A stretch of DNA of 57,382 nt from Candidatus Levyibacteriota bacterium. Lineage in GTDB: Bacteria; Patescibacteriota; Microgenomatia; Levybacterales; UBA12049. The notes beneath the pieces are model-generated. The model ran no database searches, was not told the origin of the DNA, and worked only from the letters and a program-made list of their open reading frames with translations. The stretch spans positions 1 to 57,382 of the forward strand of contig DAIDHL010000007.1 of the NCBI GenBank assembly GCA_027459745.1, in the 5' to 3' direction. A program made the translations under genes and the position numbers. Positions 1-57,382 of this stretch are shown here, in pieces. The first letter of the stretch is position 1, and every line of letters starts with the position of its first letter.

Positions 1-146
1 ATGCAAGAAGTAAATAAATTTGAATATTATAACCGGTTGATCTAACTTAAATATTGTTATGTTAATTTACTTTCTTCTACTCGTCTTTAAATCTTCAATC
101 CTCTATCACAAAGTTAATTCTGTGGGATATGTTCGTATGGTTTCAT

Positions 147-197
<51 letters not shown>

Positions 198-691
198 CTC
201 GCAGAATTAAGACAGTCTGAGTTAGCAATACACACTCGGCAGTTTTTGAGTGTAGAAAGGGGGTGAGTTGGTTTGTAGAGTATGCAACTATTACATTATC
301 TAAAACGTATTAGAAAAAATTTTCAATTAATAGCTATGATGTTTACTATGCGAGTAGTGTAGTTATCACAGAGGTTTAATGAGTTTAGACACGAATAATT
401 TCTCTAGCGTGTTATTATAAATATATCAGTATACTGTATCTATAATTTCCTCTGCATTCATCTCTATATATCCTAGAGAGAAGGATGTGACTTTACTCAA
501 GATTGTTGCCTAAATGTGTTAACGTAGAATCATAACTTAGCTGATTTGAGCTTGTAATAGGGTAAGAGGTTTGACTTTTGCGCTTAAATTTGTTAGGCTG
601 ATAGCTCCAGGACGAAGTATAAAATAGTTTAAAATCCATGTCTGAGCCTTAGAATTTATATTCTAGGTTTTATTGTTTTGAACTATTTTTT

Positions 692-1858
692 TTGTCCTCC
701 AGCCTATCTATGCACTCACTTTTAGCTGGGTTTGGGAAACGATGCCGTGCTGAATTTCACGAATTCAGTACCTTTGTAAATTTCCTATTTTTCTATAGTA
801 AGAAGCGTACACTCAGTACTTCATACGGGTTTGAACGCAATAAGAACCGCTTAGTTAAGTTATTTTTGACTAAACGCGGTAGATATAATCGTTTATTCCT
901 GCATGTAAGCACTGTCATGGTCCTGGTAGTTGGAGTATTGATTACACCATATCTACAAGAGACCTTTCCTTTGTTTGCTTCTGCTCAGGCTAATCAACTT
1001 AATGCCAGTGGGAGTGCTCAGCAACAATCCATCAATGTAGGGGATACAGTCTTTAATACACAAATTGCTCAAAAACCTCGTGACTCAATTATTACTTACA
1101 CAGTACAAAAGGGGGACACCTTATCTTCCATAGCTAAGACTTTCGGTATTTCAGAGGATACTATTCGTTGGGCAAATAATTTAACCGACGATAGTTTATC
1201 GGTGGGAGATCAATTAAAGATCCTGCCAGTTACTGGCGTGGCTTACAAAGTTCAATCAGGCGATACTATCTATTCGATCGCTAAGAAATATAAGACTGAT
1301 CCTCAGGGAATTGTTGATTTTCCTTTTAATACTTTTGCCGATCCAGAGACTTTTACTTTGGTGGTGGGTGAATTGCTATTTGTGCCAAATGGTAAGATTG
1401 TAGCCGCTCCTGCAGCTTCTGAAGGGCCTTCTGGAGCTAGTACATATACGGGACCAATTCCTGTTGCCTCTGGCGGATGGTTCTTTCCATTGCCTGGAGG
1501 AAGAATATCTCAGTATGCATCTTGGTATCATATGGCTCTGGATATTACTTCACCCTATGGTACGCCTATTTATGCAGCTCACAGTGGTACTGTCAGTTAT
1601 GTCAGTACGGGGACGTATGATTGGGGGTTTGGTAATAATGTATGGATAGATGATGGGGATGGGTACATGACTCACTATGCGCATATGTCAACAGTTCCGT
1701 CCGTAGTTGGGGAACATGTGGTAGGTGGACAAACCATTATTGGCTATGTCGGGTTGACAGGTCATACAACGGGACCGCACTGCCATTTTGAAATTAAGCG
1801 TAATGGAGTGTTGGTTGACCCCATACCTTATGTGGGTGGAGGAGCAGGGCCGGATTAG
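692..1858 (+). CDS. Peptidoglycan hydrolase with two LysM domains and a C-terminal M23 (LytM-type) metallopeptidase domain
   Basis: Two LysM-like segments (YTVQKGDTLSSIAKTFGISEDTIRWANNL and YKVQSGDTIYSIAKKYKTD). M23 signatures HMALDI, HYAHMS and GLTGHTTGPHCHFEI. N-terminal hydrophobic segment. The track start at 692 is TTG; an in-frame ATG at 710 is an alternative start. Confidence 0.9.
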   Translation: MSSSLSMHSLLAGFGKRCRAEFHEFSTFVNFLFFYSKKRTLSTSYGFERNKNRLVKLFLTKRGRYNRLFLHVSTVMVLVVGVLITPYLQETFPLFASAQANQLNASGSAQQQSINVGDTVFNTQIAQKPRDSIITYTVQKGDTLSSIAKTFGISEDTIRWANNLTDDSLSVGDQLKILPVTGVAYKVQSGDTIYSIAKKYKTDPQGIVDFPFNTFADPETFTLVVGELLFVPNGKIVAAPAASEGPSGASTYTGPIPVASGGWFFPLPGGRISQYASWYHMALDITSPYGTPIYAAHSGTVSYVSTGTYDWGFGNNVWIDDGDGYMTHYAHMSTVPSVVGEHVVGGQTIIGYVGLTGHTTGPHCHFEIKRNGVLVDPIPYVGGGAGPD

Positions 1859-1890
1859 TGTAGAGTGTAGAGTGTAGAGTGTAGAGTGTA
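1857..1890. repeat. Heptanucleotide tandem repeat (AGTGTAG), ~4.8 units
   Basis: agtgtagagtgtagagtgtagagtgtagagtgta starts inside the TAG stop of the M23 gene and ends just before the terminator hairpin. Confidence 0.9.
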
Positions 1891-1891
1891 T

Positions 1892-1911
1892 GCGGCGAAG
1901 GCCGCTTTTTT
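1892..1911 (+). terminator. Rho-independent terminator of the LysM/M23 gene
   Basis: gcggc-gaag-gccgc hairpin (1892-1905) followed by a tttttt run (1906-1911). Confidence 0.8.
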
Positions 1912-1958
1912 GGTGGCTTACAAGGATAGTAAATGAGAAGATTAGTTACTTGATTAAA

Positions 1959-2032
1959 TGGTGGACCCGAGGAGAATCGAACTCCCTACTTTTCTATGCC
2001 ATAGAAATGTGTTACCGGTATACCACGGGCCC
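1959..2032 (-). tRNA. tRNA-Ala (anticodon GGC), CCA encoded
   Basis: Reverse complement folds as a cloverleaf. Acceptor GGGCCCG/CGGGTCC includes the G3:U70 alanine identity pair. Anticodon stem TTTCT/AGAAA with loop ATGGCAT. T arm GGGAG-TTCGATT-CTCCT. 3' ACCA. One A-C mismatch in the D stem. Confidence 0.85.
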
Positions 2033-2127
2033 ATTCCAATTCGGAATTAGAATACTTATTATAACCTTTAAGTCATCTTAAATCCAATATTATTTATTAT
2101 TAACTCACCAATCTATATTCGTATTTG

Positions 2128-2198
2128 TGGACCTACCGGGAATTGAACCCGGACTTCTGCAATGCGAATGCAGTGTTGTACCGTTCAACCATAGGCCC
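2128..2198 (-). tRNA. tRNA-Ala (anticodon CGC), CCA not encoded
   Basis: Reverse complement: acceptor GGGCCTA/TAGGTCC with G3:U70. D stem GTTG/CAAC. Anticodon stem CTGCA/TGCAG with loop TTCGCAT. T arm CCGGG-TTCAATT-CCCGG. Discriminator A is followed by CA, not CCA. Confidence 0.85.
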
Positions 2199-2322
2199 AG
2201 AACTGCTTTTATTATACCTCATTGTGCTTAGGAATGAGAATAACAACCGATTATTTTGAAATCATGAGTATTCTTATAAATAAAAATAGTTGAAAGACTA
2301 AATTATGGGGGAACCTTTAATC

Positions 2323-4497
2323 CTATGGCTTAGGAGTGACTGTGGATGTCGGTTTGACTGTACTTGTAGGTAACGGATTAGATGGTACAGGTGAGACAGA
2401 TGGACCAGGAATTTCAGCTTTAGGACTGATGCTTGGTAAAGTAGCTGGAGGGGTGCTAACGTTCAGCTGTTGACTGCCGTTGTTGGTGTTAGCTTGCTGG
2501 TTAGATCCGGCGTTATTAGAATTACCTTGAGTTTGTGAATTGATCTTATTCTGCAATGCCTTTATTTCAGCTGAAATCTTGTCACTATTTGCTTTATTAC
2601 CTGATACTAATTGTTGTACAACTTGGTAAGCTTGTAAGGCATTATTCAAGTCACCTTTGGCTTCATACGCATGACCTAAATTGTAGTATGCATTAGCATA
2701 ATCTGATTTAGCATTCCAGGCATAAGTAAACTGAGTGATAGCATTGTCCCATTGGCCTAGTTGATAGTAGATACCGCCCAAGTTAATATATTGTTGAGGA
2801 TTTTTAGGATCCAAGGCAATAGCTTGTTGACTGGTGGCTATGGCGTAAGCATCGGCATTTTGGCCAAAACCAATCAAACTGCGATAGATAGAGGATAGAT
2901 TATTCCAGTCCGAAGCTGTCTCAGGTGCCACACTGACGGCTGCTCGACCAGAAGTGATAGATTGTTGAATCAACTGTAATATAGTGTTCTGTACGGTTGC
3001 ATCTGGTTTCTTATTCTTTGGTTGACTAGCGGCCAATGAATTAGCCAAAGCCAAGTTGGTCTGTGAGAAGACGGTATAATACAAATCTCTATAAGGAAAT
3101 ATGCTGATAGCTTGACGTTGCAGGTCGTAGGTTGTTTGGGCCTTGTTTTGTCTAGCAGCCACCAGAGATTGCTCAAATACCATATCTGATTGCAAATATT
3201 CAAATGTAAAGTAACCAACTACACCTACCAAAGCTAAAAGTACAATAAATACTACACTGGGTAAGAAACGACTAGAATGTTGGCGAGAAGTTGCACCTTC
3301 TGGGGTGGCATTAACCAATCCCTGATTGAATGCTACAAAATGAAACTCAAAAGTTGGAAATTTGTTTGGATGATGTAAGGCTAATAAACTAGCAAAAATA
3401 GCTAGAATAACAAAGAATAAGGTCACAATTACAGGTGAAAAAGGTAACAGGAAGGCTGCTAACAAAGCAATAACTAAAGGTAAGAAGAATACTCTCTGTC
3501 TAATTACTCTGTATACTAAGAATAGGAATGAGAGTGCACCTAAGAAACCAGTCGTTGCAATCAACTCGAGGAAAAAGCTAGTCGAGCGAACGAAAGTAAC
3601 TGACCATAAGGTTTGATCCAAATTATAGGAAGCAGATTTAAAGCGAGTAAAATCTGTCAAATAAGTACCAAATCCACTACCCAGCAAGAAACTCTTTAAC
3701 AAAGTGGTATCTTGCGAGATTGAGGCAAAAGCGGTCTGAAAACCCGTAGCAAAAGGTAGAATCAACGGCTTTTGTGTTGTAAAAAGTTCAAATAAGGTTA
3801 TAAGCAATCCGATCAACAAAATAAAGGCTGCGAAAGCAAAAACTATAGCTCTACTCATTTGCCCAGACGATCCATCTTTACGCATTAGTAAGGTTTTTTT
3901 ATTGGTCAGAATACCATTATTTTGGAAAAGTGGGAAAGCTAAATAGGCAGCTAAAGGTAACACAATGGCCAAATAGATGGCTTGATCCAAGAACGATCCA
4001 TAAGTAGTAAAACCTTGAGCGTGAGTATCAGCAAAAGGCAACAGATAGATATTAAAGAATTGGAAGACGGAAAGAAGTGTGCTGACTAAAGCGCCAATGA
4101 CTAAGGCGCTGACTAAAAATACGATATCATTTTCTTTTTTTACGAGATTGGTAATACTAAAATATAATACGACTGCAAATAAGAACGGGAAGAAGGCTGT
4201 CAAACTATCGATGCGATTAACTGCAAAAACAGCTGATGCAAAAGCAATGATTGTAAATAACAAAATAGCAATGTCAAAAGGTGTACCTCGGAAAAACATC
4301 TTACGGTCGGCAACCATCGATATTCCATATACGATTACTGCTACTGCCACAGCGACTGCAATCACAATTTGCTTAGGCAAAGTAAAAGGATCAGTTGTTA
4401 GAGAGGTGTAGAGTATGGGTAAGACCAATAAAGCAATCCCCATTATTACAATAGCGATCTTTTGTAAACTTACTGCAAGAGAAGAATTGTTTTGCAT
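2323..4497 (-). CDS. Polytopic membrane protein (O-antigen ligase / Wzy_C-like by architecture) with C-terminal TPR repeats and a Pro/Thr/Ser-rich tail
   Basis: About 10-12 hydrophobic helices over aa 1-450. TPR-like repeats (YINLGGIYYQLGQWDNAITQF, AYYNLGHAYEAKGDLNNALQAYQ). Low-complexity tail (PSVSPVPSNPLPTSTVKPTSTVTPKP). ATG start at 4497. The Wzy_C assignment is pattern-based only. Confidence 0.6.
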   Translation of the reverse strand: MQNNSSLAVSLQKIAIVIMGIALLVLPILYTSLTTDPFTLPKQIVIAVAVAVAVIVYGISMVADRKMFFRGTPFDIAILLFTIIAFASAVFAVNRIDSLTAFFPFLFAVVLYFSITNLVKKENDIVFLVSALVIGALVSTLLSVFQFFNIYLLPFADTHAQGFTTYGSFLDQAIYLAIVLPLAAYLAFPLFQNNGILTNKKTLLMRKDGSSGQMSRAIVFAFAAFILLIGLLITLFELFTTQKPLILPFATGFQTAFASISQDTTLLKSFLLGSGFGTYLTDFTRFKSASYNLDQTLWSVTFVRSTSFFLELIATTGFLGALSFLFLVYRVIRQRVFFLPLVIALLAAFLLPFSPVIVTLFFVILAIFASLLALHHPNKFPTFEFHFVAFNQGLVNATPEGATSRQHSSRFLPSVVFIVLLALVGVVGYFTFEYLQSDMVFEQSLVAARQNKAQTTYDLQRQAISIFPYRDLYYTVFSQTNLALANSLAASQPKNKKPDATVQNTILQLIQQSITSGRAAVSVAPETASDWNNLSSIYRSLIGFGQNADAYAIATSQQAIALDPKNPQQYINLGGIYYQLGQWDNAITQFTYAWNAKSDYANAYYNLGHAYEAKGDLNNALQAYQVVQQLVSGNKANSDKISAEIKALQNKINSQTQGNSNNAGSNQQANTNNGSQQLNVSTPPATLPSISPKAEIPGPSVSPVPSNPLPTSTVKPTSTVTPKP

Positions 4498-4504
4498 AAT
4501 AATT

Positions 4505-4534
4505 ATTATTCAGGTTTTTCGTCTGTTTTGTCAA
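4505..4534 (-). promoter_or_regulatory. Sigma70-like promoter for the 724-aa membrane/TPR gene
   Basis: Minus strand reads TTGACA (4534..4529), 18 nt spacer, AATAAT (4510..4505), then 7 nt to the ATG at 4497. No SD. Confidence 0.5.
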
Positions 4535-4566
4535 TAGAACAAAATATATATTGGATAATCTTAGCC

Positions 4567-7500
4567 TCAATTTACTATCCACCAATTAAGATGAATATCC
4601 TGGTCAATGGGTGATGATATTTGAATGGTGAAACTATTGGGCTGACCTGGGTTAATTTGAGGGTCTGTCTGGCGAGCTATGTAAGGGGTTTGACCATATG
4701 TATCAGAGCTGGGCGAGATATAAATTAATGATTTGGCATGTGCATAAGGGGTAATGATAGTTCTTTCTGTTTGTCCACGGTAGATAACGGCCGTTCCGGC
4801 AGAGGCAGTGGCTACAGTCTCTGTAATTGATGTATCTGCTTGTGCGCCATGTACAATAGTTAATGCATTAGAAACAATTTGGGCAAAGTTACCGCTGCCA
4901 GAAGCATTTAGATCCCCTTGCTGAGTAAGCGTCAGCACCGCGCTGCCGGAGGCGTTATTAATATTGAGACCTGGATCGTTAGAAGCTGATGGTGTGGCCA
5001 GTTGAATAGATAGATTGTGGTTGGCAAGAGGGGAAAGCGTATTCACAGCCAGAGTACCGCTGACGGTTACATTTTGATTAAAGACTGCATTACCAGCTAC
5101 ATTTAAGTTGCCGTTAGTATCGATAGTCAGTAATCCACCTAGAAAATTAACTCCACCTTGGCGTAAAGGTTGTAGTTGTAAATCAGATCCCACGACATTT
5201 ATCTCGGTATCCGCAATACTTAACCTTCCATCGATTGTAAGCTGGCCTGCAATGGCGGTATCAGCCAAACTAGTAGTTCCACTACTCATTAGACCAGTAG
5301 TTACATCTAGAGTGGATACTTGTAGATTCGCATCTGTCAGTTGAGCACTATATGAGGCAAGATTGATGTCGTTAGGTAATGGTGTGATGGCTTGACTAGC
5401 CAATTCCTGGGGTAAGATATTATTTTCAATCCCACTAGATGTAGCTGTCGTATTATCAACCAAAGTAGTAGTTGGTTGTGCAGAAGGAGTAGCGTTTTGG
5501 TAAACATTAGTTACATTCGTTATATATGTGGCACTCGGACTGGCGTTTAAGCCCTGTATTTCATCAGCCACGATCTTGTGGGCATAGAAAGTCCCACTGA
5601 CCGTGGCTGATGTCGTTTGCAGGGTATTACTCGTCAGTTGTCCGGATACGCTGGCATTCCCGTTGATATTGGCATTGCCGTTTATAATAATTGCACTTTG
5701 TGTACCAAGTGGACTGATTACATTGACTGCCAAGTTGCCGATTGAGGGTGATAGAGGATTAGCATTGCCTGGGTTTGATTGATGAATGAGATTATTTACA
5801 TAGTCTTGTAGTGAAACTCCGGCGATTAAAATATTGTTAGTGGAGAGTTGGGTGGTTTGTATGGCACTAGCTTGCAGAGTGCCCATAAAGTCCGCGCTAT
5901 TAGTGACAATTAAATCTTTGGTATTTACTAGTCCAACTTGTAAGTTGGCAATGCTAGCCCAGGCGTAGGCTGCAATTGAACTCAGAATATGGCCGTTATT
6001 GTCGCTTAGTTGATATGAGGGTTGGCTGCCATTTCCTGCCTGAGAGTTGCTCGGCATAGTAATATTAAGATTGCCAGCGTCTGTAATTTGCACAGCCGGA
6101 TCGTACCAGCTTGGCTGCACTACCACCAAAATTAAATCAATTAGGTAAGGGTCATTTGAAGTATAGCTAGCCAGTGCATGTCCAATAATGGGCCCAGCTG
6201 AAGTTGCTTTGACTCCTACACCTGGGATATTAGAAACCGAAATCGGATCTCCTGGTTGGATAGAGCCATTTTGTGTACTAACACGCACTTGTAATTGGCC
6301 TACAAAACCTACTGGAATAGAGGCAGCTCCATTATTTTGCCCAGCGAGTATAGTAGGAGAGGCTGATATCACTCCAGCAATAGAAGAATAAGATTGCGAA
6401 CTACATTGGGTTACCGTCTGTGAAGAGGTGAAGCAAGCCAGTGCGCCAGTTGGGATATTCTCATTTGGATCTTTAGGTAGATATTCAGCAAAGTCTCCAT
6501 TGCTATGTCCGCTGAAAGTCAATCCACCCATACCATTGCTCGTAATACTGCCTAGGGATTGGCCGTTAATATCGAGAAAATCTATGAATTTATTGTTTGG
6601 AGTAAGTGAGGAGTATGTAGCGCCTAATTTTAAGGCTAAGGCGGAAGCATTAGCGCTAGTATTGGTATTGGATATCATAGCTGAAACGGTAGCATCACGA
6701 TTATCAACAACATCTAACTTATATAGCGGATTTGAGGTGCCTATTCCTAATTGGTTATTTATTATTACATTTGAATTGAATTGGGGATTATTTAATTTGG
6801 CATTATTGATGAGAAGTGCACCCTGAGTAGCTTCTATCACATGATCGTTGTAACCGCTAAAGTTGATACCTGCGTTGTCGCCGGTAAATGTAAGACCTTT
6901 GGTACCATTGACTGTCAAATTACCGGAAAGAGCAGTAGTGGAATTATTAATTTTCAAAATACCGCTACTGCTACCAATATTTATGTCATAGGCTTGGTTA
7001 CCAATATCAAGTTCAAGTGGGCCATCATTTAGCAAGTTAAAGGTACTAGCGCTACTAGTCAAGCTGCCTCCATTGATGGCTAAATTGTCGGCAAATGTAC
7101 CTGTTCCTGTATAGCTGACAGTAAATTTAGAAACACCACTAGAGCTAGCATTTAGTAATGGTCCTAAGCCGTCTTGTTCGATCTGTAAGGCTGGCTGAGC
7201 GCTAGACGTTGCCCAAACAGCCAGCCTATCATCGACTTCCACCGCCCCCAAATTATCGGGAAAGTTACCAGTTAAAGCAGTATTAGTCAAAGGTTTTTGT
7301 AAATCAATCATACCTGACCCGTCGGGAGCTATTACTACATTGCCGTTGGACAAATCATTGGACTTAATTACTGTTAGATTGCCGCTAAGAGTAAAAGTGC
7401 CATTAGTAGCAGAGAAAGTAGGAGAAGAAGACCCGGCGATTTGTAAATTACCCGCAGAATCTAAAGACAAAACCACATTTCGTTGTAGACCTGAAGTTGT

Positions 7501-9018
7501 ATTAACTGGAGACATACCATTGAATAAAAGAGAGTCGCTGCTTAAGCTCGTGCTAGGTATGGCTTCACGCGGTGTCAATTCAGCATTAGTAGCAATAGTC
7601 GTACCTAAATATAATGAGGGATTATCTGAGAAGATAGTTTGCGGTAGAGATTCGCTTTGGCCTAAGGTGATTTGAAAGCCACCGTCGTTATTTGGTTTTA
7701 CCAGGTGTACAGTTTGCCATAAAAGGGCAGATCCTGAACCAGTTGGGTCATTGTATAAACTAAACCTAACTTCGGTTGGTTGAGTAATAGGCTTTTGGCT
7801 AGCATCTAAAAGCTTGCCTTGAAAATAAAGCAAACGTTGAGCAGATTGCAATCCAAGTACAGTCTGATTGCTAGCTAGAGGTTTAAAAACAAGAAAGACT
7901 ACTGCTTCAGCTATAACCAAAAAGAATAAAAGTGCCCCTATCATAGCAAATGTCAGTTTTGGAGATATAAATTTATGGATTGATTGATTTTGTTTGACAT
8001 TGTTAGATATTGTTATAGGAGACAGAAAGGATTCAGAATACTTTTGTCGGTGACGTGACCAATAGACCGTATCCATTCGATTTTGAATATAAGAGCCAAA
8101 TCGAGGACTTATTTGCTGTGTGGGTACAAATATCTTTTTCCCCGACAAATTCCATAAAAGATATTGCCCAGAAACAACAGCATAGGTTAAAGGAATAATC
8201 AATAAATAATCCACCAGTAAATTAAGACTTCTGGTTAGCTTTTGCCAAAGACGTAGAGGAGGGAAAGAAGAATATTTAAATTCCTTCTTAGAAAGGTAGT
8301 TATTTGTCGACACATTATTATATGTAGTATCCTGATCACTATGGGGGATGCAATTTAACTCTATAGGTCCATTGTTTATCTTTTGCTTTATGTCCAAATA
8401 ATTATAATAACTTTTTAAAGACGACAGTCGGCGATTAATCGTAGATGGTGATATTTTTTCTTCTAGTAGCCTTTTCTTGTATTCGTTAATAACTGTCGGA
8501 GTTAGATAAGAAAGAATCTCTTTTTTGAGATCTAGATTTTGGTAAGTGGTCCGAAACCAAAAGAGAAATAGCTGCGTGTCAGTTAAGTAGTTCTTAATAG
8601 TCGCAGGACTTGACTTATGTTGTCCTAGATAGTTCCTGAAAGCTTTGAGCAAATATGGGTCATCAATAGACCTTGGTGAAACTTGAGAAAAAGGATTGAC
8701 ATAGATATATCCATTTTGTTGCAAAAAGTTAAAGAATTTGCGTAGACTAGAAAAGTATCTTTCAATCGATTGATTTGAAGCTGCCTTAGCACTGATGCTT
8801 TGCATGTGATAAGCAGACTCCTGCAGTGACTGCTTGTAGGCACGAATAATATCAAAGTGTACATCTTGAGGTTTAAATTCTTGAGTATAGGTAGCTTCGA
8901 ACCAGGCAATAAATTTTCGCAGGTCTGAGAGATAGTTTTTCACAGAGATATCCTGCAGAGCGGGTTGGCGACTGATAAGGTATTCCTTATACAAATTTTC
9001 AAAATTTAAAATAGGCAT
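4567..9018 (-). CDS. Giant surface fibre protein (1483 aa): two N-terminal recombinase SAM-like/core-binding-type domains, a TM segment, an S/T/N/G-rich fibre, and a conserved C-terminal module ending in WWIVN
   Basis: aa 1-215 carries two copies of a core-binding-domain-like pattern (SVKNYLSDLRKFIAWFE...IERYFSSLRKFFNFLQQNGYIYVNPF; TIKNYLTDTQLFLFWFR...INRRLSSLKSYYNYL). Hydrophobic segment LTFAMIGALLFFLVIAEAVVFLVF (~aa 357-380). Fibre motifs include LGIGTSNPLYKLDV. The DFAEY...GDPISVSNIPGVGVKAT module is shared with two other proteins in this window. ATG start at 9018. Confidence 0.9.
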   Translation of the reverse strand: MPILNFENLYKEYLISRQPALQDISVKNYLSDLRKFIAWFEATYTQEFKPQDVHFDIIRAYKQSLQESAYHMQSISAKAASNQSIERYFSSLRKFFNFLQQNGYIYVNPFSQVSPRSIDDPYLLKAFRNYLGQHKSSPATIKNYLTDTQLFLFWFRTTYQNLDLKKEILSYLTPTVINEYKKRLLEEKISPSTINRRLSSLKSYYNYLDIKQKINNGPIELNCIPHSDQDTTYNNVSTNNYLSKKEFKYSSFPPLRLWQKLTRSLNLLVDYLLIIPLTYAVVSGQYLLWNLSGKKIFVPTQQISPRFGSYIQNRMDTVYWSRHRQKYSESFLSPITISNNVKQNQSIHKFISPKLTFAMIGALLFFLVIAEAVVFLVFKPLASNQTVLGLQSAQRLLYFQGKLLDASQKPITQPTEVRFSLYNDPTGSGSALLWQTVHLVKPNNDGGFQITLGQSESLPQTIFSDNPSLYLGTTIATNAELTPREAIPSTSLSSDSLLFNGMSPVNTTSGLQRNVVLSLDSAGNLQIAGSSSPTFSATNGTFTLSGNLTVIKSNDLSNGNVVIAPDGSGMIDLQKPLTNTALTGNFPDNLGAVEVDDRLAVWATSSAQPALQIEQDGLGPLLNASSSGVSKFTVSYTGTGTFADNLAINGGSLTSSASTFNLLNDGPLELDIGNQAYDINIGSSSGILKINNSTTALSGNLTVNGTKGLTFTGDNAGINFSGYNDHVIEATQGALLINNAKLNNPQFNSNVIINNQLGIGTSNPLYKLDVVDNRDATVSAMISNTNTSANASALALKLGATYSSLTPNNKFIDFLDINGQSLGSITSNGMGGLTFSGHSNGDFAEYLPKDPNENIPTGALACFTSSQTVTQCSSQSYSSIAGVISASPTILAGQNNGAASIPVGFVGQLQVRVSTQNGSIQPGDPISVSNIPGVGVKATSAGPIIGHALASYTSNDPYLIDLILVVVQPSWYDPAVQITDAGNLNITMPSNSQAGNGSQPSYQLSDNNGHILSSIAAYAWASIANLQVGLVNTKDLIVTNSADFMGTLQASAIQTTQLSTNNILIAGVSLQDYVNNLIHQSNPGNANPLSPSIGNLAVNVISPLGTQSAIIINGNANINGNASVSGQLTSNTLQTTSATVSGTFYAHKIVADEIQGLNASPSATYITNVTNVYQNATPSAQPTTTLVDNTTATSSGIENNILPQELASQAITPLPNDINLASYSAQLTDANLQVSTLDVTTGLMSSGTTSLADTAIAGQLTIDGRLSIADTEINVVGSDLQLQPLRQGGVNFLGGLLTIDTNGNLNVAGNAVFNQNVTVSGTLAVNTLSPLANHNLSIQLATPSASNDPGLNINNASGSAVLTLTQQGDLNASGSGNFAQIVSNALTIVHGAQADTSITETVATASAGTAVIYRGQTERTIITPYAHAKSLIYISPSSDTYGQTPYIARQTDPQINPGQPNSFTIQISSPIDQDIHLNWWIVN

Positions 9019-9657
9019 AGATTATACAGATTATACGGTTTATTTGATTTACTAAAAGAAAAAATAGCCCTGAATTTAGAGTAGATAAATAGCGATAAAC
9101 TGTCAATGAGTAAAAAGATTATTAGGCTCCAAAGAGATAGATTGATATATTTAAAAAATACGAAATATAACTTAAGAAATATTCTAAAAGTTAACAAATA
9201 GCTGTTAAAACTAAAATATATAAAAATTATATGAAATACCTCTTATTCAACACTAAACTGTGAAAAATCCATATCTATCAAAAGACATCAAAAGCGATCT
9301 AAGACTGTTTTTTGTCTTATTTGCGGAGTTTTTTAATTAATTACGTGTATAGAGGCACAATAGAAAATCTTGTTAGGTATTAAATATATAAAACTTAATT
9401 CATGAATCTAACTCTTAAATTAATTGCTGTATCTCGTAGTAGTTTTAGAATGACTAGTTTAATTTTCGCTATTATTTCGTATTTTAAGTAGTTTTAGCAC
9501 TCATTATATGAGTACGATAAGAAACATAGTCGTACATTTATCCAAATTCAGAGACCTAATCATCTAATATACCTGATGAGCTAGATAATTTTATTAGCGT
9601 TTCTTTACAAGTGTCTTATTTATTTAATTTTCTATATTAAAATATCCTATAGATAAG

Positions 9658-10629
9658 TTAATTTAGACTTCTTAATCGTGCTTTTATCTTATAACTTACA
9701 AAAATAGCAAACATAATCAATATTACTACGTAAAGCAGTGATTTTATAGGCAATAAAAATATGAAGCGGGTATAAGTTAGTGATTTTCCTGAATGAAGGT
9801 CTCTTACATTTATGATTAGATTCTCAGGCCCCAGATCGTTTTGTGTGTCTAGAAAGTATGAGAACGTTCGTGTACCCTTGGCTAAGATGAAAGCTTGAGG
9901 AAGTTGCGCGTTTTGTATTACATTACCCAAGATATTTTTTCTTATGATGTTTATGGATATATTTTGATAGGTATTGTTAATGTTTTTAAGAACAAATTTC
10001 CCCTGAAGATTATTATTATAATTAACTAATTTTTGCTCTATACTTTGGATACTGGGATCTTGTAAATACTTTAAGGATTTCATACTTGGTGAAACTAAGA
10101 ATAAGCTTCCAATACTCAGGTTTTGACTTAAATAAGCATCAATTGATGTTTTAGTGGGAGTTTCGGATAAAGGAGATGTATTATTGGTAGAGAAGAGAAG
10201 GCAAAAATAATAATCCTGTGCGTGAAATGATTTTGATTGAGGGGGAATATTTACTCTGAGAATTTGACTAGAATGAGGTGGTAAAGAGAAGAATGAAAAT
10301 GGCTGATTATTAATCGTCACGGTTATATCATTTAGGTAAGATGAAGTAGAGATTTCTTTTCTGGAGCCTAGTATTGGCCTAGCGCTAATACCAATCGACT
10401 GCTTAAAAGGTAATATTTCGAGGCTAAAATTAACTGAGTTATCACCATTATTGCTAATAGAGAGATTGGCTGATTGAGAAGCATTAGAAAGAGACAGTGT
10501 TTGAATTAGAGGTGAGACTGACAGGCTGGTGTTAGCCTTGGCAATGTTAGGTCGAGCAATCACATAGCAGATGAGGAGCACAGATAGCCAACCAATGGTA
10601 GATAAAGATACATTTTGATAGAGTTTCAT
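9658..10629 (-). CDS. Signal-peptide protein with two beta-sandwich-like halves and a C-terminal TM anchor (DUF916/DUF3324-like architecture); paralog of the 51155..52096 product
   Basis: N-terminal signal (IGWLSVLLICYVIARPNIAKA). SLSVSPLIQTLSLSN...ANLSISNNGDNSVNFSLEILPF pattern. C-terminal anchor LLYVVILIMFAIFVSYKIKARL. Start overlaps the upstream gene by 4 nt. Confidence 0.6.
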   Translation of the reverse strand: MKLYQNVSLSTIGWLSVLLICYVIARPNIAKANTSLSVSPLIQTLSLSNASQSANLSISNNGDNSVNFSLEILPFKQSIGISARPILGSRKEISTSSYLNDITVTINNQPFSFFSLPPHSSQILRVNIPPQSKSFHAQDYYFCLLFSTNNTSPLSETPTKTSIDAYLSQNLSIGSLFLVSPSMKSLKYLQDPSIQSIEQKLVNYNNNLQGKFVLKNINNTYQNISINIIRKNILGNVIQNAQLPQAFILAKGTRTFSYFLDTQNDLGPENLIINVRDLHSGKSLTYTRFIFLLPIKSLLYVVILIMFAIFVSYKIKARLRSLN

Positions 10630-11324
10630 AGATTTGGTAAAAACAAATAGTTAACATTGGTTATATAACTTCCCCCAGCCTGGGAAGCAGAAACATTTAC
10701 CTTGTAAAGAAATTTGTAGGTTTGAACAGAGTTTATTAATCCATCGTCCAACGTGACTGCTTGAGATAAGTTGGTGGATAGGGGACGAAACATGCTGGAA
10801 TCGCTAAATGAGCTATAACAGGCAGCCAATCCTCCGCTGCAGTTGTACCCTAAGCCATACGTTAAAGTATTACTCCATTGTTCGCTATTGGTAGGGCTGC
10901 AATTGCCGTTATCACAGCTAGTGGGTGGAATAAGCTGCTTATTATTTTGATTAGTTAAGTCTGTATCAGCATAAAGATAAAAGCTTTCAGATGAATCACC
11001 TACAACATTTACTGATAGGGTGTTTTTACGTAGTTGCGCTCGGGTTGGGGCAAGGGCTGAGAAATATAAAAAAGGTAAAGATAGATTTAAATTTATCATA
11101 CCTGTAGTATATTTTTCTAGGACGCTAGATTTATAAAATATAGGACCTTGCTCTTTGGTGGGCAAAGGAACTGTGGGTGTGGGAGATGTAGGATTATTTT
11201 TGGATTTTAGCTGGATATGACCTATATCAATTTGAGCTGATTGTGCACGAGCAATTGGTACAGAAATGAGCAAAAAAAGATAAGTAAAAACTAAAATATG
11301 AATTATGTTTAGTCTCGTCTCCAT
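10626..11324 (-). CDS. Secreted beta-rich protein with Cys-rich central part and a pilin/WxL-like C-terminal strand (GGSYITNVNYLFLPNL)
   Basis: Signal peptide (ILVFTYLFLLISVPIARAQ). Start set at ATG 11324, because TAGAAT (11336..11331) lies 6 nt upstream of it. The track start at 11330 is a GTG inside that spacer. Confidence 0.6.
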   Translation of the reverse strand: METRLNIIHILVFTYLFLLISVPIARAQSAQIDIGHIQLKSKNNPTSPTPTVPLPTKEQGPIFYKSSVLEKYTTGMINLNLSLPFLYFSALAPTRAQLRKNTLSVNVVGDSSESFYLYADTDLTNQNNKQLIPPTSCDNGNCSPTNSEQWSNTLTYGLGYNCSGGLAACYSSFSDSSMFRPLSTNLSQAVTLDDGLINSVQTYKFLYKVNVSASQAGGSYITNVNYLFLPNL

Positions 11325-11420
11325 AGGCACATTCTATGGTAAGCTAAAGCCAGTGAAAATACAAACTAGTATTTATTAAATTCTAGCTTCAAGAGCCTAG
11401 ACTATGTTATAATTTTGCTT

Positions 11421-14021
11421 ATGACATTAGATAAAAAACAATTTTTTGATCCTCAAGCAATTACCGCAAAGTGGCAAGAAAGATGGAGGTTGGATAGGCT
11501 TTATCATATTGATCTGAAAACTGCCAAAAGTCCTTATTTTTGTCTTATGATGTTCCCATACCCTTCGGCTGAGGGGTTGCATATTGGCAACATTTACATG
11601 CAAACTGGCACAGATGCTTTTGCTCGCTTTAAGCAAATGCAAGGTAATGATGTTTTTGAACCAATGGGATTAGATGCTTTTGGTATTCATTCTGAGAACT
11701 ACGCGTTGAAGATTGGCAAGCATCCCATGGAGCAAGGGCGCTTAGCACAAGAGAACTTTTATCGCCAAATGGAATCTGCAGGCTTGATGGTCGATTGGTC
11801 TAAAAAGCTTGAAACAACTGATCCAAACTATTACAAATGGACTCAATGGCTGTTTATTCAAATGTTCAAACATGGTTTGGCAGTACGTAAAAAAGCCAAA
11901 GTTAATTTTTGTCCTTCCTGTAAGACCGTTTTAGCTGATGAACAAGTAATTGACGGTAAATGTGAACGTTGCAGCTCTCTTGTTGAGAAGAGAGATCTGG
12001 AGCAGTGGTTCTTTAAGATTACAGACTATGCAAAAAGATTATTAGACAATATCCCTGGATTGGACTGGGACGAGAAAATTAAAATTTCCCAAACTAATTG
12101 GATAGGTGAATCAAAGGGAGCAGAAATAGAGTTTAGAATTAAGAATGTTGAATTAAGAATTAAGGTCTTTACTACGCGGCCGGATACATTATATGGTGCA
12201 ACGTTCTTAGTTGTGGCACCGGAACATGTCTTGATTGATAAGATCCTGAAACAAGTTCAGGATGACAATGTTAGAAAAGAAGTCAATGAATATGTCAAAA
12301 GTGCTCAGAATAAATCAGAACAAGAGAGATTAGAAGTCGGCAAAGAGAAGACAGGAGTGTTTAGCGGTTGTTATGCCGTCCATCCCATGACTGGTAAGCA
12401 GATACCGATCTGGATTGCTGACTATGTGTTGGCTTCGTATGGTACAGGAGCGATCATGGCTGTACCAGCTCATGATGAAAGAGACTTTGAATTTGCTACT
12501 AAATATAATCTACCTATTAAACAGGTTATAAAAACCCCAGCAAATAGTGAGGGTAAAGCTTATGCAGGTAAAGGAGAGATTATTAATTCGGTGGAATGGA
12601 ATGGATTAGTTGTGCCACAAGATATTAATAAGATAATCTATGATATAGAAAAAAGAAATATTGGACATGCTAAGGAGAACTACCATCTGCGTGATTGGTT
12701 GATCTCCAGACAGAGATATTGGGGACCACCCATCCCAATGGTCTTTTGTGAGAAGTGTGCGAAGGAAGGGAAGAGTTGGTTTGATACAGAAGAAGCTAAA
12801 GAGTTGAGTAAAATTCAAAATTCAAAATTAAAAATTAAAAATTCTACTCCGGAGGCGCACGGCTGGTATCCCGTTGGCGATGAAGAACTGCCAGTGCTAT
12901 TACCTTTCATTGAAGACTTCAAACCATTGGGAAGCGGCATTTCTCCTTTGGCTAATCATCCGGAGTTTTATAACACTAAATGTCCTGTTTGTGGTAACCA
13001 AGCCAAGCGTGAAACCGACGTTAGTGATACATTTTTAGATAGTTCGTGGTATTTCTTACGTTATTTAGCGACTGATTGGCAATATTTACCTTTCCCAACT
13101 GAAAATCGGGAATTTAGCACTGAAGTAACCAAATTAAAATCCGAAATTGCAGCGAGGAAAAGATTTCTGCCTGTCACTATATATATTGGCGGAGCGGAAC
13201 ATGCAGTGCTGCATCTTTTATACGCACGTTTTATAACAATGGCTTTACATGATATGGGTTATTTAGATTTTGAAGAACCTTTTAGCAAGTTTTATGCCCA
13301 TGGTTTGATCATCAAAGATGGAGCGAAGATGAGCAAGAGTAAAGGGAATGTTATTTTGCCGGACCCCTTAATTAAGAAGTTTGGAATTGATACAGTAAGA
13401 TTATATCTGAGGTTTTTAGGACCATTTGAGCAAGGTGGAGATTTCCGAGATACGGGTATTGAAGGCATGCATCGTTTCGTAAAAAGGTTATATAAGCTTT
13501 TGGCAAAAGATCAAAATACCAAGCTCCAAGAGCAAAAATTAGAAGATAAAAAGAGATTAAGGATGTTACATCAGACGATTAAAGGTGTAACTGAAGACTT
13601 GGAAGCTTTGAGATTCAATACTGCGATTGCCAAATTGATGACCTATTATAATTTTCTCTCCACACAACAGGATATTTATAAAATAGAAGCTAAGGTATAT
13701 TTGCAGATGATTGCTCCGTTTGCACCACATGTGGCAGAAGAATTGTGGGAGCAAATTGGAGAACAGTATTCTATACATAAGTCGGCATGGCCAAGTTACG
13801 AAGAAAAGTATTTAGTAAGTGAGAAAGTGAATATTGCCGTTCAGATCAATGGTAAGGTCAGAGACGTATTAGCAGTCGCGTCAGAAGAGAGCCAGGATAA
13901 GCACAGAGTGATGGAAATTGTTTTGGCAAGTGAGAAAGTAAAAAGATATTTAGGCAAGACAGAAATCAGTATAAATAAAGTAATCTATGTTCCTGGCAGA
14001 GTGATTAATTTCATCGTATAG
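11421..14021 (+). CDS. leuS: Leucyl-tRNA synthetase
   Basis: Class I motifs: HIGN (YPSAEGLHIGNIY) and KMSKS (GAKMSKSKGNV). CP1/editing region and Zn-type CxxC pairs present. The track start at 11415 is TTG; ATG at 11421 lies 7 nt after TATAAT (11408-11413). Confidence 0.95.
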   Translation: MTLDKKQFFDPQAITAKWQERWRLDRLYHIDLKTAKSPYFCLMMFPYPSAEGLHIGNIYMQTGTDAFARFKQMQGNDVFEPMGLDAFGIHSENYALKIGKHPMEQGRLAQENFYRQMESAGLMVDWSKKLETTDPNYYKWTQWLFIQMFKHGLAVRKKAKVNFCPSCKTVLADEQVIDGKCERCSSLVEKRDLEQWFFKITDYAKRLLDNIPGLDWDEKIKISQTNWIGESKGAEIEFRIKNVELRIKVFTTRPDTLYGATFLVVAPEHVLIDKILKQVQDDNVRKEVNEYVKSAQNKSEQERLEVGKEKTGVFSGCYAVHPMTGKQIPIWIADYVLASYGTGAIMAVPAHDERDFEFATKYNLPIKQVIKTPANSEGKAYAGKGEIINSVEWNGLVVPQDINKIIYDIEKRNIGHAKENYHLRDWLISRQRYWGPPIPMVFCEKCAKEGKSWFDTEEAKELSKIQNSKLKIKNSTPEAHGWYPVGDEELPVLLPFIEDFKPLGSGISPLANHPEFYNTKCPVCGNQAKRETDVSDTFLDSSWYFLRYLATDWQYLPFPTENREFSTEVTKLKSEIAARKRFLPVTIYIGGAEHAVLHLLYARFITMALHDMGYLDFEEPFSKFYAHGLIIKDGAKMSKSKGNVILPDPLIKKFGIDTVRLYLRFLGPFEQGGDFRDTGIEGMHRFVKRLYKLLAKDQNTKLQEQKLEDKKRLRMLHQTIKGVTEDLEALRFNTAIAKLMTYYNFLSTQQDIYKIEAKVYLQMIAPFAPHVAEELWEQIGEQYSIHKSAWPSYEEKYLVSEKVNIAVQINGKVRDVLAVASEESQDKHRVMEIVLASEKVKRYLGKTEISINKVIYVPGRVINFIV
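12136..12163. repeat. GAATTAA-type heptamer tandem array (4 units) in frame inside leuS
   Basis: gaattaa gaatgtt gaattaa gaattaa encodes FRIKNVELRIK. The same heptamer array occurs inside argS at 17514-17548. Confidence 0.85.
12242..12266. repeat. 25-nt hairpin repeat (gatcctgaaacaagttcaggatgac) in frame inside leuS
   Basis: Stem atcctgaa/ttcaggat with loop acaag, encoding ILKQVQDD. An identical 25-mer occurs in inverse orientation in the intergenic region at 21598-21622. Confidence 0.9.
12810..12844. repeat. AAAATTC/AAAATTA heptamer tandem array (5 units) in frame inside leuS
   Basis: aaaattc aaaattc aaaatta aaaatta aaaattc encodes KIQNSKLKIKNS. Confidence 0.85.
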
Positions 14022-14121
14022 TCTGCATAAGTTAATTTTTTAACCTTTTAATCTGCGCTCGGGCAATTAATGACTGTTTCTGGCAATTTGATTTTTTAAA
14101 TAAACTACGTATACTAGAGCT

Positions 14122-14751
14122 ATGATCAATATTGATCAGCTTAAGGAATTTATAAAAACCAACTTATTTGGTTCATCATTAATTTTTTTAGGTCTGATTT
14201 TTGTATTAGGGAGTTTGTTTATTTCGGTCAAGCCCAATGAGCAAGCCTTAGTGACTAGTGATAAGATTACTCCGGCCACAGATTTTCATTTAAATATTTC
14301 TCCAACAGACTTGCCTGAAATTAAAGTAGATATCGAGGGAGCCGTAGTAAATCCAGGTGTGTATACGTTACCGGCTAGTAGTCGAGTACAAGATGCCGTA
14401 CAGGCAGCAGGTGGTTTTAGCTCACAGGCGGATGAAACTAAAATTACCAGCGGATTAAATCTGGCGGCCAAAATAAACGATGCCAGCAAAATATATATTC
14501 CTGTCTTAGGGGATGGTCAAGACGTTGTCATGGCTGGGACGAGCAGTTCGGATAGTCAGTTTTTTGGTGGAAAGGTGAATCTTAATACTGCCTCAGAATC
14601 TGAATTAGATGCATTACCGGGTATTGGTCCAGTCACTGCGCAAAAGATAATCTCAAATCGTCCTTATTCTCAAGTATCTGACTTACAAGCTAAGAAAATA
14701 GTAAAAAGCAATGTCTATACCCAGATCGAAGATAAAGTCACGACACAATGA
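14122..14751 (+). CDS. comEA: Competence protein ComEA (membrane-anchored, SLBB-like plus helix-hairpin-helix DNA-binding domain)
   Basis: N-terminal TM segment. C-terminal VNLNTASESELDALPGIGPVTAQKIISNRPY HhH motif. TATACT (14110-14115) lies 6 nt upstream of the ATG. Confidence 0.85.
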   Translation: MINIDQLKEFIKTNLFGSSLIFLGLIFVLGSLFISVKPNEQALVTSDKITPATDFHLNISPTDLPEIKVDIEGAVVNPGVYTLPASSRVQDAVQAAGGFSSQADETKITSGLNLAAKINDASKIYIPVLGDGQDVVMAGTSSSDSQFFGGKVNLNTASESELDALPGIGPVTAQKIISNRPYSQVSDLQAKKIVKSNVYTQIEDKVTTQ

Positions 14752-14769
14752 AGTAGGGCTAAATATTTT

Positions 14770-16038
14770 ATGCGTAAGTATGTTGTTTTTTGGCTAATTA
14801 TTATCTTTGTATTGGGTGGGCGTTTAGTCTTCTATTTTCTTCAGGAAGCAAGATTACAGGATGGTCAGCTAATGCAAGGAGTTGGAATAGTACAAAGTCA
14901 ACCTAAGATTAGCGGACACAAGCAAAGTTTTAGCTTAAAAATTCAGGATTATGTAATTTATATTACAACCGTGAGTAAGGAAAAGTTATGGTATGGAGAA
15001 GCAGTTAATATTGCCGGTAAAATAAGAATAAATAACACAACAAAAAACTCCTATTTGACGATTCCGCAAGCTTCAGTAAGTGTTAATGATCAGCAATCAG
15101 TCTTGTCGACTTTGACTAATAGCCTACGTAAGCATGTTTACAAAATTTATCTTGTCATTTTGCCGGCTGATTATGCAGCTCTGCTGATGGGCATTGTATT
15201 TGGTGTACAGCAGCCAATGAGTAATAACTTCCTGACTGATTTAAAGAACGCAGGAGTGATGCATGTTATTGCTGCTTCTGGTATGAATATTACTTTGATT
15301 GGGGGTATGGTTATGAGCTTATCACGTAAATATTTTCAACGCCACCTAGCCATTATTCTCAGCTTGTTGGTTATTTTTTTCTATACTGCACTGGCTGGAT
15401 TTCAATCCTCGATTGTACGAGCAGCTATTATGGGAGCACTGGCCTTTAGCGCTAACTTAACCGGTCGCCAAAAACAAAGTATTTACATATTACTGTTAAC
15501 CGCTGTAGGAATGCTGGTATTTAACCCAGGTTGGTTGGTAGATATTGGTTTTCAGTTATCTTTTGGTGCCACTGCAGGGATATTACTTATAAAACCATTA
15601 ATCGATCAGTTGACACATAAATGGTCACAGGGAGGTCTGTCTATCATAGACGATGTTAGTACCACTGTAGTTGCGCAAATCGCTACAACGCCCATTCTAT
15701 TGTCAAATTTTGGTTATTTTAACCCTTTATCTGTTGTCATAAATGCTTTTGTTTTATGGACAGTGCCGCCGTTAATGCTATTGGGTGGTGTAGGGGCTTT
15801 TGTTAGTTATATTTGGGCTGATTTAGCGGAGGTTTTTATTTATTTGAGTTATCCCATTCTGTGGTACTTTGTTAGCATTATTAGTATTTCGACTAATTTT
15901 GATACTGTATTTGTAGTGCAAAATATTACTGGTGTTTTTAACTTGGGCTACTATTTATTATTGGGAGGTATACTATTAATAGTTACTAAGAAGAGAAGTC
16001 AACCCAAAGCCTATTCAAAACTTAAGCATTTGCACTAG
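14770..16038 (+). CDS. comEC: ComEC/Rec2-family DNA uptake channel, short form (no metallo-beta-lactamase domain)
   Basis: Polytopic protein with the competence-domain pattern (GVMHVIAASGMNITLIGG, SIVRAAIMG). Only 422 aa. Confidence 0.8.
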   Translation: MRKYVVFWLIIIFVLGGRLVFYFLQEARLQDGQLMQGVGIVQSQPKISGHKQSFSLKIQDYVIYITTVSKEKLWYGEAVNIAGKIRINNTTKNSYLTIPQASVSVNDQQSVLSTLTNSLRKHVYKIYLVILPADYAALLMGIVFGVQQPMSNNFLTDLKNAGVMHVIAASGMNITLIGGMVMSLSRKYFQRHLAIILSLLVIFFYTALAGFQSSIVRAAIMGALAFSANLTGRQKQSIYILLLTAVGMLVFNPGWLVDIGFQLSFGATAGILLIKPLIDQLTHKWSQGGLSIIDDVSTTVVAQIATTPILLSNFGYFNPLSVVINAFVLWTVPPLMLLGGVGAFVSYIWADLAEVFIYLSYPILWYFVSIISISTNFDTVFVVQNITGVFNLGYYLLLGGILLIVTKKRSQPKAYSKLKHLH

Positions 16039-16811
16039 CCGTTGGTATTAGAAAAGGGGAGAGAGAAACTAAAAGTTGTGCCTTTGCCTATTTCTGAACT
16101 GACATTGACGTTACCTTTATGTGCTTCAATGATGCTCTTGACAAAGTACAAACCCAAGCCACTGCTATTGGCTGTTTTTGGTCCGACTTGAGAGAATTTT
16201 TTGAAAAGCAGAGAAATCTGTTCTTGATCAAGTCCTTCGCCTGAATCTGTCACATTGATAGTAACAAAATGATTATCTAACTGGACCGTTACATCAATCA
16301 TGCCTTTCTCGGGAGTAAACTTGAGAGCGTTGTATAGCAAGTTGTCTAAAGCATGAGAGATATAGTCTTTGTCAAAGCGAAAAGAAGGAAGTGGTTCTTT
16401 GATATCGCTATGCATCTCTATGTGTCTTTCATGAGCCAAAGGTTGTAATAAGTTAATCCTTTCTTCAACCAGACTTTTGATATCATTAGGCTTCTTTTGT
16501 AAATTGAAGATACCAGATTGCAAACGTGAGGTATCTAACAATAAACTAACATATTCTAGCAGCTGCAGTGATTGGCTATTTATCAGCTTAAGCAAATCGG
16601 TTTTTTTCTGAGGATCAATTTGTCCTGTATCCGAGATTAGGAGACTGGCAGCGGCTTTGATAGAAGAAAGCGGACTGCGCAGTTCATGAATCATAAACAG
16701 ATTTAAGTCTTGCTTTTCTTGTTGTTTATGCTTCTCTTTGTCTAAAAGAAAAGAAAAAATAATGGCCAAAAAACCAAAAATGAGAGTAGTTATGGTGAGC
16801 AGTTGTACCAT
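16035..16811 (-). CDS. Sensor histidine kinase (single TM, DHp + HATPase_c, no obvious sensor domain)
   Basis: H-box FMIHELRSPLSSI. N-box LDNLLYNALKFT. G-boxes DSGEGL and GLGLYFVKSIIEAHKG. Confidence 0.9.
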   Translation of the reverse strand: MVQLLTITTLIFGFLAIIFSFLLDKEKHKQQEKQDLNLFMIHELRSPLSSIKAAASLLISDTGQIDPQKKTDLLKLINSQSLQLLEYVSLLLDTSRLQSGIFNLQKKPNDIKSLVEERINLLQPLAHERHIEMHSDIKEPLPSFRFDKDYISHALDNLLYNALKFTPEKGMIDVTVQLDNHFVTINVTDSGEGLDQEQISLLFKKFSQVGPKTANSSGLGLYFVKSIIEAHKGNVNVSSEIGKGTTFSFSLPFSNTNG

Positions 16812-16831
16812 AATATATTTAAGTTGTTATA

Positions 16832-17221
16832 TTAAGATTGAGCCTGTTCAGCTTTTGATTCCTGGGTGAGGCTTTTTATTTTGGCTAAAAGGTCTTTGGG
16901 TTCAATTTGATATTTGAGCAAATAATCAACAGCGCCTTGGTTAATGGCTTGCTGCATGAGTTCGGGTTTATAAAAATTGGAGAAGAGTACAACGGGGATA
17001 TTTTTCGTTTCTTCGTTTTGCTTCAATGTGGCTAATACTTCATTGCCTTGAATATCTGGCAACACTTGATCGAGTAAAATAAAATCTGGTTTTTCTGTTT
17101 GAGCCAAGTTGAGACCGGATCTCCCGTCAGAGGCCGTGATAACCTGATAGTTTTCTGAAGTAAGTGCGGTAGAGATAACAGTTATCAATGCAGGGTCGTC
17201 ATCAATCATCAATATTTTCAT
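16832..17221 (-). CDS. Single-domain response regulator (CheY-like receiver only)
   Basis: MKILMIDDD...DFILLDQVLPD...K receiver pattern. Start set at ATG 17221, because the track's TTG start (17260) is part of a TTGCAT -35 box. Confidence 0.85.
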   Translation of the reverse strand: MKILMIDDDPALITVISTALTSENYQVITASDGRSGLNLAQTEKPDFILLDQVLPDIQGNEVLATLKQNEETKNIPVVLFSNFYKPELMQQAINQGAVDYLLKYQIEPKDLLAKIKSLTQESKAEQAQS

Positions 17222-17231
17222 AGCTAGTTCC

Positions 17232-17260
17232 AACTTAGCAAGAATACTCAGCAAATGCAA
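17232..17260 (-). promoter_or_regulatory. Sigma70-like promoter of the response regulator/kinase operon
   Basis: Minus strand reads TTGCAT (17260..17255), 17 nt spacer, TAAGTT (17237..17232), then 10 nt to the ATG at 17221. Confidence 0.5.
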
Positions 17261-17330
17261 GGACGAAATCAGTATTAAGGGAATTGCAATAATACTTTAT
17301 ACATTATATTTATGAGTGTATAATTGAGCT

Positions 17331-19118
17331 ATGCAAGAGAAGATCCAACAACAATTAATGCAAATTCTAGCGGAAATGGGAGTGTTCGAGGTTGTTCCTC
17401 AAGTTAGTCTGAGTCAGTCGAGTGAACATGGAGAGTTCAGTACTAACCTAGCAATGGTTCTGTCAAAGAAACTTCAAAAGAATCCTTTAGAGGTAGCCGA
17501 GGAAGTGGCTAAAGAATTAAGAATTAAGAATGAAGAATTAAGAATTTTAGAAAAGATAGAAGTTGTTAAGCCTGGATTTGTAAACTTTTTTGTAAACAAG
17601 GCTAAAATTGTCAAACAAATTGAGTCATTGATAAATAGCGAAAAAAAGGTTGGTATAAGGGGCAAAAAGATAATTGTAGAATTCACAGACCCCAATCCTT
17701 TCAAGGAATTTCATATAGGACATCTTTATAGCAATATTGTCGGAGAAAGTGTATCTCGTTTACTGGAATCTCAAGACATGCAAGTTACACGTGTTTGTTA
17801 CCAAGGCGATGTTGGTTTGCATGTGGCAAAAGCGATCTGGGGTTTGAGAAAAAACTTTAAAGAGAAAGGCGTTAGAAATGGAGAATATAAACTATATGAA
17901 CAGTCTTCCACGCCTAATGAAAGAGCTTTCTTTTTAGGCCAGTCTTATTCGTTGGGAGCAAAAGCATATGAAGAGGATTCCACTGCCAAAGATGAAATAA
18001 TAGCCATAAATAAAATGGTTTATGAAAGATCAGATAAGGATATTAACGAATTATATGATTTTGGCAAAAAATGGAGTCTGGAATATTTTAATAGCATTTA
18101 TCAGAGATTGGGGACAAAATTTGAAAGGTTTTATTTTGAGAGTGAAGTATCCAAGGATGGCATTGATACGGTGAATAAAGGCTTAGACGAGGGGATTTTT
18201 ACTAAAGAAAATGGTGCGGTCATATTTAAAGGGGAAAATTATGGTTTGCACACCAGAGTGTTTTTGAATTCTTTAGGATTGCCTACTTATGAAGCCAAAG
18301 AATTAGGTTTAGCACTGAGAAAAGAACATGAACTTGCACCAGATTTATCAATTATTATCACCGGTAATGAAATTCAAGCATATTTCAAAGTATTATTAAA
18401 AGTTCTTTCCTTAATGAGTCCGCAACTACAAGAAAAAACTAGACATATCACGCATGGAATGGTGCGTTTGGCTGAAGGTAAAATGTCGAGTCGTTTAGGT
18501 AATGTTTTAACAGGAGAATGGTTGCTGGATGAAACAAAAAAACATATCAAGGATCAATTTCCCGATATGAATTATATAACTTCAGAACAGGTAACGATCG
18601 GAGCAGTTAAATATGCTTTACTTAAGGGAAGTATTGGGCATGATATAGCCTTTAATTTTAAAGAATCGGTCTCTCTTGAGGGTAATTCTGGGCCGTATAT
18701 GCAGTATGTGTATGTACGGTGCATGAGTATTTTGAATAAAGCAGAAATTCAAGGCGTCATTGAGAGGGAATCCTCCAGCTGGCGGATTGACCGAAGCAAT
18801 CTAGTAACTGGATTGCCGCGCTCTCCCGACAAGTCGGGATCGCTCGCAATGACGAGTGAAGAGTTTGAATTAATGAGACAGCTAAGTTTTTATGAGATCA
18901 TCCTAAAACAGGCGGCCAAAGAGTTGGCTCCCCACATTTTATGTACTTATCTATTTGATCTAGCCCAATTATTTAATCATTTTTATCAAAACGTACCAGT
19001 TTTAAATGCTGAAAATGAAGAACAAAAGCAATTCAGACTGCTATTAGTTGAGGCCACAGCTAGTGTAATCAAGCAAGGTCTAAATATTCTCGGCATCCAA
19101 ACCCCAGAAAGAATGTGA
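17331..19118 (+). CDS. argS: Arginyl-tRNA synthetase
   Basis: N-terminal Arg_tRNA_synt_N-like region. HIGH motif (FHIGHLYSN). MSSRLGNV in the KMSK position. C-terminal DALR-type anticodon-binding helices. TATAAT (17319-17324) lies 6 nt upstream of the ATG. Confidence 0.93.
   Translation: MQEKIQQQLMQILAEMGVFEVVPQVSLSQSSEHGEFSTNLAMVLSKKLQKNPLEVAEEVAKELRIKNEELRILEKIEVVKPGFVNFFVNKAKIVKQIESLINSEKKVGIRGKKIIVEFTDPNPFKEFHIGHLYSNIVGESVSRLLESQDMQVTRVCYQGDVGLHVAKAIWGLRKNFKEKGVRNGEYKLYEQSSTPNERAFFLGQSYSLGAKAYEEDSTAKDEIIAINKMVYERSDKDINELYDFGKKWSLEYFNSIYQRLGTKFERFYFESEVSKDGIDTVNKGLDEGIFTKENGAVIFKGENYGLHTRVFLNSLGLPTYEAKELGLALRKEHELAPDLSIIITGNEIQAYFKVLLKVLSLMSPQLQEKTRHITHGMVRLAEGKMSSRLGNVLTGEWLLDETKKHIKDQFPDMNYITSEQVTIGAVKYALLKGSIGHDIAFNFKESVSLEGNSGPYMQYVYVRCMSILNKAEIQGVIERESSSWRIDRSNLVTGLPRSPDKSGSLAMTSEEFELMRQLSFYEIILKQAAKELAPHILCTYLFDLAQLFNHFYQNVPVLNAENEEQKQFRLLLVEATASVIKQGLNILGIQTPERM
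17514..17548. repeat. GAATTAA heptamer tandem array (5 units) in frame inside argS
   Basis: gaattaa gaattaa gaatgaa gaattaa gaatttt encodes ELRIKNEELRIL. It is the same unit as the leuS array at 12136-12163. Confidence 0.85.
18755..18854. repeat. ~100-bp palindromic REP/MITE-like element in frame inside argS
   Basis: Terminal inverted repeats cgtcattg (18755-18762) and caatgacg (18847-18854). Internal hairpins gattg...caatc and tcccgac-aa-gtcggga. Encodes VIERESSSWRIDRSNLVTGLPRSPDKSGSLAMTS, an insertion with no ArgRS-like character. Confidence 0.75.
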
Positions 19119-19120
19119 TT

Positions 19121-19149
19121 TTGAATCAAACCCTATATTATTGTATAAT
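19121..19149 (+). promoter_or_regulatory. Sigma70-like promoter, leaderless-type spacing
   Basis: TTGAAT (19121-19126), 17 nt spacer, TATAAT (19144-19149), then 8 nt to the ATG at 19158. No SD. Confidence 0.55.
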
Positions 19150-19157
19150 AAGCTATC

Positions 19158-20243
19158 ATGACCAAGGATGCACTACAGCCTTCGCCGGATTTTTCTGCCG
19201 GCTCAATGATTAAGTTAGGACCAGAACTTTTCCCAGCCGGAGCAATTGGTCAAGACTTTATCTTACCTTTGGCAGGAAGACAGCGTCCTATTTCAGTTTT
19301 AGATACTAATGTAGATAGATTTTTCCCTTTTGCCCAACGTAGACAACCCTTATCTTTCTTTGCAGCTCTGCATGCAAGAAATATAACTTCACTAGGTGCT
19401 TTTCTGTCCCACCAAAGTGCTGAGTTGGAGCATATTGCGGATAACGTTGATCCTAAAAGTGCCAAGCGGGCTGTAAAGTATATGGAAGGAAACATAGCAG
19501 GCTATTTAGCTGGCTATCTGCGTTTGCCATATCAAATCTTGCTTAATGAAATCTTTGGTTTGGATTTTAGTTTACGAGATGGGTTTGATCAAGAACCGAT
19601 GAATAGACAGCCAATTTTGCCTGCTGACCGAGAAGATGAAATTAGACAGCTCGTGCAGCGAGAAATAATGCCTAGTTTAAGTCCTGAGATGCAGCGATTA
19701 ACTACCCAACGTTATAAGCTCGATACCTATGAAAACGCTGAACATCCATTATCATATCGGGAATTGGCCAAAGGAGGCAAAAGATATTTTAGCTATATAG
19801 AACGCGATTTTAGAGGGAAATTTGAGGAGTTAATCTCTCAGAAAGGTGAAAAACTTTGGCCGTATGTGGCTTTTCCTGAAGGGTCATTGGGTAGGGCTAT
19901 GGGGGAAGTTAATATGGGAGAATTATTGCGCGACTATCCTGTATTAGATGGTCCAGAACCGATATTTGATGAGTTAACCCGCGAAAGACTGAAACCATTA
20001 TTAGAGCGGCTGACTTCAGAAAATGTTACAGCTTTAACTAATCCTAGTCTATTTGAGAGAAGACTGAAATACAATCCTGGATTTATTGATTTATACAGTG
20101 CAAATTTCAATCCATCAGAGCACGAACAATTAATTGCGGCTGTAAAGAATGCTCAAAGAGCTTTTAGACGAAGCGGAAGTCGATTACAACCTGCAACTTT
20201 TACTCCACAAAGATTCAGATCACAGCCTAAGACTGGTTTTTGA
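19158..20243 (+). CDS. Hypothetical cytoplasmic protein (361 aa), function unknown
   Basis: Long ORF with good promoter context. No motif recognised with confidence. Visibly more G+C-rich than its neighbours. Confidence 0.6.
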   Translation: MTKDALQPSPDFSAGSMIKLGPELFPAGAIGQDFILPLAGRQRPISVLDTNVDRFFPFAQRRQPLSFFAALHARNITSLGAFLSHQSAELEHIADNVDPKSAKRAVKYMEGNIAGYLAGYLRLPYQILLNEIFGLDFSLRDGFDQEPMNRQPILPADREDEIRQLVQREIMPSLSPEMQRLTTQRYKLDTYENAEHPLSYRELAKGGKRYFSYIERDFRGKFEELISQKGEKLWPYVAFPEGSLGRAMGEVNMGELLRDYPVLDGPEPIFDELTRERLKPLLERLTSENVTALTNPSLFERRLKYNPGFIDLYSANFNPSEHEQLIAAVKNAQRAFRRSGSRLQPATFTPQRFRSQPKTGF

Positions 20244-20294
20244 TAGGAATAACCCTAGCAAAATTGCATATCATTTGTTACAATAGTTTCCGTT

Positions 20295-21572
20295 ATGCGT
20301 TTTACAAAAAAGATACTCTCCAATGGTCTACGTTTGATTACTATCCCGATGCCTTCCTTTGAATCAGCCACCGTGATGGTGATGGTCGGAGCAGGTTCTC
20401 GCTACGAAACTAAGAAAAATAATGGTATTTCTCACTTTTTGGAACACATGGCTTTCAAAGGCACGGAGAAGAGACCAAACGCTTTGGCTATTTCCAGTTT
20501 GATTGATGGTATGGGTGGAGAATTTAATGCTTTTACCGGCAAAGAAACCACAGGATATTACATTAAAGCCGCTAAAAACAATGTAGAACTATGTTTAGAC
20601 GTCTTATCTGACATGTTACAACATTCCAAACTTGAACAAGCAGAAATTGATAAAGAAAAAGGTGTCATCCTGGAAGAAATTAACCTCTATGAAGATACTC
20701 CCATGCGCAAGATAGGGGATATTTATGAACAACTTTTATATGGAGATACTCCTTTGGGTTGGGATATTGCGGGGGAGAAAGATGTTATTCGTGCCATTAC
20801 CCGAGCTGATTTTGTCGATTATATGGGCAGTCTTTATTCCAGTGACAATATGACCGTGGTAGTCGCGGGTGGAATTGATGAAGGAGAAGTAGAGAAATTG
20901 GTGGAGCAATATTTTGGTAAGATGAAACAATTTGCTACTCCTAAAGCCAAACTAATTACTGAAAATCAAAATAAGCCAGCCGTGTTAATCAAACAAAAAA
21001 AGACCGAACAAATCCATATTGCCATGGGTATTCGTACAGTGGCAATTGATGATGACAAAAAATATCCACTGGAAGTCTTATCATCTATTTTGGGTGGGGG
21101 CATGAGTTCACGTTTGTTTTCAGAAATTCGTGAAAAAAGAGGATTGGCCTATTATGTCCGCTCAAGCTCTGATCACTACAAAGATGCGGGTAGTTTGGTG
21201 ACGATGGCTGGTATTGATCCTAAAAGAGTGGTCGATGCTGTGTCTGTTTTGGTTGAGCAGTATGCCTTGGTCAAGGATGGCAAATTAAATATCACGGATG
21301 AGGAATTAGTCAAAGCCAAAGAATTTATTAAAGGTCATTTTGTGCTTGATTTAGAAGACAGCCGTTCGGTAGCCGGTTATTATGCTCACCAGGAACTGCT
21401 GGAAGAAGAACAATTAAATCCTGATGAAGTGTTGGCCAAGATTGATGCTATAAGTAAAGAACAAATTGAAGCAGTTGGACAAGAGTTTTTCAGAAATGAA
21501 ACTTTGAATTTAGCTTTGATCGGTGATTTCTCTGATAGACAGAAGCTGGAAGATATAGTAAAATTGAATTAA
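20295..21572 (+). CDS. M16-family (insulinase/pitrilysin-like) zinc peptidase
   Basis: Inverted zinc motif HxxEH in GISHFLEHMAFKGT. Downstream E in the GGEFNAFT region. Length typical of M16B. Confidence 0.9.
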   Translation: MRFTKKILSNGLRLITIPMPSFESATVMVMVGAGSRYETKKNNGISHFLEHMAFKGTEKRPNALAISSLIDGMGGEFNAFTGKETTGYYIKAAKNNVELCLDVLSDMLQHSKLEQAEIDKEKGVILEEINLYEDTPMRKIGDIYEQLLYGDTPLGWDIAGEKDVIRAITRADFVDYMGSLYSSDNMTVVVAGGIDEGEVEKLVEQYFGKMKQFATPKAKLITENQNKPAVLIKQKKTEQIHIAMGIRTVAIDDDKKYPLEVLSSILGGGMSSRLFSEIREKRGLAYYVRSSSDHYKDAGSLVTMAGIDPKRVVDAVSVLVEQYALVKDGKLNITDEELVKAKEFIKGHFVLDLEDSRSVAGYYAHQELLEEEQLNPDEVLAKIDAISKEQIEAVGQEFFRNETLNLALIGDFSDRQKLEDIVKLN

Positions 21573-21597
21573 GGTTGTATATTTTTAACAACATTAA

Positions 21598-21653
21598 GTC
21601 ATCCTGAACTTGTTTCAGGATCTCGCTGGATCCCAGATCAAGTCTGGGATGAC
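21598..21653. repeat. Composite double-hairpin repeat between the M16 peptidase gene and ndk
   Basis: Hairpin 1: atcctgaa-cttgt-ttcaggat (21601-21621). Hairpin 2: atcccaga-tcaag-tctgggat (21630-21650). Outer arms gtcatcc (21598-21604) and ggatgac (21647-21653). The first 25 nt are the reverse complement of leuS 12242-12266. Confidence 0.9.
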
Positions 21654-21662
21654 AAAACAAAT

Positions 21663-22235
21663 ATGGAACAAACATTAGTACTCATTAAACCAGATGGCGT
21701 AAAACGCGGTATCGTGGGAGAAATCTTACATCGCTTTGAACGCATGGGCCTCAAAATCGTCGCCATGAAAATGGTTTTACCTAAAGAAGAAACCCTACTC
21801 AAACATTATCAATCAGATAAAGAAGCGACACTTAAACGTTGGGGAGAGAAAACTTTTTCCACCTATACCAAATACGGTAAAGATGCCAAGAAAGATTTTG
21901 GTACGGATGATCCTATGGAATTGGGTAAATTGGTCAACAAATGGTTGTTTAGTTATGTAAAATCGGGTCCTATGGTCGCTATAATCTTGGAAGGCCGACA
22001 TGCGGTCGAGAATGTAGTTAATATAGCTGGACCAACTATGCCTGTTTCTGCCCCAGCTGGTACTATTCGTGGAGATTTTTCTACTGATTCAGCCGCTTAT
22101 GCCAATGAAGAACAACGTGGAGTAATGAATTTGGTACATATCTCAGCCTCAGTGGAAGAAGCAAATTTCGAAAAAATGTTGTGGTTCACACCTGAAGAAA
22201 TCCACGCTTATAAAAGAGCCGACGAGAATGTCTAA
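21663..22235 (+). CDS. ndk: Nucleoside diphosphate kinase, long form with an internal insertion
   Basis: EQTLVLIKPDGVKRGIVGEILHRFERMGLKIVAMKM N-terminus. GTIRGDF. Catalytic His in NLVHISAS. At 190 aa it is well above the usual ~140-150 aa. Confidence 0.85.
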   Translation: MEQTLVLIKPDGVKRGIVGEILHRFERMGLKIVAMKMVLPKEETLLKHYQSDKEATLKRWGEKTFSTYTKYGKDAKKDFGTDDPMELGKLVNKWLFSYVKSGPMVAIILEGRHAVENVVNIAGPTMPVSAPAGTIRGDFSTDSAAYANEEQRGVMNLVHISASVEEANFEKMLWFTPEEIHAYKRADENV

Positions 22236-22274
22236 TTAACCTTTTTATTTTCAGCCTTTAATTTTCAACAAATT

Positions 22275-22320
22275 GTGATCTAGATCACTATTGACATGCT
22301 ATTTGCTCATTGATTATACT
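22275..22320 (+). promoter_or_regulatory. Near-consensus sigma70 promoter preceded by a perfect 14-bp palindrome
   Basis: Palindrome gtgatctagatcac (22275-22288). TTGACA (22291-22296), 18 nt spacer, TATACT (22315-22320). Confidence 0.6.
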
Positions 22321-22326
22321 GTCGTT

Positions 22327-22389
22327 ATGTTAAATTTCTTAAGTTGCCAAATTCATTTCTCTCTTCCAACCATGCTGATGGTGGTTTGA
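22327..22389 (+). CDS. Candidate leaderless 20-codon small ORF / leader peptide (MLNFLSCQIHFSLPTMLMVV)
   Basis: ATG lies 6 nt after the TATACT box, the spacing seen at other genes in this window. The ORF ends at TGA 22387-22389 and is followed by a terminator. Coding status is unproven; the transcript could equally be a small RNA or cis-leader. Confidence 0.3.
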   Translation: MLNFLSCQIHFSLPTMLMVV

Positions 22390-22416
22390 GGTAGATTTGT
22401 ATTAGCTAATTATTAT

Positions 22417-22451
22417 AAATCTCCTCGAAAGGGAGATTTTTTTGTTTTTGG
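22417..22451 (+). terminator. Rho-independent terminator/attenuator upstream of the 230-aa gene
   Basis: aaatctcc-tcgaaag-ggagattt hairpin followed by ttttttgttttt. An SD-like GGAGA and the ATG at 22462 follow immediately. Confidence 0.75.
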
Positions 22452-22461
22452 AGAAGAGTTT

Positions 22462-23154
22462 ATGACACAAGAAAAATTACCAATACCAAGCTATATTTAC
22501 AAGCATGCAAGTATAAATCCCGACTACGTTAGAACTAGATTTGACCAGTTTGTACAAGCTCTGGGTCGCTTAACGGAGGTTCATAAAAATATAATTTCTC
22601 AAGAAGGTAGCGCATTCGTGCCTTATAAAGTGATCGTTCGACAAGGTGATTATTTCAAACCTCTTAATTTTAAAAATCCAGCTTACAAATTAGTTGATCC
22701 GCTAGCCAATATATCTGCAGATCTTTTTGATGAATTAACTATCTCCAAAGCAGCTAAACGTCTCGCCGAGGGTGTTATAGACATCTATGATACAGACCTT
22801 TTACAATTCAGTGCCAGTGTGGTTTTAAAGCCCGAAGAAATTGTGAGAGCAGCTAAGGTAATTTTTAATGAAAGTGAACACAGACCCTTAAACCAGTCAG
22901 ATGTAAAAAATGTTTTACAAGAAGCAGATGAAATAATTGCAGAGGCAAATATGCAGGATGACCCATACCCTAGGCCTATTGCTGCTATTAGAGCAGCGCA
23001 GGAAATTATAATAAAACGTAAAATGAAGACTATAAGGCAAAGACGAAATTTACGGATAAGAGAAGCCACTCGGAAAAGATGGAGGGAGTTTATGACTACT
23101 TTATGGCAAACTGATGTTCAAGTCGGTTTTCCTCAGGAAGAAAATATAACCTAA
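22462..23154 (+). CDS. Hypothetical protein (230 aa) with a basic C-terminal helix
   Basis: ORF preceded by GGAGA at appropriate spacing. No recognisable motif. Confidence 0.6.
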   Translation: MTQEKLPIPSYIYKHASINPDYVRTRFDQFVQALGRLTEVHKNIISQEGSAFVPYKVIVRQGDYFKPLNFKNPAYKLVDPLANISADLFDELTISKAAKRLAEGVIDIYDTDLLQFSASVVLKPEEIVRAAKVIFNESEHRPLNQSDVKNVLQEADEIIAEANMQDDPYPRPIAAIRAAQEIIIKRKMKTIRQRRNLRIREATRKRWREFMTTLWQTDVQVGFPQEENIT

Positions 23155-23227
23155 TCCGTGAAGCTTGCTTGTTCAATCTATCTATGAAAACGGATATAAA
23201 TATGACTTTAGTAGATCGTTTAGCTTG

Positions 23228-23299
23228 TCGGGGTGCGGGGAATTGAACCCCGTGTTTCTGCGTCCCGAACGCAGCGTGATACCGATTCACTACACCCCG
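23228..23299 (-). tRNA. tRNA-Pro (anticodon CGG)
   Basis: Reverse complement: acceptor CGGGGTG/CACCCCG (C1:G72). D stem GTGA/TCAC. Anticodon stem CTGCG/CGCAG with loop TTCGGGA. T arm CGGGG-TTCAATT-CCCCG. Discriminator A. Confidence 0.88.
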
Positions 23300-23394
23300 A
23301 ATTTACCCATTATATCATCTATATGAGCACGGAAAAACCACAAACAGGCAAATAAAAGTTAATTTTGCTAAAATAAGTCCAGCTTGGAGAATTT

Positions 23395-23466
23395 GCCGGT
23401 GTAGCTCAATGGATAGAGCAGACCCGTCCTAAGGGTAAGATGGAGGTTCGATTCCTCTCGCTGGTA
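23395..23466 (+). tRNA. tRNA-Arg (anticodon CCU)
   Basis: D arm GCTC-AATGGATA-GAGC. Anticodon loop GTCCTAA on an ACCC/GGGT stem. T arm GGAGG-TTCGATT-CCTCT. The acceptor GCCGGTG/CGCTGGT has three G-U pairs, which lowers confidence. Confidence 0.7.
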
Positions 23467-23548
23467 CTATATAATAATTTCAGGACTTATGTATATAAAT
23501 ATAAGATAGTGATAGTTAAAGATATAAATTAATATATTAATTAATATT

Positions 23549-24253
23549 ATGACATATAATGATACAACAAAATTTTTAATTCTGAGAAGTTTGGGTAATT
23601 TCCTTTTTCTAATGGCCATTTATGGAGTAATCGCCACTTTTGGTCCAGCCTTGATGTATGAGGTAGAATTTCACATTGCTCAGGCTCGAGGAATTCAGTA
23701 TACGGTTAGTACTGCTGACCAGGCAAATGCGTTGGGTAAAAATGAAACTAAGGTCACGTCTCCCGGTTTTGGTAGCTTGTTATTTGGAGATAAACAACAG
23801 GTGATAGTAGCTCCTGATACCAGTTTTAGTATTGTTATCCCTAAGATAGGTGCAGCAGCTAAAATTATACCCAACGTTGACCCTTCTGACCCCAATATAT
23901 ATATGCCTGATTTGATGAAGGGTGTGGCTCATGCTAAAGGCAGTGTATTCCCGGATAATAAAGGTACAGTTTATTTATTTGCTCATTCAACTGATACCTG
24001 GTGGGATGTGCCTAAATATAATGCTGTTTTTTACTTGGTGAAAGATTTAGTAAAGGGTGATGAAATAGTCATTTTCTTTGAAGGTAAGCGTTATAACTAT
24101 ATAGTCAGTCAGACAGAGCTCACGGGGCCGGAAAATACTAGTTTGTTGGAGAATAGCCACAATACCGGACCACAACTTGTGCTGCAAACGTGTTATCCTC
24201 CAGGAACATCATTGGAGAGATTGTTTGTCATTGCCAAGCCGAAGAAGGCTTAA
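23549..24253 (+). CDS. Sortase-family transpeptidase
   Basis: N-terminal TM segment. Catalytic His (VYLFAHST). TLxTC-type Cys motif (LVLQTCYPPG). Downstream Arg (LERLFVIA). Confidence 0.8.
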   Translation: MTYNDTTKFLILRSLGNFLFLMAIYGVIATFGPALMYEVEFHIAQARGIQYTVSTADQANALGKNETKVTSPGFGSLLFGDKQQVIVAPDTSFSIVIPKIGAAAKIIPNVDPSDPNIYMPDLMKGVAHAKGSVFPDNKGTVYLFAHSTDTWWDVPKYNAVFYLVKDLVKGDEIVIFFEGKRYNYIVSQTELTGPENTSLLENSHNTGPQLVLQTCYPPGTSLERLFVIAKPKKA

Positions 24254-24268
24254 GGATTAATTTGACTA

Positions 24269-25546
24269 TTATTGCAGGCCGATGGTATATAACGTAGGCT
24301 GAATAGAGGTATTGCCCAGATTGGTTAAGATTACAAGCTTAGAACCGTCTGGCCAGGGGAATGCATAATTACCTACAAATGGACCTGCATAAATAGTTGT
24401 CATATTCGATCCATCATCCTCCAAAATATCAATTTTTTTGTCATAGACATAAACTAAGTGGAAAGAATCAGGGAACCAGGTCAAAGGTACATGACAATCC
24501 TTATTAGTAACATTGCATGCGACGGGTGAATAATCAAGCACACGGGTGTTTACATCTTCGGTAATATCATATACATAAATACTATTCTTTTGTATGTTTC
24601 TCTGTTCGTAGAGTAAGTTATTACCGATGCGGCGAGGTTTTATAATAATGGGTAAAGCGTAATCATTTTTGGCTTGATAAAGTATTTTAGTCCCATCAGG
24701 AGAGTAGGAAATAATATTGAAATGGGTGAGTAATTGACGTACTGCAGGTTTGAGAGAGGCCAAGCGAGCTTTATTTTGTTGATTTTCCAGAGTTTGCCAA
24801 TTAGCCTCGACAGAGGGTAAGGTGGCGGTAATATCTTGGGGAGTAGCATTAAGTTGATTGGCTTGTAATTGATATACGGTAGCCGGTTGAGTTGGAGTTG
24901 CGGACACGCTGGCAATGATTTGTTGACCATCAGGTGACCAGGAGATTTGTGCTTGGGAGAAGGGGATACCGGTTGATTCGTCAGCGATTTGAGTGGATGA
25001 GCTTTGTAGTGGCAATACAGGGAAATTCTGTGAAGTCATATTTAATACATAAATACCATTTTTGGTGGCTGATTGGGAAGCAATTGTAAAAGCAAGCTTA
25101 GTACCGGAAGGATCAAGTACTGGATCACTGATTCCCACTGAAGAAATACTTTGCAAAGTAGGAGCCTGGGGAAAAAGACGAGCCTCAACATTTGATACAA
25201 CTTGATCTTCAATCATAACGTCTTTCTTCCAAGGAAGGTAACCATCTTTAACAACTGTAATGGTGTATTTATCGGGGGTTAAATTCACAGTATTATTGGT
25301 AGCCGTTGTTAGATGTCCGTCAACCCAGACTTGAGCTCCTGTTGGGGTGCTTTGAGCATTTAATATGCCTGTATGGGCTAGTATAGGGGTATTTTTAGCA
25401 AAAAAATTTAGGCGATAACCCATGCCATAAAGAACAAAACCTGTGGTAATAAGAATTAGAAGTATTAAGGTTAAAATGGTTGTAATAATTTGACGTCTAA
25501 CTGAACGAGTAAGTTCTTCAGCAATATTTGTTTTCTTTTCTTTCAT
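24269..25546 (-). CDS. Membrane-anchored PEGA-domain protein with TolB-like (PD40) beta-propeller repeats
   Basis: TM segment. PEGA-like AQVWVDGHLT...YTITVVKDGYLPWKKDV. Repeated (W/Y)SPDG-type blades (WSPDGQQI, YSPDGTKILY, WFPDSFHLVYV, PWPDGSKLVIL). Start set at ATG 25546, because the track's TTG (25585) is the -35 box. Confidence 0.8.
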   Translation of the reverse strand: MKEKKTNIAEELTRSVRRQIITTILTLILLILITTGFVLYGMGYRLNFFAKNTPILAHTGILNAQSTPTGAQVWVDGHLTTATNNTVNLTPDKYTITVVKDGYLPWKKDVMIEDQVVSNVEARLFPQAPTLQSISSVGISDPVLDPSGTKLAFTIASQSATKNGIYVLNMTSQNFPVLPLQSSSTQIADESTGIPFSQAQISWSPDGQQIIASVSATPTQPATVYQLQANQLNATPQDITATLPSVEANWQTLENQQNKARLASLKPAVRQLLTHFNIISYSPDGTKILYQAKNDYALPIIIKPRRIGNNLLYEQRNIQKNSIYVYDITEDVNTRVLDYSPVACNVTNKDCHVPLTWFPDSFHLVYVYDKKIDILEDDGSNMTTIYAGPFVGNYAFPWPDGSKLVILTNLGNTSIQPTLYTIGLQ

Positions 25547-25556
25547 AGATAAGTGA

Positions 25557-25585
25557 ATTATAGTTAGTCTCTGTCTATGTTGCAA
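25557..25585 (-). promoter_or_regulatory. Consensus sigma70 promoter of the PEGA/propeller gene
   Basis: Minus strand reads TTGCAA (25585..25580), 17 nt spacer, TATAAT (25562..25557), then 10 nt to the ATG at 25546. Confidence 0.65.
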
Positions 25586-25598
25586 CTCGATTCTTGCA

Positions 25599-25607
25599 TG
25601 TTATAAT
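25599..25607 (+). promoter_or_regulatory. Extended -10 promoter (TGtTATAAT) upstream of mreB
   Basis: tgttataat read at 25599-25607, about 75 nt upstream of the mreB ATG and divergent from the PEGA gene promoter. Confidence 0.5.
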
Positions 25608-25682
25608 CAAATTAGGCCAGGCATTAGATGATGTAGATAGGTAATATTTAGATATAGTTTTTTGATACATTTAAATTCAAAT

Positions 25683-26735
25683 ATGAAATTTAGTCTGCCA
25701 ACTTCCAAAAGAATAGGTATAGATTTAGGAACTGCCAATACGTTGGTTTATCTTACTGGTGAAGGGATTGTCTTAAACGAGCCTACAGTGGTGGCAGTAA
25801 CAGCTGAAGAAAATCGCGTCGTGGCTGTAGGAAGCGAAGCTAAAGAAATGCTTGGCAGAACACCGGGTAATGTGATAGCGATGCGTCCGCTTCGGGATGG
25901 AGTCATAGCGGACTATACTATTACAGAATCTATGCTCTCCTATTTTATAGATAAAGCTTGTGGCAAAGCACGTTTCTTCAAGCCCGAAGTTATGGTTTGT
26001 ATCCCCTCAGGTGTAACTCAGGTTGAACGGCGAGCGGTATTGGATGCTGCGATGACCGCTGGTGCCAGAGTAGCTTATCTGATAGATGAACCATTGGCAG
26101 CTGCAATTGGGGCTAAAATACCTATAGCTCAGCCTGCGGGCCACATGATTGTTAATATTGGTGGTGGATCTACGGAATCGGCAGTTATTTCCTTAGGTGG
26201 CGTGGTGGTACATAGCTCAGTGAGAGTAGCAGGTAACAAGTTGGATGAGGCTATAGCCAACTATATACGTAAGAAATTTAATCTTTTAGTGGGAGAGACT
26301 ACGGCTGAACAGATCAAAATTAATATTGGGAATGCTTTTATCGAAGAAGAAAAAAGCACAACTGCGCATAAGCATCAGTCTGGACTCAAAAAGATGGAAA
26401 TAAGGGGTAGAGATAATGTGACGGGTTTACCACGCACGATTGAGGTTGATGAAGCGCAAATTAATGAGGCTATTAGGTCTGTTTTAAACGAGATTATCAA
26501 TGGTGTGAAGTTAGTGCTAGAGCAGTGTCCGCCAGAACTAGCCGCGGATGTAATAGATAAAGGCATCGTTTTATCCGGTGGAACTTCGCTACTAACCAAT
26601 TTAGACAAACTTATGACTCATGCCACGGGGGTTCCTTGTCACGTAGCTGAGGACGCTTTGCTGTGCGTGGTCAAAGGAACTGGAGTTGCGATGGAGAATA
26701 TTGAATTGTATAAGAGAAGTATCAATCGTAAGTAG
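25683..26735 (+). CDS. mreB: Rod-shape-determining actin homolog MreB
   Basis: IGIDLGTANTLVY phosphate-1 motif. MVCIPSGVTQVERRA. DEPLAAAIG. NIGGGSTE. LSGGTSLL. Start set at ATG 25683; the track extends it upstream to an alternative start. Confidence 0.93.
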   Translation: MKFSLPTSKRIGIDLGTANTLVYLTGEGIVLNEPTVVAVTAEENRVVAVGSEAKEMLGRTPGNVIAMRPLRDGVIADYTITESMLSYFIDKACGKARFFKPEVMVCIPSGVTQVERRAVLDAAMTAGARVAYLIDEPLAAAIGAKIPIAQPAGHMIVNIGGGSTESAVISLGGVVVHSSVRVAGNKLDEAIANYIRKKFNLLVGETTAEQIKINIGNAFIEEEKSTTAHKHQSGLKKMEIRGRDNVTGLPRTIEVDEAQINEAIRSVLNEIINGVKLVLEQCPPELAADVIDKGIVLSGGTSLLTNLDKLMTHATGVPCHVAEDALLCVVKGTGVAMENIELYKRSINRK

Positions 26736-26983
26736 AAAGTTATAAAGTAGAATGTTTACAAAAAGAAGGATCAATAATCAAACAACTTATAATATACGTT
26801 TATGGATAAATGGCATAAGGTTGAATTAGTTTTAAGCACATTTTTTCACACAAAACCAGCTCGTTTATTTACAAAATCGAAAATACCAAACACTCTCGCA
26901 TTTAATACAGCTTGCGAAGCTAGATTTAGTGCGTATAAAAGAGTAAAATTAATATACGATATAGCAATAAATGACTAAAATCT

Positions 26984-27745
26984 ATGACAAAAAATAGTAA
27001 TCAAACAGCACCAGAGATTCTTGTGAAAACGCAATTACTCGGGTTGCAAATGGTTAATGCAACTGCTAATCAAGTCCTAGAATATATTGTAAATTTTTTG
27101 AAAAACCCTTCTAATTCTAAACAAAAACTGTTAATTTTTACACCAAATCCCGAGATGATAGTATATGCTCATCGACATCCAGAAACTAAAAAAATTTTAA
27201 ACCATGCGCAAATTAATCTACCTGATGGGGTAGGACTGACTATGGCAGCCTCGATTTTAGGTCAACCATTAAAACAGCGTATTGCGGGTGTAGATTTTAT
27301 GGAAAAATTGTGTCAAGAATGTAACGAAAAGCCTATAAAGATAGGATTATTGGGGGCAGGACCGGGCGTAGCAGAAAAGACATCCAAGTGCTTAAGAATA
27401 AAGTTTCCTAAATTGCAAATTGTATTTGCACAAGCAGAGTGGCCATCTACTCCTCAAGCTCTTCCTGAGATTGATATCCTCTTCGTAGCTTTTGGTTTTC
27501 CTAAACAAGAAGAGTGGATTGTCAAGAATATACCAAATCTACCTGTCAAAGCTGCTATGGCTGTCGGTGGGTCATTTGACTACATAAGTGGCAAAGTTTC
27601 CCGAGCGCCCTATTTTATGCGCATGTTAGGTCTGGAGTGGTTATACCGTTTGATTCGTCAACCCTGGAGATGGAAAAGGCAATTAGCGTTGATTGAATTT
27701 ATATTACTGGTGGTTCAGGAGAGGTTTAAAACAATAGGTTTATAA
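26984..27745 (+). CDS. WecB/TagA/CpsF-family glycosyltransferase (GT26)
   Basis: FTPNPEMIV, NLPDGVGL and the C-terminal RAPYFMRMLGLEWLYRLIRQPWRWKRQ signature typical of this family. Confidence 0.85.
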   Translation: MTKNSNQTAPEILVKTQLLGLQMVNATANQVLEYIVNFLKNPSNSKQKLLIFTPNPEMIVYAHRHPETKKILNHAQINLPDGVGLTMAASILGQPLKQRIAGVDFMEKLCQECNEKPIKIGLLGAGPGVAEKTSKCLRIKFPKLQIVFAQAEWPSTPQALPEIDILFVAFGFPKQEEWIVKNIPNLPVKAAMAVGGSFDYISGKVSRAPYFMRMLGLEWLYRLIRQPWRWKRQLALIEFILLVVQERFKTIGL

Positions 27746-28879
27746 ATCTTTTTTTAGTATCTCCTCAAAAGCTCTCTCATATTTATTTATCATTTTCTCT
27801 ACATTGAAATTTATTTCAGCATGCTTTCTACAATTGGCACGCATTTTATTGTAGTCATTCTCCGACATTGTATATATTTTCTCTACTGCCTCACGTAAGC
27901 CCTCCAGTCCGGTTTTTTTAATAATCCAATCGCCTCGTATATCTTTATCAGAATAATTAACTATAAAACCTGTTTGTCCATCTTTAATTATTTCGGGTAC
28001 AGATCCTCTAGCAAAAGCGATTACAGGTGTACCGCATGCCATAGATTCAATCATTACCAGTCCGAACGGTTCATCCCATTGTAAAGGGTAAATTAAAGCC
28101 TTGTATATACCAGGGGTTTTATATTTATCGAACTTATTCTGTTCCAAAGTATCAATTATAATAATATTTGAATTAATTTGATCAATAATATGCGACATAA
28201 AATCCTGTTTGTTGGTGAAATTTGCATATGCTTCTATATTAAAAGATAATTGTGCAAATAATTTTATAGATACTAATAGCCCCTTTTGATCATCCTTATT
28301 TACCCTTCCTACCCAGAAAAAACTGTTTTTGCTTGGTTTCTCTCTATATAGATAGTTTTTTATATCTATGCCATGAATTATTATAGAGGTATTTTTAAGC
28401 CATCTAGCTTGTTGAAGCTGAAAGTCACTTGGGAAAATATAATGAACATTTTTTGGTTGGCGTAGATACTTAAAAATGTATGTATAAAGCTTTTCAACTG
28501 GAAAGTGTCCGATAACCACAATAGGTATTTTAATAATACCTGCTTGAAGACCTAGGTTTATTTCTCCTGTTGAGTCTATTATAACATCGTAAGAGTTACT
28601 TAAGACGAGAGGTAAAACTTTTCCATATTCTGCGATTCTAATTCGGTCTATATGTAAAGCTAGATTGTGATCTAGTTTTTCAATTGCTTCAAGACTGTCA
28701 TTAAAAATTTCTATAAGTTTAATATTGGTAGCTTTTATGGAGTTTGCTAATGCATATAGATCAATTTGGTAATTCCTTTTAGCTAACTCTTGAGTGAATA
28801 AAGCAGTCCAAGTCTCTTGTCCTCCCTGGGCATTAATTTGAGTAGGTTTATATAGCGAAGAGATAATTGCAACTTTCAT
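27740..28879 (-). CDS. Glycosyltransferase, GT4 (group 1) family
   Basis: C-terminal EPFGLVMIESMACGTPVIAFARGSVPEIIKDGQTGFIV, an E-x7-E-type motif region. Confidence 0.85.
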   Translation of the reverse strand: MKVAIISSLYKPTQINAQGGQETWTALFTQELAKRNYQIDLYALANSIKATNIKLIEIFNDSLEAIEKLDHNLALHIDRIRIAEYGKVLPLVLSNSYDVIIDSTGEINLGLQAGIIKIPIVVIGHFPVEKLYTYIFKYLRQPKNVHYIFPSDFQLQQARWLKNTSIIIHGIDIKNYLYREKPSKNSFFWVGRVNKDDQKGLLVSIKLFAQLSFNIEAYANFTNKQDFMSHIIDQINSNIIIIDTLEQNKFDKYKTPGIYKALIYPLQWDEPFGLVMIESMACGTPVIAFARGSVPEIIKDGQTGFIVNYSDKDIRGDWIIKKTGLEGLREAVEKIYTMSENDYNKMRANCRKHAEINFNVEKMINKYERAFEEILKKDL

Positions 28880-28885
28880 ATATTA

Positions 28886-30067
28886 CTATGTAATACTCAC
28901 AGTAGCAAATAACTTGGAAAATTTATTGGCTGATTCTTCCCAGCTGAAATGTGTACTGGAATAAGTAAATCCGTATTCTCCAAAAACTTCACGTTTATTT
29001 CTATCGTCCAATAACGTCGATATCTTTTGAGCCAAAGATTGGCTGTCAGCTGTTTTAGCAACTAATCCTGCTTTGTCGTCTACCCAAATTTTTTCATGGA
29101 AACAATCGGTGATTACAACTGGCTTTTTAAAACCAAAAGCCAATTCTAACACTCCTGATTGAGAAACATGTGTATAAGGTAAGACTACAAGATCACTAGC
29201 TTTAAATACCGGCTCGAGCTCAGAACTATCTAGATAGTTTAAGTTAAGAACAAATCTATCTTGAAGTTTTAATTTATTGATCATTAGTAGGTAGTTTTCA
29301 AGCAAGTCTTTAGATGCATATTTTAAACCCGAGGCTACATATATGATATAGTCATGGTTGGTTTTATCTAGCAGTTTGGCAGAGTTAATTAAATAATCAA
29401 ATCCTTTATACTCACGTAAAAAGCCAAAAAATAGAATTATCTTTTTATCTGTAGGTAGGTTTAAGTAACTTTTTGACATTTGTTGGGTATAGAGATTACG
29501 GTTAAAAAGATTGTAAATGCCATGAGGAATGATACTGATCTTTTTCTCAGGAATAGAATAATATTTCATTAACTTACTTTTTTCTTCAATATTTCCAACC
29601 GTAAAAGCATCAGCAAATGAATAGAAAGCAGATAGTAGTTTAATTATTTTTTTGTCTTCTTCAAAAGGAAGAACATCATGTAATGTAAGGATTAGTTTAT
29701 TTTTATACCTCACCTTGGCGTAATTACAAAGCGTGGTAAAGTAAAAGAGTTTATTTTTGACAGTTGTTCCTACATGAACATTTATTAACTTGATTTCTTT
29801 GCTATTAAGATAATCGAGTAAGTCAATGATGCTATTTGGATCATTATCATCGAGGTCAAAACGAGGCCACTTAATATATTGTCGAACTAGGGAATCGGTT
29901 ATTTGTTTAACAGTTGTACCAGTTTGATCAAGCTGAGGATAGGTAATGTATTTAACGTAATTTCTTTTATTTAAAGGCCCTGCTAAATGAGCAGCATAAT
30001 GGCCTAATCCTCCAGAGAGTGAGGTTAAAATAGCAACTTTAGAACTATTGGCAGTTGAGTTTGCCAT
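28886..30067 (-). CDS. Glycosyltransferase, GT4 (group 1) family
   Basis: GT-B C-terminal pattern (VLPYTHVSQSGVLELAFGFKKPVVITD). In an operon with the downstream GT4 gene. Confidence 0.8.
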   Translation of the reverse strand: MANSTANSSKVAILTSLSGGLGHYAAHLAGPLNKRNYVKYITYPQLDQTGTTVKQITDSLVRQYIKWPRFDLDDNDPNSIIDLLDYLNSKEIKLINVHVGTTVKNKLFYFTTLCNYAKVRYKNKLILTLHDVLPFEEDKKIIKLLSAFYSFADAFTVGNIEEKSKLMKYYSIPEKKISIIPHGIYNLFNRNLYTQQMSKSYLNLPTDKKIILFFGFLREYKGFDYLINSAKLLDKTNHDYIIYVASGLKYASKDLLENYLLMINKLKLQDRFVLNLNYLDSSELEPVFKASDLVVLPYTHVSQSGVLELAFGFKKPVVITDCFHEKIWVDDKAGLVAKTADSQSLAQKISTLLDDRNKREVFGEYGFTYSSTHFSWEESANKFSKLFATVSIT

Positions 30068-30139
30068 GTTTTTGCAGTCTATATAATTTTTATTGAGTTG
30101 TCAATAATATGCTCATCCATATTTTCAAATCTTTGATAA

Positions 30140-30168
30140 TTGACCGACTAAATTTTTTATTCTATAAA
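30140..30168 (+). promoter_or_regulatory. Sigma70-like promoter, leaderless-type spacing, for the galT-like gene
   Basis: TTGACC (30140-30145), 17 nt spacer, TATAAA (30163-30168), then 7 nt to the ATG at 30176. Confidence 0.6.
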
Positions 30169-30175
30169 TAAACTA

Positions 30176-31054
30176 ATGTCAGATTACACTCAGCTTGAAT
30201 TCGAATTTTTTAAACTTCCTACACAGCCAGAATGGGTGGTCCTTTCTCCCCGCAGGGCTTATAGACCAAATGTCGCCAAGCAAAAAGTCCAAATCTGTCC
30301 TTTCTGTATGGATAACGGGGAAGATGTTTTATACCAAATTAAATCAGAGGATAGTAATGAATTGTTAGTTAAGGTCTTACCCAACAAATATCCTTTTGCC
30401 TCTATTCATGAATTGATCATTCATTCACCTGATCACCATAAGAACATTGATGAGCTACCTCGAGAGCAAGTAGAATTATTGTTCAAAGTTTATAAACAAA
30501 GATTTAATTTATACAAAGATAAGGGCCAAGTTTGCCTATTTCATAATCGTGGAGTAGATGGGGGAGAAAGTATTCCACATCCACATACACAATTGGCCGT
30601 AATACCTTTTAATGTTCCACTGAATTCCCCAACACTACTCCAGACCCCCGACGATGTATTTAAAAGCGAAATGTTTAAAGTTTTTAGTCCAGATATCTCT
30701 CAATGGCCTGATGAGGTATGGATTGCGCCACAGCGATCAGGTTTGGATTTTGGAGAAATTAATGATCAAGAGATAAGTGAGTTAAGTGATTTAATGCCCC
30801 GCGTAATTGAAATACTTGACCTACGGCATGGCCATGAATTTCCTTTCAATTTTTCAATATATTTTGGTAAAAATTGGTTTGTACGCATTGTGCCTCGACA
30901 AAAAAAATTAGGAGGGTTCGAAGTGAGTACTGGAGTGTATGTGAATACCCAGGATCCGGCAGAAACAAATTCGTTTATCAAACAACATTTGTCTCAGCTG
31001 AATAAAGAAAAAATACTGCAAGAGCAACAAGCTACCTATCGTCGCAGTGTTTGA
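30176..31054 (+). CDS. galT: Galactose-1-phosphate uridylyltransferase-like HIT-superfamily enzyme
   Basis: N-terminal CPFC zinc motif. Active-site HPHTQL (HxHxQ). Two-lobed length of ~290 aa. Confidence 0.75.
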   Translation: MSDYTQLEFEFFKLPTQPEWVVLSPRRAYRPNVAKQKVQICPFCMDNGEDVLYQIKSEDSNELLVKVLPNKYPFASIHELIIHSPDHHKNIDELPREQVELLFKVYKQRFNLYKDKGQVCLFHNRGVDGGESIPHPHTQLAVIPFNVPLNSPTLLQTPDDVFKSEMFKVFSPDISQWPDEVWIAPQRSGLDFGEINDQEISELSDLMPRVIEILDLRHGHEFPFNFSIYFGKNWFVRIVPRQKKLGGFEVSTGVYVNTQDPAETNSFIKQHLSQLNKEKILQEQQATYRRSV

Positions 31055-31296
31055 TTTAAATTTCGTGTCCAAATTCAAATAAATATCCCATTTAAAAGTA
31101 GAATAGACTGGAATGACTTTAGTTATTGGAGTTTATTTAGTGCTAGGAGTTATATTTTAGTAATTTTAAGTATACAAAAGTATGCAAGATTATATAAATT
31201 TAAACAAGTTATATAAAGAGAAATATGAAAAATAAGTGTGAAAAAAATTACAATATTAAATTAGAAAGATTTAGATCACTAACTGAGAAGTTTTAA

Positions 31297-31527
31297 CTAA
31301 GCAGTTTTTTGTTGAATACCTAATAGCCAAAGAACGGCTTCTTTTTTATATCGGCGATCACCTCGAGTGTTGATACGAATGGCTGGTAATTTACCTCGCT
31401 TGCCCCATCTCTTAATGGTAAGAGGAGAAACGCGTAAGATTTCGGCTACTTCACGAACTGTCAATAAATCGGGTAAAGACTGGATGGAGAGTTGGTTGTT
31501 ATTGTTACTAATACTTTGGTCGCTCAT
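31297..31527 (-). CDS. Small excisionase/MerR-type helix-turn-helix DNA-binding protein (76 aa)
   Basis: LTVREVAEILRVSPLTIKRWGKRGKLPAIRINTRGDRRYKKEAV. Clear paralog of the N-terminus of the 3220-aa protein (LTVQEAANYLHVSTQTLRRWDESSKLVSIRTQGNQRRYTIKQL). Confidence 0.8.
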   Translation of the reverse strand: MSDQSISNNNNQLSIQSLPDLLTVREVAEILRVSPLTIKRWGKRGKLPAIRINTRGDRRYKKEAVLWLLGIQQKTA

Positions 31528-31599
31528 ATAGTGTCAATATATCTACTAAAGTAACAAAGTATAGCAGTAGTGTCAAGACCCATAATAAGATTACTTGAG

Positions 31600-34175
<2,576 letters not shown>

Positions 34176-34203
34176 AATTATGATCTGTAATTAAAAATTT
34201 AAT

Positions 34204-35769
34204 TTATTTTTTCGTAATAATTGGTTTATTCTCAGCATTAACTTGTTTTATTTGGGTTACGTCGGTTTGTGGAGTGGGTGGATTTTGGGTGGAAGAAGGG
34301 AAAAGCTTATTTAAAAATGGTATAACGCTTTGGGCAATTACGCGCATAAAATCATTTAAAGTTTTATTGTTCGTAGTCATCTGGTCGACTTTTTGGCGAA
34401 AGTCTGTATCAGTATTATATATTTCGATTAACTGCATGATTTCATTTTTCATTTGTTCATGCGACTTAGTGTTCCAATAGCCAAACCACAAAATTGTGAA
34501 TAAAAAGAGTTGCAAATTACTATCCAGAATAGTATCGGTTTTCTGGTCAAAGAAATGTTGAATTCGCTCACCAGTGCTTAAAGTATCTCGAATTGTAGGA
34601 GTAACTTCGGCTCCAAAATGTGAAAAACGTTCCATACGTTCATGCAGAGTTAAGAAGCTCAAAACTTCACGGCTAATACTGCGTTTTAAATCAGTTTGAG
34701 TTTGTCTTCCGACACGGCTAACAGATAGAAAAGGATTAACTGCGGGACGACGGCCTTGGGTAAAAGAATCAATGTCAAAATAGATGTGTCCATCAGTCAT
34801 GGACATCAAATTAGTTTGTATGTATCCCGACATGTCTCCCTGGACCGTCTCTGCGACCGGTAAACACGTTATGGCGCATTCTTGTCCATCAGATGATATA
34901 AAATTACCTGCTCGTTCTAAAAGGCGCGCATGGGTATAAAAAATGTCAGCAGGATAAGAGTTGCGAGCAGGGAAGCGTTTACCCAAAAGTGAAATTTCGC
35001 GGTAAAATTTGGCATGAGTGTATAGATCGTCTAATACCAACACCACATCACGTCCCTGGTCTCGGAAATACTCAGCTAAAGTCATTGCACAATAAGGAGT
35101 GATATAGATTACAGATGCAGGATCATCAGAGGTGGAGGCCATAATCACTGTTTGGGCAGTAATGTTTTGTTTTTTGAAATAAGTTTCAGCTGCCTTGATA
35201 TCTAGTCTTTTTTTACCAATAGCGGCGTAGATACAAATGGCGCCTTGTCTGGCTTGTGTCACCAAAGTTTGGAACAAAAAGTTGGTCTTACCTGTTTTAC
35301 GGTCACCGATGACTAGTTCGCGTTGACCTTTTCCCAGTGTGATTAAAATATCTACCAATGCAATCCCAGTGTCGAAAGTTCGACTGACGCGTTGTCGAGT
35401 TGAAATATCACCAGGAGGGGAATCAATCTGTCGCATGGTTTTAGGCGCTTGGATATCAGAAAGTTTGTCTAATAATTTACCAAATGGATCAATTATTTGA
35501 CCTAGATACTCATCACCTACAGGTATTGAAAATAGTTGGTTAGTCCGCGCCACTTTGGTTCCAACTTTTAGTGGTTCGGCAGCGAAAACAAAAACCTCGA
35601 CTAAGTCTTGTGTAATATTACCCACCATACCTATGACTCCATTTTCAAAAATAAGCATTTCTTGTTGGTGAGCTGAAGGTAATCCAGAAACATATACCAA
35701 GGAACTAACTGTCTCTTGCACATAACCAATCTCATTAAACTGTTCAAGGTAGTGGGTAAAAGCTTCCAT
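34204..35769 (-). CDS. atpA: F1 ATP synthase subunit alpha (with a Pro/Thr/Gln-rich C-terminal extension)
   Basis: Walker A GDRKTGKT. LVLDDLYTHAKFYREISLL. SGYIQTNLMSMTDGHIYF. Confidence 0.95.
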   Translation of the reverse strand: MEAFTHYLEQFNEIGYVQETVSSLVYVSGLPSAHQQEMLIFENGVIGMVGNITQDLVEVFVFAAEPLKVGTKVARTNQLFSIPVGDEYLGQIIDPFGKLLDKLSDIQAPKTMRQIDSPPGDISTRQRVSRTFDTGIALVDILITLGKGQRELVIGDRKTGKTNFLFQTLVTQARQGAICIYAAIGKKRLDIKAAETYFKKQNITAQTVIMASTSDDPASVIYITPYCAMTLAEYFRDQGRDVVLVLDDLYTHAKFYREISLLGKRFPARNSYPADIFYTHARLLERAGNFISSDGQECAITCLPVAETVQGDMSGYIQTNLMSMTDGHIYFDIDSFTQGRRPAVNPFLSVSRVGRQTQTDLKRSISREVLSFLTLHERMERFSHFGAEVTPTIRDTLSTGERIQHFFDQKTDTILDSNLQLFLFTILWFGYWNTKSHEQMKNEIMQLIEIYNTDTDFRQKVDQMTTNNKTLNDFMRVIAQSVIPFLNKLFPSSTQNPPTPQTDVTQIKQVNAENKPIITKK

Positions 35770-35784
35770 GTTGGGTTTTTAGCC

Positions 35785-36261
35785 TTATTGCTTCAGAAAA
35801 TGATCTATTTTGTTTTTTAAAGAATAATCCAGATATTCTCCCTTAAACGTAATAATTGCACCACCCATCACATGCGAATCGATCTTAAATTCAATTAAAG
35901 TATTAAGACCAAATTCAGTTTTAATCAGGCTGGCAATTTTTTGTGTCAGTTCATAGCTTGGTTCAAAAGCGAGAGTTAAGGTAAGTAATTCATTTGACTT
36001 CAAGACCTGAGAAAAATTATCAGCAAAGTTTTTAATAGCCTCGGGTGTTTGTAGATCAAGTTTTTTTTGCTCAATTTGTTGATTTAATACTTCTCCTACA
36101 GAAGCTGGAAGTTTATCTAATAACATGGTTAATGTATCAGTATGGTGTACTTTGTAGAGGTTTTCTAAAACCTCATTCAGTATGTCTTGGATTTTCTCTG
36201 CTTCTGCATGCGTATAAATCACTGCCAGAAGCGGGGATAATGGAGTCAGAGAATTATTCAT
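35785..36261 (-). CDS. atpH: F1 ATP synthase subunit delta (OSCP)
   Basis: Position and size fit. C-terminal IDSHVMGGAIITFKGEYLDYSLKNKI matches the OSCP C-terminal pattern. ATGA overlap with atpF. Confidence 0.8.
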   Translation of the reverse strand: MNNSLTPLSPLLAVIYTHAEAEKIQDILNEVLENLYKVHHTDTLTMLLDKLPASVGEVLNQQIEQKKLDLQTPEAIKNFADNFSQVLKSNELLTLTLAFEPSYELTQKIASLIKTEFGLNTLIEFKIDSHVMGGAIITFKGEYLDYSLKNKIDHFLKQ

Positions 36262-36968
36262 AAACTTATTCGTTTGGCTGCTTGCTTGACGGAATTTACT
36301 AACAATTGTTCTTGTTGATCTGGACTTAGACTCTCACCTAAAGTAGCGTAAATAATTTCTTTAAGCTTACTTTGTAATTGTTGATCTATTTCTTGCTGCT
36401 TTTGCTGACGATATGCAGAAAGTTCTTTCTCCAGGGCTTGGTATTCCTTGGCTATTTTTTCATCTAAGTCTTTCTGTCGTTCCATGGTCTCTTTCTCCAA
36501 CAACGATTTGAGTTGGGATAATTCCTGATCCGCTAAGTCTTCGATGTCTTTTGTGGCGCTTTGAAATACTTTTTCCGCTTTAGCCTCTTCACCAGTTAGG
36601 GAGTCTTTATATTCACTATGCAAATTCTCATTGATGTCGTCCAAGGCTTTGCTATGCATTTGCGTGAGTTCTTTAAGTTTATTCAAAAATATTTCCCTCT
36701 CGTTATTTTGAAATTGGCCTGCGTCTTCTATGATTTCCTCCGCTTTTTTATTAGCCTGTTGGATAATTTCCTCTGTTTGTTTATGAACTTTTTCTAAGGC
36801 TTTGCGAGTCTTTGTTTGTGTGGTGGTTTTTAAACTCATGTTTTCTTTAAGAATCTCTCTTAACTGATGAATTGATCTTTCATATTTAGCAATGATAGAG
36901 AGTACTGCCACAGCCAGGATAATAGTGGTGAGGACAATTAATAGTAAAAAGGCAGGTGCAACTAGCAT
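36258..36968 (-). CDS. atpF: Fo ATP synthase subunit b-like (long, 236 aa)
   Basis: Single N-terminal TM segment followed by a long charged coiled coil. Located upstream of atpH. Confidence 0.7.
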   Translation of the reverse strand: MLVAPAFLLLIVLTTIILAVAVLSIIAKYERSIHQLREILKENMSLKTTTQTKTRKALEKVHKQTEEIIQQANKKAEEIIEDAGQFQNNEREIFLNKLKELTQMHSKALDDINENLHSEYKDSLTGEEAKAEKVFQSATKDIEDLADQELSQLKSLLEKETMERQKDLDEKIAKEYQALEKELSAYRQQKQQEIDQQLQSKLKEIIYATLGESLSPDQQEQLLVNSVKQAAKRISL

Positions 36969-37036
36969 ATTTTTTGATAGTTAATTCTAGTATCTAGGAT
37001 TTCCAGAATTTTTACAAGAGCCTGAAAGCTATCCAG

Positions 37037-37849
37037 CTAGATAACGAGAATAAAATAACTTACGGCGATGCCGATGATAATCAAAAGCAACATGACCGAG
37101 ATATTAAAAACAATTCCAGCCCAAATTAACTTACTTGCCAAGGGATTGCGTCCTAAGGCCTCAATACCTGAGGTGGCAATGCGGCCAAAATAGCCTATGC
37201 CTAACAGAAAAGAAAATACCACTACCAGGGCGGCGGCGATATAGCGAATAATAGTGGCAGGGGAAACATACCCAGTGTTAATAATCTGTTGAAAAGAAGA
37301 AAAAACATTTTGGGTTTTAGTATTAATAGGTTGAGAACGTAAAGTAAAAGTAATGTTAGCTAAAATTAGTCCAGGTTTTTGTTTATTGGAATTATCATAG
37401 TTTTCCAAAGCAGTACCTATCACATAGCCATCTTCTGTTGCCTTTTGTGCTATTCCGGGAGTGTTTGATGTAGTCAAAATATCGCCAGTTTGGATTTTAC
37501 CATTGGCGGTATTTACTAGAACATAAGCCTTACCTTCATGAATGATCGGATAAGAATATTTTGATATAGAAAGAGGGTTTTCCAGAGAAACAGATGGGTT
37601 TTTTATCACCACACCTATGGCTGTAGGGTCATAAGCTACATTGCTCAGCTTGTATTCATGTGAGCTTAAGCTAACTACAGAACCAGGTTGCACATTCTGT
37701 CCTGGTATATCGACATAAATTGCTACTCCCGTAGACAATGTTTGCGCAAAAACTGATGTCATAGGAGACAGAAATTCTAACAAAAGAAGTAATAAAAAAA
37801 GAGAGATTATAGGACTTTTTTTAGCAAAAAGATGTATAAGTTTTAACAC
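37037..37849 (-). CDS. Fusion protein in the atpE position: signal peptide + fibre-type extracellular module + C-terminal ATP synthase c-subunit-like helical hairpin
   Basis: The C-terminus LGIGYFGRIATSGIEALGRNPLASKLIWAGIVFNISVMLLLIIIGIAV resembles c subunits (G-rich helix 1, R-N/Q-P loop, helix 2), but helix 2 contains no Glu or Asp. The middle region (YVDIPGQNVQPGSVV...GKIQTGDILTTSNTPGIAQKATEDGYVIGTALENY) matches a module in both giant proteins. Start set at GTG 37849, preceded by a GAGGA SD. The track extends to TTG 37960. Confidence 0.65.
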   Translation of the reverse strand: MLKLIHLFAKKSPIISLFLLLLLLEFLSPMTSVFAQTLSTGVAIYVDIPGQNVQPGSVVSLSSHEYKLSNVAYDPTAIGVVIKNPSVSLENPLSISKYSYPIIHEGKAYVLVNTANGKIQTGDILTTSNTPGIAQKATEDGYVIGTALENYDNSNKQKPGLILANITFTLRSQPINTKTQNVFSSFQQIINTGYVSPATIIRYIAAALVVVFSFLLGIGYFGRIATSGIEALGRNPLASKLIWAGIVFNISVMLLLIIIGIAVSYFILVI

Positions 37850-38020
37850 AAATTTATCCTCTTCTTTTACTCTAGTGAAAAGAATTGTAAAAGTCAACCA
37901 AAGTTTAGCCTCAGATGTATGCTTAATAATCATTGACAGCGTCGTGAAAAATTGATTCAATTAAATAAGCAACAAATATTTAGTTTTAGACTCAAAATTG
38001 TATAAGTTTCTGACTAAGTT

Positions 38021-41000
38021 ATGAAAGACCTGTCCCTGTCCAAAGAAAGTGTACAAAAATTGACCGTTCAAGAAGCGGCAAATTATTTGCATGTCTCGAC
38101 TCAAACACTTCGTCGTTGGGATGAAAGTAGTAAATTAGTCTCCATCCGAACTCAAGGAAATCAGCGCCGTTATACTATCAAACAACTACGGGCCTTTAAA
38201 AAGTTATTACTGAAAAAGAATCCTCGCAGGGCCTTACAAAAATTAGCCCAAGAAGCTAACTTGCCTCAAACAGAAGAAATGCCTATTTCCACTGCAGAGC
38301 AAAATTTGGTAGTGCCGAAAATGGATCTTTCCTATACGGCCGAAGAAGATCTGCCACAAGAGCAATATTTAGGTCTATCAACTATAGCTGAACGTTATGC
38401 CTGGGAACAAGACAGACTGCGTGATCTGAATGAGCGAATTGCGGCTTATCAGCCTCCCGCTGATTTAATTTCCAGTGAAAATCTTTTTGCACAGGAATCA
38501 GAAGAAGCTAACAAAAAATATAAAAATCTATCTAAATATATCATTTTAACCTCAGCTGGTTTGGTTTTTACTTTATTTCTACTCAGTTCGCTTCTAATTT
38601 TTAAGCCAGAGTTATTAGGTGCTAGTTGGATGAATAATAATCTGTTTAAATCCACAGTCGCTCAGTTAGGTTTAGGTAAAAATAATTTCCAAGCTGTGCT
38701 CGGCGCTGCCAGTATCAATCCTGATTTACAATTCACAGTCTCGATCCCTTCTTTATTTAAACAAGAAACCATATTTTCTGCTTCAGTTAGTGCGCAACAA
38801 AATTTAACTGTAGGTCAGGCTTTAACTGCAAATGGTTTATCTAACTTGAATGGAGGGATAACCACCAATAATGCCAATATTGATGCAGGCGTGGGTAGCG
38901 TAACTGCAGCCAATTTGTTGTATGGCGTTAAGGCTGGTTCGGGTATTAGTATCAGCGCGGGGCAGACTCCCACGATTAGTTCGACGATCACGCAAACAAG
39001 TTTGCAAGGACAAACCGGAGCCTTAACTTTAAATGCTGGATCTGGTATTTCCATTGATGGGTTAAAGATCTCAGCCAATGATCTAGGATCTAGCCAAAAT
39101 ATTTTTAAGAATATAGCAGTCACCGGACAAAATACAATTACTGCTGGAAATAACAACGATACACTTACTTTTGCCCAGGGGGCAGGAATTACTCTGACCA
39201 CAGATTCAGCCAATAAAATTTTAACAATCGCTGCTTCAGCTGGTACAGGTGGAAATGGTCAGTGGCTGATCAATGGTACGAGCCTGTACTACACAGGTGG
39301 CAATATTGGTATAGGCACTGCAGCTCCTTTGGGTTTACTTGATGTGCAAGGGGCATCTTCGATTACTGGAATGGCAGCAGGAATTATCAATCAAACTGGG
39401 AGTGGAGATGTTTTTACAGCCAGTTCTTCGGGAGTGACTGATTTTGTTATAAAAAATAATGGTACGATACAGATGCCTGGTTTATCGACTGGCATTGCTC
39501 ATTTTGATGCCAATGGCATCTTGAGCAGTAGTCAGGTTGCTCTGGCCAGTGGAGACGTGATTGGTACATTGCCGATTAATCGCGGTGGTACCAATACTAC
39601 CTATCTGGGCCAGGCAGGCGCGATTGCTTACTCTAACGGAACTTACTATGATTTCACTACCCAGGGAACGGCAAATCAATGTCTAGTATCCAATGGCTCG
39701 GGAGCGCCAGGATGGGGAAATTGTATTTTAGGAGTAAATTATTGGCAACAAGGGAGTGGGGCAATCTCACCAGGGAATGAGACGAATGACGTCTTGATCG
39801 GGAACACCGCCACTAGCTCGGCGGCTTTTGCGTTTTCAGGTGTACTGGCAAACACGCGTACAGCGAGTATCAGTGGTAACTTATCTATAGCTGTTCCCAC
39901 TGGAGTAAGTGGTTCCAACAGTTTAAATATTTTCAATGGGGGGTCACTGTCTTTCAAAGTCTCACCTGGAGGCAACAGTGGTTTGAATTCCAGTTTCGTT
40001 TTGAACAGTAATGGTAGTGTCCAATTGCCAAATTTAACTACAGGTGTAGCTCATCTTAGCTCAAATGGCATATTAAGTAGCACTTTGATAGATTTAACGA
40101 GTGCTGCCGACCTAACAGGAATTTTGCCCATCAGCTTTGGTGGTACTAATACAGGTACTTTGGGCAGTGCAGGTACGGTTGCTTACTCTGATGGCACCAG
40201 CTATAACTTTACTGTTCAAGGAAATCCCGGCCAGGTTTTAATTTCAAACGGCTCTAGTGCGCCTTCTTGGGTAAGCTCGGGTTCGGTTGGTACTAATTAC
40301 TGGAATGAAGGAAATGGAGTGATTACTCCTGCTGATAATTCAGTAGATCTCTTGACAGGTGGGCAATCGACGTCTTCAGCAGCTTTTGCCTTTATCGGTA
40401 CGACGACCAATACTCGTTCTGCCTCTATTTCGGGCAATCTTTCTTTAAGTGTTCCAATTGGAAATAATTCCGGTGATAGCGTAAATATGTTAAACGGCGG
40501 ATCGCTGAGTTTCAATTTGTCTGCTGGCGGTGATAGCGGTTTAGCATCATTGTTCAAGTTAAATAGTAATGGAAGCGTACAATTTCCTAGTCTAAGTACC
40601 GGAATTGCTCATCTGAGTAATACAGGTGTGTTATCCAGTAGCTTGGTTAATCTTGCTGCGGATGTAACAGGGGTGTTGCCGTTAGCTAATGGTGGAACTA
40701 ATTCTAACTCGGTTGGTACAGCTGGTACGGTAGTTTATTCAAATGGAAGTTCATATCAATTTACGACTGCTGGTAATTTGGGGGATGTTTTAATTTCTAA
40801 CGGCACAGGTGCTCCCACATGGACTAGCTCAAGTTCAGTCGGGGTAAATTATTGGAACGAACTTGCTGGTACTGTTTCACCAAAATATTTAAGTAATGAT
40901 TTATTACTGGGTGGAACATCCACACAAAGCGCTAAGTTTGCATTTCTCAACAATTCAGGTATAGGTAATCCGACTGCTTCGATCTCAGGTAATTTGGCTT

Positions 41001-44000
41001 TGTCTGTGCCAACAGGGGCTAATCCTAATGCTGCCTTGAATGTCTTAAATGGAGGTAGCTTATCTTTGCAAACTAGTCCCGGTGGAGATAATGGTTTAAA
41101 TACTGCTTTATATTTAGCTGCGGGCGGTAGTGTAGGGATTGGTAACACCAATCCTAAAGCGAAACTAGATATTAGTGGGGCAGTTCGTTTAGGAGCAGCA
41201 GGTGGGAATAATGATATTCTAAATACGTCTGCCGCAGTTGGAGCTCCTTCCGGAGATTTGTATTGGGGTAACGAGGTTTTGTGTAATTCTACTGGTAATT
41301 GTGTAGGATCAGGGGGTACGGTTGGGGGGAATGGCACGGCTAATTACTTAGCTAAATTTACCGGTACCTTCAACTTAGGTAACGGTGATATTTATGACAA
41401 TGGAAATATTGGCATTGGTACTACCAATCCTTTGGCTCTCTTGCATATCGAAGGTGGTAATACCGGAGGGAATGCGGTAGCTATATTTAATCAAATCGGC
41501 AGTTCTAATAATGATATCTTTACGGCCAGTTCAGCTGGTATCACTAAATTTACGATTGCCAATGATGGTACGATTACAGATAAGAAATATTCAACTGGTC
41601 TGGCCCATATCAATTCTAATGGTAGCTTCAGTAGTAGTGCTGTTGACTTGACTAGTAGTGATGTCACAAATATATTGCCTATTGCCAAAGGAGGTACTGG
41701 CAATATGTCTTTAGGGTCATATGGTGGGGTAGCCTGGGCTGATACAGTAGACAATGAAATAGCATACACCGCTGCTGCGACATCCCAGGGGCAAGTCTTA
41801 GTTTGGGGCCCCTTTGGCTATCCAGTGTGGCAGAATTCTTCCAGCGTAGGAGCTAATGATTGGCAAATAATTGGAGGAGCGCTATCGCCTATAAATAATG
41901 CCAATGATTTCTTGCTTGGTTCTTCCTCTACCAGTAGTGCGGTATTTGCTGTAACAAAGATGAGTTACAATGATCCATCTTATATTTTCCACTCAAATTT
42001 ATCCTTGACTGTTCCTGGAGGGTCATCTGGAACTCAAACCTTACAAATACTTAATGGAAGTTCTTTAACCACACAGACAGCAAATGTGGGCAATACTAGT
42101 TTTATAAATGATGTTTTCGATATCAATAATAATGGTACGATCAGTATTGGCCAATCAGGGGGTAGCTCTACTTTAAATGTCGGTGGTACTGGTAATTTTA
42201 CAAGTAATCTATCAATTGGAGCCAGTGGAAAAACAGCTTTGTTGTTAACAAATAGCGGTAGTAATACTGGCTTAACGATTGCTGGTACTAATGGAAATGT
42301 CGATTTGTATAATTCAGGTTCACAAATTTTAGGGACAGACAATAATTTTAGTATAAATGGAGGAATAAACAATGGTAATGCAGCCTTAAGTGTAAACCAA
42401 AATGGAGCTTTGACAAACGATATCTTTACTGCCAGTAGTTCGGGTGTTACTAAATTTACGATTGCCAATGATGGCACAATTACTGCAGGTGGTACAGCTT
42501 ACGCTACTGGTTCAATTGGCATTGCTCATTTTTCTGCCTCAGGAGTATTAAGTAGTGGCCCAGTACATCTGGAGAGTAATGAGGTTACGGGAACTTTGGG
42601 TATCAATGATGGAGGAACCAATACTACCTCGATCGGCTTGGGTGGTACAGTTGTTTATTCTGATGGCACGCGTTATCAGTTTACTGGCGTAGGGACAACT
42701 GGGCAATGTTTAATTTCCAATGGCTCAGGTGCACCGGCATGGACCAATTGTGGAAGTGGAATTTGGAATCAAGCTAGTGGTGCCATCTATGCCAATAATT
42801 CGACTCAGGATTTATTGTTAGGGGGTAATAGTACATCGAGTGCAAAGTTCGCCTTTTTGAATGATAATTCAGGTATACCAGTCGCAAGTATTTCAGCTAA
42901 CAGTACAAATAACGCAACTTACTTATCAGGAGCAGGTGTGTTGGGGACTACTAATACTCAGACTTTAACGCTGGGGTCAAGTAGTACTGGAAATATAATT
43001 GTGAATCCTCGTAATAGTGCGGTAGGTGGTTACTTGGCGCCTGCAACTGATAATGTAACTGACCTAGGGGCGACTGGCTCTGCCAGATTTAGAAACTTAT
43101 TTTTAGGACCTGGATCTTTACATATACAATGTACAGTTACTGAAGGCTGTGGAAGCGTTAGTCAATTATATGATTATGCTTTGGGAGTTAACCCCGCCAA
43201 TAATAATTTTGCTTTTAGGGTCAATGGTAATGAAGAGGTGTCGATTAATAGCGCTGGAACATTAGGTTTAGCGGGTGCCAGCGCGACTGGTGGCAATTAT
43301 ATTACCAGTTCTAATTTTAACGTCACGACGGCCGGTGCAGTTAACGCAGCCAGCACTATCACCGGTACAAACATTAATGGCACAACTGGCATTAATTCCG
43401 GCATAGGTGCAGGGACACAAAGAATTGATAATAACGGTAATTTAGTGAACATTGGCAATATCACAGCTTCGGGTACGATTAATTTTACAGGTTTAGGAAA
43501 TGGAGTTTTACAAGCTTCTTCTGGCTTGTTGTCAGCTACCACTGTTGGTGTGTCTAGTGGTGGAACTGGGGTAAGTAGTGTTGGTGCTGCTGGTTCTCTT
43601 GCATATAGTAATGGGAGTAGTTATTCGTTTACTACCGCTGGTACCACTGGACAATGTTTGATATCCAATGGTTCAAGTGCACCGACTTGGGGAAGTTGTG
43701 GATCAGGTGGAGGGGGAGGTACTAGTTTGTTTGCCGATGGAAATGGTTCTATATATCCGCTGAATGCCACAGAAGATTTGTTCATTGGTGGAACAAGTAC
43801 ATCCTCAGCCAAGTTTGCTTTCTTAAATAATAATACTGGTACGCCAGTTGCCTCTATTTCTGCAAACTCAGGTAATAATGCTACGTTTATATCTGGTGAT
43901 GGTTATATCAGTGCTACCAATAAGCAAAATCTAAATTTTGGTAACAACCTAACATACAATTCGACGGGTAATCTATTATTTAACACCAATGGTGTTGGTT

Positions 44001-47000
44001 ATGCAGGATTTGGGACTACCAATCCAGTTGTGCCATTACAACTTACTGTAGGTGGTACAGCTTCTGTCAATGTTTCGGATGCAGGGACAGCTTTATTAAT
44101 TTCGGCTACCAATACGGCAGGTAGTTGGTCAGCAGCGGCTATCCAATCCGGAACAACTGGTAATGCGACTTTATATTTAGGCAATAGCAGTAATGAAACA
44201 GCAGGGGCAGTACGTTATGACAACGCCAATAATGTTTTGCGATTATTTACTAACGGTACTGACAAATTTGATATCAACAGTACTGGGAACTTGAGTGCAG
44301 TTGGCTCACTTAGCGGATTAACCGGTTTAGCATCATCAGGTACAATTAATTTTTCCGGGTTAGGAACTGGAGCAGTAGTTGCCTCCTCTGGTATATTATC
44401 TGCAGGTACTTTGAGTGTCGGTAATGGGGGGACTAATGCCGTAAGTGTTGGGTCTGCTGGCTCAATTGCTTATAGCACTGGTGCTGCCTATGCATTTACA
44501 GCAGTTGGGTCTACTAATCAGTGTTTGTTGTCTAATGGATCAGGTACGCCAACCTGGGGAAGTTGTGGGGGAAGTAGTTTGTTTGTGAACAATGCAACAG
44601 ACAGTACTTTAACTAGAAGTGGAAGTGGTCCATATACCCTGGGTTTAAATCTAGGTAATGCTAATACCTGGACAGCACTTCAAACCTTCAATGGAGGATT
44701 AACAGTAGCAGGAACAACCAATATCAACACAAGTGGAACGTCCAGTACTAATATAGGAACATCAACCAACACCGGGAATGTAGCTATTGGGAACAGTACA
44801 GGCACATTTGCCTTAACATCCAATGGTGGATTAAACGTAACCACAGGGGGAGCACTAACAGGAGTAGCATCTTTGGATACTATCACCACGAGTGCAACTG
44901 CTTTAACATTTGCCAATGCAGGATCACTAACCGCAAGTGGGACAAATACATTAACACTCAATGGTTCATCCACCGGCAATATTCAGTTTTTCAGTGGAAG
45001 CAATACATTAAGTAGTGCCGGTTCCTTAACTCTAGCGGGGAATATATCAGCAGCCGGAACAACAGGACTAACCTTATCAGGTAATGGTGCGGCTATAAAA
45101 TTTACCGGAGCAGTCAATAATTACAACTCGATTACCACGGCAAATAATAATAATTTGGCTCTTTTACCCAATGGTACTGGAAATGTCGGTATTGGTACCA
45201 CTACACCGGGTTCATTACTGACGGTAGCTGGGAATATTTCAAACATTGCTAATGACAATGCCAATTATGCTCCTACCTATGTTAGTCAAAATAGTGATTC
45301 TAATTTGAATACTCCATATGGTTTATTCGTACAAGGTAATTATGTTTATTTAACCAATGACAATACCACTGGTAAGCTATCGGTTTATAATATATCCAGT
45401 GGGGTTCCTGTGTATGTGGGTCAGAATAGTGATTCTAATTTAAATAGTCCATTAGCAGTAGCGGTGGCAGGTAGATATGCATATGTGCCAAGTGAAGGAA
45501 CAAACAAATTAGTTACTTATGATATATCTACTGGTACACCAGTTTATGTAGGACAAAATAGTGATGCTAATTTGAGCAACCCGTGGGATATAGCCGTAGC
45601 AGGTAGATATGCTTATGTAGCAAGTTATGGTACGAATAAGTTAGTAAGTTATGATATCACTAGTGGGACACCGGTCTATGTGGGACAGAATAGTGATAGT
45701 AATCTATCAAACCCCACAGCGGTTTATGTATCCGGACGATATGCTTATGTGATAAGCAGTGGGACAAATAAATTATCGGTTTATGACATTTCTAGTGGGA
45801 TACCGGTCTATGTGGGACAGAACAGTGATAGTAATATTAGTAGTTCTTCAGGCGTTTATACAGAAGGTAAATATGCTTATGTATTAAATAGTAGTAAGTT
45901 ACTAGTTTATGACATTTCTAGTGGGACACCGGTCTATGTGGGACAGAATAGTGATAGTAATATATCTTCAGCCTTTGGATTTACTGTTTCTGGTAGGTAT
46001 GCCTTTATTAGCACTTCTTTTCCAAGCAACATTGCAGTATATGATCTTTATAGCGGGACTCCTGTCTATATAGGTAAAAATACTGATTCTAATTTGCTTT
46101 ATCCTCGTAGTGTTATGGTTTTTGGTAATAATATTTATGTGGCTAATGGAGGGGATAATAAGGTGGATATATATAATGTGGGGGGAATCCAAACTACTTC
46201 GATTATTGCTCATTCAGCTGAATTAGGCAATTTGAGTATAGACACTAATGCCCAGATTGCTAATAGTTTAAGTATAGGAGGAGGATTGAATATAGGTAGT
46301 GGAGGACTGTACAGCAAAGGCAGTATTTCGACTAATTCTAACATGCTTATTCAAGGCGCAGGTCTTTGTGTCACGAGCAATGCCGCTGGTTGTCAAAAAC
46401 TTTATGCTGCTGGGACGATTGATGCGACAAGTAGCTTGGTAACCGGTGCCGACGTGGCGGAAAATTATGTTTCCTCTCAAACTCTATTGCCCGGAGAAGT
46501 AGTAGCTATGGCCAACGATGGTAATTCTAACGCAGTTGTTGCTACGACCTCTATTAATCAGAATGGATTATTGGGAGTTGTTTCTACCAATCCTGGTGTA
46601 ACAGTTAATTCTGGTGCCCAAATGGATTCTACCCACCCTAATATTTATCCTATTGCTTTGGTAGGACGCATTCCGGTTCGAGTATCAAGTGCTAATGGTC
46701 CAATTAGCGTGGGTGATCCATTGACGTCATCCAGTATACCTGGTGTGGCTGTCAAAGCAACTAAACCGGGGGTAATTATCGGACGCGCGTTGGAGTCATA
46801 TACTAATTCGGATCAATATATTATTGGTACAATCACTGCTTATTCCAATGTGTCATATTATGATCCGACTGCTGCACAATATGCGATTACCAGTAATGGT
46901 TTATTAGCCGTTACTAATGGTAATAGTTCTACTAGTTCAAACACTAATAGTGTCGCAACAGCGAGTGCTATATTGGGAGATGCCACTAGTTCTACACAGT

Positions 47001-47683
47001 CAGCTAGCTTGACTGATCAAGTTACTGCTTTACAACAACAAGTAAGTCAGAACAGTGAACAGATTAGCTCTTTGCAAAAATTGCTTAATCAAGTCGGTTC
47101 AACTTCAGCAAGTTTAGAACAATTGACTTCACTGCTAGCCTCGTCGTCTGCTTTGCCCACGAACTTTGCCACAGGGCAGGATTTGAATATTCAATCTGCG
47201 ACCATATCAGCAGATTTGCAAGTCTTGGGTAAGACCACGGTTAATGATCTAGGGGTCACCGGAAATATCACTACTGGGCTGTTAACCATTGATGGTTTGA
47301 ATGGTAGTATAGATAACATTGCTCAACCATTGAAATTGCAACCAGAAGCCTTAACTACGATTGAGATGGAAGGTGGAAATGTCGTTATTGCTACCAATGG
47401 GGATATTACTACTAAAGGTGTGATTAATGTAGCTAAGGTCAATGTGGATGAATCAAATCTATCAACGGCTAGTGTAGGACAGGGTACAATTAAAGCAGGT
47501 AGTACGTCGGTTATGATTAATACCACTTCTGTGACCGATAAATCACATATCTTTGTCACAGTCAGAGGAAGTAATGCAGTCCCATTATCCGTTGCAACCA
47601 CAGTATCCGGTAAATCATTTAGTGTGGTGATGCCCACAGCTCAATCCTCAGATGTAAAGTTTGATTGGTGGATAGTGAATTAA
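38021..47683 (+). CDS. Giant surface fibre protein (3220 aa): N-terminal excisionase/MerR-type HTH, one TM segment, ~185-aa repeat modules, 7-bladed LVIVD-type beta-propeller, conserved C-terminal modules ending in WWIVN
   Basis: HTH at aa 14-59. TM segment YIILTSAGLVFTLFLLSSLLIF (nt 38537-38602). Recurrent LPxxxGGTN, GQxLxSNGSGAPxW and STSSAKFAF motifs. Seven PVYVGQNSDSNL...YAYV...KLxVYDISSGT repeats. DVAENY...GDPLTSSSIPGVAVKAT module. Terminal KFDWWIVN. Confidence 0.92.
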   Translation: MKDLSLSKESVQKLTVQEAANYLHVSTQTLRRWDESSKLVSIRTQGNQRRYTIKQLRAFKKLLLKKNPRRALQKLAQEANLPQTEEMPISTAEQNLVVPKMDLSYTAEEDLPQEQYLGLSTIAERYAWEQDRLRDLNERIAAYQPPADLISSENLFAQESEEANKKYKNLSKYIILTSAGLVFTLFLLSSLLIFKPELLGASWMNNNLFKSTVAQLGLGKNNFQAVLGAASINPDLQFTVSIPSLFKQETIFSASVSAQQNLTVGQALTANGLSNLNGGITTNNANIDAGVGSVTAANLLYGVKAGSGISISAGQTPTISSTITQTSLQGQTGALTLNAGSGISIDGLKISANDLGSSQNIFKNIAVTGQNTITAGNNNDTLTFAQGAGITLTTDSANKILTIAASAGTGGNGQWLINGTSLYYTGGNIGIGTAAPLGLLDVQGASSITGMAAGIINQTGSGDVFTASSSGVTDFVIKNNGTIQMPGLSTGIAHFDANGILSSSQVALASGDVIGTLPINRGGTNTTYLGQAGAIAYSNGTYYDFTTQGTANQCLVSNGSGAPGWGNCILGVNYWQQGSGAISPGNETNDVLIGNTATSSAAFAFSGVLANTRTASISGNLSIAVPTGVSGSNSLNIFNGGSLSFKVSPGGNSGLNSSFVLNSNGSVQLPNLTTGVAHLSSNGILSSTLIDLTSAADLTGILPISFGGTNTGTLGSAGTVAYSDGTSYNFTVQGNPGQVLISNGSSAPSWVSSGSVGTNYWNEGNGVITPADNSVDLLTGGQSTSSAAFAFIGTTTNTRSASISGNLSLSVPIGNNSGDSVNMLNGGSLSFNLSAGGDSGLASLFKLNSNGSVQFPSLSTGIAHLSNTGVLSSSLVNLAADVTGVLPLANGGTNSNSVGTAGTVVYSNGSSYQFTTAGNLGDVLISNGTGAPTWTSSSSVGVNYWNELAGTVSPKYLSNDLLLGGTSTQSAKFAFLNNSGIGNPTASISGNLALSVPTGANPNAALNVLNGGSLSLQTSPGGDNGLNTALYLAAGGSVGIGNTNPKAKLDISGAVRLGAAGGNNDILNTSAAVGAPSGDLYWGNEVLCNSTGNCVGSGGTVGGNGTANYLAKFTGTFNLGNGDIYDNGNIGIGTTNPLALLHIEGGNTGGNAVAIFNQIGSSNNDIFTASSAGITKFTIANDGTITDKKYSTGLAHINSNGSFSSSAVDLTSSDVTNILPIAKGGTGNMSLGSYGGVAWADTVDNEIAYTAAATSQGQVLVWGPFGYPVWQNSSSVGANDWQIIGGALSPINNANDFLLGSSSTSSAVFAVTKMSYNDPSYIFHSNLSLTVPGGSSGTQTLQILNGSSLTTQTANVGNTSFINDVFDINNNGTISIGQSGGSSTLNVGGTGNFTSNLSIGASGKTALLLTNSGSNTGLTIAGTNGNVDLYNSGSQILGTDNNFSINGGINNGNAALSVNQNGALTNDIFTASSSGVTKFTIANDGTITAGGTAYATGSIGIAHFSASGVLSSGPVHLESNEVTGTLGINDGGTNTTSIGLGGTVVYSDGTRYQFTGVGTTGQCLISNGSGAPAWTNCGSGIWNQASGAIYANNSTQDLLLGGNSTSSAKFAFLNDNSGIPVASISANSTNNATYLSGAGVLGTTNTQTLTLGSSSTGNIIVNPRNSAVGGYLAPATDNVTDLGATGSARFRNLFLGPGSLHIQCTVTEGCGSVSQLYDYALGVNPANNNFAFRVNGNEEVSINSAGTLGLAGASATGGNYITSSNFNVTTAGAVNAASTITGTNINGTTGINSGIGAGTQRIDNNGNLVNIGNITASGTINFTGLGNGVLQASSGLLSATTVGVSSGGTGVSSVGAAGSLAYSNGSSYSFTTAGTTGQCLISNGSSAPTWGSCGSGGGGGTSLFADGNGSIYPLNATEDLFIGGTSTSSAKFAFLNNNTGTPVASISANSGNNATFISGDGYISATNKQNLNFGNNLTYNSTGNLLFNTNGVGYAGFGTTNPVVPLQLTVGGTASVNVSDAGTALLISATNTAGSWSAAAIQSGTTGNATLYLGNSSNETAGAVRYDNANNVLRLFTNGTDKFDINSTGNLSAVGSLSGLTGLASSGTINFSGLGTGAVVASSGILSAGTLSVGNGGTNAVSVGSAGSIAYSTGAAYAFTAVGSTNQCLLSNGSGTPTWGSCGGSSLFVNNATDSTLTRSGSGPYTLGLNLGNANTWTALQTFNGGLTVAGTTNINTSGTSSTNIGTSTNTGNVAIGNSTGTFALTSNGGLNVTTGGALTGVASLDTITTSATALTFANAGSLTASGTNTLTLNGSSTGNIQFFSGSNTLSSAGSLTLAGNISAAGTTGLTLSGNGAAIKFTGAVNNYNSITTANNNNLALLPNGTGNVGIGTTTPGSLLTVAGNISNIANDNANYAPTYVSQNSDSNLNTPYGLFVQGNYVYLTNDNTTGKLSVYNISSGVPVYVGQNSDSNLNSPLAVAVAGRYAYVPSEGTNKLVTYDISTGTPVYVGQNSDANLSNPWDIAVAGRYAYVASYGTNKLVSYDITSGTPVYVGQNSDSNLSNPTAVYVSGRYAYVISSGTNKLSVYDISSGIPVYVGQNSDSNISSSSGVYTEGKYAYVLNSSKLLVYDISSGTPVYVGQNSDSNISSAFGFTVSGRYAFISTSFPSNIAVYDLYSGTPVYIGKNTDSNLLYPRSVMVFGNNIYVANGGDNKVDIYNVGGIQTTSIIAHSAELGNLSIDTNAQIANSLSIGGGLNIGSGGLYSKGSISTNSNMLIQGAGLCVTSNAAGCQKLYAAGTIDATSSLVTGADVAENYVSSQTLLPGEVVAMANDGNSNAVVATTSINQNGLLGVVSTNPGVTVNSGAQMDSTHPNIYPIALVGRIPVRVSSANGPISVGDPLTSSSIPGVAVKATKPGVIIGRALESYTNSDQYIIGTITAYSNVSYYDPTAAQYAITSNGLLAVTNGNSSTSSNTNSVATASAILGDATSSTQSASLTDQVTALQQQVSQNSEQISSLQKLLNQVGSTSASLEQLTSLLASSSALPTNFATGQDLNIQSATISADLQVLGKTTVNDLGVTGNITTGLLTIDGLNGSIDNIAQPLKLQPEALTTIEMEGGNVVIATNGDITTKGVINVAKVNVDESNLSTASVGQGTIKAGSTSVMINTTSVTDKSHIFVTVRGSNAVPLSVATTVSGKSFSVVMPTAQSSDVKFDWWIVN
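39731..44600 (+). repeat. Array of ~6-7 divergent ~185-aa repeat modules inside the 3220-aa gene
   Basis: Modules restart at about nt 39731 (GVNYWQQGSGAISP), 40289 (GTNYWNEGNGVITP), 40841 (GVNYWNELAGTVSP), 41848, 42760, 43720 and 44574. Each contains the STSSA(A/K)FAF and LPxxxGGTN...YSNGxxYxFT...SNGSGAPxW blocks. Boundaries are approximate. Confidence 0.75.
45266..46186 (+). repeat. Seven tandem ~43-aa LVIVD-like beta-propeller blades with partly identical DNA
   Basis: A repeat unit of ~129 nt. The 40+ nt string ccggtctatgtgggacagaatagtgatagtaat recurs almost exactly at ~45672, ~45803 and ~45929. Confidence 0.8.
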
Positions 47684-47723
47684 TTTACAATAAATGGTTA
47701 AATTGATAAATTATTAAATTGTT

Positions 47724-48101
47724 ATGGGGAGAAAATACCTACAGTTAAATGATATATCATCATATAAACGAGCATTTATACTCTCAAACCTTGTTTGGAA
47801 AATTGTTCTAACTTGGGGAGTGTTTAAGAAAAAAACAGTTGGTAAACAATTTGTTAAGGCAGTAGACTCAGTCTTAGCAAATATTGCAGAAGGATTTGGA
47901 AGATTTAGTAAAAAGGATAAAATTAAGTTTTATTATTATAGTTTAGTTTCAGTAAAAGAAAGTCTTGATTGGAATGAGAAATCTAAACGAAGATCATTGT
48001 TAAATAGTGGTCAATATTTGCAGATTCTAGAAGAACTACAGGGGCTAGCAAAAGAGATCCATCAATTAATTAAATTCACAAACGAAAAGTTAACAATTTA
48101 G
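47724..48101 (+). CDS. Four-helix-bundle protein of the '23S rRNA intervening sequence protein' / Avd-like family
   Basis: Family signature VDSVLANIAEGFGRFSKKDKIKFYYYSLVSVKESLDW. 125 aa. Lies 40 nt downstream of the giant gene. Confidence 0.8.
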   Translation: MGRKYLQLNDISSYKRAFILSNLVWKIVLTWGVFKKKTVGKQFVKAVDSVLANIAEGFGRFSKKDKIKFYYYSLVSVKESLDWNEKSKRRSLLNSGQYLQILEELQGLAKEIHQLIKFTNEKLTI

Positions 48102-48123
48102 CAATCCCACAATTTAACACTTG

Positions 48124-50514
48124 TTATTTACTACTTTTTTCCTGTAGGTAGGATACCCAGAAGATGATGTTGAGCAACGATAGAATTAGGAAGGGAGCAG
48201 TGTTCAACCATCCAAATTGAAAGGCAAACAAAACTTCTGCAAGTAATGAGAAGAGCAGGAATGCTTCAAATAATGTACCAAAAGCTTCTTTACATAGAAA
48301 CATGAACAAATGAAGTTTGGTATGTTGGTGTTGGGGTTTTTTACTTAACGTAATGTTTAGAACCTGATTTTGAGCTTCATAGTGTTCTAGTTTTTCTTCT
48401 ATGGGTTCATAACCAGGCTTTAATATCCTTAGTGAAAGATTTTTAAAATCAGGAATCTGGGCATAACAGATCCCGAGAGCATTGGTTTTACTGGCAAAAA
48501 TGACGATATCTTCTGAGTTTATTAAATAAATTTCCGCATCGCTAACTGGTTTATTATCTTCGTCTTGCAAGATCAGTCGGTAAATCAGGCCTTTTTTGCC
48601 ATGACGGCGCAAGAAGTGCAGCAGTGTGCGAGGCGTCATATGAGTTTTGGCAAAAAAGGCCAGGAAGCTCAAACTTAAAGGAATAAGTATAATGCCCAAT
48701 AAGAAGTAATAGCTTTGTCGGGAACCAATTAAAAAGATTTCCGTGGACAAAGTATTTAAAAAGTCCGAGGTTGTTTCTTTTAAGAAGCGGAAGAAATAAC
48801 TGATATTCCAGTAATCCTGATGCAAACTTACCTGTGGGAACCGTTGTTGCGGATTGATGCCGATAGAAAAAATAATCGTTTTTTCTTCGTGGCCAAATGC
48901 GCTAATGATAAGTCTGTACTGACCAGCTGGGAAAGGGAAATAAACAGTTCCATCTGAGCGTGTAAATAATGGATTTTTAATTTGCGGATAAAGAGTTTGC
49001 AACGGCATATAATCATGTTTGGTGAAGTCATAGAATTCGATATAAACCCTGGCATCATCTAAAGGAGTGATATTGTCATTATCATACACATGCAGTGGTT
49101 GTAGAACATTTATTGATCCCACATTTTGTTGCGTGATGATGCCTGTGGAGGTCATAGATTTTATTGCCAAATCATATAAACCAGGGTTTAATGGCGAGGC
49201 CATGGATGCGACGTAAGAATTGGGTGACCTTTCATACATACGTGTCGTATATGTCGGTGCTAAAACCGTATTTCCACCGTTATTGATTTGTCCAACGGGC
49301 TGTATCCTGGCTTCCACCAGATTTAAATCTTTGGCATAAGAAAAAGCGAAAAAGATGGAGTAGGGATTATTGGTAGGTAAAATAAAAGTCTGGTTGTTAT
49401 CTGCTCCGGTCAGGTTAAAAATGTTTTTATTGATACTGATACCATCTGCGTTTAAAAGCAATGAGGAAAGACTAATAACAGGGATATTGGCAGTACTGGG
49501 TGTATGTACAGAAAAAGTATCGCGATTAATTATTTTACCATTTCTATCCAAAGCGGTGATTTCAATGTAGTAAGTCGTATTCGGCTGTAAAGGTTGGAGA
49601 GTGACAACGTCCTGTCCATGAGCTTGCATAGTTTGTGATTGAACTAAGTTGTTTAATTGAGTGCCATATTTCACGCTTAGTTTATCAGTTTGGGTAGTTT
49701 GAATAAGCAGTTGTGTTAAGGTAGGTTGTAGATTGGTAACGTCTACAGTCAAAATTCCTTTTCTGGACGGTACTGGTGTCGGCGTCGGCGTGATTATAGT
49801 AGGTGTGGGAGTAGCCGGTACAGGAGTAGCCGTGGGCTGGACTGAAGTTGGACCAGGTGCAGAAGTAGGAGTGGCAGTAGGTAATGGGGTTGGGGTTAAC
49901 GTTGGTGTACTAGTGGGAGTCGGCGTATAGGTAGGAGTGGGTGTGACATTAGCATTATATAGATAGGTGGTCGTTGTAGTAGCAGTAGGCATGGTTACAT
50001 AAGAATTAGTCAAATCGGCCGTAGTGTTAATAGGTACAGGATTGGAAGTAGTATAGTCAGAATTAGTTATCAATTGAAACTGGACTATTTGATTTACTAA
50101 TTGGGGGTCAAAATTAGCGATACTCCAGGTGATTGTACGATTGACAGGATCAATAACAGGCGTAGTACCATTCACAGCATTGGTAGCACTGCCTACCACA
50201 TAATCTGTGACGTGGGTCACACCTCCATCTGGACTATCATCACTATAATTGACCACAATATTGGTGTTGGTAACAAAGGCATTATTATTCTTTCCTCCAT
50301 AAGTAACTGTGTAGGTGATCAAAGTTCCTTGGGGAATAGTTTGGCCAGCTTGGTCAGAAGTTATAGAAATGGAATAATCGTTGGTAGTTGGAGGAATCTG
50401 TCCGTTTACAGTTATCTGATAAGAGGTTGCGAAACTTTTAAATTCGAAAATAAAAAACCCAAATATAATTAAGCAAGTGAGCAGAAAAATCTTGACCAAA
50501 CGTTTTTTATTCAC
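48124..50514 (-). CDS. Large multi-domain membrane protein (796 aa): DUF11-like repeat, Pro/Thr linker, FN3-like and CarboxypepD_reg-like beta-sandwiches, several TM helices
   Basis: Signal/TM at the N-terminus. ITYTVTYGG...NRTITWSIANF. (TP)n linker of ~55 aa. LQPNTTYYIEITALDRNGK. DARVYIEFYD...SDGTVYFPFPAGQYRLIISAFGHEE. Internal and C-terminal hydrophobic helices. GTG start. Confidence 0.7.
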   Translation of the reverse strand: MNKKRLVKIFLLTCLIIFGFFIFEFKSFATSYQITVNGQIPPTTNDYSISITSDQAGQTIPQGTLITYTVTYGGKNNNAFVTNTNIVVNYSDDSPDGGVTHVTDYVVGSATNAVNGTTPVIDPVNRTITWSIANFDPQLVNQIVQFQLITNSDYTTSNPVPINTTADLTNSYVTMPTATTTTTYLYNANVTPTPTYTPTPTSTPTLTPTPLPTATPTSAPGPTSVQPTATPVPATPTPTIITPTPTPVPSRKGILTVDVTNLQPTLTQLLIQTTQTDKLSVKYGTQLNNLVQSQTMQAHGQDVVTLQPLQPNTTYYIEITALDRNGKIINRDTFSVHTPSTANIPVISLSSLLLNADGISINKNIFNLTGADNNQTFILPTNNPYSIFFAFSYAKDLNLVEARIQPVGQINNGGNTVLAPTYTTRMYERSPNSYVASMASPLNPGLYDLAIKSMTSTGIITQQNVGSINVLQPLHVYDNDNITPLDDARVYIEFYDFTKHDYMPLQTLYPQIKNPLFTRSDGTVYFPFPAGQYRLIISAFGHEEKTIIFSIGINPQQRFPQVSLHQDYWNISYFFRFLKETTSDFLNTLSTEIFLIGSRQSYYFLLGIILIPLSLSFLAFFAKTHMTPRTLLHFLRRHGKKGLIYRLILQDEDNKPVSDAEIYLINSEDIVIFASKTNALGICYAQIPDFKNLSLRILKPGYEPIEEKLEHYEAQNQVLNITLSKKPQHQHTKLHLFMFLCKEAFGTLFEAFLLFSLLAEVLFAFQFGWLNTAPFLILSLLNIIFWVSYLQEKSSK

Positions 50515-50595
50515 ATTTTTAGCATACTAGTTTCATTCGCTATCCACAAGGGAAGAGGTTATGTTTAATATATAAAATTATGCAATAATAGCAGT

Positions 50596-51183
50596 ATGAA
50601 AAAAATTATAATTGGGTTTTTTGTCAGCTTAGTTTTATTTATTTTGATTATTGCTGGTTATATCTATTGGCAGCTTACAAGGAAGGACATTCCTAGTGTA
50701 TTATCTGAGCGGGAAAAACAGCAGGCGATAACTAAAATTGTAGGACACAGTCCAGTGTACTCGCCTAAAGAAGTTACTGGTATTACATACAAAGGTCATT
50801 CTGTCAGTTTTGTTTATCCCAGTAATGCTACTCTTCGTGCAAAAACTATGCCTAATCCTTTAGATGATTCTATTTTGTGGCATAGCATCACACCTTATCT
50901 ATTCGTGACAGTGGCTACTTATCCGGTTAATAGCCTAAATCAGTTGATTTATGATCCCAATGTCAATCTGCGTTTGAAAGATTCATCTTACGTGCAAAAA
51001 AACATTACTTGGCAAGGCACAACGGGTTTGGAATTTACTAAATCAAGTGGCGGTTTGGAGCAATGTACCTTTTTCTTGATCAATAGACGTGTATATTCCT
51101 TCGTAGTGACAGGAGATGCAGCGGATGATGTTACTAATGCAATGTATAACCTACTTACTTCCGCAAGAATCGTGAGTAAATAA
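50596..51183 (+). CDS. Membrane-anchored hypothetical protein (195 aa)
   Basis: N-terminal TM segment (IIIGFFVSLVLFILIIAGYIYW) followed by a beta-rich domain. Converges on and overlaps the 3' end of the next gene by 29 nt. Confidence 0.55.
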   Translation: MKKIIIGFFVSLVLFILIIAGYIYWQLTRKDIPSVLSEREKQQAITKIVGHSPVYSPKEVTGITYKGHSVSFVYPSNATLRAKTMPNPLDDSILWHSITPYLFVTVATYPVNSLNQLIYDPNVNLRLKDSSYVQKNITWQGTTGLEFTKSSGGLEQCTFFLINRRVYSFVVTGDAADDVTNAMYNLLTSARIVSK

Positions 51184-52096
51184 TCCTAATTAGAATTACT
51201 AGAATAATAATGGCCAATATGCAGGTACCTGCATAAAGTGGATAATTTGCTAAATACAGAAAGGTTATAGATTGAATAATTTTCTGGTTAGTTTTGCCGT
51301 AATGTAAAGACAATTGCGCAGTATACACACCTGGCCAAAGTTTTGTTGTATTGGGGTTTAGGTTAATTTGATAATCGCGCGAAGATTGAGGCAGCGTCAA
51401 TAGAGAATCCTGGTTGATAATATTTTTAACTATTTGGTGATGAAACATATCATTGACCTGCAAAAGTCCATAAGGTGTCACGTCCACGTTACCCGTATTT
51501 ACCAGCTGAAAACGGGCAGTGGTAGGGAAATCAGACCAGGTATTATTAAGATTCAAAAATGCTAAATTAGCTTTCTCTATTTCTTTACCTGTATTAGTGC
51601 GGACAAAAATGAGACTGATTAAGGAGCCCTTAATGGCAATACCCTGGGTACTTGTATTGGCTTCAATATTACCCATAACTGCGCCATAATGACCGCCTGG
51701 GGTTAGTTGATTTTTATTAATTAAAACAAAGACTTTTGTCGAGGAATGAGGCTGAATAGTAATGATGTTACGACTAAAAGACATCCAGTTAGACAGTTCA
51801 AATGGTTTGGTTGATTGTGCAGCATTATTTAAGTAATTGATTTTATATCCTTCTTCCAGAGAAGTAAGGTTATTGGCCGCTAAGTCAATTGTAACGACAC
51901 TGGAAGTCTCATTGGTGTAAGTCAGCAAAGCTTCTGGCAAGTCATTGGCCAAGTCTAGTTGGACGATAGAAGGGCTGACAGTGATAGCATTTTGTGGTGC
52001 TGTTTGAGCATAGATTGGAGAAGGAAAAAAGACTAAGGATAAAATTGAAAGGGCAAGTATAGAACAAAGCTTTTGCCATACGTGATGGAAATTCAT
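51155..52096 (-). CDS. Signal-peptide protein with DUF916/DUF3324-like architecture and a C-terminal TM anchor; paralog of the 9658..10629 product
   Basis: ITVSPSIVQLDLAND...LLTYTNETSSVVTIDLAANN. LTPGGHYGAVMGNIE. QLVNTGNVDVTPYGLLQV. Anchor LYAGTCILAIIILVILIRII. Start set at ATG 52096; the track start at 52123 is TTG. Confidence 0.6.
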   Translation of the reverse strand: MNFHHVWQKLCSILALSILSLVFFPSPIYAQTAPQNAITVSPSIVQLDLANDLPEALLTYTNETSSVVTIDLAANNLTSLEEGYKINYLNNAAQSTKPFELSNWMSFSRNIITIQPHSSTKVFVLINKNQLTPGGHYGAVMGNIEANTSTQGIAIKGSLISLIFVRTNTGKEIEKANLAFLNLNNTWSDFPTTARFQLVNTGNVDVTPYGLLQVNDMFHHQIVKNIINQDSLLTLPQSSRDYQINLNPNTTKLWPGVYTAQLSLHYGKTNQKIIQSITFLYLANYPLYAGTCILAIIILVILIRIIYSRFLRK

Positions 52097-52157
52097 AGAT
52101 ATATCGATTATAAACAACGACAACGCTTTTGATAATAGCAGCTATCTGTTAAAGATT

Positions 52158-53288
52158 CTATTTTTTAGCAAATATGCGGCGAACACTCAAAATAAGAGAG
52201 CGTATAGAAAAAGTAAGTCCCAGCAAAATTAACAGAGCTATAATAACTACTCCAGCAATTATTTTCCAAGGGAAAATAAAGAAAGTGGTTGTAAGTTGAT
52301 ATGGAACGTCACGTTGATCGGTTTGAACTACCAAGATTGCCGTGGCTGTATATTGCCCTATACGCATATCTAGCAATTTATTAAAATGAATGACGGGAGT
52401 TTTTTCAATTATGCCACTTGAATTGTATACTGGTTGTCCATTTTGCATCTTAGTTTCGTAAGTAATAAATGAATCATCCCAATCTACTGTATATGTTCGA
52501 GTTCCGCCCGGAAGTGTTGCCCCACCGCTTGGATTTATATTTAGCGTGGCTACGCTTTTACCTTGCCAATCTTTGATAAAAATATTACCAATTGGGCGTA
52601 GATGTACATTGCCTTCATTCTTAAAATCCATTCTAAAGGTTACTGGAGGATATTCATAAAAGCCTTGATCAGTATCAAAGCGTGTGAAAGAAGCAGTATA
52701 ATTAACGCCTCCTTTTTGAGCTACAAGAAGAATAGGCACAGCTACAGAGCCTACTAAACTTGCTCCAGTTTGATGTAAACCTGGAGGTTCGGTAGAAAAG
52801 ACTATGGCCCAATAATACCCGTATGCTGCATCTTTGGGAATTGTTATTTGGAAAGGTACTGTAGTCCACTGTTGAGGAGGGGTTACAACTTGATAGGAAT
52901 TAAATTTGAGCCAATGAGCAGAATCATCTCCAGGAGGGAAGTTACTTAGGTGAATATTGCCGGTGGTATCATTGGGGTCAATACGTTTAATTTGTATTTT
53001 CAAAATATTAGAACTGGTAGAATTGTTGAAAAGTTTTACTTCTTCATTAAGCGTACTTCCAGGACTAGTAGTAAAGTCAAAAACCGTTGGTCGTACTTGA
53101 TAGTTAAAAGCAGAAGGTGTAATGGGAACGATAGTAGGGGTAGGGGGTAAGGTGGGCGAAGCTTTAAAAGTCTTGCTTGAAGTTAAAGTCGGGTTAGTAG
53201 TGATTGCAAATACTTGAGTGAGAGGTAAAAAAAAGAAAATAGATAAGCAAGGCAAAACCATGCTAGATATATAGATCAGCTTTTTCAT
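52158..53288 (-). CDS. DUF916/DUF3324-like cell-surface protein with a C-terminal TM anchor (376 aa)
   Basis: Signal peptide. YQVRPTVFDFTTSPGSTLNEEVKLFNNSTSSNILKIQIK. ITIPKDAAYGYYWAIVFS. Second half DFKNEGNVHLRPIGNIFIKDWQGKSVATLNINPSGGATLPGGTRTYTV. Anchor IIAGVVIIALLILLGLTF plus a basic tail. Confidence 0.6.
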   Translation of the reverse strand: MKKLIYISSMVLPCLSIFFFLPLTQVFAITTNPTLTSSKTFKASPTLPPTPTIVPITPSAFNYQVRPTVFDFTTSPGSTLNEEVKLFNNSTSSNILKIQIKRIDPNDTTGNIHLSNFPPGDDSAHWLKFNSYQVVTPPQQWTTVPFQITIPKDAAYGYYWAIVFSTEPPGLHQTGASLVGSVAVPILLVAQKGGVNYTASFTRFDTDQGFYEYPPVTFRMDFKNEGNVHLRPIGNIFIKDWQGKSVATLNINPSGGATLPGGTRTYTVDWDDSFITYETKMQNGQPVYNSSGIIEKTPVIHFNKLLDMRIGQYTATAILVVQTDQRDVPYQLTTTFFIFPWKIIAGVVIIALLILLGLTFSIRSLILSVRRIFAKK

Positions 53289-53314
53289 AACTCAGGTGTA
53301 TTGTAACAAAAAAA

Positions 53315-54457
53315 TTAGAAATTACCAGCGGCTACTACATTAAGAGTATCAGTGTAGTCAGTAGCGGCAGGAGTATTAACTAGAGCACCAGCCATGACAT
53401 AGAGTAGGAAAGTATCACTGCTTGCAGGAGCCAAATCAGCTGCCAAGGGGACTAGGCTGGTACTAAATGTTCCGGCATAATATGCTCCAGATGCTTCAGA
53501 ATGAGTATAACCACTATCTACCGTAGTACCACCGGTACCGGTTGCATAACCACCATAACAGGTAGAAGCAGACTGGTTGGAACAAGCAAAGAAATTAGAA
53601 CCCTGGTTGTATGCTTGACCAGTACCACCAGCCCCATTGTAGATAGTACCACCAGAAGAAGCAGAGCCTAAGTGAGCAGCAGTAGATGAAAGGCTTTGAA
53701 TCCAGGCAGTCCAGCCATTAGCAGCGTTAGTACTAACAGTACCTGTGATAGCTGTTCCAATGGTAGGATTAGTGGATCCAGTTAAAACATTAATAGTGCC
53801 AAGAGCGACTGTATTCCCAGAGAGGCTAAAGGAGAACTGAGGTCCAACAGTAGCAGTGACAGCGATGTTACCAGGGCTAGCGATAACGGCTGTAGCATAG
53901 CCAACTGTTGAACCAGAAGGGGAGGTGGCGATACTACCACCAGTATAGTTATTAGCCGCAGCGGGTAAGGTGATACCAGCGCCACTGTCTGAGAAGTAAA
54001 AACAATTCTCTTTACTGGCAGTCATTCCACCAGTGTATGTGAAGACTAAAGTGGAAGATGTAGCAGAACTTGCATGGGCACCTGTAATAGTGACTCCAGT
54101 TGTAGAGACGCCAAAGATAGTGGAGGGCAGGTTAGTAATAGAGGTAGTCCAGTTGGCGGCAGTAGTATCTCCATTGACAAAAGCATTTGGTGTAGTAGGA
54201 AGAGTTAAGGTCAAAGTTGTACTACTGGATTCAGTTCCATTTGGCTCATAACAAACCAAGCCTGTTTTTACAGCGGCTCCGGTAGTCATGACATCAAATC
54301 TGACGAAGGCATTTGGGACTTGAGTGGTAGCGTGTACCTGGATATTGACACTTACTAATAAGAAAATGACTACAGCAATAACTGCTAAATAACGTAAAGT
54401 TAACTTAACTTTGGCAGCATTTAAATTTTTAGACGATAGGAGCAGGTTTTTTTTCAT
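53315..54457 (-). CDS. Secreted Gly/Thr/Ser/Ala-rich beta-sandwich protein (WxL / pilin-like C-terminal strand)
   Basis: Signal/anchor segment. QFSFSLSGNTVALGTINV...STNAANGWTAWIQS. C-terminal AATDYTDTLNVVAAGNF. Paralogous to the C-terminal half of the 349-aa protein. Confidence 0.6.
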   Translation of the reverse strand: MKKNLLLSSKNLNAAKVKLTLRYLAVIAVVIFLLVSVNIQVHATTQVPNAFVRFDVMTTGAAVKTGLVCYEPNGTESSSTTLTLTLPTTPNAFVNGDTTAANWTTSITNLPSTIFGVSTTGVTITGAHASSATSSTLVFTYTGGMTASKENCFYFSDSGAGITLPAAANNYTGGSIATSPSGSTVGYATAVIASPGNIAVTATVGPQFSFSLSGNTVALGTINVLTGSTNPTIGTAITGTVSTNAANGWTAWIQSLSSTAAHLGSASSGGTIYNGAGGTGQAYNQGSNFFACSNQSASTCYGGYATGTGGTTVDSGYTHSEASGAYYAGTFSTSLVPLAADLAPASSDTFLLYVMAGALVNTPAATDYTDTLNVVAAGNF

Positions 54458-54674
54458 ATACTAAGCCATTAGATCCATTAATACATAATTAAATTAGCTT
54501 GTCAAGCTTATATTGCATGAGGTTAATCTAATAAAATCTATGTACATCTATATCTTTATGTATCCTTGGAGAATTTTTTAACATGATACATGTGATATAA
54601 GACTGATAATTCATCAGGCATAGATCCAGCTAAAAAACAAACTAGTTAGTATATTAGAATATATATTAATATAT

Positions 54675-55724
54675 CTAAAAAGTTGCTGAGGCAATTACAA
54701 ATAAGATATCCGTATAATCTGAAGCAGAGGGAGTTGTATTACTAGCTTTTGCTTTCATTACAAAAGTTCCCTGACCGCTGGTAACAGGTTGACCGCTTGA
54801 ATCAAAAATGGCAGTAGGAATTTGAGTTAGAGTGCCGACATTGTTAGATGAGCCGTTAAAAGGTGAATCAATTTCCATAGGGCCTCCCGAGGTTTGGGTG
54901 ACAGATGATCCCTGGATTCCACATGCCTCAGTGGCGGTAGATAGATTGCCTGTAATAGCACTTATTGTATGAGAAGTTGACGCACTGTAGAGGCCTGAAC
55001 TTGTATCCGAAATCCACACAAGTCCGCCATTGTTGGCATTGGTACTGATAGTACTGGTGATGCTGGGAGAACTTACTACACTACCGGGATTTAGATTGCC
55101 CATGTTAACACTATAAACAGAGAGCGAAAAAGAAAACTGTACATTACTCGTTGCCACACTGGCTGTCGGGCCAAAACCTGTTTGAGTAAAATTACCTTGT
55201 CTGGCTGCCACTTTTACGGTATAAGTAGTTGCGGGTGTCAAACCAATTATGGTTATACCACTTCCACCACCCCAGGCTGAGTATGTTTGCCAGACAGGAG
55301 TTGTATTTATAGTATTATCGGCCTGTACGTATTTAGTTGTGCTGACAAATCCGTCGGGAGAAATGGCAATTAAAAATTGTGAATCGGAAGGGTTATTTGC
55401 GTTGTTCAGTACCAAATTTAGTTTGTTATACCAATTAGAGGGATTGGTAAAAGTAGGTGCCGGAGGAACATATGCTTGTTGTACATATATGATGCCTCCA
55501 TTAGCTTGATAGTTGGTAGAAGATAGTCCTCCTTGTTCTACTTGACCGAGTGTTCCATTGATCTTATAGTTAGTTGAGCTAGAGTTGGCTGTGCCTCCTC
55601 CTCCGAACGTGTAATCGCGAATCGAATAATTACTAGATGATGGAAAAGATGCAAAGACTATATCAAAATAAACACTATATCCAAATATAACAAATGCTAA
55701 CAAAATGATAAATAATCTCTGCAT
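54675..55724 (-). CDS. Secreted protein with an FN3-like segment and the same C-terminal beta-sandwich (SDYTDILFVIASATF)
   Basis: Signal peptide. GLTPATTYTVKVAARQG (FN3-like). VQFSFSLSVYSVNMGNLNPG...STNANNGGLVWISD. Terminal strand similar to that of the 380-aa protein. Confidence 0.6.
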   Translation of the reverse strand: MQRLFIILLAFVIFGYSVYFDIVFASFPSSSNYSIRDYTFGGGGTANSSSTNYKINGTLGQVEQGGLSSTNYQANGGIIYVQQAYVPPAPTFTNPSNWYNKLNLVLNNANNPSDSQFLIAISPDGFVSTTKYVQADNTINTTPVWQTYSAWGGGSGITIIGLTPATTYTVKVAARQGNFTQTGFGPTASVATSNVQFSFSLSVYSVNMGNLNPGSVVSSPSITSTISTNANNGGLVWISDTSSGLYSASTSHTISAITGNLSTATEACGIQGSSVTQTSGGPMEIDSPFNGSSNNVGTLTQIPTAIFDSSGQPVTSGQGTFVMKAKASNTTPSASDYTDILFVIASATF

Positions 55725-55829
55725 AAATTTATGCTAGCATATTTCTTGTATAATTTCACCCCCCATTTTACTTGACGTCAGCCATATTTTTACTTCATAA
55801 TTTTAAGAGGTTTTTATTAAGATTCTGCC

Positions 55830-57382
55830 ATGAAACTGCTCAAAAAAGGTTTTGTGAAAAGCCAATTAATTAATTGGGGAATTTTCTGCACACTTTTCTT
55901 AATCATAACTACGTTTTTATCCTTTCCTAACAATGCAAACGCTACGGCAGGTATAAATCAGCAAATAAATTTCCAAGGAAAATTGGTAAATCCTGACGGA
56001 ACAAACGTGACCGATAGTAGTTATTCAATTACTTTCACTTTGTACAACGCAGCTACCGGGGGGACATCGCTAGGTACAGAGACGGATAGCGTTACCACCA
56101 GCAATGGTATTTTTCAGGTAACTTTTTCTTCCATGCTCTCGGGGGTAAATTTTAATCAATACCCAATTTATTTGGGTATCAAAGTCGGGAGTGATGCGGA
56201 GATGACTCCGCGTGTGTTGTTTACCGCTGTGCCATATGCTTTTGAAGCTCAACAAGTGAATGGTTTAACCGTAACGGATAACGGTGGGAACACTCTTAAC
56301 ATCGCAGCCAGTAAAACCTTTACGGTCAATAACTCTTTGACTTTAAGTGGTACTGATAGTACTTCTTTTAGCTTTCCTTCTACTACTGGCGGAGTAGTCG
56401 TGACCAGTAACGCTCCAACACAAACTGTAGGTGGAACTTTGACTTTCTCTGGATACACTAGCGCAAACGGTGGCTTATTATATGCAAATACATCGGGATT
56501 GGTGTCGGAGACGTCTGCAGGGACGACCAATGCTTGTTTGTTATCCAATGGGTCGGGAGGGTTTAGCTGGGGTAGTTGTACATTAGGAGGGGGAACAAAT
56601 CTTTGGCAACTCAATAGCAACGCAATCTCGCCTGGAAATAGCACTTACGATTTACTTTTAGGAGCTACTAGCACGTCAAGTGCTAAATTTGCTTTTAATA
56701 ACACTCTGGGTGATTTCACACAAAATAGTTCCGATATCACTGGGACAGCTTTTGCTATCAATGCCAATGGGATTACCACGGGAACTGCTGCCAATATTTC
56801 AGCTAATGGTTTAACCACCGGGAATGGACTCTTACTCGGATCAACCAGTACAGGCTTAACCACAGGGAACTTACTTGATGTCAACTTCACAGGTAATTCA
56901 GCCTTTACGGGACAAGTAGGAAGTATAGCATGGAATCCCACCAGTGCCACCACTGCCACGGGAGACCTTCTTGATTTGAACGTAGGAGCGAATGGAACAC
57001 TGAATAATATTTTCAATGTACAGAATGCTGGATCATCAGTCTTCTCAGTAAGTCAATCTCAGATCACTGCTAATCTTCCAGTGCAATTCACTTCAGCCGG
57101 TAACACCAGTTTTGCGTATGATATTAACTTTACCAACCCAACCAGTTCCAATATTACCTCGGCTGCACCTCTAGCTATCTATGCTGGAGAAACATTTAAC
57201 TCAAGTAATCTTACTCTAGGTACTTACAACACAGGCAGTGTCGTCATAGATTCCCAAGCCTTAACAGTAAATAACGCTGCCAGCATCTCAGGTCAACTGT
57301 CGGTAGGAACCACTAGTCAGGATGCAGCCAACACAGGGAATTTTTACTTAACCAATTCTTCTACCTTTGGTAAAGCTTTAGC
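55830..57382 (+). CDS. Third giant fibre protein, 5' partial (more than 517 aa, runs off the window end)
   Basis: Hand translation from ATG 55830 gives MKLLKKGFVKSQLINWGIFCTLFLIITTFLSFPNNANATAGINQQINFQGKLVNPDGTNV... with no stop up to 57382. It contains CLLSNGSGGFSWGSC and DLLLGATSTSSAKFAF blocks like the 3220-aa protein. It is absent from the ORF track because it has no stop. The minus-strand ORFs at 56249-57016 are its antisense. Confidence 0.85.
   Translation, partial: MKLLKKGFVKSQLINWGIFCTLFLIITTFLSFPNNANATAGINQQINFQGKLVNPDGTNVTDSSYSITFTLYNAATGGTSLGTETDSVTTSNGIFQVTFSSMLSGVNFNQYPIYLGIKVGSDAEMTPRVLFTAVPYAFEAQQVNGLTVTDNGGNTLNIAASKTFTVNNSLTLSGTDSTSFSFPSTTGGVVVTSNAPTQTVGGTLTFSGYTSANGGLLYANTSGLVSETSAGTTNACLLSNGSGGFSWGSCTLGGGTNLWQLNSNAISPGNSTYDLLLGATSTSSAKFAFNNTLGDFTQNSSDITGTAFAINANGITTGTAANISANGLTTGNGLLLGSTSTGLTTGNLLDVNFTGNSAFTGQVGSIAWNPTSATTATGDLLDLNVGANGTLNNIFNVQNAGSSVFSVSQSQITANLPVQFTSAGNTSFAYDINFTNPTSSNITSAAPLAIYAGETFNSSNLTLGTYNTGSVVIDSQALTVNNAASISGQLSVGTTSQDAANTGNFYLTNSSTFGKAL

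What the first reader, a model, noticed from the sequence alone, without database searches (positions are those of the whole stretch)
4567..9018. Giant fibre protein with two tandem recombinase core-binding (SAM-like) domains but no catalytic domain
aa ~1-215 shows two copies of the helical pattern of the N-terminal DNA-binding domain of XerC/D-type tyrosine recombinases. No catalytic R...HxxR...Y region follows. Instead there is a hydrophobic segment (~aa 357-380) and more than 1100 aa of extracellular-type fibre. A DNA-binding module tethered to the membrane by a cell-surface fibre suggests ToxR/CadC-like direct coupling of surface events to DNA. The second giant protein does the same with a different DNA-binding fold, so the arrangement is unlikely to be an assembly artefact.
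Basis: partly seen in the sequence, partly recalled or inferred. Interest (0 to 1): 0.8.

Follow-up and report, generated by a model that had tools for sequence, protein, structure and literature searches.

The report
Membrane-tethered recombinase DNA-binding domains on phage-like fibre
A candidate-phylum (Levybacteria) bacterium, like at least 224 related species, encodes a giant surface fibre built like a phage tail fibre; its inner end crosses the membrane and carries two recombinase-type DNA-binding domains with no enzyme part, an undescribed design that databases mislabel as "integrase".

Summary
ORF 4567-9018 (-) encodes 1483 aa:
- two tandem SAM-like core-binding (CB) domains (aa 8-111 and 123-208; Pfam E down to 1e-16) and no catalytic domain;
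- one TM helix (aa 357-380), N-in by charge bias;
- about 1100 extracellular residues.

It is not an assembly artefact. A profile search found 612 clusters (E<=1e-30) and all 150 listed scored E<=1e-124; 121 of the 122 long ones carry all the N-terminal modules. At least 224 reference genomes, mostly Levybacteria, encode a relative in one conserved chromosomal locus.

The fibre is phage-like. It has a Peptidase_G2 intramolecular-chaperone domain with invariant D842/E845, which other members replace with Peptidase_S74, and its folds match preneck-appendage and tailspike proteins.

Fibre-less relatives, some tail-anchored with a single CB domain, show that the core unit is a CB domain tethered to the inner membrane face. 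I therefore favour a DNA-membrane tether onto which an adhesion fibre was fused. ToxR-like signalling remains a possible but unsupported rival.

A second giant in the window repeats the design with an excisionase/MerR-type HTH. A gene-specific upstream array of GTATAAT direct repeats is a testable candidate binding site. DNA binding itself is untested. Novelty: new variant of a known kind. Interest: about 0.7.

The parts
4567..9018 (-). Whole gene, 1483 aa: CB-CB / linker / TM / Ig-like domain / stalk / IMC domain / conserved C-terminal module
8686..8997 (-). Core-binding (SAM-like) domain 1, aa 8-111
   Evidence: Pfam PF13102 E 6e-12; XerD model positions 10-94; four-helix bundle at pLDDT 80-92
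8395..8652 (-). Core-binding (SAM-like) domain 2, aa 123-208
   Evidence: Pfam PF02899 E 1.1e-16 and PF13495 E 1.5e-11; XerC model positions 2-92; invariant K142-N143-Y144, D147, R196, L198-S199-S200
8146..8274 (-). Conserved cytoplasmic linker, aa 249-291: 'YSSFPPLRLWQK' motif followed by a hydrophobic helix with a central Pro. Possibly a membrane-dipping hairpin; this reading is an inference.
   Evidence: Invariant P253/P254 and near-invariant R256, Q259, K260, D270, P276; KD 1.76 here and up to 2.6 in relatives; helix 253-291 at pLDDT ~70
7879..7950 (-). Transmembrane helix, aa 357-380 (signal-anchor, N-in/C-out)
   Evidence: KD 2.83; family-wide charge bias of +6 before and +2 after the TM; helix in the model
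7558..7839 (-). First extracellular domain, aa 394-487: Ig-like beta-sandwich that starts with the family motif R-x-L-x-F-Q-G-(R/K)-L-x-D
   Evidence: pLDDT ~85; Foldseek match to the SgrA adhesin Ig-like domain; motif conservation F 100%, G 95%, D 94%; present in 122 of 122 long members
7039..7518 (-). Conserved proximal stalk, aa 501-660 ('NVVL(A/S)LDS(A/S)GNL...')
   Evidence: Found in 116 of 122 long members; 84-98% identical to the closest orthologue
6094..6525 (-). Peptidase_G2-type intramolecular-chaperone/autoproteolytic domain, aa 832-975, with the D842-F-A-E845 motif (nt 6484-6495)
   Evidence: Pfam PF11962, 29-34 bits against a cut-off of 25; D842/A844/E845 invariant in 18 sequences; pLDDT 80-93; Foldseek matches preneck appendage proteins at E 1e-9, TMt 0.63 and tailspikes
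4570..5658 (-). Conserved C-terminal module, aa 1121-1483, ending '...NWWIVN'
   Evidence: Hits in 97-104 of 122 long members, lying exactly at their C-termini; giant 2 has the same ending
9019..9038 (-). Two direct repeats 'cnGTATAATc' at a 10-nt period, abutting the ATG. Candidate operator/iteron, or a tandem -10 element.
   Evidence: TATAAT-N3-4-TATAAT: 77 of 99 occurrences in 2.7 Mb lie upstream of the giant gene, in 68 of 77 loci
9078..9106 (-). Sigma-70-like promoter: TTGACA (9101-9106), N17, TACTCT (9078-9083)
   Evidence: TTGACA-N16-19-TAnnnT in 62 of 77 orthologous upstream regions, at a fixed distance from the repeats
9260..9266 (-). TTTTCAC box at -248
   Evidence: Sense-strand box within 300 nt upstream in 62 of 76 loci, against 0-4 for control genes
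2323..4497 (-). Conserved downstream partner: 724-aa protein with 11 predicted TM helices plus C-terminal TPR repeats
   Evidence: Syntenic in every locus that reaches far enough, and also next to the fibre-less Amesbacteria orthologue; one orthologue gives a weak Wzy_C hit, E 3e-4
10626..11330 (-). Conserved upstream partner orf234: secreted ~230-aa Cys-containing protein with a signal peptide
   Evidence: Present upstream on the same strand in 62 of the 80 related loci fetched from reference genomes; sequence; weak Ig-like pilin hits in 3 of 13 orthologues
38021..47683 (+). Paralogous second giant fibre (3220 aa): excisionase/MerR-type HTH aa 14-60 (nt 38060-38200), TM aa 172-195 (nt 38534-38605), G2-type IMC aa ~2808-2949, ending '...DWWIVN'

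Best explanation
The gene encodes a bitopic (N-in/C-out) envelope protein of a Levybacteria (CPR/Patescibacteria) chromosome.

Outside the cell it is a phage-tail-fibre-like fibre, presumably trimeric. It has a conserved membrane-proximal Ig-like domain and stalk, a centre that varies between family members, an autoproteolytic intramolecular-chaperone (IMC) domain and a conserved C-terminal module. Its most likely role is attachment to a host or partner cell.

Inside the cell its N-terminus is a pair of tyrosine-recombinase core-binding domains that lost the catalytic domain long ago. I propose that this pair is a membrane-tethered double-stranded-DNA-binding module. It would hold chromosomal DNA, most plausibly the repeat-bearing promoter region of its own gene, against the membrane at the base of the fibre. 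The tether is the older, self-sufficient unit, because fibre-less relatives exist. Levybacteria fused the fibre onto it, and a paralogue did the same with an excisionase-type HTH.

Shown: the domain architecture, predicted topology, family size, synteny, phage-like fibre folds, purifying selection on the CB pair, and a gene-specific upstream repeat array.

Inferred: DNA binding, the target site, trimerisation, adhesion, and whether the fibre stays covalently attached.
For: Architecture and topology.

Family size: 612 clusters at E<=1e-30. All 150 listed have E<=1e-124 and most match the profile from residue 1. SAM1 is in 121/122, SAM2 in 122/122 and TM+beta-sandwich in 122/122 long members. 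At least 224 reference genomes encode a relative, mostly Levybacteria.

Core chromosomal locus: ComEC<-ComEA<-LeuRS | orf234 -> giant -> 11-TM/TPR protein.

Fibre-less relatives at the same locus or elsewhere in CPR: P0020, P0180 and P0192, plus tail-anchored single-CB P0197 and P0199 with long Pro-rich tethers.

Two unrelated DNA-binding folds (integrase CB, excisionase/MerR HTH) occupy the same position on paralogous fibres. This points to nucleic-acid binding as the selected property.

The CB pair is basic (median net charge +8 over aa 1-220). It keeps invariant K-N-Y..D and R..SSL(R/K) motifs in both repeats. Its dN/dS is about 0.1.

The fibre is phage-like: Peptidase_G2 above threshold with invariant D842/E845, Peptidase_S74 in other members, and fold matches to preneck appendage proteins, tailspikes and pyocin fibres.

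Candidate target: GTATAAT direct repeats at a 10-nt period, almost exclusive to this gene's upstream region, with a similar array before the fibre-less orthologue.
Against: No experiment or computation here shows DNA binding. The conserved CB motifs largely overlap those needed for the fold.

Isolated CB domains of recombinases are generally weak, low-specificity binders (my own knowledge of lambda Int and Xer proteins).

The GTATAAT repeats equal the sigma-70 -10 consensus, so they may simply be tandem promoter or pausing elements. The TTTTCAC box also precedes other genes (orf234, ORF 37037-37960), so it probably belongs to another regulator.

The N-terminal module diverges faster than the stalk and the neighbouring genes (68-76% against 84-98% and ~92% identity).

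A conserved A/V-x-A motif ~10 residues after the TM could be a signal-peptidase site, which would separate fibre and tether.

The trimeric state and adhesion are inferred only from IMC domains and fold matches. Most of the fibre model has pLDDT below 50.
Confidence: 0.45

Rival explanations
1. Transmembrane signalling, either ToxR/CadC-like or by regulated proteolysis. Host contact or tension on the fibre would change the oligomeric state or trigger cleavage. The IMC autoprotease would act like a Notch/SEA/GAIN-type pre-cut, followed by intramembrane proteolysis. The CB pair would then gain, lose or change DNA binding and alter transcription, for instance of its own operon.
For: The bitopic N-in layout matches ToxR-like receptors. 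An autoproteolytic domain sits in the ectodomain. The gene has a conserved, gene-specific upstream region with repeats on both sides of the promoter and a recurrent ~127-nt spacing of TTTCAC-core boxes. The TM carries a recurrent G-F-G motif.
Against: Fibre-less and tail-anchored relatives work without any ectodomain. The window holds no site-2 protease or cognate partner. IMC domains in phages act in folding, not signalling. A trimeric fibre does not fit dimeric-operator logic. Nothing links fibre state to DNA binding.
Confidence: 0.2
2. The N-terminal module and the fibre are separated after export. The TM acts as an internal signal peptide, and signal peptidase I cuts at the conserved A/V-L-A|A-L-P site. 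The fibre would then be held on the wall by partner proteins (orf234, orf323). A CB-CB-TM stub, equivalent to the Amesbacteria mini protein, would stay behind, perhaps as a read-out of how many fibres were exported.
For: Motif statistics over 107 members, counted back from the conserved Arg that starts the Ig-like domain: position -10 is A/V, -8 is A in 51% and -7 is A/S in 72%, with Pro frequent a few residues before. The motif lies ~10 residues after the hydrophobic core and directly before the Ig-like domain. The stub would resemble the natural mini proteins. Conserved secreted or anchored neighbours are present.
Against: A ~350-aa cytoplasmic 'n-region' is very unusual for a bacterial signal peptide. 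The c-region would be long. The window protein itself has a weaker site (V-L-G). No predictor or proteomic data were available, and the motif may simply be structural.
Confidence: 0.15
3. The CB domains no longer bind DNA. They would be a protein-interaction or assembly platform, as the HTH of RodZ binds MreB. They could anchor the fibre base to a cytoplasmic structure, or recruit an export or glycosylation partner such as the conserved 11-TM/TPR protein.
For: RodZ is a precedent for a 'DNA-binding' fold used for a protein contact (my own knowledge). The juxtamembrane linker motifs are strongly conserved. The 11-TM/TPR partner is conserved even beside the fibre-less orthologue. MreB is encoded in the window. 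The CB pair evolves comparatively fast.
Against: Two unrelated DNA-binding folds were recruited to the same position on paralogous fibres. The module has a basic net charge. Polar and basic residues are retained at the starts of helices B and D, where Cre and Xer proteins touch DNA. That alignment is from memory and was not tested here.
Confidence: 0.15
4. Artefact: a chimeric assembly, or a decayed prophage integrase fused by frameshift to a prophage tail-fibre gene, with no function.
For: All modules (integrase CB, tail fibre, IMC) are phage-type, and PHROGs sees only 'integrase'.
Against: The same uninterrupted architecture is found in 121 of 122 long representatives and in 80 independent genome loci at one syntenic housekeeping locus. 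The gene is under purifying selection, dN/dS about 0.07 overall. No other prophage genes lie nearby.
Confidence: 0.02

Closest known systems
XerC/XerD-type tyrosine recombinases (N-terminal core-binding, SAM-like domain)
   Same: Both N-terminal domains match the Pfam Phage_int_SAM families and the first ~90 positions of the XerC/XerD models. They have the four-helix-bundle fold and the conserved 'T.KNY..D' and 'R.LSSLR' helices.
   Different: No catalytic domain (no R-K-H-R-H/W-Y pocket). The CB domain is duplicated in tandem. It is followed by a TM helix and ~1100 extracellular residues. The gene is a single-copy core chromosomal gene, not part of a mobile element. It cannot be a recombinase, although NCBI calls a 3901-aa member 'site-specific integrase'.
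ToxR / CadC / TcpP bitopic one-component regulators
   Same: A cytoplasmic N-terminal DNA-binding domain, a single TM and an extracytoplasmic C-terminal part. DNA would be bound at the membrane.
   Different: The DNA-binding fold is a tandem CB domain, or an excisionase-type HTH in the paralogue, rather than an OmpR-type winged helix. The ectodomain is a giant phage-like fibre with an autoprotease instead of a small sensor domain. Fibre-less tail-anchored relatives exist. No regulatory output has been shown.
Phage tail fibres/tailspikes with C-terminal intramolecular chaperone domains (phi29 gp12 preneck appendage, Peptidase_G2; endosialidase and T5 pb1 type, Peptidase_S74)
   Same: A G2-type IMC domain above Pfam threshold with an invariant Asp/Glu motif, and S74-type domains in other members. 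Across family members the layout is modular: a conserved N-terminal anchor, a variable centre and a conserved C-terminus. Fold matches to preneck appendage proteins, tailspikes and pyocin fibres.
   Different: The N-terminal 'anchor' is a TM helix plus a cytoplasmic DNA-binding module rather than a virion-attachment domain. The protein is encoded in a cellular housekeeping locus. About 500-640 residues follow the putative cleavage motif, far more than a typical IMC.
Membrane tethers built as 'globular binder - flexible linker - TM' (ZipA for FtsZ) and nucleoid-membrane links (Noc, RacA-DivIVA)
   Same: The mini relatives are a CB domain, a long Pro-rich linker and a C-terminal TM, which is the layout of a tether that holds a cytoplasmic macromolecule at the membrane.
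   Different: No sequence relationship. The ligand is unproven. No known nucleoid tether uses a recombinase CB domain or carries an extracellular fibre.
RodZ (cytoplasmic HTH - TM - periplasmic domain)
   Same: The same bitopic topology with an N-terminal 'DNA-binding' fold.
   Different: RodZ's HTH binds MreB rather than DNA, so it stands as a caution against assuming DNA binding here. There is no fibre, and the folds are unrelated.

Membership tests
Tyrosine recombinase / integrase (XerC/D, phage Int) | N-terminal core-binding (SAM-like) domain | tested here: met
   Pfam PF02899/PF13495/PF13102 above gathering scores, present twice; fold matches
Tyrosine recombinase / integrase (XerC/D, phage Int) | C-terminal catalytic domain (PF00589) with the R..HxxR..Y active site | tested here: not met
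   No PF00589 hit in this protein or in 17 full-length relatives. XerC/D/S/A models align only over their first ~80-125 positions, at 30-68 bits against cut-offs of 220-335. The sequence after aa 215 is linker, TM and fibre.
ToxR-like bitopic transcription regulators | OmpR-type winged-helix DNA-binding domain at the N-terminus | tested here: not met
   Only SAM-like domains were detected in aa 1-215
ToxR-like bitopic transcription regulators | Single TM with N-in/C-out topology | tested here: met
   One strong TM (KD 2.83). Positive-inside bias of +6 before and +2 after the TM across 140 members. This is a prediction only; no DeepTMHMM was available.
ToxR-like bitopic transcription regulators | Binds promoter DNA while membrane-anchored and changes transcription in response to an external signal | not testable with these tools
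   Only a candidate site was found, the GTATAAT repeats. Fibre-less relatives argue that an external signal is not essential.
Phage tail fibre/tailspike with intramolecular chaperone (Peptidase_G2 / S74) | IMC domain detectable by profile | tested here: met
   PF11962 at 29-34 bits against a cut-off of 25 in the window protein and in 14 of 18 aligned members. PF13884 at E 1e-11 to 4e-17 in P0027, P0048, P0051 and P0059.
Phage tail fibre/tailspike with intramolecular chaperone (Peptidase_G2 / S74) | Conserved catalytic residues (Asp/Glu of the G2 type) | tested here: met
   D842, A844 and E845 are invariant in 18 sequences. Assigning them as the phi29 gp12 catalytic pair rests on my own knowledge.
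Phage tail fibre/tailspike with intramolecular chaperone (Peptidase_G2 / S74) | Trimeric fibre whose C-terminal chaperone is cleaved off after folding | not testable with these tools
   The monomer model has low confidence outside aa 840-980 and 1410-1483. No multimer prediction or proteomics was available.
Phage tail fibre/tailspike with intramolecular chaperone (Peptidase_G2 / S74) | Part of a virion (encoded in a phage or prophage) | tested here: not met
   The gene sits between LeuRS/ComEA/ComEC and housekeeping genes, with conserved synteny across at least 57 loci and no phage genes nearby
MerR-family regulators (for the second giant, 38021-47683) | N-terminal MerR-type HTH | tested here: met
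   PF00376, PF12728 and PF13411 on aa 14-60. The BldC and excisionase NCBIfam models also match, below their cut-offs.
MerR-family regulators (for the second giant, 38021-47683) | Coiled-coil dimerisation helix plus C-terminal effector-binding domain in a ~130-270-aa soluble protein | tested here: not met
   The HTH is followed by an acidic linker, a TM at aa 172-195 and ~3000 aa of fibre

The most novel reading that the evidence does not exclude
A 'fibre-to-DNA' one-component system assembled wholly from phage parts: an integrase CB domain or excisionase HTH, a tail fibre and an intramolecular chaperone. A host-attachment fibre would be physically wired through the membrane to specific repeats in its own promoter. 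Contact or pulling force on the fibre would be read out directly on DNA. The pre-cut autoproteolytic domain would act like a Notch/GAIN-type force sensor, or export-coupled signal-peptidase cleavage would leave a DNA-binding stub that counts exported fibres. That would be a new class of mechano- or contact-sensing transcription control in ultra-small episymbiotic bacteria.
Probability: 0.15. Interest if true: 0.9.

Novelty: new variant of a known kind. Interest (0 to 1): 0.7.

Why it matters
CPR/Patescibacteria are thought to live attached to other cells. Almost nothing is known about how their surface structures are anchored or regulated.

This finding defines a large, conserved and so far undescribed family. 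It comprises at least 612 clusters at 50% identity and occurs in at least 224 species, with members up to 6048 aa. Annotation pipelines call its members "site-specific integrase" or "MerR regulator".

The finding matters for four reasons:
1. It removes a systematic misannotation that inflates counts of mobile elements and recombinases in CPR genomes.
2. It shows that recombinase core-binding domains exist as stand-alone, membrane-tethered modules.
3. It shows phage tail-fibre and intramolecular-chaperone machinery domesticated as a cellular surface organelle.
4. It gives a concrete, cheap experiment, binding of the CB pair to the GTATAAT repeats, that would test whether a surface fibre is directly linked to DNA.

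Tried and rejected
1. PDB 9i5v chain 14 ("RaiA", 401 aa) was the best solved-sequence match to SAM1 (E 1.4e-8). It looked like another CB fusion without a catalytic domain. It is a P. gingivalis ribosome entry in which only 34 residues were modelled, and the SAM part is not discussed. Dead end.

2. The TTAGCCTCA box seen upstream of both giants has 174 occurrences in the loci, so it is not specific.

3. Leaderless mRNA from the TATAAT elements abutting the ATG: this arrangement holds only in the window, its closest relative and a few others (6 of 78 loci). In most loci the repeats lie 50-80 nt upstream.

4. No Rfam family matches the 640-nt upstream region. The simple promoter scan was uninformative there.

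5. A dif site or terminus link: cumulative GC skew rises monotonically across the window, so no terminus lies here. The repeats are direct, not inverted like dif arms.

6. Sequence search of aa 801-1483 against PDB found nothing. Only fold comparison worked.

7. PHROGs recognised only the integrase-like N-terminus.

8. Pfam on the conserved partners gave only hints: Wzy_C in 1 of 13 orthologues, an Ig-like pilin domain in 3 of 13.

9. Literature searches for this architecture found nothing relevant.

10. dN/dS is only indicative because dS is saturated.

Full report
**1.
The minus-strand ORF 4567-9018 starts with ATG and encodes 1483 aa. Pfam places Phage_int_SAM_5 on aa 8-111 and Phage_int_SAM_1/_4 on aa 123-208. 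On aa 1-215 alone the E-values are 1.1e-16, 6e-12 and 1.5e-11, all above gathering scores. The NCBIfam XerC, XerD, XerS and XerA models align only through their first ~80-125 positions and score far below their full-length cut-offs. The catalytic half is therefore absent. No PF00589 hit exists in this protein or in 17 full-length relatives.

The two domains are 30% identical to each other. An AlphaFold2 model of aa 1-520 gives two four-helix bundles (pLDDT 80-92), a long helix at 253-291, a TM helix at 353-378 and a beta-sandwich at 397-487. Foldseek pairs the bundles with recombinase N-terminal domains: 3nrw at TMt 0.66, lambda Int, Brujita Int, XerA and Tn1549 Int. It pairs the sandwich with Ig-like adhesin domains.

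**2. Topology.**
There is one strong hydrophobic segment at aa 357-380 (KD 2.83) and no N-terminal signal peptide. The ~100 residues before the TM are net positive, and everything after it is net acidic and rich in S/T/N/G. Across 140 family members the 30 residues before the TM carry a median net charge of +6, against +2 after. Residues 1-220 have a median of +8, and the ectodomain has about -2.5 per 100 aa. This supports an N-in/C-out signal-anchor topology.

A second, weaker hydrophobic helix lies at aa 265-283. It follows the invariant 'FPPLRLxQK' motif and has a central Pro. The loop after it is very basic, so I read it as a cytoplasmic, possibly membrane-dipping hairpin rather than a second TM. 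That reading is an inference.

**3. It is a large family, not an artefact.**
The indexed search found 23 relatives, mostly truncated by short contigs, all from Patescibacteria. An exhaustive profile search over 1.84 billion representatives found 612 proteins at E<=1e-30. All 150 listed scored E<=1e-124, most aligned from residue 1 through ~600 profile positions, and the complete ones are 1300-6048 aa long.

Segment-wise phmmer on the 122 members of at least 1200 aa gave these counts:

| Module | Members |
|---|---|
| SAM1 | 121 |
| SAM2 | 122 |
| TM + beta-sandwich | 122 |
| Proximal stalk | 116 |
| G2-type IMC | 63 |
| C-terminal module, lying exactly at the C-terminus | 104 |

The central region is variable. 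A scan of one genome per species found 224 genomes encoding a relative. The best 80 are overwhelmingly labelled Levybacteria/Levyibacteriota. Many binned records carry an obviously wrong 'uncultured Gammaproteobacteria' label.

In these loci the gene sits in a conserved housekeeping context: ComEC<-ComEA<-LeuRS | orf234 -> (variable) -> giant -> 11-TM/TPR protein, followed by a convergent M23/LysM peptidase. Among the 80 related genome loci, orf234 is present in 62 and LeuRS in 54; adding the three loci of the fibre-less orthologue brings LeuRS to 57. The TPR protein is present in every locus that extends far enough. The rest of the window is ordinary chromosome: aminoacyl-tRNA synthetases, MreB, sortase, glycosyltransferases and the ATP synthase operon. 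It holds no Xer recombinase, site-2 protease or prophage genes.

NCBI names a 3901-aa member 'site-specific integrase', which is a misnomer.

**4. The fibre is built like a phage tail fibre.**
Pfam Peptidase_G2 ('IMC autoproteolytic cleavage domain') matches aa 832-894 above threshold. In an 18-sequence alignment D842, A844 and E845 ('D-F-A-E') are invariant. To my knowledge this corresponds to the Asp/Glu pair of the phi29 gp12 auto-chaperone. Other members carry Peptidase_S74 ('chaperone of endosialidase') at the equivalent position instead, with E from 1e-11 to 4e-17.

A model of aa 801-1483 is confident only for aa ~840-980 and ~1410-1483. Those parts match phage tailspikes, capsule depolymerases and R-pyocin fibres in the PDB, with probability ~1 and rmsd 2.3-2.9 A over ~82 residues. 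In BFVD they match preneck appendage proteins (E 1e-9 to 4e-9, TMt 0.63, rmsd 2.0 A over 131 columns), tail fibres, Mtd-N proteins and an 'IMC auto-processing' protein, with 34 hits at E<=1e-3.

Across the family the layout is a conserved N-terminal anchor, a variable centre and a conserved C-terminal chaperone-type module. That is the modular logic of receptor-binding proteins. Trimerisation, autocleavage at D842 and adhesion are inferred, not shown.

**5. What the cytoplasmic module is for.**
Three observations guide the choice.

(a) The core unit is 'CB domain tethered to the membrane', not 'sensor plus DNA-binding domain'. In Amesbacteria the syntenic position (LeuRS/ComEA/ComEC on one side, the 11-TM/TPR protein on the other) holds a 303-aa protein: SAM-SAM, a Pro-rich linker, a TM and a 25-aa tail. 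Its relatives include P0180 and P0192 (tandem CB with short tails). They also include P0197 and P0199, which have a single CB domain, a long Pro-rich linker and a TM at the extreme C-terminus, making them tail-anchored. Such proteins have no ectodomain to sense anything. Their 'binder - flexible linker - TM' layout is that of a tether.

(b) The window's second giant (38021-47683, 3220 aa) has the same design but starts with an excisionase/MerR/BldC-type HTH (aa 14-60) before its TM (aa 172-195). It shares the G2-type IMC domain (41% identity over 123 aa) and the C-terminal '...WWIVN' ending with giant 1. Its N-terminal module also recurs in Patescibacteria. Two unrelated DNA-binding folds recruited to the same position argue that nucleic-acid binding is the selected property, not a fold-specific protein contact.

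(c) The CB pair is basic. It keeps invariant K-N-Y..D and R..SSL(R/K) motifs in both repeats. Against the closest orthologue its dN/dS is about 0.1 (dS saturated). It nevertheless diverges faster (68-76% identity) than the stalk (84-98%) or the neighbouring genes (~92%).

I therefore favour a membrane-tethered dsDNA-binding module, a DNA-membrane tether, onto which Levybacteria fused an adhesion fibre (confidence 0.45). The rivals are:
- ToxR-like or proteolysis-coupled signalling (0.2);
- separation of fibre and tether by signal peptidase (0.15);
- a non-DNA protein platform of the RodZ kind (0.15).

**6. A candidate DNA target found in passing.**
The upstream region of the gene has a conserved architecture across genomes:
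- one or two TTTTCAC(A/G) boxes at about -200 to -260;
- a sigma-70-like promoter, 'ctctaGGtyTTGACA'-N17/18-'TAttCT';
- two or three direct repeats 'cnGTATAATc' at a 10-nt period, starting 53-78 nt downstream of the TTGACA;
- often another TTTTCACA box ~25 nt before the ATG.

TATAAT-N3-4-TATAAT occurs 99 times in 2.7 Mb of both strands. Of these, 77 lie within 420 nt upstream of the giant ORF, in 68 of 77 loci. Most of the rest precede giants whose start I had not mapped. The fibre-less Amesbacteria gene has a similar TATAAT/TATAAC array.

TTTTCAC is present on the sense strand within 300 nt upstream in 62 of 76 loci, against 0-4 for LeuRS, ComEA, ComEC, HK and the TPR gene. Occurrences of its relaxed core TTTCAC show a recurrent spacing of 127-129 nt. 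In the window the box also precedes orf234 and ORF 37037-37960, so it probably belongs to a shared regulator.

In the window the repeats are at 9019-9038, abutting the ATG. The promoter hexamers are at 9101-9106 and 9078-9083, and a TTTTCAC box is at 9260-9266. No Rfam family matches. The repeats are a concrete candidate operator for a tandem DNA-binding module. They are also identical to the -10 consensus, so tandem promoter or pausing elements are an equally simple reading.

**7. An unresolved processing question.**
About 10 residues after the hydrophobic core, and directly before the invariant 'PPR-I-L-S-F-Q-G-R-L-T-D' start of the Ig-like domain, the family conserves '(A/V)-L-A-A-(L/A)-P'. 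This fits the -3/-1 rule of signal peptidase I. If it is used, the fibre would be released from the CB-CB-TM stub, which would then resemble the natural mini proteins. This cannot be decided here.

**8. Comparison with known systems and novelty.**
The protein is not a tyrosine recombinase, because the catalytic domain was tested for and is absent. It resembles ToxR-like receptors only in topology. Its ectodomain meets the profile and motif criteria of IMC-bearing phage fibres, but it is a cellular, membrane-anchored protein. I found no description of this architecture in the held literature, including the preprint on giant genes.

I rate it a new variant of a known kind: a bitopic membrane-tethered DNA-binding protein combined with a domesticated phage fibre. 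The more radical 'fibre-to-DNA sensing' reading has a probability of about 0.15. Interest is about 0.7. The architecture is surprising, widespread and misannotated, and the key claim can be tested with one binding experiment. The function remains inferred.

Noticed in passing
window 9019-9270 (minus strand); orthologous upstream regions in L005-L084: The giant gene has a conserved upstream architecture: TTTTCAC box(es), a 'ctctaGGtyTTGACA-N17/18-TAttCT' promoter, and 2-3 direct 'cnGTATAATc' repeats at a 10-nt period. The tandem TATAAT repeat is almost exclusive to this gene: 77 of 99 occurrences in 2.7 Mb, in 68 of 77 loci.
   Followed up: partly
window 11353-11359 and 37944-37950 (minus strand); window 9260-9266: A TTTTCAC box also lies 17-35 nt upstream of the starts of orf234 and of ORF 37037-37960. 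Its reverse complement flanks the TTGACA upstream of giant 2. This may mark a shared regulon of envelope genes or a leader element. Within 60 nt upstream of ORFs it is enriched before giants (15 of 51) over other ORFs (9 of 661).
   Followed up: partly
window 38021-47683 (+): A second giant protein (3220 aa) has an N-terminal excisionase/MerR/BldC-type HTH (aa 14-60), a TM (aa 172-195), a G2-type IMC domain near aa 2808-2949 and the same '...WWIVN' ending. It also has an LVIVD repeat hit and a weak collagen-binding adhesin hit. Its HTH-TM module recurs in Patescibacteria, where it is annotated 'MerR family regulator, partial'.
   Followed up: partly
window 2323-4497 (-): The conserved downstream partner is a 724-aa protein with 11 predicted TM helices, C-terminal TPR repeats and an S/T/P-rich tail. 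It is kept even beside the fibre-less Amesbacteria orthologue. One of 13 orthologues gives a weak Wzy_C (O-antigen ligase) hit, so it may be a glycan ligase or oligosaccharyltransferase-like enzyme.
   Followed up: partly
window 9658-10629 (-) and 10626-11330 (-): Two overlapping upstream genes encode envelope proteins. orf234 has a signal peptide, conserved Cys residues and weak Ig-like pilin hits, and is syntenic in 62 loci. orf323 has a signal peptide plus a C-terminal TM anchor and is poorly conserved. The layout recalls the small secreted and anchored partners in Gram-positive surface-protein loci.
   Followed up: partly
window 4567-9018 compared with L005:10001-14449: Against the closest orthologue, the cytoplasmic CB pair and linker are the most diverged parts (42-76% identity), while the proximal stalk is 84-98% identical and the neighbouring genes ~92%. 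A putative DNA-binding module evolving faster than an exposed fibre segment is unexpected.
   Followed up: partly
family proteins P0027, P0037, P0048, P0051, P0056, P0059: Within one protein family, two unrelated phage intramolecular-chaperone types (Peptidase_G2 and Peptidase_S74) occupy the same position before the conserved C-terminal module. This implies module swapping like that seen in phage receptor-binding proteins.
   Followed up: partly
loci L007, L009, L013, L015, L016 and many others: Many reference-genome records carrying this Levybacteria-type locus are titled 'uncultured Gammaproteobacteria bacterium' (binned TPA assemblies). The label looks like a placeholder or an error, given the gene content and synteny.
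   Followed up: no
PDB 9i5v chain 14 (external): The P. gingivalis 'RaiA' protein (401 aa) in a ribosome structure has an N-terminal SAM-like domain that is the closest solved sequence to SAM1 (profile E 1.4e-8). Only 34 residues were modelled, and the paper does not discuss that domain.
   Followed up: partly
window 47724-48101 (+): A gene for a 23S rRNA intervening-sequence protein (PF05635, E 5e-19) lies directly after giant 2.
   Followed up: no
window 48124-50514, 50596-51183, 51155-52123, 52158-53288, 36258-36968, 37037-37960: A run of ORFs of 195-796 aa has no Pfam match at E<=1e-4, typical CPR 'dark matter' flanking giant 2.
   Followed up: no
window 14122-16038 (+): ComEA (SLBB + HhH) and ComEC competence genes are transcribed divergently from the giant-gene cluster, with LeuRS between them. 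This arrangement is conserved across Levybacteria and Amesbacteria. It may be mere synteny or may link the locus to DNA uptake.
   Followed up: no

What the first reader, a model, noticed from the sequence alone, without database searches (positions are those of the whole stretch)
37037..37849. c-subunit-like hairpin fused to an extracellular fibre-type domain and apparently lacking the ion-binding carboxylate
The last ~70 aa (IAAALVVVFSFLLGIGYFGRIATSGIEALGRNPLASKLIWAGIVFNISVMLLLIIIGIAVSYFIL) line up by eye with F-type c subunits (LGAGIGNG...IEGIARQPE...MFIGVALVEALPIIG). They share the Gly-rich helix 1 and the R-(Q/N)-P loop. Helix 2 has no Glu or Asp; an Asn falls near the expected position. 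The N-terminal ~200 aa comprise a signal peptide plus the same module found near the C-termini of both giant fibres. A c-ring decorated with an external domain and unable to bind H+/Na+ classically would be unprecedented. It might couple the F1 motor to surface structures, or act as a static anchor.
Basis: inference. Interest (0 to 1): 0.75.

Follow-up and report, generated by a model that had tools for sequence, protein, structure and literature searches.

The report
Ion-blind ATP-synthase c subunit with outside domain
In many ultra-small (CPR) bacteria, the rotor subunit of the "ATP synthase" operon has lost its ion-binding site and gained an exported domain shared with giant surface fibres encoded next door, so this machine is probably not a conventional ATP synthase.

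Summary
Gene X (37849..37037, minus strand, 270 aa) has four parts: a signal peptide, a ~130-aa beta domain, a linker and a C-terminal two-helix hairpin.

The hairpin is a remote homologue of F-type c subunits. Family profiles hit only c subunits in PDB (E=0.002). hhalign gives E=2e-5 (score 30.9; shuffles 11±2). The AF2 hairpin superposes on c subunits at 1.2–2 Å.

The loop GRNP is invariant. The carboxylate position (E. coli D61 = L254) is I/L/V/A/G in all 58 aligned homologues. The conserved Asn lies five residues earlier.

The outside domain folds like phage decoration proteins and the phi29 gp12 autochaperone. It is homologous to a module in both giant fibres of the window.

X is no assembly artefact: 393 species genomes carry it, and 701 clusters at 50% identity match the hairpin.

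X heads the operon X-b-delta-alpha-gamma-beta-epsilon. A giant fibre gene usually lies beside it. No a subunit or canonical c lies within 10 kb in 83 loci. Whole genomes could not be checked.

Best reading: an ion-uncoupled F1 ATPase whose c-derived membrane base reaches outside to the fibres. The mechanism is inferred. I found no published description.

The parts
37037..37849 (-). Gene X: 270-aa fusion protein (signal peptide, exported beta domain, linker, c-subunit-like hairpin). GTG start with a GAGGA ribosome-binding site.
37745..37849 (-). Signal peptide, aa 1-35. The hydrophobic core is LFLLLLLL and the predicted cleavage site is VFA|QT. The A-Q site is conserved in the family.
   Evidence: inference from sequence; no dedicated predictor was run
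37334..37732 (-). Exported beta domain, aa 40-172. It folds like phage decoration/cement proteins and the phi29 gp12 C-terminal autochaperone. It carries the conserved TSSxxPGxGxKAT motif and is homologous to the module in both giants.
37262..37333 (-). Linker with a short helix (aa 182-191) and the conserved P-x3-LRY motif that leads into helix 1.
37040..37261 (-). c-subunit-like helical hairpin, aa 197-270 (helix 197-234, helix 236-269).
37142..37153 (-). Invariant cytoplasmic loop G233-R234-N235-P236, which corresponds to the c-subunit R41-Q42-P43 loop that contacts gamma/epsilon.
37088..37090 (-). L254, the position equivalent to the ion-binding carboxylate (E. coli D61). It is a variable hydrophobic residue in the family.
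37103..37105 (-). N249, near-invariant Asn in helix 2 (= E. coli V56), 5 residues on the loop side of the carboxylate position.
37181..37183 (-). R223 of the conserved F-G-R motif in helix 1 (= E. coli I30; R/K in 57 of 58). By hairpin geometry it lies at about the same depth as N249.
   Evidence: depth is inference
36258..36968 (-). b-like peripheral-stalk subunit: 236 aa, one N-terminal TM helix plus a long helical region.
35785..36261 (-). delta/OSCP subunit.
34204..35769 (-). F1 alpha subunit.
33321..34175 (-). F1 gamma subunit.
31877..33280 (-). F1 beta subunit. Walker A and the GERTRE catalytic motif are present.
31600..31899 (-). Short epsilon subunit, 99 aa, matching only the N-terminal part of epsilon profiles.
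31297..31527 (-). Small MerR/HTH_17 protein downstream of epsilon. It recurs at this position in many related loci.
38021..47683 (+). Giant fibre 1 (3220 aa), transcribed divergently from X. It has a cytoplasmic MerR/HTH_17 domain (aa 14-60), one TM helix (~aa 170-190) and a huge ectodomain.
46448..46858 (+). Giant 1: ADVAENY motif (aa 2810-2816) followed by the module homologous to the X ectodomain (aa 2817-2946).
4567..9018 (-). Giant fibre 2 (1483 aa): two cytoplasmic integrase-SAM-like domains, one TM helix (aa ~351-369) and an ectodomain with a Peptidase_G2 IMC match.
6109..6465 (-). Giant 2: module homologous to the X ectodomain (aa 852-970), preceded by GDFAEYL.

Best explanation
What is shown. 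X descends from the F-type c subunit. It kept the two-helix hairpin and the cytoplasmic R-N-P loop. It lost the membrane carboxylate. It gained a signal peptide and an exported intramolecular-chaperone-like beta domain. X occupies the slot where atpB-atpE normally sit, at the head of an otherwise complete F-type operon (b, delta, alpha, gamma, beta, epsilon) whose catalytic motifs are intact.

What is inferred.
1. X oligomerises in the membrane and is the base to which the gamma/epsilon foot of F1 binds. The EALGRNPLA loop is the most conserved stretch of the protein.
2. No protonatable or Na+-binding group remains, and the outer face of helix 2 is free to vary. The complex therefore cannot couple to H+ or Na+ in the known way, and works as an ATP-consuming machine rather than an ATP synthase or ion pump.
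3. Its output, torque or a conformational change, goes outside the cell through the crown of exported domains. These engage the homologous module, or the stub left after autocleavage, of the giant membrane-anchored fibres encoded beside the operon.

In effect this is an 'F1-X0' ATPase that serves surface fibres for attachment, assembly or movement.
For: c-subunit descent.

Loss of the carboxylate and a variable outer face at positions 250, 251, 254, 255 and 258 (entropy above 2.1 bits), while one helix face and the loop are conserved.

Topology. The signal peptide puts the N-terminus outside, as in c subunits, so the loop faces F1.

Operon position.
- Median gap from X to the next atp gene is 28 nt.
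- alpha, gamma, beta and epsilon follow X in 57 of 59 loci that have enough downstream DNA.
- The same operon occurs in Parcubacteria, with a longer X.
- In L070, X sits with only the rotor subunits gamma and epsilon.

Link to fibres.
- A giant-like ORF lies within 2.5 kb upstream in 53 of 67 loci.
- In Parcubacteria the giant follows epsilon by 1-2 nt on the same strand.
- In the WWE3 locus L081, X sits beside a giant even though no F1 genes are nearby.
- The ectodomain module is present in every giant whose C-terminal part was fetched.

No a subunit or small c within 10 kb in 83 loci.
Against: - Oligomeric state, F1 binding and any movement are untested.
- Helix 1 lacks the GxGxGxG packing motif. 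F218, Y220 and F221 occupy those positions, so a classical tight ring is not assured. The decoration-protein and autochaperone relatives of the ectodomain are, to my knowledge, trimeric.
- Genome-wide absence of subunit a and canonical c could not be checked.
- A published COG table lists AtpB hits in single genomes of Curtiss-, Roizman-, Woyke-, Pace- and Sungbacteria (PMC10656485, Supplementary Data 4). It is not known whether those genomes carry X.
- Some lineages (L001, L010, L030, L071, L072) have no adjacent b or delta genes, which leaves a rotary motor without an obvious stator.
Confidence: 0.5

Rival explanations
1. Static anchor or assembly platform. X only tethers F1 to the membrane. 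Separately, or in addition, it acts as a membrane-fixed chaperone or dock that helps fold or hold the giant fibres. No torque crosses the membrane, and the ATPase has a regulatory or housekeeping role.
For: The ectodomain resembles autochaperone and decoration domains. Some lineages lack b and delta, so they have no stator. X occurs beside a giant without adjacent F1 genes in L081.
Against: It does not explain why a tiny genome keeps a complete, catalytically intact F1 with gamma and epsilon in tight operon linkage to X. It also does not explain why the F1-facing loop is the most conserved part of X.
Confidence: 0.25
2. Conventional or hybrid ion-coupled enzyme. Subunit a, and perhaps a canonical c, are encoded elsewhere. 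X then either joins a mixed c-ring as a carboxylate-less member that carries an outside handle, or uses an unrecognised ion site.
For: COG0356 (AtpB) hits are reported for single genomes of several Microgenomates-type lineages and Sungbacteria. Acetobacterium woodii c1 (PDB 4bem) is a precedent for a carboxylate-less hairpin in a working ring (my recollection of that work). Whole genomes were not searchable here.
Against: - No a subunit or small c in 83 loci.
- X sits exactly in the a-c slot of the operon.
- No acidic residue in the helix cores of 58 homologues, and a variable outer face.
- Bulky aromatic residues replace the glycines of helix 1, which argues against packing into a canonical ring (inference).
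Confidence: 0.2
3. Artefact: a frameshift or misassembly has fused a surface-protein gene to a small atpE.
For: None found.
Against: The same fusion occurs in 393 species genomes and in 701 clusters at 50% identity, with purifying selection across the junction.
Confidence: 0.01

Closest known systems
F-type ATP synthase subunit c (AtpE; Pfam PF00137, COG0636)
   Same: Two-helix hairpin. N-terminus outside and loop inside. R-(Q/N)-P loop preceded by a conserved Glu. Conserved Gly six residues after the carboxylate position. Encoded just upstream of atpF. Superposes at 1.2-2 A.
   Different: No carboxylate (L254). The helix 1 glycine motif is replaced by F/Y/F. It has a conserved Arg223/Asn249 pair, a signal peptide and a 130-aa exported domain (or HTH + TM + domain in Parcubacteria). 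It scores below the Pfam threshold. No atpB lies beside it.
Mycoplasma F1-like X0 ATPases, Types 2 and 3, including the Mycoplasma mobile gliding motor (Beven et al. 2012, PMC3369863; PMC8406192; PMC11864180)
   Same: An F1-type alpha/beta/gamma/epsilon set is joined to a non-Fo membrane sector in a genome-reduced, host-dependent bacterium. In M. mobile it is linked to huge surface proteins and to mechanical work outside the cell.
   Different: The mycoplasma clusters are extra paralogues beside a genuine F1Fo, and their membrane proteins have no similarity to Fo subunits. Here b and delta are usually kept, and the membrane partner is recognisably c-derived. Whether a genuine F1Fo coexists is unknown. 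The two systems evolved independently.
Acetobacterium woodii c1 subunit in the hybrid c-ring (PDB 4bem)
   Same: A c-type hairpin without the ion-binding carboxylate in an F-type enzyme (my recollection of the 4bem work). Both 4bem chains (c2 and c1) are among the PDB hits of the hairpin profile.
   Different: c1 is a duplicated four-helix subunit that keeps one functional site. It sits in a ring of normal c2/c3 subunits and has no extra domain.
Phage intramolecular-chaperone / Peptidase_G2 domain (phi29 gp12 C-terminus, PDB 3gqh/3suc) and beta-tulip decoration proteins (BB1, Sf11, TW1)
   Same: The fold of the X ectodomain (Foldseek E from 5e-5 to 5e-4). One homologue passes the Pfam XM1_gp53_minor_capsid threshold. 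The giants carry a Peptidase_G2 match and a D-x-A-E motif just upstream of the same module.
   Different: X lacks the D-x-A-E motif. Its signal-peptide cleavage site sits where that motif would be. X is permanently membrane-anchored through the hairpin.

Membership tests
F-type ATP synthase subunit c (PF00137 / COG0636) | Sequence match to the curated family model above its threshold | tested here: not met
   Pfam finds no hit at E<=10 for X or for its last 71 aa. Homologue P0020 scores 11.1 bits against a cut-off of 24. NCBIfam NF005521 scores 18.3 bits against a cut-off of 122.
F-type ATP synthase subunit c (PF00137 / COG0636) | Remote homology by profile, reciprocal search and structure | tested here: met
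   PDB profile search E=0.0023, with c subunits filling the top ranks. hhalign E=2e-5 against shuffle scores of 11±2. The c HMM retrieves X orthologues from 6087 ORFs. Foldseek TM-score 0.7-0.88.
F-type ATP synthase subunit c (PF00137 / COG0636) | Helical hairpin with a polar cytoplasmic loop R-(Q/N)-P and the N-terminus on the outer side | tested here: met
   GRNP is invariant in 58 of 58 sequences. AF2 predicts helices 197-234 and 236-269. The signal peptide places the N-terminus outside.
F-type ATP synthase subunit c (PF00137 / COG0636) | Membrane-embedded Asp/Glu in helix 2 that binds H+ or Na+ | tested here: not met
   The D61-equivalent column is I20, L18, V11, A4, G2 (five commonest residues). 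The helix cores have no acidic residue except E243 in 3 of 58 sequences.
F-type ATP synthase subunit c (PF00137 / COG0636) | Glycine packing motif (GxGxGxG) in helix 1 | tested here: not met
   Only G217 and G222 are conserved. F218, Y220 and F221 occupy the other positions.
F-type ATP synthase subunit c (PF00137 / COG0636) | Encoded in the atp operon next to atpB (a) and atpF (b) | tested here: inconclusive
   X lies directly upstream of b (or of alpha) in nearly all of the 83 loci. No atpB lies within 10 kb.
F-type ATP synthase subunit c (PF00137 / COG0636) | Forms a homo-oligomeric ring under gamma/epsilon | not testable with these tools
   Only monomer prediction was available. Multimer modelling or cryo-EM is needed.
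Conventional F1Fo ATP synthase (whole complex) | Subunit a with the essential Arg present in the genome | not testable with these tools
   Only +-10 kb around X could be read, and subunit a is absent there. The published COG table shows AtpB in some related lineages, but whether those genomes have X is unknown.
Mycoplasma F1-like X0 ATPase (Types 2/3) | Extra alpha/beta paralogues beside a genuine F1Fo, with a membrane sector unrelated to Fo and no b/delta | tested here: not met
   b and delta are present in most loci, and the membrane partner is c-derived. Coexistence with a genuine F1Fo was not testable. X resembles this family in how it may work, but is not a member.
Peptidase_G2 / intramolecular chaperone domain | Fold and family-model match | tested here: inconclusive
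   Foldseek hits phi29 gp12 C-terminus at E=4e-4. The Peptidase_G2 model matches giant 2 just upstream of, and overlapping, the shared module. X itself gives only weak Phage_cement_2 / XM1_gp53 matches, and one homologue is above threshold.
Peptidase_G2 / intramolecular chaperone domain | Autocleavage motif (D-x-A-E type) at the N-terminal edge of the domain | tested here: not met
   The motif is present in the giants (ADVAENY, GDFAEYL, ADFAEYF and others) but absent from X. That this motif is the cleavage site rests on my memory of the phi29 gp12 work.

The most novel reading that the evidence does not exclude
The 'ATP synthase' of Microgenomatia and part of the Parcubacteria is a new kind of trans-membrane mechanical transducer. 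In this reading an F1 motor burns ATP to turn, or rock, an ion-blind c-derived ring that has no a subunit. The crown of chaperone-like domains on that ring grips and actuates giant surface fibres, by winding, rotating, extending or assembling them. This would be a second, independent invention of an F1-powered surface machine after Mycoplasma mobile. It would also mean that these CPR lineages have no chemiosmotic ATP synthase at all.
Probability: 0.3. Interest if true: 0.95.

Novelty: new variant of a known kind. Interest (0 to 1): 0.85.

Why it matters
Reviews state that most CPR/Patescibacteria keep an F-type ATP synthase. They puzzle over what it does without a respiratory chain, suggesting reverse proton pumping or pH homeostasis (PMC11665869, PMC13293708).

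In at least 393 species-level genomes, the subunit in the c position cannot bind H+ or Na+ in the known way and carries an outside domain. Metabolic reconstructions that score 'complex V present' are then wrong about energy conservation in these lineages.

The finding also gives a concrete, testable candidate for how ultra-small episymbionts power or assemble their giant surface fibres. And it is a natural experiment on what an F1 motor can do once freed from ion coupling.

Tried and rejected
- Direct Pfam scans of X and of its last 71 aa gave no ATP-synt_C hit. This was not taken as refutation, because the profile-level tests were positive.
- PHROGs gave nothing for X.
- A PDB sequence search with the b-like protein gave nothing useful.
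- Subunit a was sought in three ways: by E. coli AtpB phmmer, by an R-x-x-[GAS]-N motif in multi-TM ORFs, and by Pfam scans of ten multi-TM neighbours. All candidates turned out to be EamA, BacA, Bax1-I, ComEC, Rce1-like or similar.
- The 2-kb gaps between X and b in L061, L079 and L080 were checked for hidden a/c genes. They hold a phosphoglycerate mutase gene plus a divergent b.
- A second 'alpha' hit in L075 is Rho.
- Eight successful literature searches found no description of this protein or operon type. Two further attempts failed on term length.
- I tried to use the supplementary COG table of PMC10656485 to settle whether subunit a is present. It has no accession-level data and does not say which genomes carry X.
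- A cluster look-up did not link X to those genomes.

Full report
**What is at the locus**

On the minus strand, an ORF runs from 37849 (GTG, with GAGGA 7 nt upstream) to 37037. It heads a co-directional run of genes:
- a b-like protein with one TM helix (36968-36258; NCBIfam b, E about 2e-4);
- delta/OSCP (Pfam E=7e-8);
- alpha, gamma and beta;
- a short epsilon.

There is no atpB and no small atpE. A 3220-aa giant protein is transcribed divergently from 38021.

**Is the hairpin c-like beyond chance?**

Single-sequence Pfam says no. NCBIfam gives a weak hit to F0F1 subunit C over residues 179-264 (E=0.0017). Evidence at the family level is clear.

- Family size. There are 238 homologues of about 255-275 aa.
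- PDB profile searches. A 58-sequence alignment used as a profile against all PDB sequences puts c subunits in the six top places. A hairpin-only profile gives E=0.0023, 0.0081, 0.015 and 0.027, all for c subunits.
- Profile-profile comparison. The reversed profile scores 12.0. One hundred column shuffles score 11.0±2.2, with a maximum of 17.3.
- Reciprocal search. A c-subunit HMM run against all 6087 six-frame ORFs of at least 40 aa in the window and 81 related loci pulls out almost only X orthologues, the best at 1.6e-5. It finds no small canonical c.
- Structure. AlphaFold2 with the family alignment (pLDDT 88) predicts a signal helix, a beta domain (residues 42-171), a short helix and a hairpin (197-234 and 236-269). 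Foldseek superposes the hairpin on dozens of c subunits, with TM-score 0.7-0.88, rmsd 1.2-2 A and 24-28% identity for the best.

**The ion site**

All alignments agree on the register X residue = E. coli residue + 193.

| X residue | E. coli c equivalent |
|---|---|
| R234-N235-P236 | R41-Q42-P43 |
| E230 | E37 |
| G222 | G29 |
| F221 | I28 |
| L254 | D61 |

Column 254 reads I20, L18, V11, A4, G2 (the five commonest residues). No Asp or Glu occurs in either helix core in 58 sequences, apart from E243 in three of them at the cytoplasmic edge.

The conserved Asn (N249, 55 of 58) is five residues nearer the loop (= V56). A conserved Arg/Lys (R223, 57 of 58; = I30) sits at a matching depth on helix 1. 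I infer that the two form a polar pair, but I could not measure it.

The helix 2 positions that would face subunit a (250, 251, 254, 255, 258) are among the most variable. The loop and one helix face are conserved. The glycine motif of helix 1 is replaced by F218, Y220 and F221.

**The outside domain**

Foldseek matches it to phage decoration/cement proteins (Borrelia phage BB1, Sf11, TW1) and to the C-terminal autochaperone of phi29 gp12 (E from 5e-5 to 5e-4). One homologue passes the Pfam threshold for XM1_gp53_minor_capsid.

The domain is homologous to a module in both giants of the window:
- 38% identity, E=7e-14, with giant 1 residues 2817-2940;
- E=2e-9 with the 1483-aa giant residues 851-952.

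In giant 2 a Peptidase_G2 'IMC autoproteolytic cleavage' match lies just upstream of the module and overlaps it. In the giants the module follows a motif (ADVAENY, GDFAEYL, ADFAEYF and others). From memory, this looks like the autocleavage site of such domains. X lacks the motif, and its signal-peptide cleavage site sits in that place.

Mature X therefore resembles the cleaved-off chaperone fragment of a fibre, tied to the membrane by a c-like hairpin.

**Distribution and context**

- Spread. A scan of one genome per species found 393 genomes with X. The 80 loci fetched carry names such as Levy-, Roizman-, Woese- and Shapirobacteria and WWE3. A full HMMER scan with the hairpin profile found 701 clusters at 50% identity.
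- Operon. Among the 59 loci with at least 6.5 kb downstream, 57 have alpha, gamma, beta and epsilon after X. Delta was recognised in 53 and b in 49. Divergent b genes were found by eye in others. The median gap from X to the next gene is 28 nt.
- Giant neighbour. A giant-like ORF lies within 2.5 kb upstream in 53 of 67 loci. Every giant whose C-terminal part was fetched has the module.
- Variants.
  - Some lineages have X-alpha-gamma-beta-epsilon without b or delta.
  - L070 has only X-gamma-epsilon.
  - The WWE3 locus has X beside a giant, with no F1 genes within 10 kb.
- Long form. A longer form of X (390-590 aa) occurs in Parcubacteria, including Sungbacteria. It has a cytoplasmic HTH_17 domain, a TM helix, the same ectodomain and the same hairpin.
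  - Its operon is again X-b-delta-alpha-gamma-beta-epsilon.
  - A fibre-like giant gene starts 1-2 nt after epsilon.

**Subunit a**

Nothing resembling subunit a lies within 10 kb of X in 83 loci. I could not read whole genomes.

The COG table of Mahendrarajah et al. 2023 (PMC10656485, Supplementary Data 4) lists one AtpB hit each in single genomes of Curtiss-, Roizman-, Woyke-, Pace- and Sungbacteria. The Curtissbacteria genome has no AtpE hit. Whether those genomes carry X is unknown.

So 'a-less operon' is shown. 'a-less genome' is not.

**Interpretation**

Shown:
- c-subunit descent;
- loss of the ion site;
- the exported chaperone-like domain;
- tight, ancient linkage to F1 genes and to giant fibre genes.

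Inferred:
- X is the membrane base under gamma/epsilon;
- the enzyme is not ion-coupled;
- it delivers ATP-driven work, or at least ATP-dependent control, to the fibres.

The two main rivals are a static anchor or assembly platform, and a hybrid or conventional enzyme with a and c encoded elsewhere.

The closest known system in how it may work is the mycoplasma F1-like X0 ATPase. [quoted passage not shown] X is not a member of that family.

**Novelty**

I found no paper describing this protein or operon type. Current reviews treat the CPR enzyme as a conventional F-type ATP synthase.

Noticed in passing
window 38021-38605 and 7900-9018 (N-termini of the two giants); proteins P0204, P0216, P0220, P0264, P0265: Both giant fibres begin with cytoplasmic DNA-binding-type domains followed by a single TM helix: MerR/HTH_17 in giant 1 and two integrase SAM-like domains in giant 2. 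The long Parcubacterial form of X has the same HTH_17 + TM start. Whether these domains bind DNA, as in a membrane-tethered regulator, or bind part of the ATPase is unknown.
   Followed up: partly
window 31297-31527 (-); the same position in L003, L004, L005, L006, L010, L012, L029, L049, L050 and others: A small stand-alone MerR/HTH_17 protein recurs just downstream of epsilon. It is a paralogue of the HTH at the giant's N-terminus. In L083 one lies just upstream of X.
   Followed up: partly
window 47724-48101 (+); L008 3623-4060; L036 1335-1709; L083 16976-17368; L001 5165-5803: 23S_rRNA_IVP (four-helix-bundle, Avd-like) genes are scattered through the cluster. One lies after giant 1 in the window, one between X and b in two Levybacteria-type loci, and one between beta and epsilon in a Sungbacterium. 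They look like small mobile insertions. No reverse transcriptase was seen nearby.
   Followed up: no
window 46448-46468; giants in L004, L013, L017, L028, L040, L056, L062, L067, L080, L081: A conserved (A/S/G/T)-D-x-A-E-x-(Y/F/M) motif lies directly before the shared module in the giants. This suggests that the giants cut off their C-terminal part autocatalytically, as phage tail spikes do.
   Followed up: partly
L061 10724-12409; L079 6442-8214; L080 10763-12460: A cofactor-independent phosphoglycerate mutase gene is inserted between X and the b-like gene in three loci.
   Followed up: yes
L070 689-2675: A three-gene unit X-gamma-epsilon, the presumed rotor set, has no alpha or beta on the 5-kb contig.
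   Followed up: partly
L005 11604-13082; L031 11827-13541: The alpha subunit gene is split into two ORFs in two loci. The cause could be a frameshift, a sequencing error or decay.
   Followed up: no
window 48124-50514 (-); L007 10708-13119; L046 9409-10794: A 796-aa membrane protein recurs a few kb from the operon in at least three loci. It has an N-terminal TM helix, a weak fn3 match and three C-terminal TM helices with acidic residues in them.
   Followed up: no
window 14770-16038 (+): A ComEC-type competence channel (Pfam Competence, E=3e-50) is encoded in the same window.
   Followed up: no

What the first reader, a model, noticed from the sequence alone, without database searches (positions are those of the whole stretch)
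38021..47683. 3220-aa fibre protein that begins with a cytoplasmic excisionase/MerR-type HTH
The architecture, read directly, is as follows. HTH (aa 14-59). Charged linker. A single TM segment (aa ~173-194). About 3000 aa of extracellular repeats. A 7-bladed propeller. Conserved C-terminal modules. A small DNA-binding domain inside the cell is thus physically linked to a fibre long enough to reach another cell. For a putative episymbiotic small-genome bacterium, this is a plausible one-component system that senses or transduces host contact. It could also be released by regulated proteolysis. It shares the design principle with the 1483-aa protein, which uses a different DNA-binding fold. I am not aware of a described family with this architecture.
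Basis: partly seen in the sequence, partly recalled or inferred. Interest (0 to 1): 0.85.

Follow-up and report, generated by a model that had tools for sequence, protein, structure and literature searches.

The report
Membrane-tethered DNA-binding giant surface fibre
A 3220-residue surface fibre of a tiny candidate-phyla-radiation (CPR) bacterium really does start with a small DNA-binding domain inside the cell, the design recurs in many related genomes, and conserved repeats in front of these genes suggest the fibre regulates its own gene.

Summary
Window 38021-47683 (+) is one uninterrupted 3220-codon ORF. It encodes a MerR/BldC-type winged helix-turn-helix (wHTH, aa 13-64), a linker, the protein's only hydrophobic helix (aa 173-194), and about 3000 aa of Gly/Ser/Thr/Asn-rich ectodomain. 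The ectodomain holds ~185-aa repeats, a 7-blade LVIVD propeller, a Peptidase_G2-related module, a coiled coil and a C-terminal domain.

It is not an artefact. A sister Levyibacteriota genome has the same start and architecture. About 20 further CPR loci have wHTH-TM-long ORF in the same place, divergent from an ATP-synthase operon. Of the 150 best relatives of the N-terminus, 99 have one TM after the HTH.

The HTH keeps BldC's DNA-contact residues. The 150 bp upstream of these genes carry AAAsTTrGACA repeats, often exactly 10 bp apart, at 8 times the density of other non-coding DNA.

Best reading: a membrane-tethered, BldC-like autoregulator fused to a phage-tail-fibre-like adhesin. Host-contact sensing and proteolytic release are untested. 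It fits the known class of transmembrane transcription regulators, but I found no description of this fibre-linked CPR family or its operator.

The parts
38021..47683 (+). Whole gene: 3220-aa single-pass membrane protein, from the cytoplasmic winged HTH (wHTH) through one TM helix to a giant fibre ectodomain
   Evidence: orthologue with the same start in L003
38057..38212 (+). Cytoplasmic winged helix-turn-helix of MerR/BldC/excisionase type (aa 13-64)
   Evidence: Pfam MerR, HTH_17 and MerR_1 above gathering cut-offs. PDB phmmer best hit is BldC 6amk, E 1.8e-5. AF2 pLDDT 87-92. Foldseek best hit is BldC, target TM-score 0.72-0.77. T29, R32, W33, G46, R49 and R50 correspond to BldC DNA or interface residues.
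38213..38536 (+). Cytoplasmic linker (aa 65-172), charged and mostly low-confidence, with one possible helix at aa 120-141
   Evidence: It is 71% identical to the sister species, against 92% for the HTH. Weak phmmer hits of aa 115-168 to other HTHs are not backed by the model.
38537..38602 (+). Single transmembrane helix (aa 173-194), preceded by the Lys-rich stretch KKYKNLSK
   Evidence: It is the only Kyte-Doolittle window above 1.6 in 3220 aa. It is modelled as a helix over aa 158-194.
38690..39250 (+). Conserved fibre base just outside the membrane (aa 224-410). It starts with the motif VL[GA]xxS..FxV[NS][IV]PSxF and continues as LTASNVLYxxxAGxGIxI..GQxPTISNTG..
   Evidence: The motif is present in 37 of 150 HTH relatives, 40-70 aa after the TM. 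It also occurs behind plain signal peptides.
39290..44620 (+). About eight divergent copies of a ~185-aa repeat (aa 424-2200), rich in Gly/Ser/Thr/Asn, with no Pfam match
   Evidence: tile-against-self BLAST; Pfam negative
45257..46195 (+). Seven-bladed LVIVD beta-propeller (aa ~2413-2725), 44-aa period
   Evidence: seven Y[VI][SG][QK]N[ST]D blade starts; Pfam LVIVD 21.9 bits against 20.2; homologues with 4-6 LVIVD hits
46412..46867 (+). Module related to the Peptidase_G2 / intramolecular-chaperone region of phage tail spikes (aa 2798-2949). It is also found in the 1483-aa protein and in the upstream neighbour.
   Evidence: 41% identity to the 1483-aa protein at aa 859-974 and 39% to the upstream neighbour o307 at aa 88-201. 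It aligns with regions of P0158, P0165, P0183, P0187 and P0193 that overlap their Pfam Peptidase_G2 hits. There is no direct Pfam hit in this protein.
46946..47140 (+). Predicted coiled coil (aa 2976-3040)
   Evidence: weak matches only: the reovirus sigma-1 coiled coil, E 0.015, and NPV_P10
47141..47680 (+). C-terminal domain (aa 3041-3220) with no family match, no LPXTG motif and no second TM
   Evidence: sequence read directly
37999..38009 (-). Candidate operator half-site 12 nt upstream of the ATG. It reads AAACTTATACA on the - strand, which is the family motif AAAsTTrGACA with GG changed to AT.
   Evidence: It is identical in the sister species.
37833..37843 (-). Second identical copy of the 11-mer, at the start of the divergent gene
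37037..37849 (-). Conserved divergent partner gene (called o307 here). It has a signal peptide, a domain homologous to giant aa 2820-2940, and a C-terminal two-helix hairpin resembling an ATP-synthase c subunit.

Best explanation
The gene encodes a type-II (N-terminus inside) single-pass membrane protein.

Outside the cell it is a very long fibre, probably trimeric, built like a phage tail fibre: repeats, a distal 7-blade propeller, a G2-like module and a coiled coil. It most likely serves as an adhesin.

Inside the cell it ends in a BldC-type winged HTH that still binds DNA. Its likely target is a set of short repeats between the promoter and start codon of its own gene. In orthologues these are AAAsTTrGACA, typically two direct copies 10 bp apart plus an inverted copy. 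In this window the copies read AAACTTATACA.

BldC-type domains are monomers that bind only cooperatively, head to tail, on direct repeats. Clustering of the N-termini when fibres oligomerise in the membrane would therefore switch binding on. That would give feedback control of a very costly gene, and perhaps of the divergent o307/ATP-synthase operon.

The architecture, the conservation, the DNA-binding signature and the upstream repeats are shown. Three steps are inferred: that this HTH binds those repeats, that the fibre is a trimer, and that assembly is the signal.
For: Architecture.

Fold and sequence closest to BldC.

DNA-contact residues. BldC residues T27, R30, W31, R47 and R48 contact DNA, and G44 is at the head-tail interface (PMC5859096). 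They map to T29, R32, W33, R49, R50 and G46, which are invariant in the family alignment.

Selection. The HTH is the best-conserved part between sister species, 92% identical against 61-83% elsewhere.

Recurrence. Of the 150 best relatives out of 1.84 billion proteins, 99 have exactly one TM after the HTH. About 36 CPR loci show an HTH at aa 2-15, a TM at aa 75-200 and ORFs of more than 1000-2000 aa. Twenty of them have the same synteny and a single HTH.

Operator-like repeats. There are 36 motif hits in 3000 bp upstream. That is 12.0 per kb, against 1.44 per kb in other non-ORF DNA and 0.28 per kb in ORFs of the same loci. Thirteen of 20 loci have at least two copies. Five loci have direct repeats exactly 10 bp apart. 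The motif follows single-HTH paralogues that are not next to the atp operon, while tandem-HTH paralogues carry a different repeat.

Fibre nature. Relatives carry Peptidase_S74, K1-lyase_C and Peptidase_G2, and some are named 'tail fiber domain-containing protein'.
Against: No binding data exist.

In this window the two 11-mers rank only about 14th-15th in a position-weight-matrix scan of the 57 kb, so they are not significant on their own.

The enrichment statistic is not corrected for shared ancestry of the loci.

A free-standing BldC-like protein is encoded nearby (31297..31527) and could be the real binder.

The same kind of ectodomain, and even the fibre-base motif, occurs behind ordinary signal peptides. 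The HTH is therefore not needed for fibre function.

The trimer rests on weak coiled-coil hits and on analogy. The ectodomain base could not be modelled.
Confidence: 0.55

Rival explanations
1. Host-contact or mechanical sensor with regulated proteolysis. Binding or pulling on the fibre would trigger cleavage near or within the membrane. That would free the HTH to act as a soluble regulator, as in RsgI/SigI or Notch.
For: A conserved ~35-aa element sits 40-70 aa outside the TM in many family members. The TM contains Ser, Gly and Thr. There are precedents for long ectodomains that transmit force through autoproteolysis followed by intramembrane cleavage (10.1101/2023.06.27.546760).
Against: The juxtamembrane element also occurs behind plain signal peptides, so it is a fibre base rather than a signalling device. 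It has no invariant Asn-Pro or other known autoproteolytic signature. It has no fold match. No site-2 protease was found in the parts of the window that were annotated. A tethered HTH can reach DNA without release in a cell this small (inference).
Confidence: 0.15
2. Architectural tether. The HTH would bind chromosomal DNA to anchor the nucleoid, or this locus, to the envelope at fibre sites, without regulating transcription. The MerR-like wHTH of RacA anchors DNA to the cell pole in the same way.
For: RacA and Xis are among the structural matches. BldC-type domains bend DNA and form multimers on it. Relatives have 2 to 8 tandem HTHs before the TM, which suits avid DNA binding.
Against: The conserved repeats sit specifically between the promoter-like elements and the start codon of the gene itself. 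That is the position of an operator, not of scattered anchoring sites. No motif clusters occur elsewhere in the window.
Confidence: 0.15
3. The HTH is a protein-interaction or topogenic module that no longer binds DNA. Examples are RodZ, whose HTH binds MreB, or a folded plug that fixes the N-in orientation.
For: RodZ has the same outline of HTH, TM and an outside domain (established knowledge). An MreB gene is in the window. Fibres of the same kind work with plain signal anchors.
Against: The HTH is MerR/BldC type, not the XRE type of RodZ. The residues that contact DNA in BldC are the invariant ones. Conserved upstream repeats co-occur with the gene.
Confidence: 0.08
4. Artefact: a small HTH gene was fused to a fibre gene by misassembly, frameshift or wrong start choice.
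For: Giant repetitive genes in metagenome assemblies are prone to errors (general knowledge).
Against: The same junction occurs in an independent assembly of a sister species, in dozens of other loci and in 99 of 150 library relatives. A stop codon lies immediately upstream of the ATG.
Confidence: 0.02

Closest known systems
BldC of Streptomyces (68-aa MerR-like wHTH; PDB 6amk, 6ama)
   Same: It is the best sequence and fold match. The DNA-contact and head-tail interface residues are the same. It has no MerR coiled coil or effector domain. Direct repeats about one helical turn apart are the likely target.
   Different: BldC is a free cytoplasmic protein. Here the domain is the first 2% of a 3220-aa membrane protein. 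It scores 31.6-36 bits against the NCBIfam BldC cut-off of 77. The repeat sequence differs: AAAsTTrGACA against AATTnnnnC.
Transmembrane transcription regulators (TTRs: ToxR, TcpP, CadC, ChiS, TfoS; census in PMC10269533)
   Same: A DNA-binding domain is tethered to the cytoplasmic membrane by one TM, with the rest of the protein outside. Single-pass forms are the commonest (56%).
   Different: The classic members use OmpR-type or other HTHs and have small sensor domains. MerR, MerR_1 and HTH_17 make up 0.3-0.8% of the TTR DNA-binding domains counted. No Patescibacteria, no giant ectodomains and no fibre ectodomains are mentioned in the text or in the held supplements.
RsgI anti-sigma factors with SEAL domains (B. 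subtilis, Clostridium thermocellum)
   Same: They are single-pass proteins in which a long ectodomain that binds something insoluble is coupled to a cytoplasmic transcription output.
   Different: In RsgI the output is an anti-sigma domain, not an HTH. Signalling needs an autoproteolytic SEAL domain and the RasP protease. Neither was detected here.
RacA of B. subtilis
   Same: It has a MerR-like wHTH used to attach DNA to the envelope, and it is among the structural matches.
   Different: RacA is soluble and reaches the membrane through DivIVA. It binds GC-rich sites spread around the origin.
Phage tail fibres and tailspikes with C-terminal intramolecular chaperone domains (Peptidase_S74, Peptidase_G2, K1-lyase_C)
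   Same: Relatives of the ectodomain carry these domains, and some are named tail-fibre proteins. There is a coiled-coil segment and a distal propeller that could bind a receptor.
   Different: The proximal end is a TM helix in a cell membrane rather than a virion attachment domain. The giant itself has no direct Pfam or PHROGs tail-fibre hit.
RodZ
   Same: The outline is the same: cytoplasmic HTH, one TM, an extracytoplasmic domain.
   Different: RodZ has an XRE-type HTH_25 and a DUF4115 domain, and its HTH binds MreB rather than DNA. Neither domain is present here.

Membership tests
MerR-superfamily winged HTH (Pfam PF00376 / PF13411 / PF12728) | Score above the Pfam gathering cut-off | tested here: met
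   31.2 against 28.2, 26.0 against 21.6 and 29.8 against 27 on the full protein. Scores are higher on aa 1-200 alone.
MerR-superfamily winged HTH (Pfam PF00376 / PF13411 / PF12728) | Fold: beta strand, two helices, a two-stranded wing, then a helix | tested here: met
   AF2 gives E13-15, H16-23, H27-35, a wing ending in strand 49-52, and H53-64, with pLDDT 87-92. Foldseek matches BldC, RacA, Xis, SoxR and CueR.
Classical MerR regulators (MerR, CueR, SoxR, BmrR) | C-terminal antiparallel coiled-coil dimerisation helix and an effector-binding region | tested here: not met
   After the HTH come short helices, then low-confidence linker, then a TM. Matches to full-length MerR proteins have rmsd 15-20 A outside the HTH.
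BldC family (NCBIfam NF033787) | Score above the curated cut-off of 77 bits; a small stand-alone protein | tested here: not met
   31.6 bits on the whole protein and 36.0 bits on aa 1-200. The protein has 3220 aa.
BldC family (NCBIfam NF033787) | DNA-contact residues T27, R30, W31, R47, R48 and interface residue G44 | tested here: met
   They align to T29, R32, W33, R49, R50 and G46, all invariant in alignment A5. H46 is Q48 here and K26 is Q28.
Transmembrane transcription regulators (TTR, as defined in PMC10269533) | A recognised DNA-binding domain plus at least one TM segment in one polypeptide | tested here: met
Transmembrane transcription regulators (TTR, as defined in PMC10269533) | Binds DNA and regulates transcription while in the membrane | not testable with these tools
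   There is only indirect support, from conserved operator-like repeats upstream of orthologues.
ToxR-like receptors | OmpR-type winged helix (Trans_reg_C) | tested here: not met
   No Trans_reg_C hit.
RsgI/SEAL regulated-proteolysis sensors | An N-terminal anti-sigma domain, and a juxtamembrane SEAL domain with a conserved autocleavage site | tested here: not met
   There is no anti-sigma hit. The juxtamembrane motif has no invariant Asn-Pro. The model has low confidence and no fold match, so the SEAL fold itself remains unresolved.
RodZ | HTH_25 (XRE type) plus DUF4115 | tested here: not met
   Neither was found.
LVIVD beta-propeller | Pfam LVIVD above the cut-off, with repeated blades | tested here: met
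   21.9 bits against 20.2. Seven blades with a 44-aa period. Homologues have 4-6 LVIVD hits.
Phage-type fibres with an autocleaving intramolecular chaperone (Peptidase_G2 / S74) | A Pfam G2 or S74 hit that includes the cleavage region | tested here: inconclusive
   There is no direct hit. The module at aa 2798-2949 is homologous to segments of relatives that match only profile positions ~33-105 of 228 of Peptidase_G2. Cleavage is not shown.

The most novel reading that the evidence does not exclude
A lineage-wide CPR device in which a cell-surface fibre is wired directly to the chromosome. The assembly, tension or host-binding state of a fibre more than 3000 aa long would set how its own BldC-like N-termini cluster on 10-bp direct repeats. 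One polypeptide would thereby couple host attachment to transcription of the fibre gene and of the divergent o307/ATP-synthase operon.
Probability: 0.2. Interest if true: 0.85.

Novelty: new variant of a known kind. Interest (0 to 1): 0.68.

Why it matters
Candidate-phyla-radiation (CPR) bacteria have very few recognisable regulators, and how they sense hosts is unknown. A conserved family that joins a DNA-binding domain to the main surface fibres, with a candidate operator, gives a concrete and testable regulatory circuit for organisms that mostly cannot be grown. Gel-shift and reporter assays are possible with synthetic DNA alone.

It also extends transmembrane transcription regulators to ectodomains ten times larger than any discussed in the 2023 census. 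It suggests a simple principle: oligomerisation of a fibre controls cooperative binding of a monomeric HTH.

For annotation, these genes are currently labelled 'MerR family transcriptional regulator, partial' or 'hypothetical'. Both labels hide what they are.

Tried and rejected
1. The word-indexed homology search with aa 1-260 found nothing. The exhaustive HMMER search was needed instead.

2. The first HTH alignment was too diverse to derive DNA patterns. A narrower one worked.

3. A degenerate second HTH at aa 115-168 was suggested by weak phmmer hits. The model shows only a low-confidence helix there, so I dropped the idea.

4. I considered a tripartite signalling module of HTH, TM and juxtamembrane motif. 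The motif was absent from 120 non-HTH homologues of the C-terminal cassette. A profile search then found it behind plain signal peptides, so it is a fibre base and not HTH-specific.

5. The AF2 model of aa 165-445 has low confidence and no fold matches.

6. There is no direct Pfam Peptidase_G2 hit and no PHROGs tail-fibre hit for the giant. Only homology through intermediate proteins supports the link.

7. A position-weight-matrix scan shows that the window's own two 11-mers are not individually significant.

8. No sortase signal (LPXTG) occurs at the C-terminus, although a sortase gene is in the window.

9. Seven literature searches found no description of this family.

10. Cluster look-ups gave no names: all ten clusters were singletons.
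Full report
**What is in the window.** Positions 38021-47683 (+) form one ORF of 3220 codons. A TAA lies two codons before the ATG, so the N-terminus cannot be longer.

Residues 14-60 pass the gathering cut-offs of three Pfam models of the MerR superfamily: MerR 31.2 against 28.2, HTH_17 29.8 against 27, and MerR_1 26.0 against 21.6. NCBIfam ranks the BldC and excisionase models first. The BldC score of 31.6-36 bits is far below that family's cut-off of 77.

The best solved relatives by sequence are the two BldC structures, 6amk and 6ama, at E about 2e-5. An AlphaFold2 (AF2) model of aa 1-300 gives a confident winged helix-turn-helix (wHTH) at aa 13-64, pLDDT 87-92, and a long helix over aa 158-194. 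Foldseek puts BldC first, with target TM-score 0.72-0.77, rmsd 1.4-1.7 A and 40-42% identity. RacA, a mycobacteriophage Xis and RdfS follow.

The protein has exactly one strongly hydrophobic stretch, aa 174-192. The remaining ~3000 residues are 50% Gly, Ser, Thr and Asn. They contain:
- about eight copies of a ~185-aa unit, aa 424-2200;
- seven 44-aa LVIVD blades, aa 2420-2725;
- a ~150-aa module, aa 2798-2949, shared with two other proteins of the window;
- a coiled-coil-like stretch;
- a C-terminal domain with no LPXTG motif and no second anchor.

**Is it real?** ATP-synthase beta is 93% identical to that of a Candidatus Levyibacteriota genome assembled from a metagenome (a MAG). That MAG was assembled independently. 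It has an orthologue with the same first residues, MKDLSLSKESVQKLTVQEAA. Identity is 92% in the HTH, 71% in the linker, 61% in the TM and 75-83% over most of the ectodomain, falling to 40% in the last aligned stretch (aa 2001-2450). Its reading frame stays open for 2454 codons to the contig end.

An exhaustive HMMER search of 1.84 billion representative proteins with aa 1-260 gave 920 hits at E up to 0.001. Of the best 150, 99 have exactly one hydrophobic helix after the HTH. Their ectodomains range from a few residues to more than 5000; many of the short ones are contig fragments. Most of these relatives have two tandem HTHs, and one has eight.

A scan of one genome per species returned about 36 loci with an HTH at aa 2-15, a TM at aa 75-200 and ORFs of more than 1000-2000 aa, most running off the fetched DNA. 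Their record titles name Levyibacteriota, Woesebacteria, Amesbacteria, Microgenomatus, WWE3, Saccharimonadales and 'Patescibacteria group'. Many other MAGs are labelled 'uncultured Gammaproteobacteria'. The lower-ranking hits are small Streptomyces proteins without a TM, of the size and kind of BldC.

**A conserved locus.** Clustering the neighbours of those loci shows a repeated layout. In about 22 of 36 loci the wHTH-TM gene lies divergently next to a 253-275-aa gene. That gene is followed by atpF-like, atpH, atpA, atpG and atpD, exactly as in the window. All 20 syntenic orthologues used in the motif analysis below have a single HTH, like the window protein. The MAGs labelled Gammaproteobacteria share this synteny, so the label is probably wrong.

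**Does the HTH still bind DNA?** The BldC paper lists the residues that matter. T27, T29 and W31 contact phosphates. R30, and less firmly K26, contact bases in the major groove. H46, R47 and R48 of the wing sit in an AT-rich minor groove. G44 lies in the head-to-tail interface, and a G44E change abolishes binding (PMC5859096).

With the offset of +2, these become T29, R31, W33, R32, Q28, Q48, R49, R50 and G46. The columns T29, L30, R31, R32, W33, R43, T44, G46, R49, R50 and Y51 are invariant in the family alignment. The domain is also the most conserved part of the protein between sister species. This is what one expects of a working DNA-binding domain. It is hard to reconcile with a mere plug or spacer.

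**A candidate operator.** I lined up the 120 bp before the start codons of the syntenic orthologues. A short element recurs there: AAAsTTrGACAw.

Counted with a strict pattern (TT[GA]GACA or its complement), the 150 bp upstream of 20 orthologues hold 36 copies. That is 12.0 per kb, against 1.44 per kb in the other non-ORF DNA and 0.28 per kb in the ORFs of the same loci. Thirteen of the 20 loci have two or more copies.

The nominal Poisson probability is 3e-21. It is not corrected for common descent and should be read only as 'strong'.

The three A's before the core were not part of the pattern, yet they are 76-81% conserved.

In L010, L019, L026, L033 and L036 two direct copies lie exactly 10 bp apart. 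An inverted copy often follows some 10-40 bp downstream. The group sits between TTGACA/-10-like hexamers and the ATG.

The element also precedes single-HTH paralogues that are not next to an atp operon (L014, L023) or whose surroundings are uninformative (L009, L050, L059). Two tandem-HTH paralogues, L045 and L048, carry a different repeat, TTACCGCA. So the element follows the gene and its HTH type, not the ATP-synthase operon.

Direct repeats one helical turn apart are the binding mode established for BldC.

In the window itself the strict motif is absent. The exact 11-mer TGTATAAGTTT occurs twice, at 37833-37843 and 37999-38009. These are the only exact copies in 57 kb, and both are conserved in the sister species. 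Its complement, AAACTTATACA, is the family motif with GG replaced by AT. A matrix scan ranks these two sites only about 14th-15th in the window, so alone they prove nothing.

The window protein has Gln at position 28, where the motif-bearing orthologues have Lys (VSTKTLRRW). That position corresponds to BldC K26, which touches guanines. This is a single lineage, and I treat it as a hint only.

**The ectodomain.** Homologues of the last 820 residues are common in CPR genomes. They carry LVIVD, Peptidase_G2 and Peptidase_S74, and several are named 'tail fiber domain-containing protein'. None of the 120 listed has the HTH. Of the 104 that start with Met, 66 have an ordinary signal or anchor within the first 60 residues.

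Relatives found through the N-terminus carry Peptidase_S74, K1-lyase_C or Hint domains in their ectodomains.

The giant's module at aa 2798-2949 has no direct Pfam hit. It does align, at 32-38% identity, with segments of five relatives that overlap their Peptidase_G2 matches.

About 190 residues just outside the membrane are conserved among family members, starting with VL[GA]xxS..FxV[NS][IV]PSxF. The same base also follows plain signal peptides in other proteins. It is therefore the foot of a fibre family, not a signalling element tied to the HTH. It could not be modelled.

The picture is modular: a phage-tail-fibre-like adhesin that can be mounted on different anchors, one of which carries a DNA-binding domain. 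The 1483-aa protein of the window is a second example. It has two integrase SAM-like domains, then hydrophobic segments, then the same G2-like module.

**Mechanism.** I favour a membrane-tethered autoregulator.
- Shown: the topology elements, the DNA-binding signature, the recurrence, and the operator-like repeats at the gene's own promoter in many species.
- Inferred: that this HTH binds them; that the fibre is a trimer, which rests only on phage analogy and weak coiled-coil hits; and that bringing the N-termini together on oligomerisation enables the cooperative head-to-tail binding a monomeric BldC-type domain needs.

Such a loop would limit synthesis of a 3220-residue protein once enough fibres are in place. 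The locus is likely held at the membrane while the protein is being inserted, and the cell is tiny, so a tethered domain can plausibly reach its own promoter. The shared divergent region could also put the o307/atp operon under the same control.

There is no recognisable autocleavage motif, and no site-2 protease among the ORFs I scanned, which left out those from 51155 on.

A purely architectural DNA-membrane tether like RacA, or a RodZ-like protein-binding role, fits the operator position and the conserved contact residues less well.

**Comparison with what is known.** By definition the protein is a transmembrane transcription regulator (TTR). This class was surveyed in 2023: 50,302 proteins, 56% of them single-pass, with MerR, MerR_1 and HTH_17 making up 0.77, 0.70 and 0.30% of the DNA-binding domains (PMC10269533).

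That survey does not mention Patescibacteria, giant ectodomains or fibres in its text or held supplements. The preprint on giant genes does not contain the term 'helix-turn-helix'. The papers on SEAL and GAIN autoproteolysis do not mention HTH fusions.

Public annotation calls fragments of the family 'MerR family transcriptional regulator, partial' or 'helix-turn-helix domain-containing protein, partial'.

I therefore rate it a new variant of a known kind. It has a lineage-wide distribution, a conserved locus and a candidate operator, none of which I could find described.

Noticed in passing
window 37037-37849 (-), possibly starting at the GTG at 37849 rather than the TTG at 37960: The divergent neighbour (o307) has three parts: a signal peptide, a ~150-aa domain 39% identical to giant aa 2820-2940, and a C-terminal two-helix hairpin with the loop G[IV]EA[LI]GRNPLA. 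The hairpin's only PDB sequence hits are ATP-synthase c subunits, aligned over their full length but weakly (E 0.08-5). The gene sits where atpE would be, directly before atpF-like, atpH, atpA, atpG and atpD. The canonical ion-binding carboxylate of helix 2 is missing in the window protein and in all 20 orthologues with this hairpin; an Asn or His is conserved five residues earlier. No atpB was seen in the locus.
   Followed up: partly
window 31297-31527 (-): A free-standing 76-aa BldC/excisionase-like HTH gene lies directly after atpC. It scores 47 bits against the family HMM. It could be an alternative binder of the upstream repeats.
   Followed up: partly
window 4567-9018 (-): The 1483-aa protein has two integrase SAM-like (core-binding) domains at aa 8-215, hydrophobic segments at aa 264 and 360, and an ectodomain with the same G2-like module at aa 859-974. 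It is a second case of a DNA-binding-type fold fused to a surface protein in the same genome.
   Followed up: partly
loci L008-L036 (for example L010, L013, L022, L032): The order atpD-atpG-atpA-atpH-atpF-like-o307-like, then the divergent wHTH-TM fibre gene, is kept in about 22 of 36 loci. Sometimes a 312-aa or 575-aa gene is inserted. Many of these MAGs are titled 'uncultured Gammaproteobacteria', 'Sulfotelmatobacter' or 'Verrucomicrobiota' but share this CPR synteny, so the titles look wrong.
   Followed up: partly
L045 about 2080-2150 and L048 about 1450-1520 (upstream of tandem-HTH paralogues): A different repeated element, TTACCGCA with an inverted TGCG(T)TAA, precedes genes whose two HTHs have different recognition helices and wings. 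This suggests that HTH subtype and upstream repeat change together.
   Followed up: no
protein P0002 (623 aa): It has eight tandem MerR-type HTH domains followed by a single TM at aa 501. This is an extreme form of the family.
   Followed up: no
proteins P0006 (aa 838-1096) and P0082 (aa 1012-1288): Intein/Hint splicing domains lie inside the ectodomains of two wHTH-TM relatives.
   Followed up: no
window 14122-17260: This stretch holds ComEA-like (SLBB plus HHH_3) and ComEC-like competence genes. Next to them are a 258-aa histidine kinase without a predicted sensor region and a receiver-only response regulator.
   Followed up: no
window 47724-48101 (+): A gene for a '23S rRNA intervening sequence protein' family member (a four-helix-bundle protein) lies directly downstream of the giant gene.
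   Followed up: no
window 38064-38078 (+): A terminator-like hairpin followed by a T-rich run lies about 45 nt inside the coding region, within the HTH-coding part. It is a pattern match only.
   Followed up: no

Follow-up and report, generated by a model that had tools for sequence, protein, structure and literature searches.

A probable divergent Pam-type pilus operon in a CPR bacterium near Levybacteria (Microgenomatia)

The DNA analyzed is a stretch of 57,382 nucleotides, termed here the window. Its segment at positions 48124–55724 (locus B) is, with good confidence, a divergent operon for a Pam-type pilus in a CPR bacterium near Levybacteria (Microgenomatia). The core of the locus is a co-oriented quartet of minus-strand genes at 51155–55724, with 217, 26 and 34 bp between successive genes. 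The observation of these four genes is confirmed and the open reading frame boundaries agree exactly with those of an initial annotation. The system extends beyond the quartet to position 48124 (Table 1).

The Pam system is described in Candidatus Mycosynbacter amalyticus, where it comprises the pilins PamA, PamB and PamE, the tip protein PamT, the chaperones PamC and PamD and the anchor PamR (Troman et al., bioRxiv 10.64898/2026.03.03.709456). The filaments have been solved by cryo-EM (PamA/PamB structures 25PZ, 25QA); PamA and PamB display nine N-domain strands, a linker strand and a truncated Ig-like C-domain, and the pili assemble by donor-strand exchange without an usher (bioRxiv 10.64898/2026.03.03.709456). 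The initial annotation considered a system of this kind to be undescribed, which does not hold in view of that preprint and of the NCBIfam entries NF058578, NF058579 and NF058581.

Table 1. Features of the window at locus B, its neighborhood and locus A
Feature	Position	Strand	Basis
Predicted tip subunit (PamT-like), 349 aa	54675..55724	-	NCBIfam NF058579, family profiles
Predicted shaft pilin, 380 aa	53315..54457	-	AF2 model, hhalign, donor motif
Membrane-anchored chaperone-like protein (WxLIP/PapD type), 376 aa	52158..53288	-	AF2, Foldseek, hhalign
Second membrane-anchored chaperone-like protein, 322 aa	51155..52123	-	hhalign, PF06030
Conserved small protein, N-terminal TM segment, 195 aa	50596..51183	+	Homologues at same position
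Predicted donor-only terminator/membrane anchor, 796 aa	48124..50514	-	Donor motif, synteny
Fibre gene, divergent, >517 aa, cut by window end	55830..57382	+	Conserved neighbor
Giant fibre ORF, 3220 aa	38021-47683		
ATP synthase operon	31877-36261		
Locus A distant chaperone-superfamily member, 323 aa	9658..10629	-	hhalign
Locus A secreted protein, 234 aa	10626..11330	-	Weak HMM match

Pilin subunits and the distribution of the donor motif

The 380 aa protein has a signal peptide, an N-terminal beta-sandwich (aa ~45–192), a linker and a C-terminal acceptor domain (aa 207–380) that ends in the sequence ATDYTDTLNVVAAGNF; cysteines are at positions 69, 152, 292 and 300. The AF2 model (pLDDT 83.8) displays nine strands within positions 49–192, with the linker (193–207) outside any strand. 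The linker sequence NIAVTATVGPQ at aa positions 196–206 (nt 53840–53872) contains the conserved IAVTATV and is read as the donor strand. The donor motif is present at the linker in 43 of the 46 family members, and the invariant columns of the pilin-family alignment are those of the linker and the C-terminal strand.

The 380 aa family profile, searched among 5.8 billion proteins, reaches a family of 362 aa proteins with E-values of 1e-5 to 1e-16. Seven of the eight scanned members of the latter pass the NCBIfam model NF058581 "Pam pilus system pilin subunit" (Pam_pilin_C), scoring 61–76 bits against a cutoff of 55. The two families align over 304 columns that span both domains (hhalign 99.35%, E = 6.5e-21). 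The window's own pilins give no match to Pam_pilin_C, thus the Pam assignment rests on profile-level bridging; 2/46 members of the 380 aa family match the model, weakly. Among the local Foldseek matches of the 380 aa model are the pilin domain of PapG (2wmp_B, prob 0.98) and a FimD-tip subunit, and whole-model matches are weak (best E = 1e-4). By its sequence relationships, the 380 aa protein appears to be a two-domain pilin of the Pam superfamily.

The 349 aa protein has a signal peptide, an S-x-N-Y/G-rich N-terminal module at aa positions 6–79 (nt 55488–55709), an FN3-like middle region in which fn3 matches are weak, and a Pam-type pilin C-domain at aa positions 194–349 (nt 54678–55145). The NCBIfam model NF058579 (CPR_pilus_PamT) matches positions 6–79 (E = 3.3e-12) with a score of 46 bits, where the cutoff is 240, and also matches 24 of the 55 members of this family. 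The 349 aa and 380 aa proteins were initially annotated as secreted G/T/S-rich proteins with related C-terminal halves. These halves do share 34% identity over 205 aa (BLASTP E = 1e-6), the family profiles align over ~160 columns (hhalign 99.6%, E = 1.6e-24) and both chains have the terminus (A/S)DYTD(T/I)L.V(V/I)A...F. The C-domain of the 349 aa family also aligns with the Pam_pilin_C-positive family (hhalign 91%, E = 1e-6). The strict donor motif was found in none of the 55 members of the 349 aa family. With its PamT module, FN3 region and pilin C-domain, and devoid of the donor motif, the 349 aa protein is therefore predicted to be the tip subunit.

Both secreted proteins were also examined as candidate WxL proteins, as first proposed. 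PF13731 matches neither of them, nor any of 46 family members scanned, and neither contains a W-x-L tripeptide. Comparison with ten WxL domains gives hhalign probabilities of 0.3% or less, and no WxL chain is among the top 50 Foldseek matches.

In the 796 aa protein the mature N-terminus, TSYQITVNGQIPP, is the donor-strand motif itself (aa positions 30–42, nt 50389–50427) and directly follows the signal peptide. Downstream of it are beta domains, a P/T-rich linker and an FN3-like region, together with three hydrophobic segments at positions 601–619, 744–762 and 770–788; no pilin acceptor domain was found in the protein. Members of this family are co-located with the operon in six loci (L001, L015, L018, L028, L034 and L078). 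The motif is present in all six members that the loci contain, either at aa positions 33–43 or directly behind a pilin N-domain. An exhaustive search for homologues yielded 632 cluster representatives. Those of the long class all begin with a pilin N-domain and linker (47/47, A1 HMM E-values 1e-29 to 1e-51). In the short class, 39/98 display the strict motif at aa positions 15–75, and the rate elsewhere in the same proteins is 0.07 per 1000 aa. This polytopic protein is probably the terminator and membrane anchor. PamR-like proteins of Saccharimonadia loci have the same motif, DYVVTATVPAP, behind a TM segment at the N-terminus, and a further TM segment at the C-terminus; no PamR homologue was found among the window open reading frames. 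With respect to the motif there are three protein classes: it is missing from the acceptor-only class and present in the donor-plus-acceptor and donor-only classes.

The 195 aa gene, on the opposite strand, overlaps the 3′ end of the 322 aa gene by 29 nt. Homologues share its position in 14 loci, and searches of family databases and the PDB gave no match.

Membrane-anchored proteins of the WxLIP family

In the 376 aa protein the signal peptide is followed by a disordered stretch rich in P and T, two Ig-like domains and, at the C-terminus, a TM helix. Its AF2 model (pLDDT 87) displays two beta-sandwich domains with a helix behind them (positions 341–374). An insertion of ~30 aa (positions 272–300) is missing from the 322 aa paralogue, for which the ATG at codon 10 is probably the true start. 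Both proteins have a hydrophobic segment at the N-terminus and are spanned by a TM segment at the C-terminus. They are paralogues (BLASTP E = 2e-8; families, hhalign 100%, E = 6e-47, 262 columns), and the early description of two signal-peptide proteins with paired Ig-like halves and a TM anchor is borne out.

The DUF916 likeness proposed for this pair is also upheld. PF06030 is below threshold for the window proteins (E = 0.0056 for the 376 aa and 0.02 for the 322 aa protein) and matches 29/46 members of the 376 aa family (best 5e-8) and 14/45 of the 322 aa family (best 2.7e-5). The only significant PDB sequence match of the 376 aa family profile is EfmWxLIP1 (9i25_C, 9i1y_A; E = 7e-5), and WxLIP 9i25_C ranks first in Foldseek with the AF2 model (4e-10), followed by CfaA (2.7e-9), CsuC (1.5e-8) and RbmA (1.6e-8). 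Six Firmicute WxLIPs align over both domains with the 376 aa family (hhalign 98.4%, E = 4e-15, 279 columns) and with the 322 aa family (98.2%, E = 5e-14, 249 columns). Negative controls gave 0.7–2.9% for WxLIP against the pilin families and at most 3.2% for WxL against the chaperone families. The profile alignment pairs IPKDAAYGYYWAIVFS with the WxLIP segment MPKEKFDGQILSGIQV, which is the motif parallel that had been drawn with DUF916. No match to Pfam PapD or usher was found, and profile comparison shows no relationship of the 322 aa family to PamR-like proteins (hhalign 4.6%). In locus L080 three tandem Pam_pilin_C-positive pilins are followed immediately downstream by a member of the 376 aa family (HMM E = 1e-64). 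The weak Foldseek matches of the Ig-like 376 aa model also include arrestins, CEP192 and ciliary proteins.

The 376 aa and 322 aa proteins are genuine full-length WxLIP homologues (DUF916-DUF3324-TM) and may act as chaperones. Thus the first WxL/DUF916 reading was half right, i.e. the TM-anchored pair are WxLIP relatives, but the secreted pair are not of the WxL kind. The chaperones of locus B and the WxLIPs of Firmicute WxL clusters belong to the same protein family; neither this link nor a donor-only anchor is found in the Troman et al. preprint (bioRxiv 10.64898/2026.03.03.709456).

This homology bears on an alternative in which the locus is a WxL-type cluster, with WxLIP-like proteins keeping one or two secreted partners permanently on the cell surface in a small, non-covalent, non-polymerizing complex that forms no filament. 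WxLIP is proposed to bind and stabilize WxL via strand insertion, an AlphaFold2-predicted arrangement that completes the partner's beta-sandwich (PMC10599100). The gene order is similar, with subunits ahead and a TM-anchored protein last, and no filament is on record for the lineage. However the partners are not WxL domains, and homology to Pam_pilin_C-positive pilins extends along the whole 380 aa protein; M. amalyticus pilins of that kind form the cryo-EM filaments. The division into acceptor-only, donor-plus-acceptor and donor-only proteins would also be without purpose in a static 1:1 complex. This alternative is considered unlikely.

For a Pam-type pilus, beyond the observed homologies, folds, motif distribution and synteny, we infer a chaperone activity, an order of subunits and an anchor role for the 796 aa protein. 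All locus B products would be exported by Sec. The 376 aa and 322 aa proteins would then cap the incomplete C-terminal Ig-like domain of fresh subunits by strand complementation. The 349 aa protein would occupy the tip, as it has an acceptor C-domain and no donor strand, and 380 aa pilins would polymerize behind it, each NIAVTATV linker entering the C-domain of the previous subunit. The 796 aa protein, with an N-terminal donor strand and no acceptor, would stop growth and tie the filament to the membrane.

Gene order, fibre genes and locus A

Related loci from GTDB species representatives (79 in all) were compared for synteny. A chaperone-type gene directly follows the pilin in 65/79, both chaperone paralogue types are present in 48/79, and in 54/79 a tip-type gene precedes the pilin and is the first gene of the operon. 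Dozens of CPR genomes preserve this operon order, and fibre genes often adjoin it. Near-identical genomes do not explain this, because the loci come from species representatives that share 30–50% identity.

As annotated initially, locus B is flanked by giant fibre genes, the 3220 aa open reading frame and the gene from 55830 (>517 aa). The latter encodes a G/T/S/N-rich protein with a signal or anchor sequence. Its N-terminal module (~20–300 aa) adjoins the operon in 43/79 loci, in proteins of 380–2380 aa, so that co-localization with fibre genes is conserved rather than random.

A second alternative, also suggested at first, is that the locus serves to anchor or assemble these fibres, its WxLIP-like and small beta proteins attaching or folding them. 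The adjoining homologues would agree with it, as would the central place of a tail-fibre-like protein in the conserved pam neighborhood (bioRxiv 10.64898/2026.03.03.709456). In addition, an 1103 aa protein of locus L080 ends in a Pam pilin C-domain, so a pilus of this kind can carry large proteins. However neither the Pam C-domain nor the donor motif was found in the window fibre proteins; family HMMs run over the window at E ≤ 10 match only the four locus B proteins and no fibre. No pilin C-domain was found among proteins of at least 450 aa in the 79 loci. The C-terminus of the 55830 fibre is beyond the window, and complete homologues in the loci are also without a C-domain. In the giant proteins a separate hydrophobic segment lies behind a cytoplasmic-type N-terminal domain, which suggests independent anchoring. 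Nothing points to fibre anchoring by this locus, which is quite improbable, and the 55830 gene is a conserved neighbor that is not shown to be a pilus component. That unrelated Ig-fold surface proteins lie together by chance, their likeness being generic beta-sandwich similarity, would accord with the many weak Foldseek matches that Ig-like folds yield and with several family links below curated thresholds, but is highly improbable given the recurrence of the four-gene order in dozens of species-level genomes, the specific profile links with their low negative controls, and the invariance of precisely the linker and C-terminal strand.

A "reduced copy" of locus B was proposed at about 9658–11330 (locus A), and this stands for one of its two genes. 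The 323 aa protein, which has a signal peptide and, at the C-terminus, a TM segment, aligns with the 322 aa family (hhalign 95%, E = 3e-8, 254 columns) and the 376 aa family (58%); locus B family HMMs do not detect it. By profile comparison it is a distant member of the TM-anchored chaperone superfamily. The 234 aa protein displays no BLASTP or hhalign similarity to the locus B pilins. The Pam_pilin_C-positive family HMM matches its 77 C-terminal residues (aa 154–230; E = 6e-4 in the window ORF set), a weak indication that it may possibly be a Pam-like subunit with one domain, close to PamT in size.

Comparison with known systems

The closest likeness of the Pam-type pilus operon is to the Pam system itself. 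Common to both are restriction to CPR, Sec export, two-Ig chaperones with a C-terminal TM helix and the absence of an usher. The locus B pilin has the same nine-strand N-domain, linker strand and truncated Ig-like C-domain and is homologous to Pam_pilin_C-positive proteins at profile level; the tip shares the PamT N-terminal module, and ATP synthase and fibre genes are in the neighborhood. Unlike the Saccharimonadia Pam system, locus B is of the Microgenomatia type, with nearest relatives in Levybacteria, and has one shaft pilin in place of PamA, PamB and PamE. Its pilins are below the Pam_pilin_C cutoff, and its tip has an inserted FN3 region and scores 46 bits against the PamT cutoff of 240. 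The 796 aa polytopic donor-motif protein takes the place equivalent to PamR. The donor motif and a TM anchor are shared with PamR-like proteins encoded in related Saccharimonadia loci, whereas the window has no PamR-like ORF and the 322 aa family is not related to such proteins. Filaments have been seen in M. amalyticus, and none is on record for locus B.

WxL clusters (cscA/cscB/cscC type; Enterococcus, Lactiplantibacillus, Listeria, Bacillus) combine a WxLIP with short and long WxL proteins. They share with locus B full-length WxLIP homologues, monoderm hosts and subunit genes that precede the TM-anchored gene, and WxLIP strand insertion is the same principle as chaperone capping. In locus B, however, the partners are two-domain pilins with a donor strand instead of WxL domains, there are two WxLIP-like paralogues per operon and no small LPXTG protein, and the host is CPR, not Bacillota. 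Descriptions of WxL complexes are of surface assemblies bound to peptidoglycan, not of filaments.

Locus B differs from chaperone-usher pili (Pap/Fim; class 5 CFA/I with CfaA; archaic Csu with CsuC) in lacking an outer membrane and usher and in having chaperones tethered through a TM helix. Its donor strand is an inter-domain linker, not an N-terminal extension, except in the 796 aa protein, and the pilins carry an extra N-terminal domain. The chaperone-like fold is common to both, as are the local likeness of the pilin C-domain to PapG/Fim pilin domains, the C-terminal strand pattern of aromatic and alternating hydrophobic residues, and the tip/shaft/terminator logic via donor strands. The two-beta-sandwich architecture of the 376 aa model is also that of Vibrio cholerae RbmA (Foldseek E = 1.6e-8).

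Pilin-type proteins of locus B

Locus B consists of four genes on the minus strand, and their open reading frames lie where the initial annotation had placed them. The predicted 349-aa and 380-aa proteins are rich in G, T and S and display a common C-terminal domain of about 160 aa. Their C-terminal halves had been proposed to be related, which is borne out by BLASTP (34% identity, E 1e-6) and by hhalign of the family profiles (99.6%, E 1.6e-24). An internal promoter from which the shaft pilin is transcribed may lie in the gap that separates its gene from the tip gene. No significant RNA fold is predicted for this gap (z = -0.21), and a scan for promoter and terminator consensus sequences gave shuffle-level results only.

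Features of the contig that are discussed in the text
Feature	Positions	Strand	Remarks
Giant ORF, 1483 aa	4567-9018	-	Ends ...[FL][DN]WWIVN
Locus A (323-aa and 234-aa proteins)	9658-11330
ATP synthase beta, gamma, alpha, delta (F-type)	31877-36261	-	About 13 kb from locus B
Giant ORF, 3220 aa	38021-47683	+	Ends ...[FL][DN]WWIVN
796-aa gene	48124-50514	-	Signal peptide, three hydrophobic segments near C-terminus, no acceptor domain
195-aa gene	50596-51183	+	N-terminal TM segment; overlaps 3' end of 322-aa gene by 29 nt
322-aa gene	51155-52123	-	Chaperone-like protein
376-aa gene	52158-53288	-	Chaperone-like protein
380-aa gene	53315-54457	-	Pilin
Gap between tip and shaft pilin genes	54458-54674		217 bp, AT-rich
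349-aa gene	54675-55724	-	Likely tip subunit
Fibre gene	55830-57382	+	Divergently transcribed; runs to window end

Filaments of Ca. Mycosynbacter amalyticus, a parasitic member of the Saccharimonadia, were analyzed by cryo-EM and the pilins PamA and PamB identified; in these, a linker strand joins an N-domain of nine strands to a C-domain of truncated Ig-like type, and the filament assembles by donor-strand exchange (10.64898/2026.03.03.709456). The pam operon also encodes the tip protein PamT, the PapD/FimC-like chaperones PamC and PamD with C-terminal TM helices and the RbmA-like anchor PamR, which has an N-terminal strand and a C-terminal TM helix, and Pam homologues are present in Saccharimonadia and Microgenomatia (10.64898/2026.03.03.709456). 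Locus B is a divergent member of this kind; the assignment is based on bridging by profiles, on the predicted fold, on the logic of the motif and on synteny. The suggestion that such a system is undescribed thus no longer holds, since the Pam kind was described in the 2026 preprint, to which the match with the NCBIfam PamT model led. The NCBIfam Pam models serve here as proxies for the M. amalyticus Pam proteins, and the window pilins are below the NCBIfam cutoffs.

The 380-aa protein is a pilin of the Pam superfamily. As a single sequence it has no match of its own in Pfam, NCBIfam or the PDB sequences, and neither window pilin matches the NCBIfam model NF058581 (CPR_Pam_pilin_C, cutoff 55 bits) at E<=1; two of 46 relatives of the 380-aa pilin match it weakly (E 0.0018). 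The profile built from the 46 homologues, Saccharimonadales MAGs among them, reaches a family of 362-aa proteins (P0183-P0199), where seven of the eight members scanned pass NF058581 with 61-76 bits against the cutoff of 55. The alignment of the 380-aa family with this Pam_pilin_C-positive family encompasses both domains (hhalign 99.35%, E 6.5e-21, 304 columns). The AF2 model (pLDDT 83.8) displays exactly nine strands in residues 49-192, a segment at 193-207 that is outside any strand, and then a C-terminal beta domain. This predicted architecture of nine-strand N-domain, linker and C-domain fits a Pam pilin. Foldseek gives weak matches only with the whole model; locally, chaperone-usher pilin domains are matched, among them that of PapG (prob 0.98), and so is a FimD-tip subunit.

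The columns that are invariant in the 380-aa family fall into two stretches, the linker (D196, Q197, A202 and V204) and the final strand, ATDYTDT.TVVAAG.F. The two conserved regions of Pam pilins are likewise the linker and the last strand (10.64898/2026.03.03.709456). Conservation of the linker motif and of the C-terminal strand would give indirect support to a filament assembled by donor-strand exchange. A strict donor motif was defined as the linker heptad [IVLAT]x[IV][TSNQG][AG][TSQI][VI], to which all counts refer; a looser regular expression was dropped as unspecific (background 0.7 per 1000 aa). The strict motif is found at the linker in 43/46 members of the 380-aa family and in 13/17 of the Pam_pilin_C-positive family. 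It is found in 5/46 and 1/45 members of the two chaperone families, with a background of 0.27 per 1000 aa, and in none of the 55 members of the 349-aa family.

The 349-aa protein is likely the tip subunit. Its N-terminus matches the NCBIfam PamT model NF058579 (E 3.3e-12) at 46 bits against an equivalog cutoff of 240, and the match spans model positions 5-78 only. Between this module and the pilin C-domain is an additional FN3 domain, as seen from weak FN3 matches. The C-domain of the 349-aa family aligns with the Pam_pilin_C-positive family (hhalign 91%, E 1e-6). The 349-aa family thus has the acceptor domain and lacks the donor motif, and PamT has been proposed to be an acceptor domain that is without a donor strand (10.64898/2026.03.03.709456).

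Several other identities were considered for the secreted proteins. They had been read as WxL proteins, but neither the 349-aa nor the 380-aa protein has a PF13731 match or a W-x-L tripeptide. [quoted passage not shown] Alignment of ten WxL domains with three pilin families gave hhalign values of <=0.3% for the pilin C-domain, and WxL chains are absent from the top 50 Foldseek matches of the pilin model. The proposed TasA/camelysin and SCPU comparisons find no support, and the amyloid reading comes down to one chance-level FapE match.

Membrane-anchored chaperone-like proteins

The 376-aa and 322-aa proteins each have a signal-type N-terminal segment and a C-terminal TM segment, as had been noted from the sequence, and are paralogues (hhalign of the families 100%, E 6e-47). 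For the 376-aa protein, AF2 models the two Ig-like halves ascribed to the pair as two beta-sandwich domains followed by a terminal helix (pLDDT 87). Two Ig-like domains with a C-terminal TM segment fit PamC and PamD, a likeness that was judged from the description of these chaperones. The 322-aa protein was also considered as a PamR equivalent; its hhalign value with PamR-like proteins is 4.6%, whereas its paralogy with the 376-aa protein is clear.

The initial annotation had compared these membrane-anchored proteins with DUF916, and here the comparison stands: the 376-aa and 322-aa proteins are homologues of WxLIP, which combines DUF916, DUF3324 and a C-terminal TM helix. The model PF06030 (WxLIP_PGBD, formerly DUF916) gives 17.1 and 15.4 bits with the window proteins, which is below its cutoff of 27.3, and matches 29/46 and 14/45 members of the two families; PF11797 (DUF3324) is matched by just 1/45 relatives. 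Single-sequence searches of the PDB with the pilin and the chaperone gave nothing useful. WxLIP was found by the chaperone family profile alone, whose sole significant PDB sequence match is EfmWxLIP1 (E 7e-5). For comparison, WxL clusters were taken from plasmids of Enterococcus, Lactococcus, Lactiplantibacillus, Bacillus and Melissococcus. Six WxLIPs align with one CPR chaperone family over 279 columns (hhalign 98.4%, E 4e-15) and with the other over 249 columns (98.2%, E 5e-14), thus across both domains; the negative controls of the WxLIP and WxL runs are clean. In the profile alignment the proposed DUF916-like motif IPKDAAYGYYWAIVFS is placed on the conserved WxLIP segment MPK..F.G.ILGGI. 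The top Foldseek matches of the 376-aa model are the E. faecium WxLIP structures 9i25_C and 9i1y (E 4e-10), followed by the pilus chaperones CfaA (2.7e-9) and CsuC (1.5e-8) and then RbmA; PapD complexes are also among the matches. Kinship with WxLIP holds for the membrane-anchored proteins, but the secreted ones are no WxL proteins, and the earlier interpretation was therefore half right. The Pam preprint (10.64898/2026.03.03.709456) makes no mention of WxL or DUF916.

A chaperone-like role for the two proteins is suggested by these similarities. In locus L080, a member of the CPR chaperone family (HMM E 1e-64) is encoded directly 3' of three tandem Pam_pilin_C-positive pilins; the family therefore serves bona fide Pam pilins. 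AlphaFold2 predictions for WxLIP show the beta-sandwich of WxL completed by a loop that turns into a strand (PMC10599100). The principle is that of the capping of a subunit by its chaperone.

An unannotated WxLIP, 60% identical to E. faecium WxLIP1, is present at 102034-102477 of plasmid CP069367.1, which is labelled 'Klebsiella pneumoniae'. Probably the label is wrong or the record derives from Enterococcus.

Locus A had been called a reduced copy of locus B, and this is correct in part. Its 323-aa protein belongs, as a distant member, to the chaperone superfamily (hhalign 95%, E 3e-8). The 234-aa protein is unlike the locus B pilins, to which it shows no similarity by BLASTP or hhalign; its C-terminus displays a weak Pam-pilin HMM match (E 6e-4). 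Locus A might perhaps represent a minimal pair of subunit and chaperone.

The 796-aa protein and the neighbourhood of the operon

The system extends beyond the four genes of locus B. In the closest loci (L001 from Levyibacteriota, L015, L018 and L034) the operon runs on into homologues of the 195-aa gene, on the opposite strand, and of the 796-aa gene. The position of the 195-aa gene is kept in 14 loci, and its product has no family match and no PDB match.

The mature N-terminus of the 796-aa protein is TSYQITVNGQIPP. Homologues start with the motif of the pilin linker, as QYDIAVTATVPP or QSVTVSGIVVP, and in two of them a whole pilin N-domain precedes the motif (A1 pilin-family HMM, 6e-48 and 5e-31). 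An exhaustive search gave 632 cluster representatives of this family. Among the best 150 of the 632, the pilin N-domain and linker open all 47 long-class proteins, and the strict motif is at residues 15-75 in 39 of 98 short-class proteins, with motif variants obvious in most of the others. Elsewhere in the short-class proteins the strict motif occurs at 0.07 per 1000 aa. The 796-aa protein would thus act as terminator and membrane anchor of the donor-only type, in the role that the preprint gives to PamR.

The window contains no PamR-like open reading frame (PamR-like HMM, E<=10), and NF058578 (PamR) has no match in the eight proteins scanned. Such open reading frames are found in 20/79 related loci, of the Saccharimonadia type, with NF058578 matches of up to 5e-42. 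They display the same motif, as DYVVTATVPAP, after an N-terminal TM segment and, in addition, a C-terminal TM segment. Often two tandem paralogues are present. In Saccharimonadia, PamR-like proteins (e.g. L012:8261-9295 and L058:8736-9749) have a His-rich start, HTGxLLHHKHTSYR, before the TM segment and the donor-like motif.

The pilin alignment was used to scan the GTDB species representatives, which yielded 149 confirmed relatives; the analysis covers 79 loci. A chaperone-type gene is directly 3' of the pilin in 65/79 loci, a tip-type gene precedes the pilin in 54/79, and both chaperone paralogues are present in 48/79. Named homologues are from Levybacteria, Saccharimonadales and Patescibacteria. 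Many TPA_asm GTDB records that carry the CPR operon (L002, L004-L006, L009, L014 and others) bear titles such as 'uncultured Gammaproteobacteria', 'Bdellovibrionales' or 'Pseudomonadales', which look unreliable as a guide to taxonomy.

ATP synthase genes and a tail-fibre-like gene are also neighbours of the pam genes (10.64898/2026.03.03.709456), and the restriction to CPR together with the ATP synthase and fibre neighbours in the window fits a Pam system. The proposed co-localisation with fibre genes is conserved, as homologues of the fibre gene next to the 349-aa gene adjoin the operon in 43/79 loci. The common part of these proteins is an N-terminal module of about 300 aa. Their lengths vary from 380 to 2380 aa (e.g. 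L002:1034-7717, L005:449-7495 and L023:15015-18401), and the genes are divergent upstream or downstream of the pilus operon. The giant fibres were considered as carriers of the pilin C-domain or the donor motif, and neither was found in them. Therefore the co-localisation is real, but attachment of the fibres to the pilus, and with it the suggested role of the locus as fibre-anchoring machinery, is unsupported.

The two giant open reading frames both open with cytoplasmic-type DNA-binding modules. The 3220-aa sequence displays a MerR/excisionase/BldC-type HTH at aa 13-60 and a hydrophobic segment at about aa 172-195, beyond which the fibre begins. The 1483-aa sequence has two Xer/phage-integrase N-terminal SAM-like domains at aa 8-220 and, further on, a Peptidase_G2/IMC autocleavage domain. 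It is odd for a giant surface fibre to be joined via a TM segment to a DNA-binding head. Separately, a 1103-aa protein that ends in a C-domain of the Pam pilin type (HMM E 2.5e-45) is encoded at L080:4134-7445, upstream of the genes for three tandem Pam pilins and a chaperone. It looks like a tip subunit of the adhesin type.

Comparison with known systems

In the classical chaperone-usher system the chaperone is soluble and periplasmic, whereas the 376-aa and 322-aa proteins are membrane-tethered. At the level of the fold, CfaA, CsuC and PapD complexes are matched; the PapD Pfam models (PF00345 and PF02753) have no match in the window proteins or in their 46 and 45 relatives. The classical usher is an outer-membrane protein; no usher family match was found among the operon and flanking proteins, and the 796-aa protein in contrast has alpha-helical TM segments and no beta-barrel signature. 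For the products of locus B we infer the chaperone function, the subunit order and the anchor role. A tentative proposal, with somewhat less than an even chance of being right as a whole, is a complete strand-exchange pilus that is usher-less and has three classes of subunit: the tip is acceptor-only, the shaft is donor-plus-acceptor, and the terminator, a polytopic membrane protein that replaces PamR, is donor-only. Its chaperones would share ancestry with WxLIP.

Among surface filaments specific to CPR, Pam pili were the first to have their structure solved, and they are thought to make the first contact with the host cell. The window shows the Pam system in a Microgenomatia-type genome, which is barely reached by sequence searches with the M. 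amalyticus proteins. Two points go beyond the preprint. One is a large family of polytopic membrane proteins, putative donor-only anchors, that open with a donor strand or a whole pilin N-domain, which suggests how such pili end and are anchored where PamR is absent. The other is that Pam-type chaperones belong to the WxLIP family of enterococci, lactobacilli, Listeria and Bacillus, a homology that offers a mechanistic model for the poorly understood WxL clusters. If the proposal is correct, WxLIP would be a strand-complementing chaperone or holder and not just a peptidoglycan or host binder, and the Pam pili of CPR and the WxL clusters of Bacillota would be the two branches of a single monoderm system of ancient origin, built on membrane-tethered chaperones.
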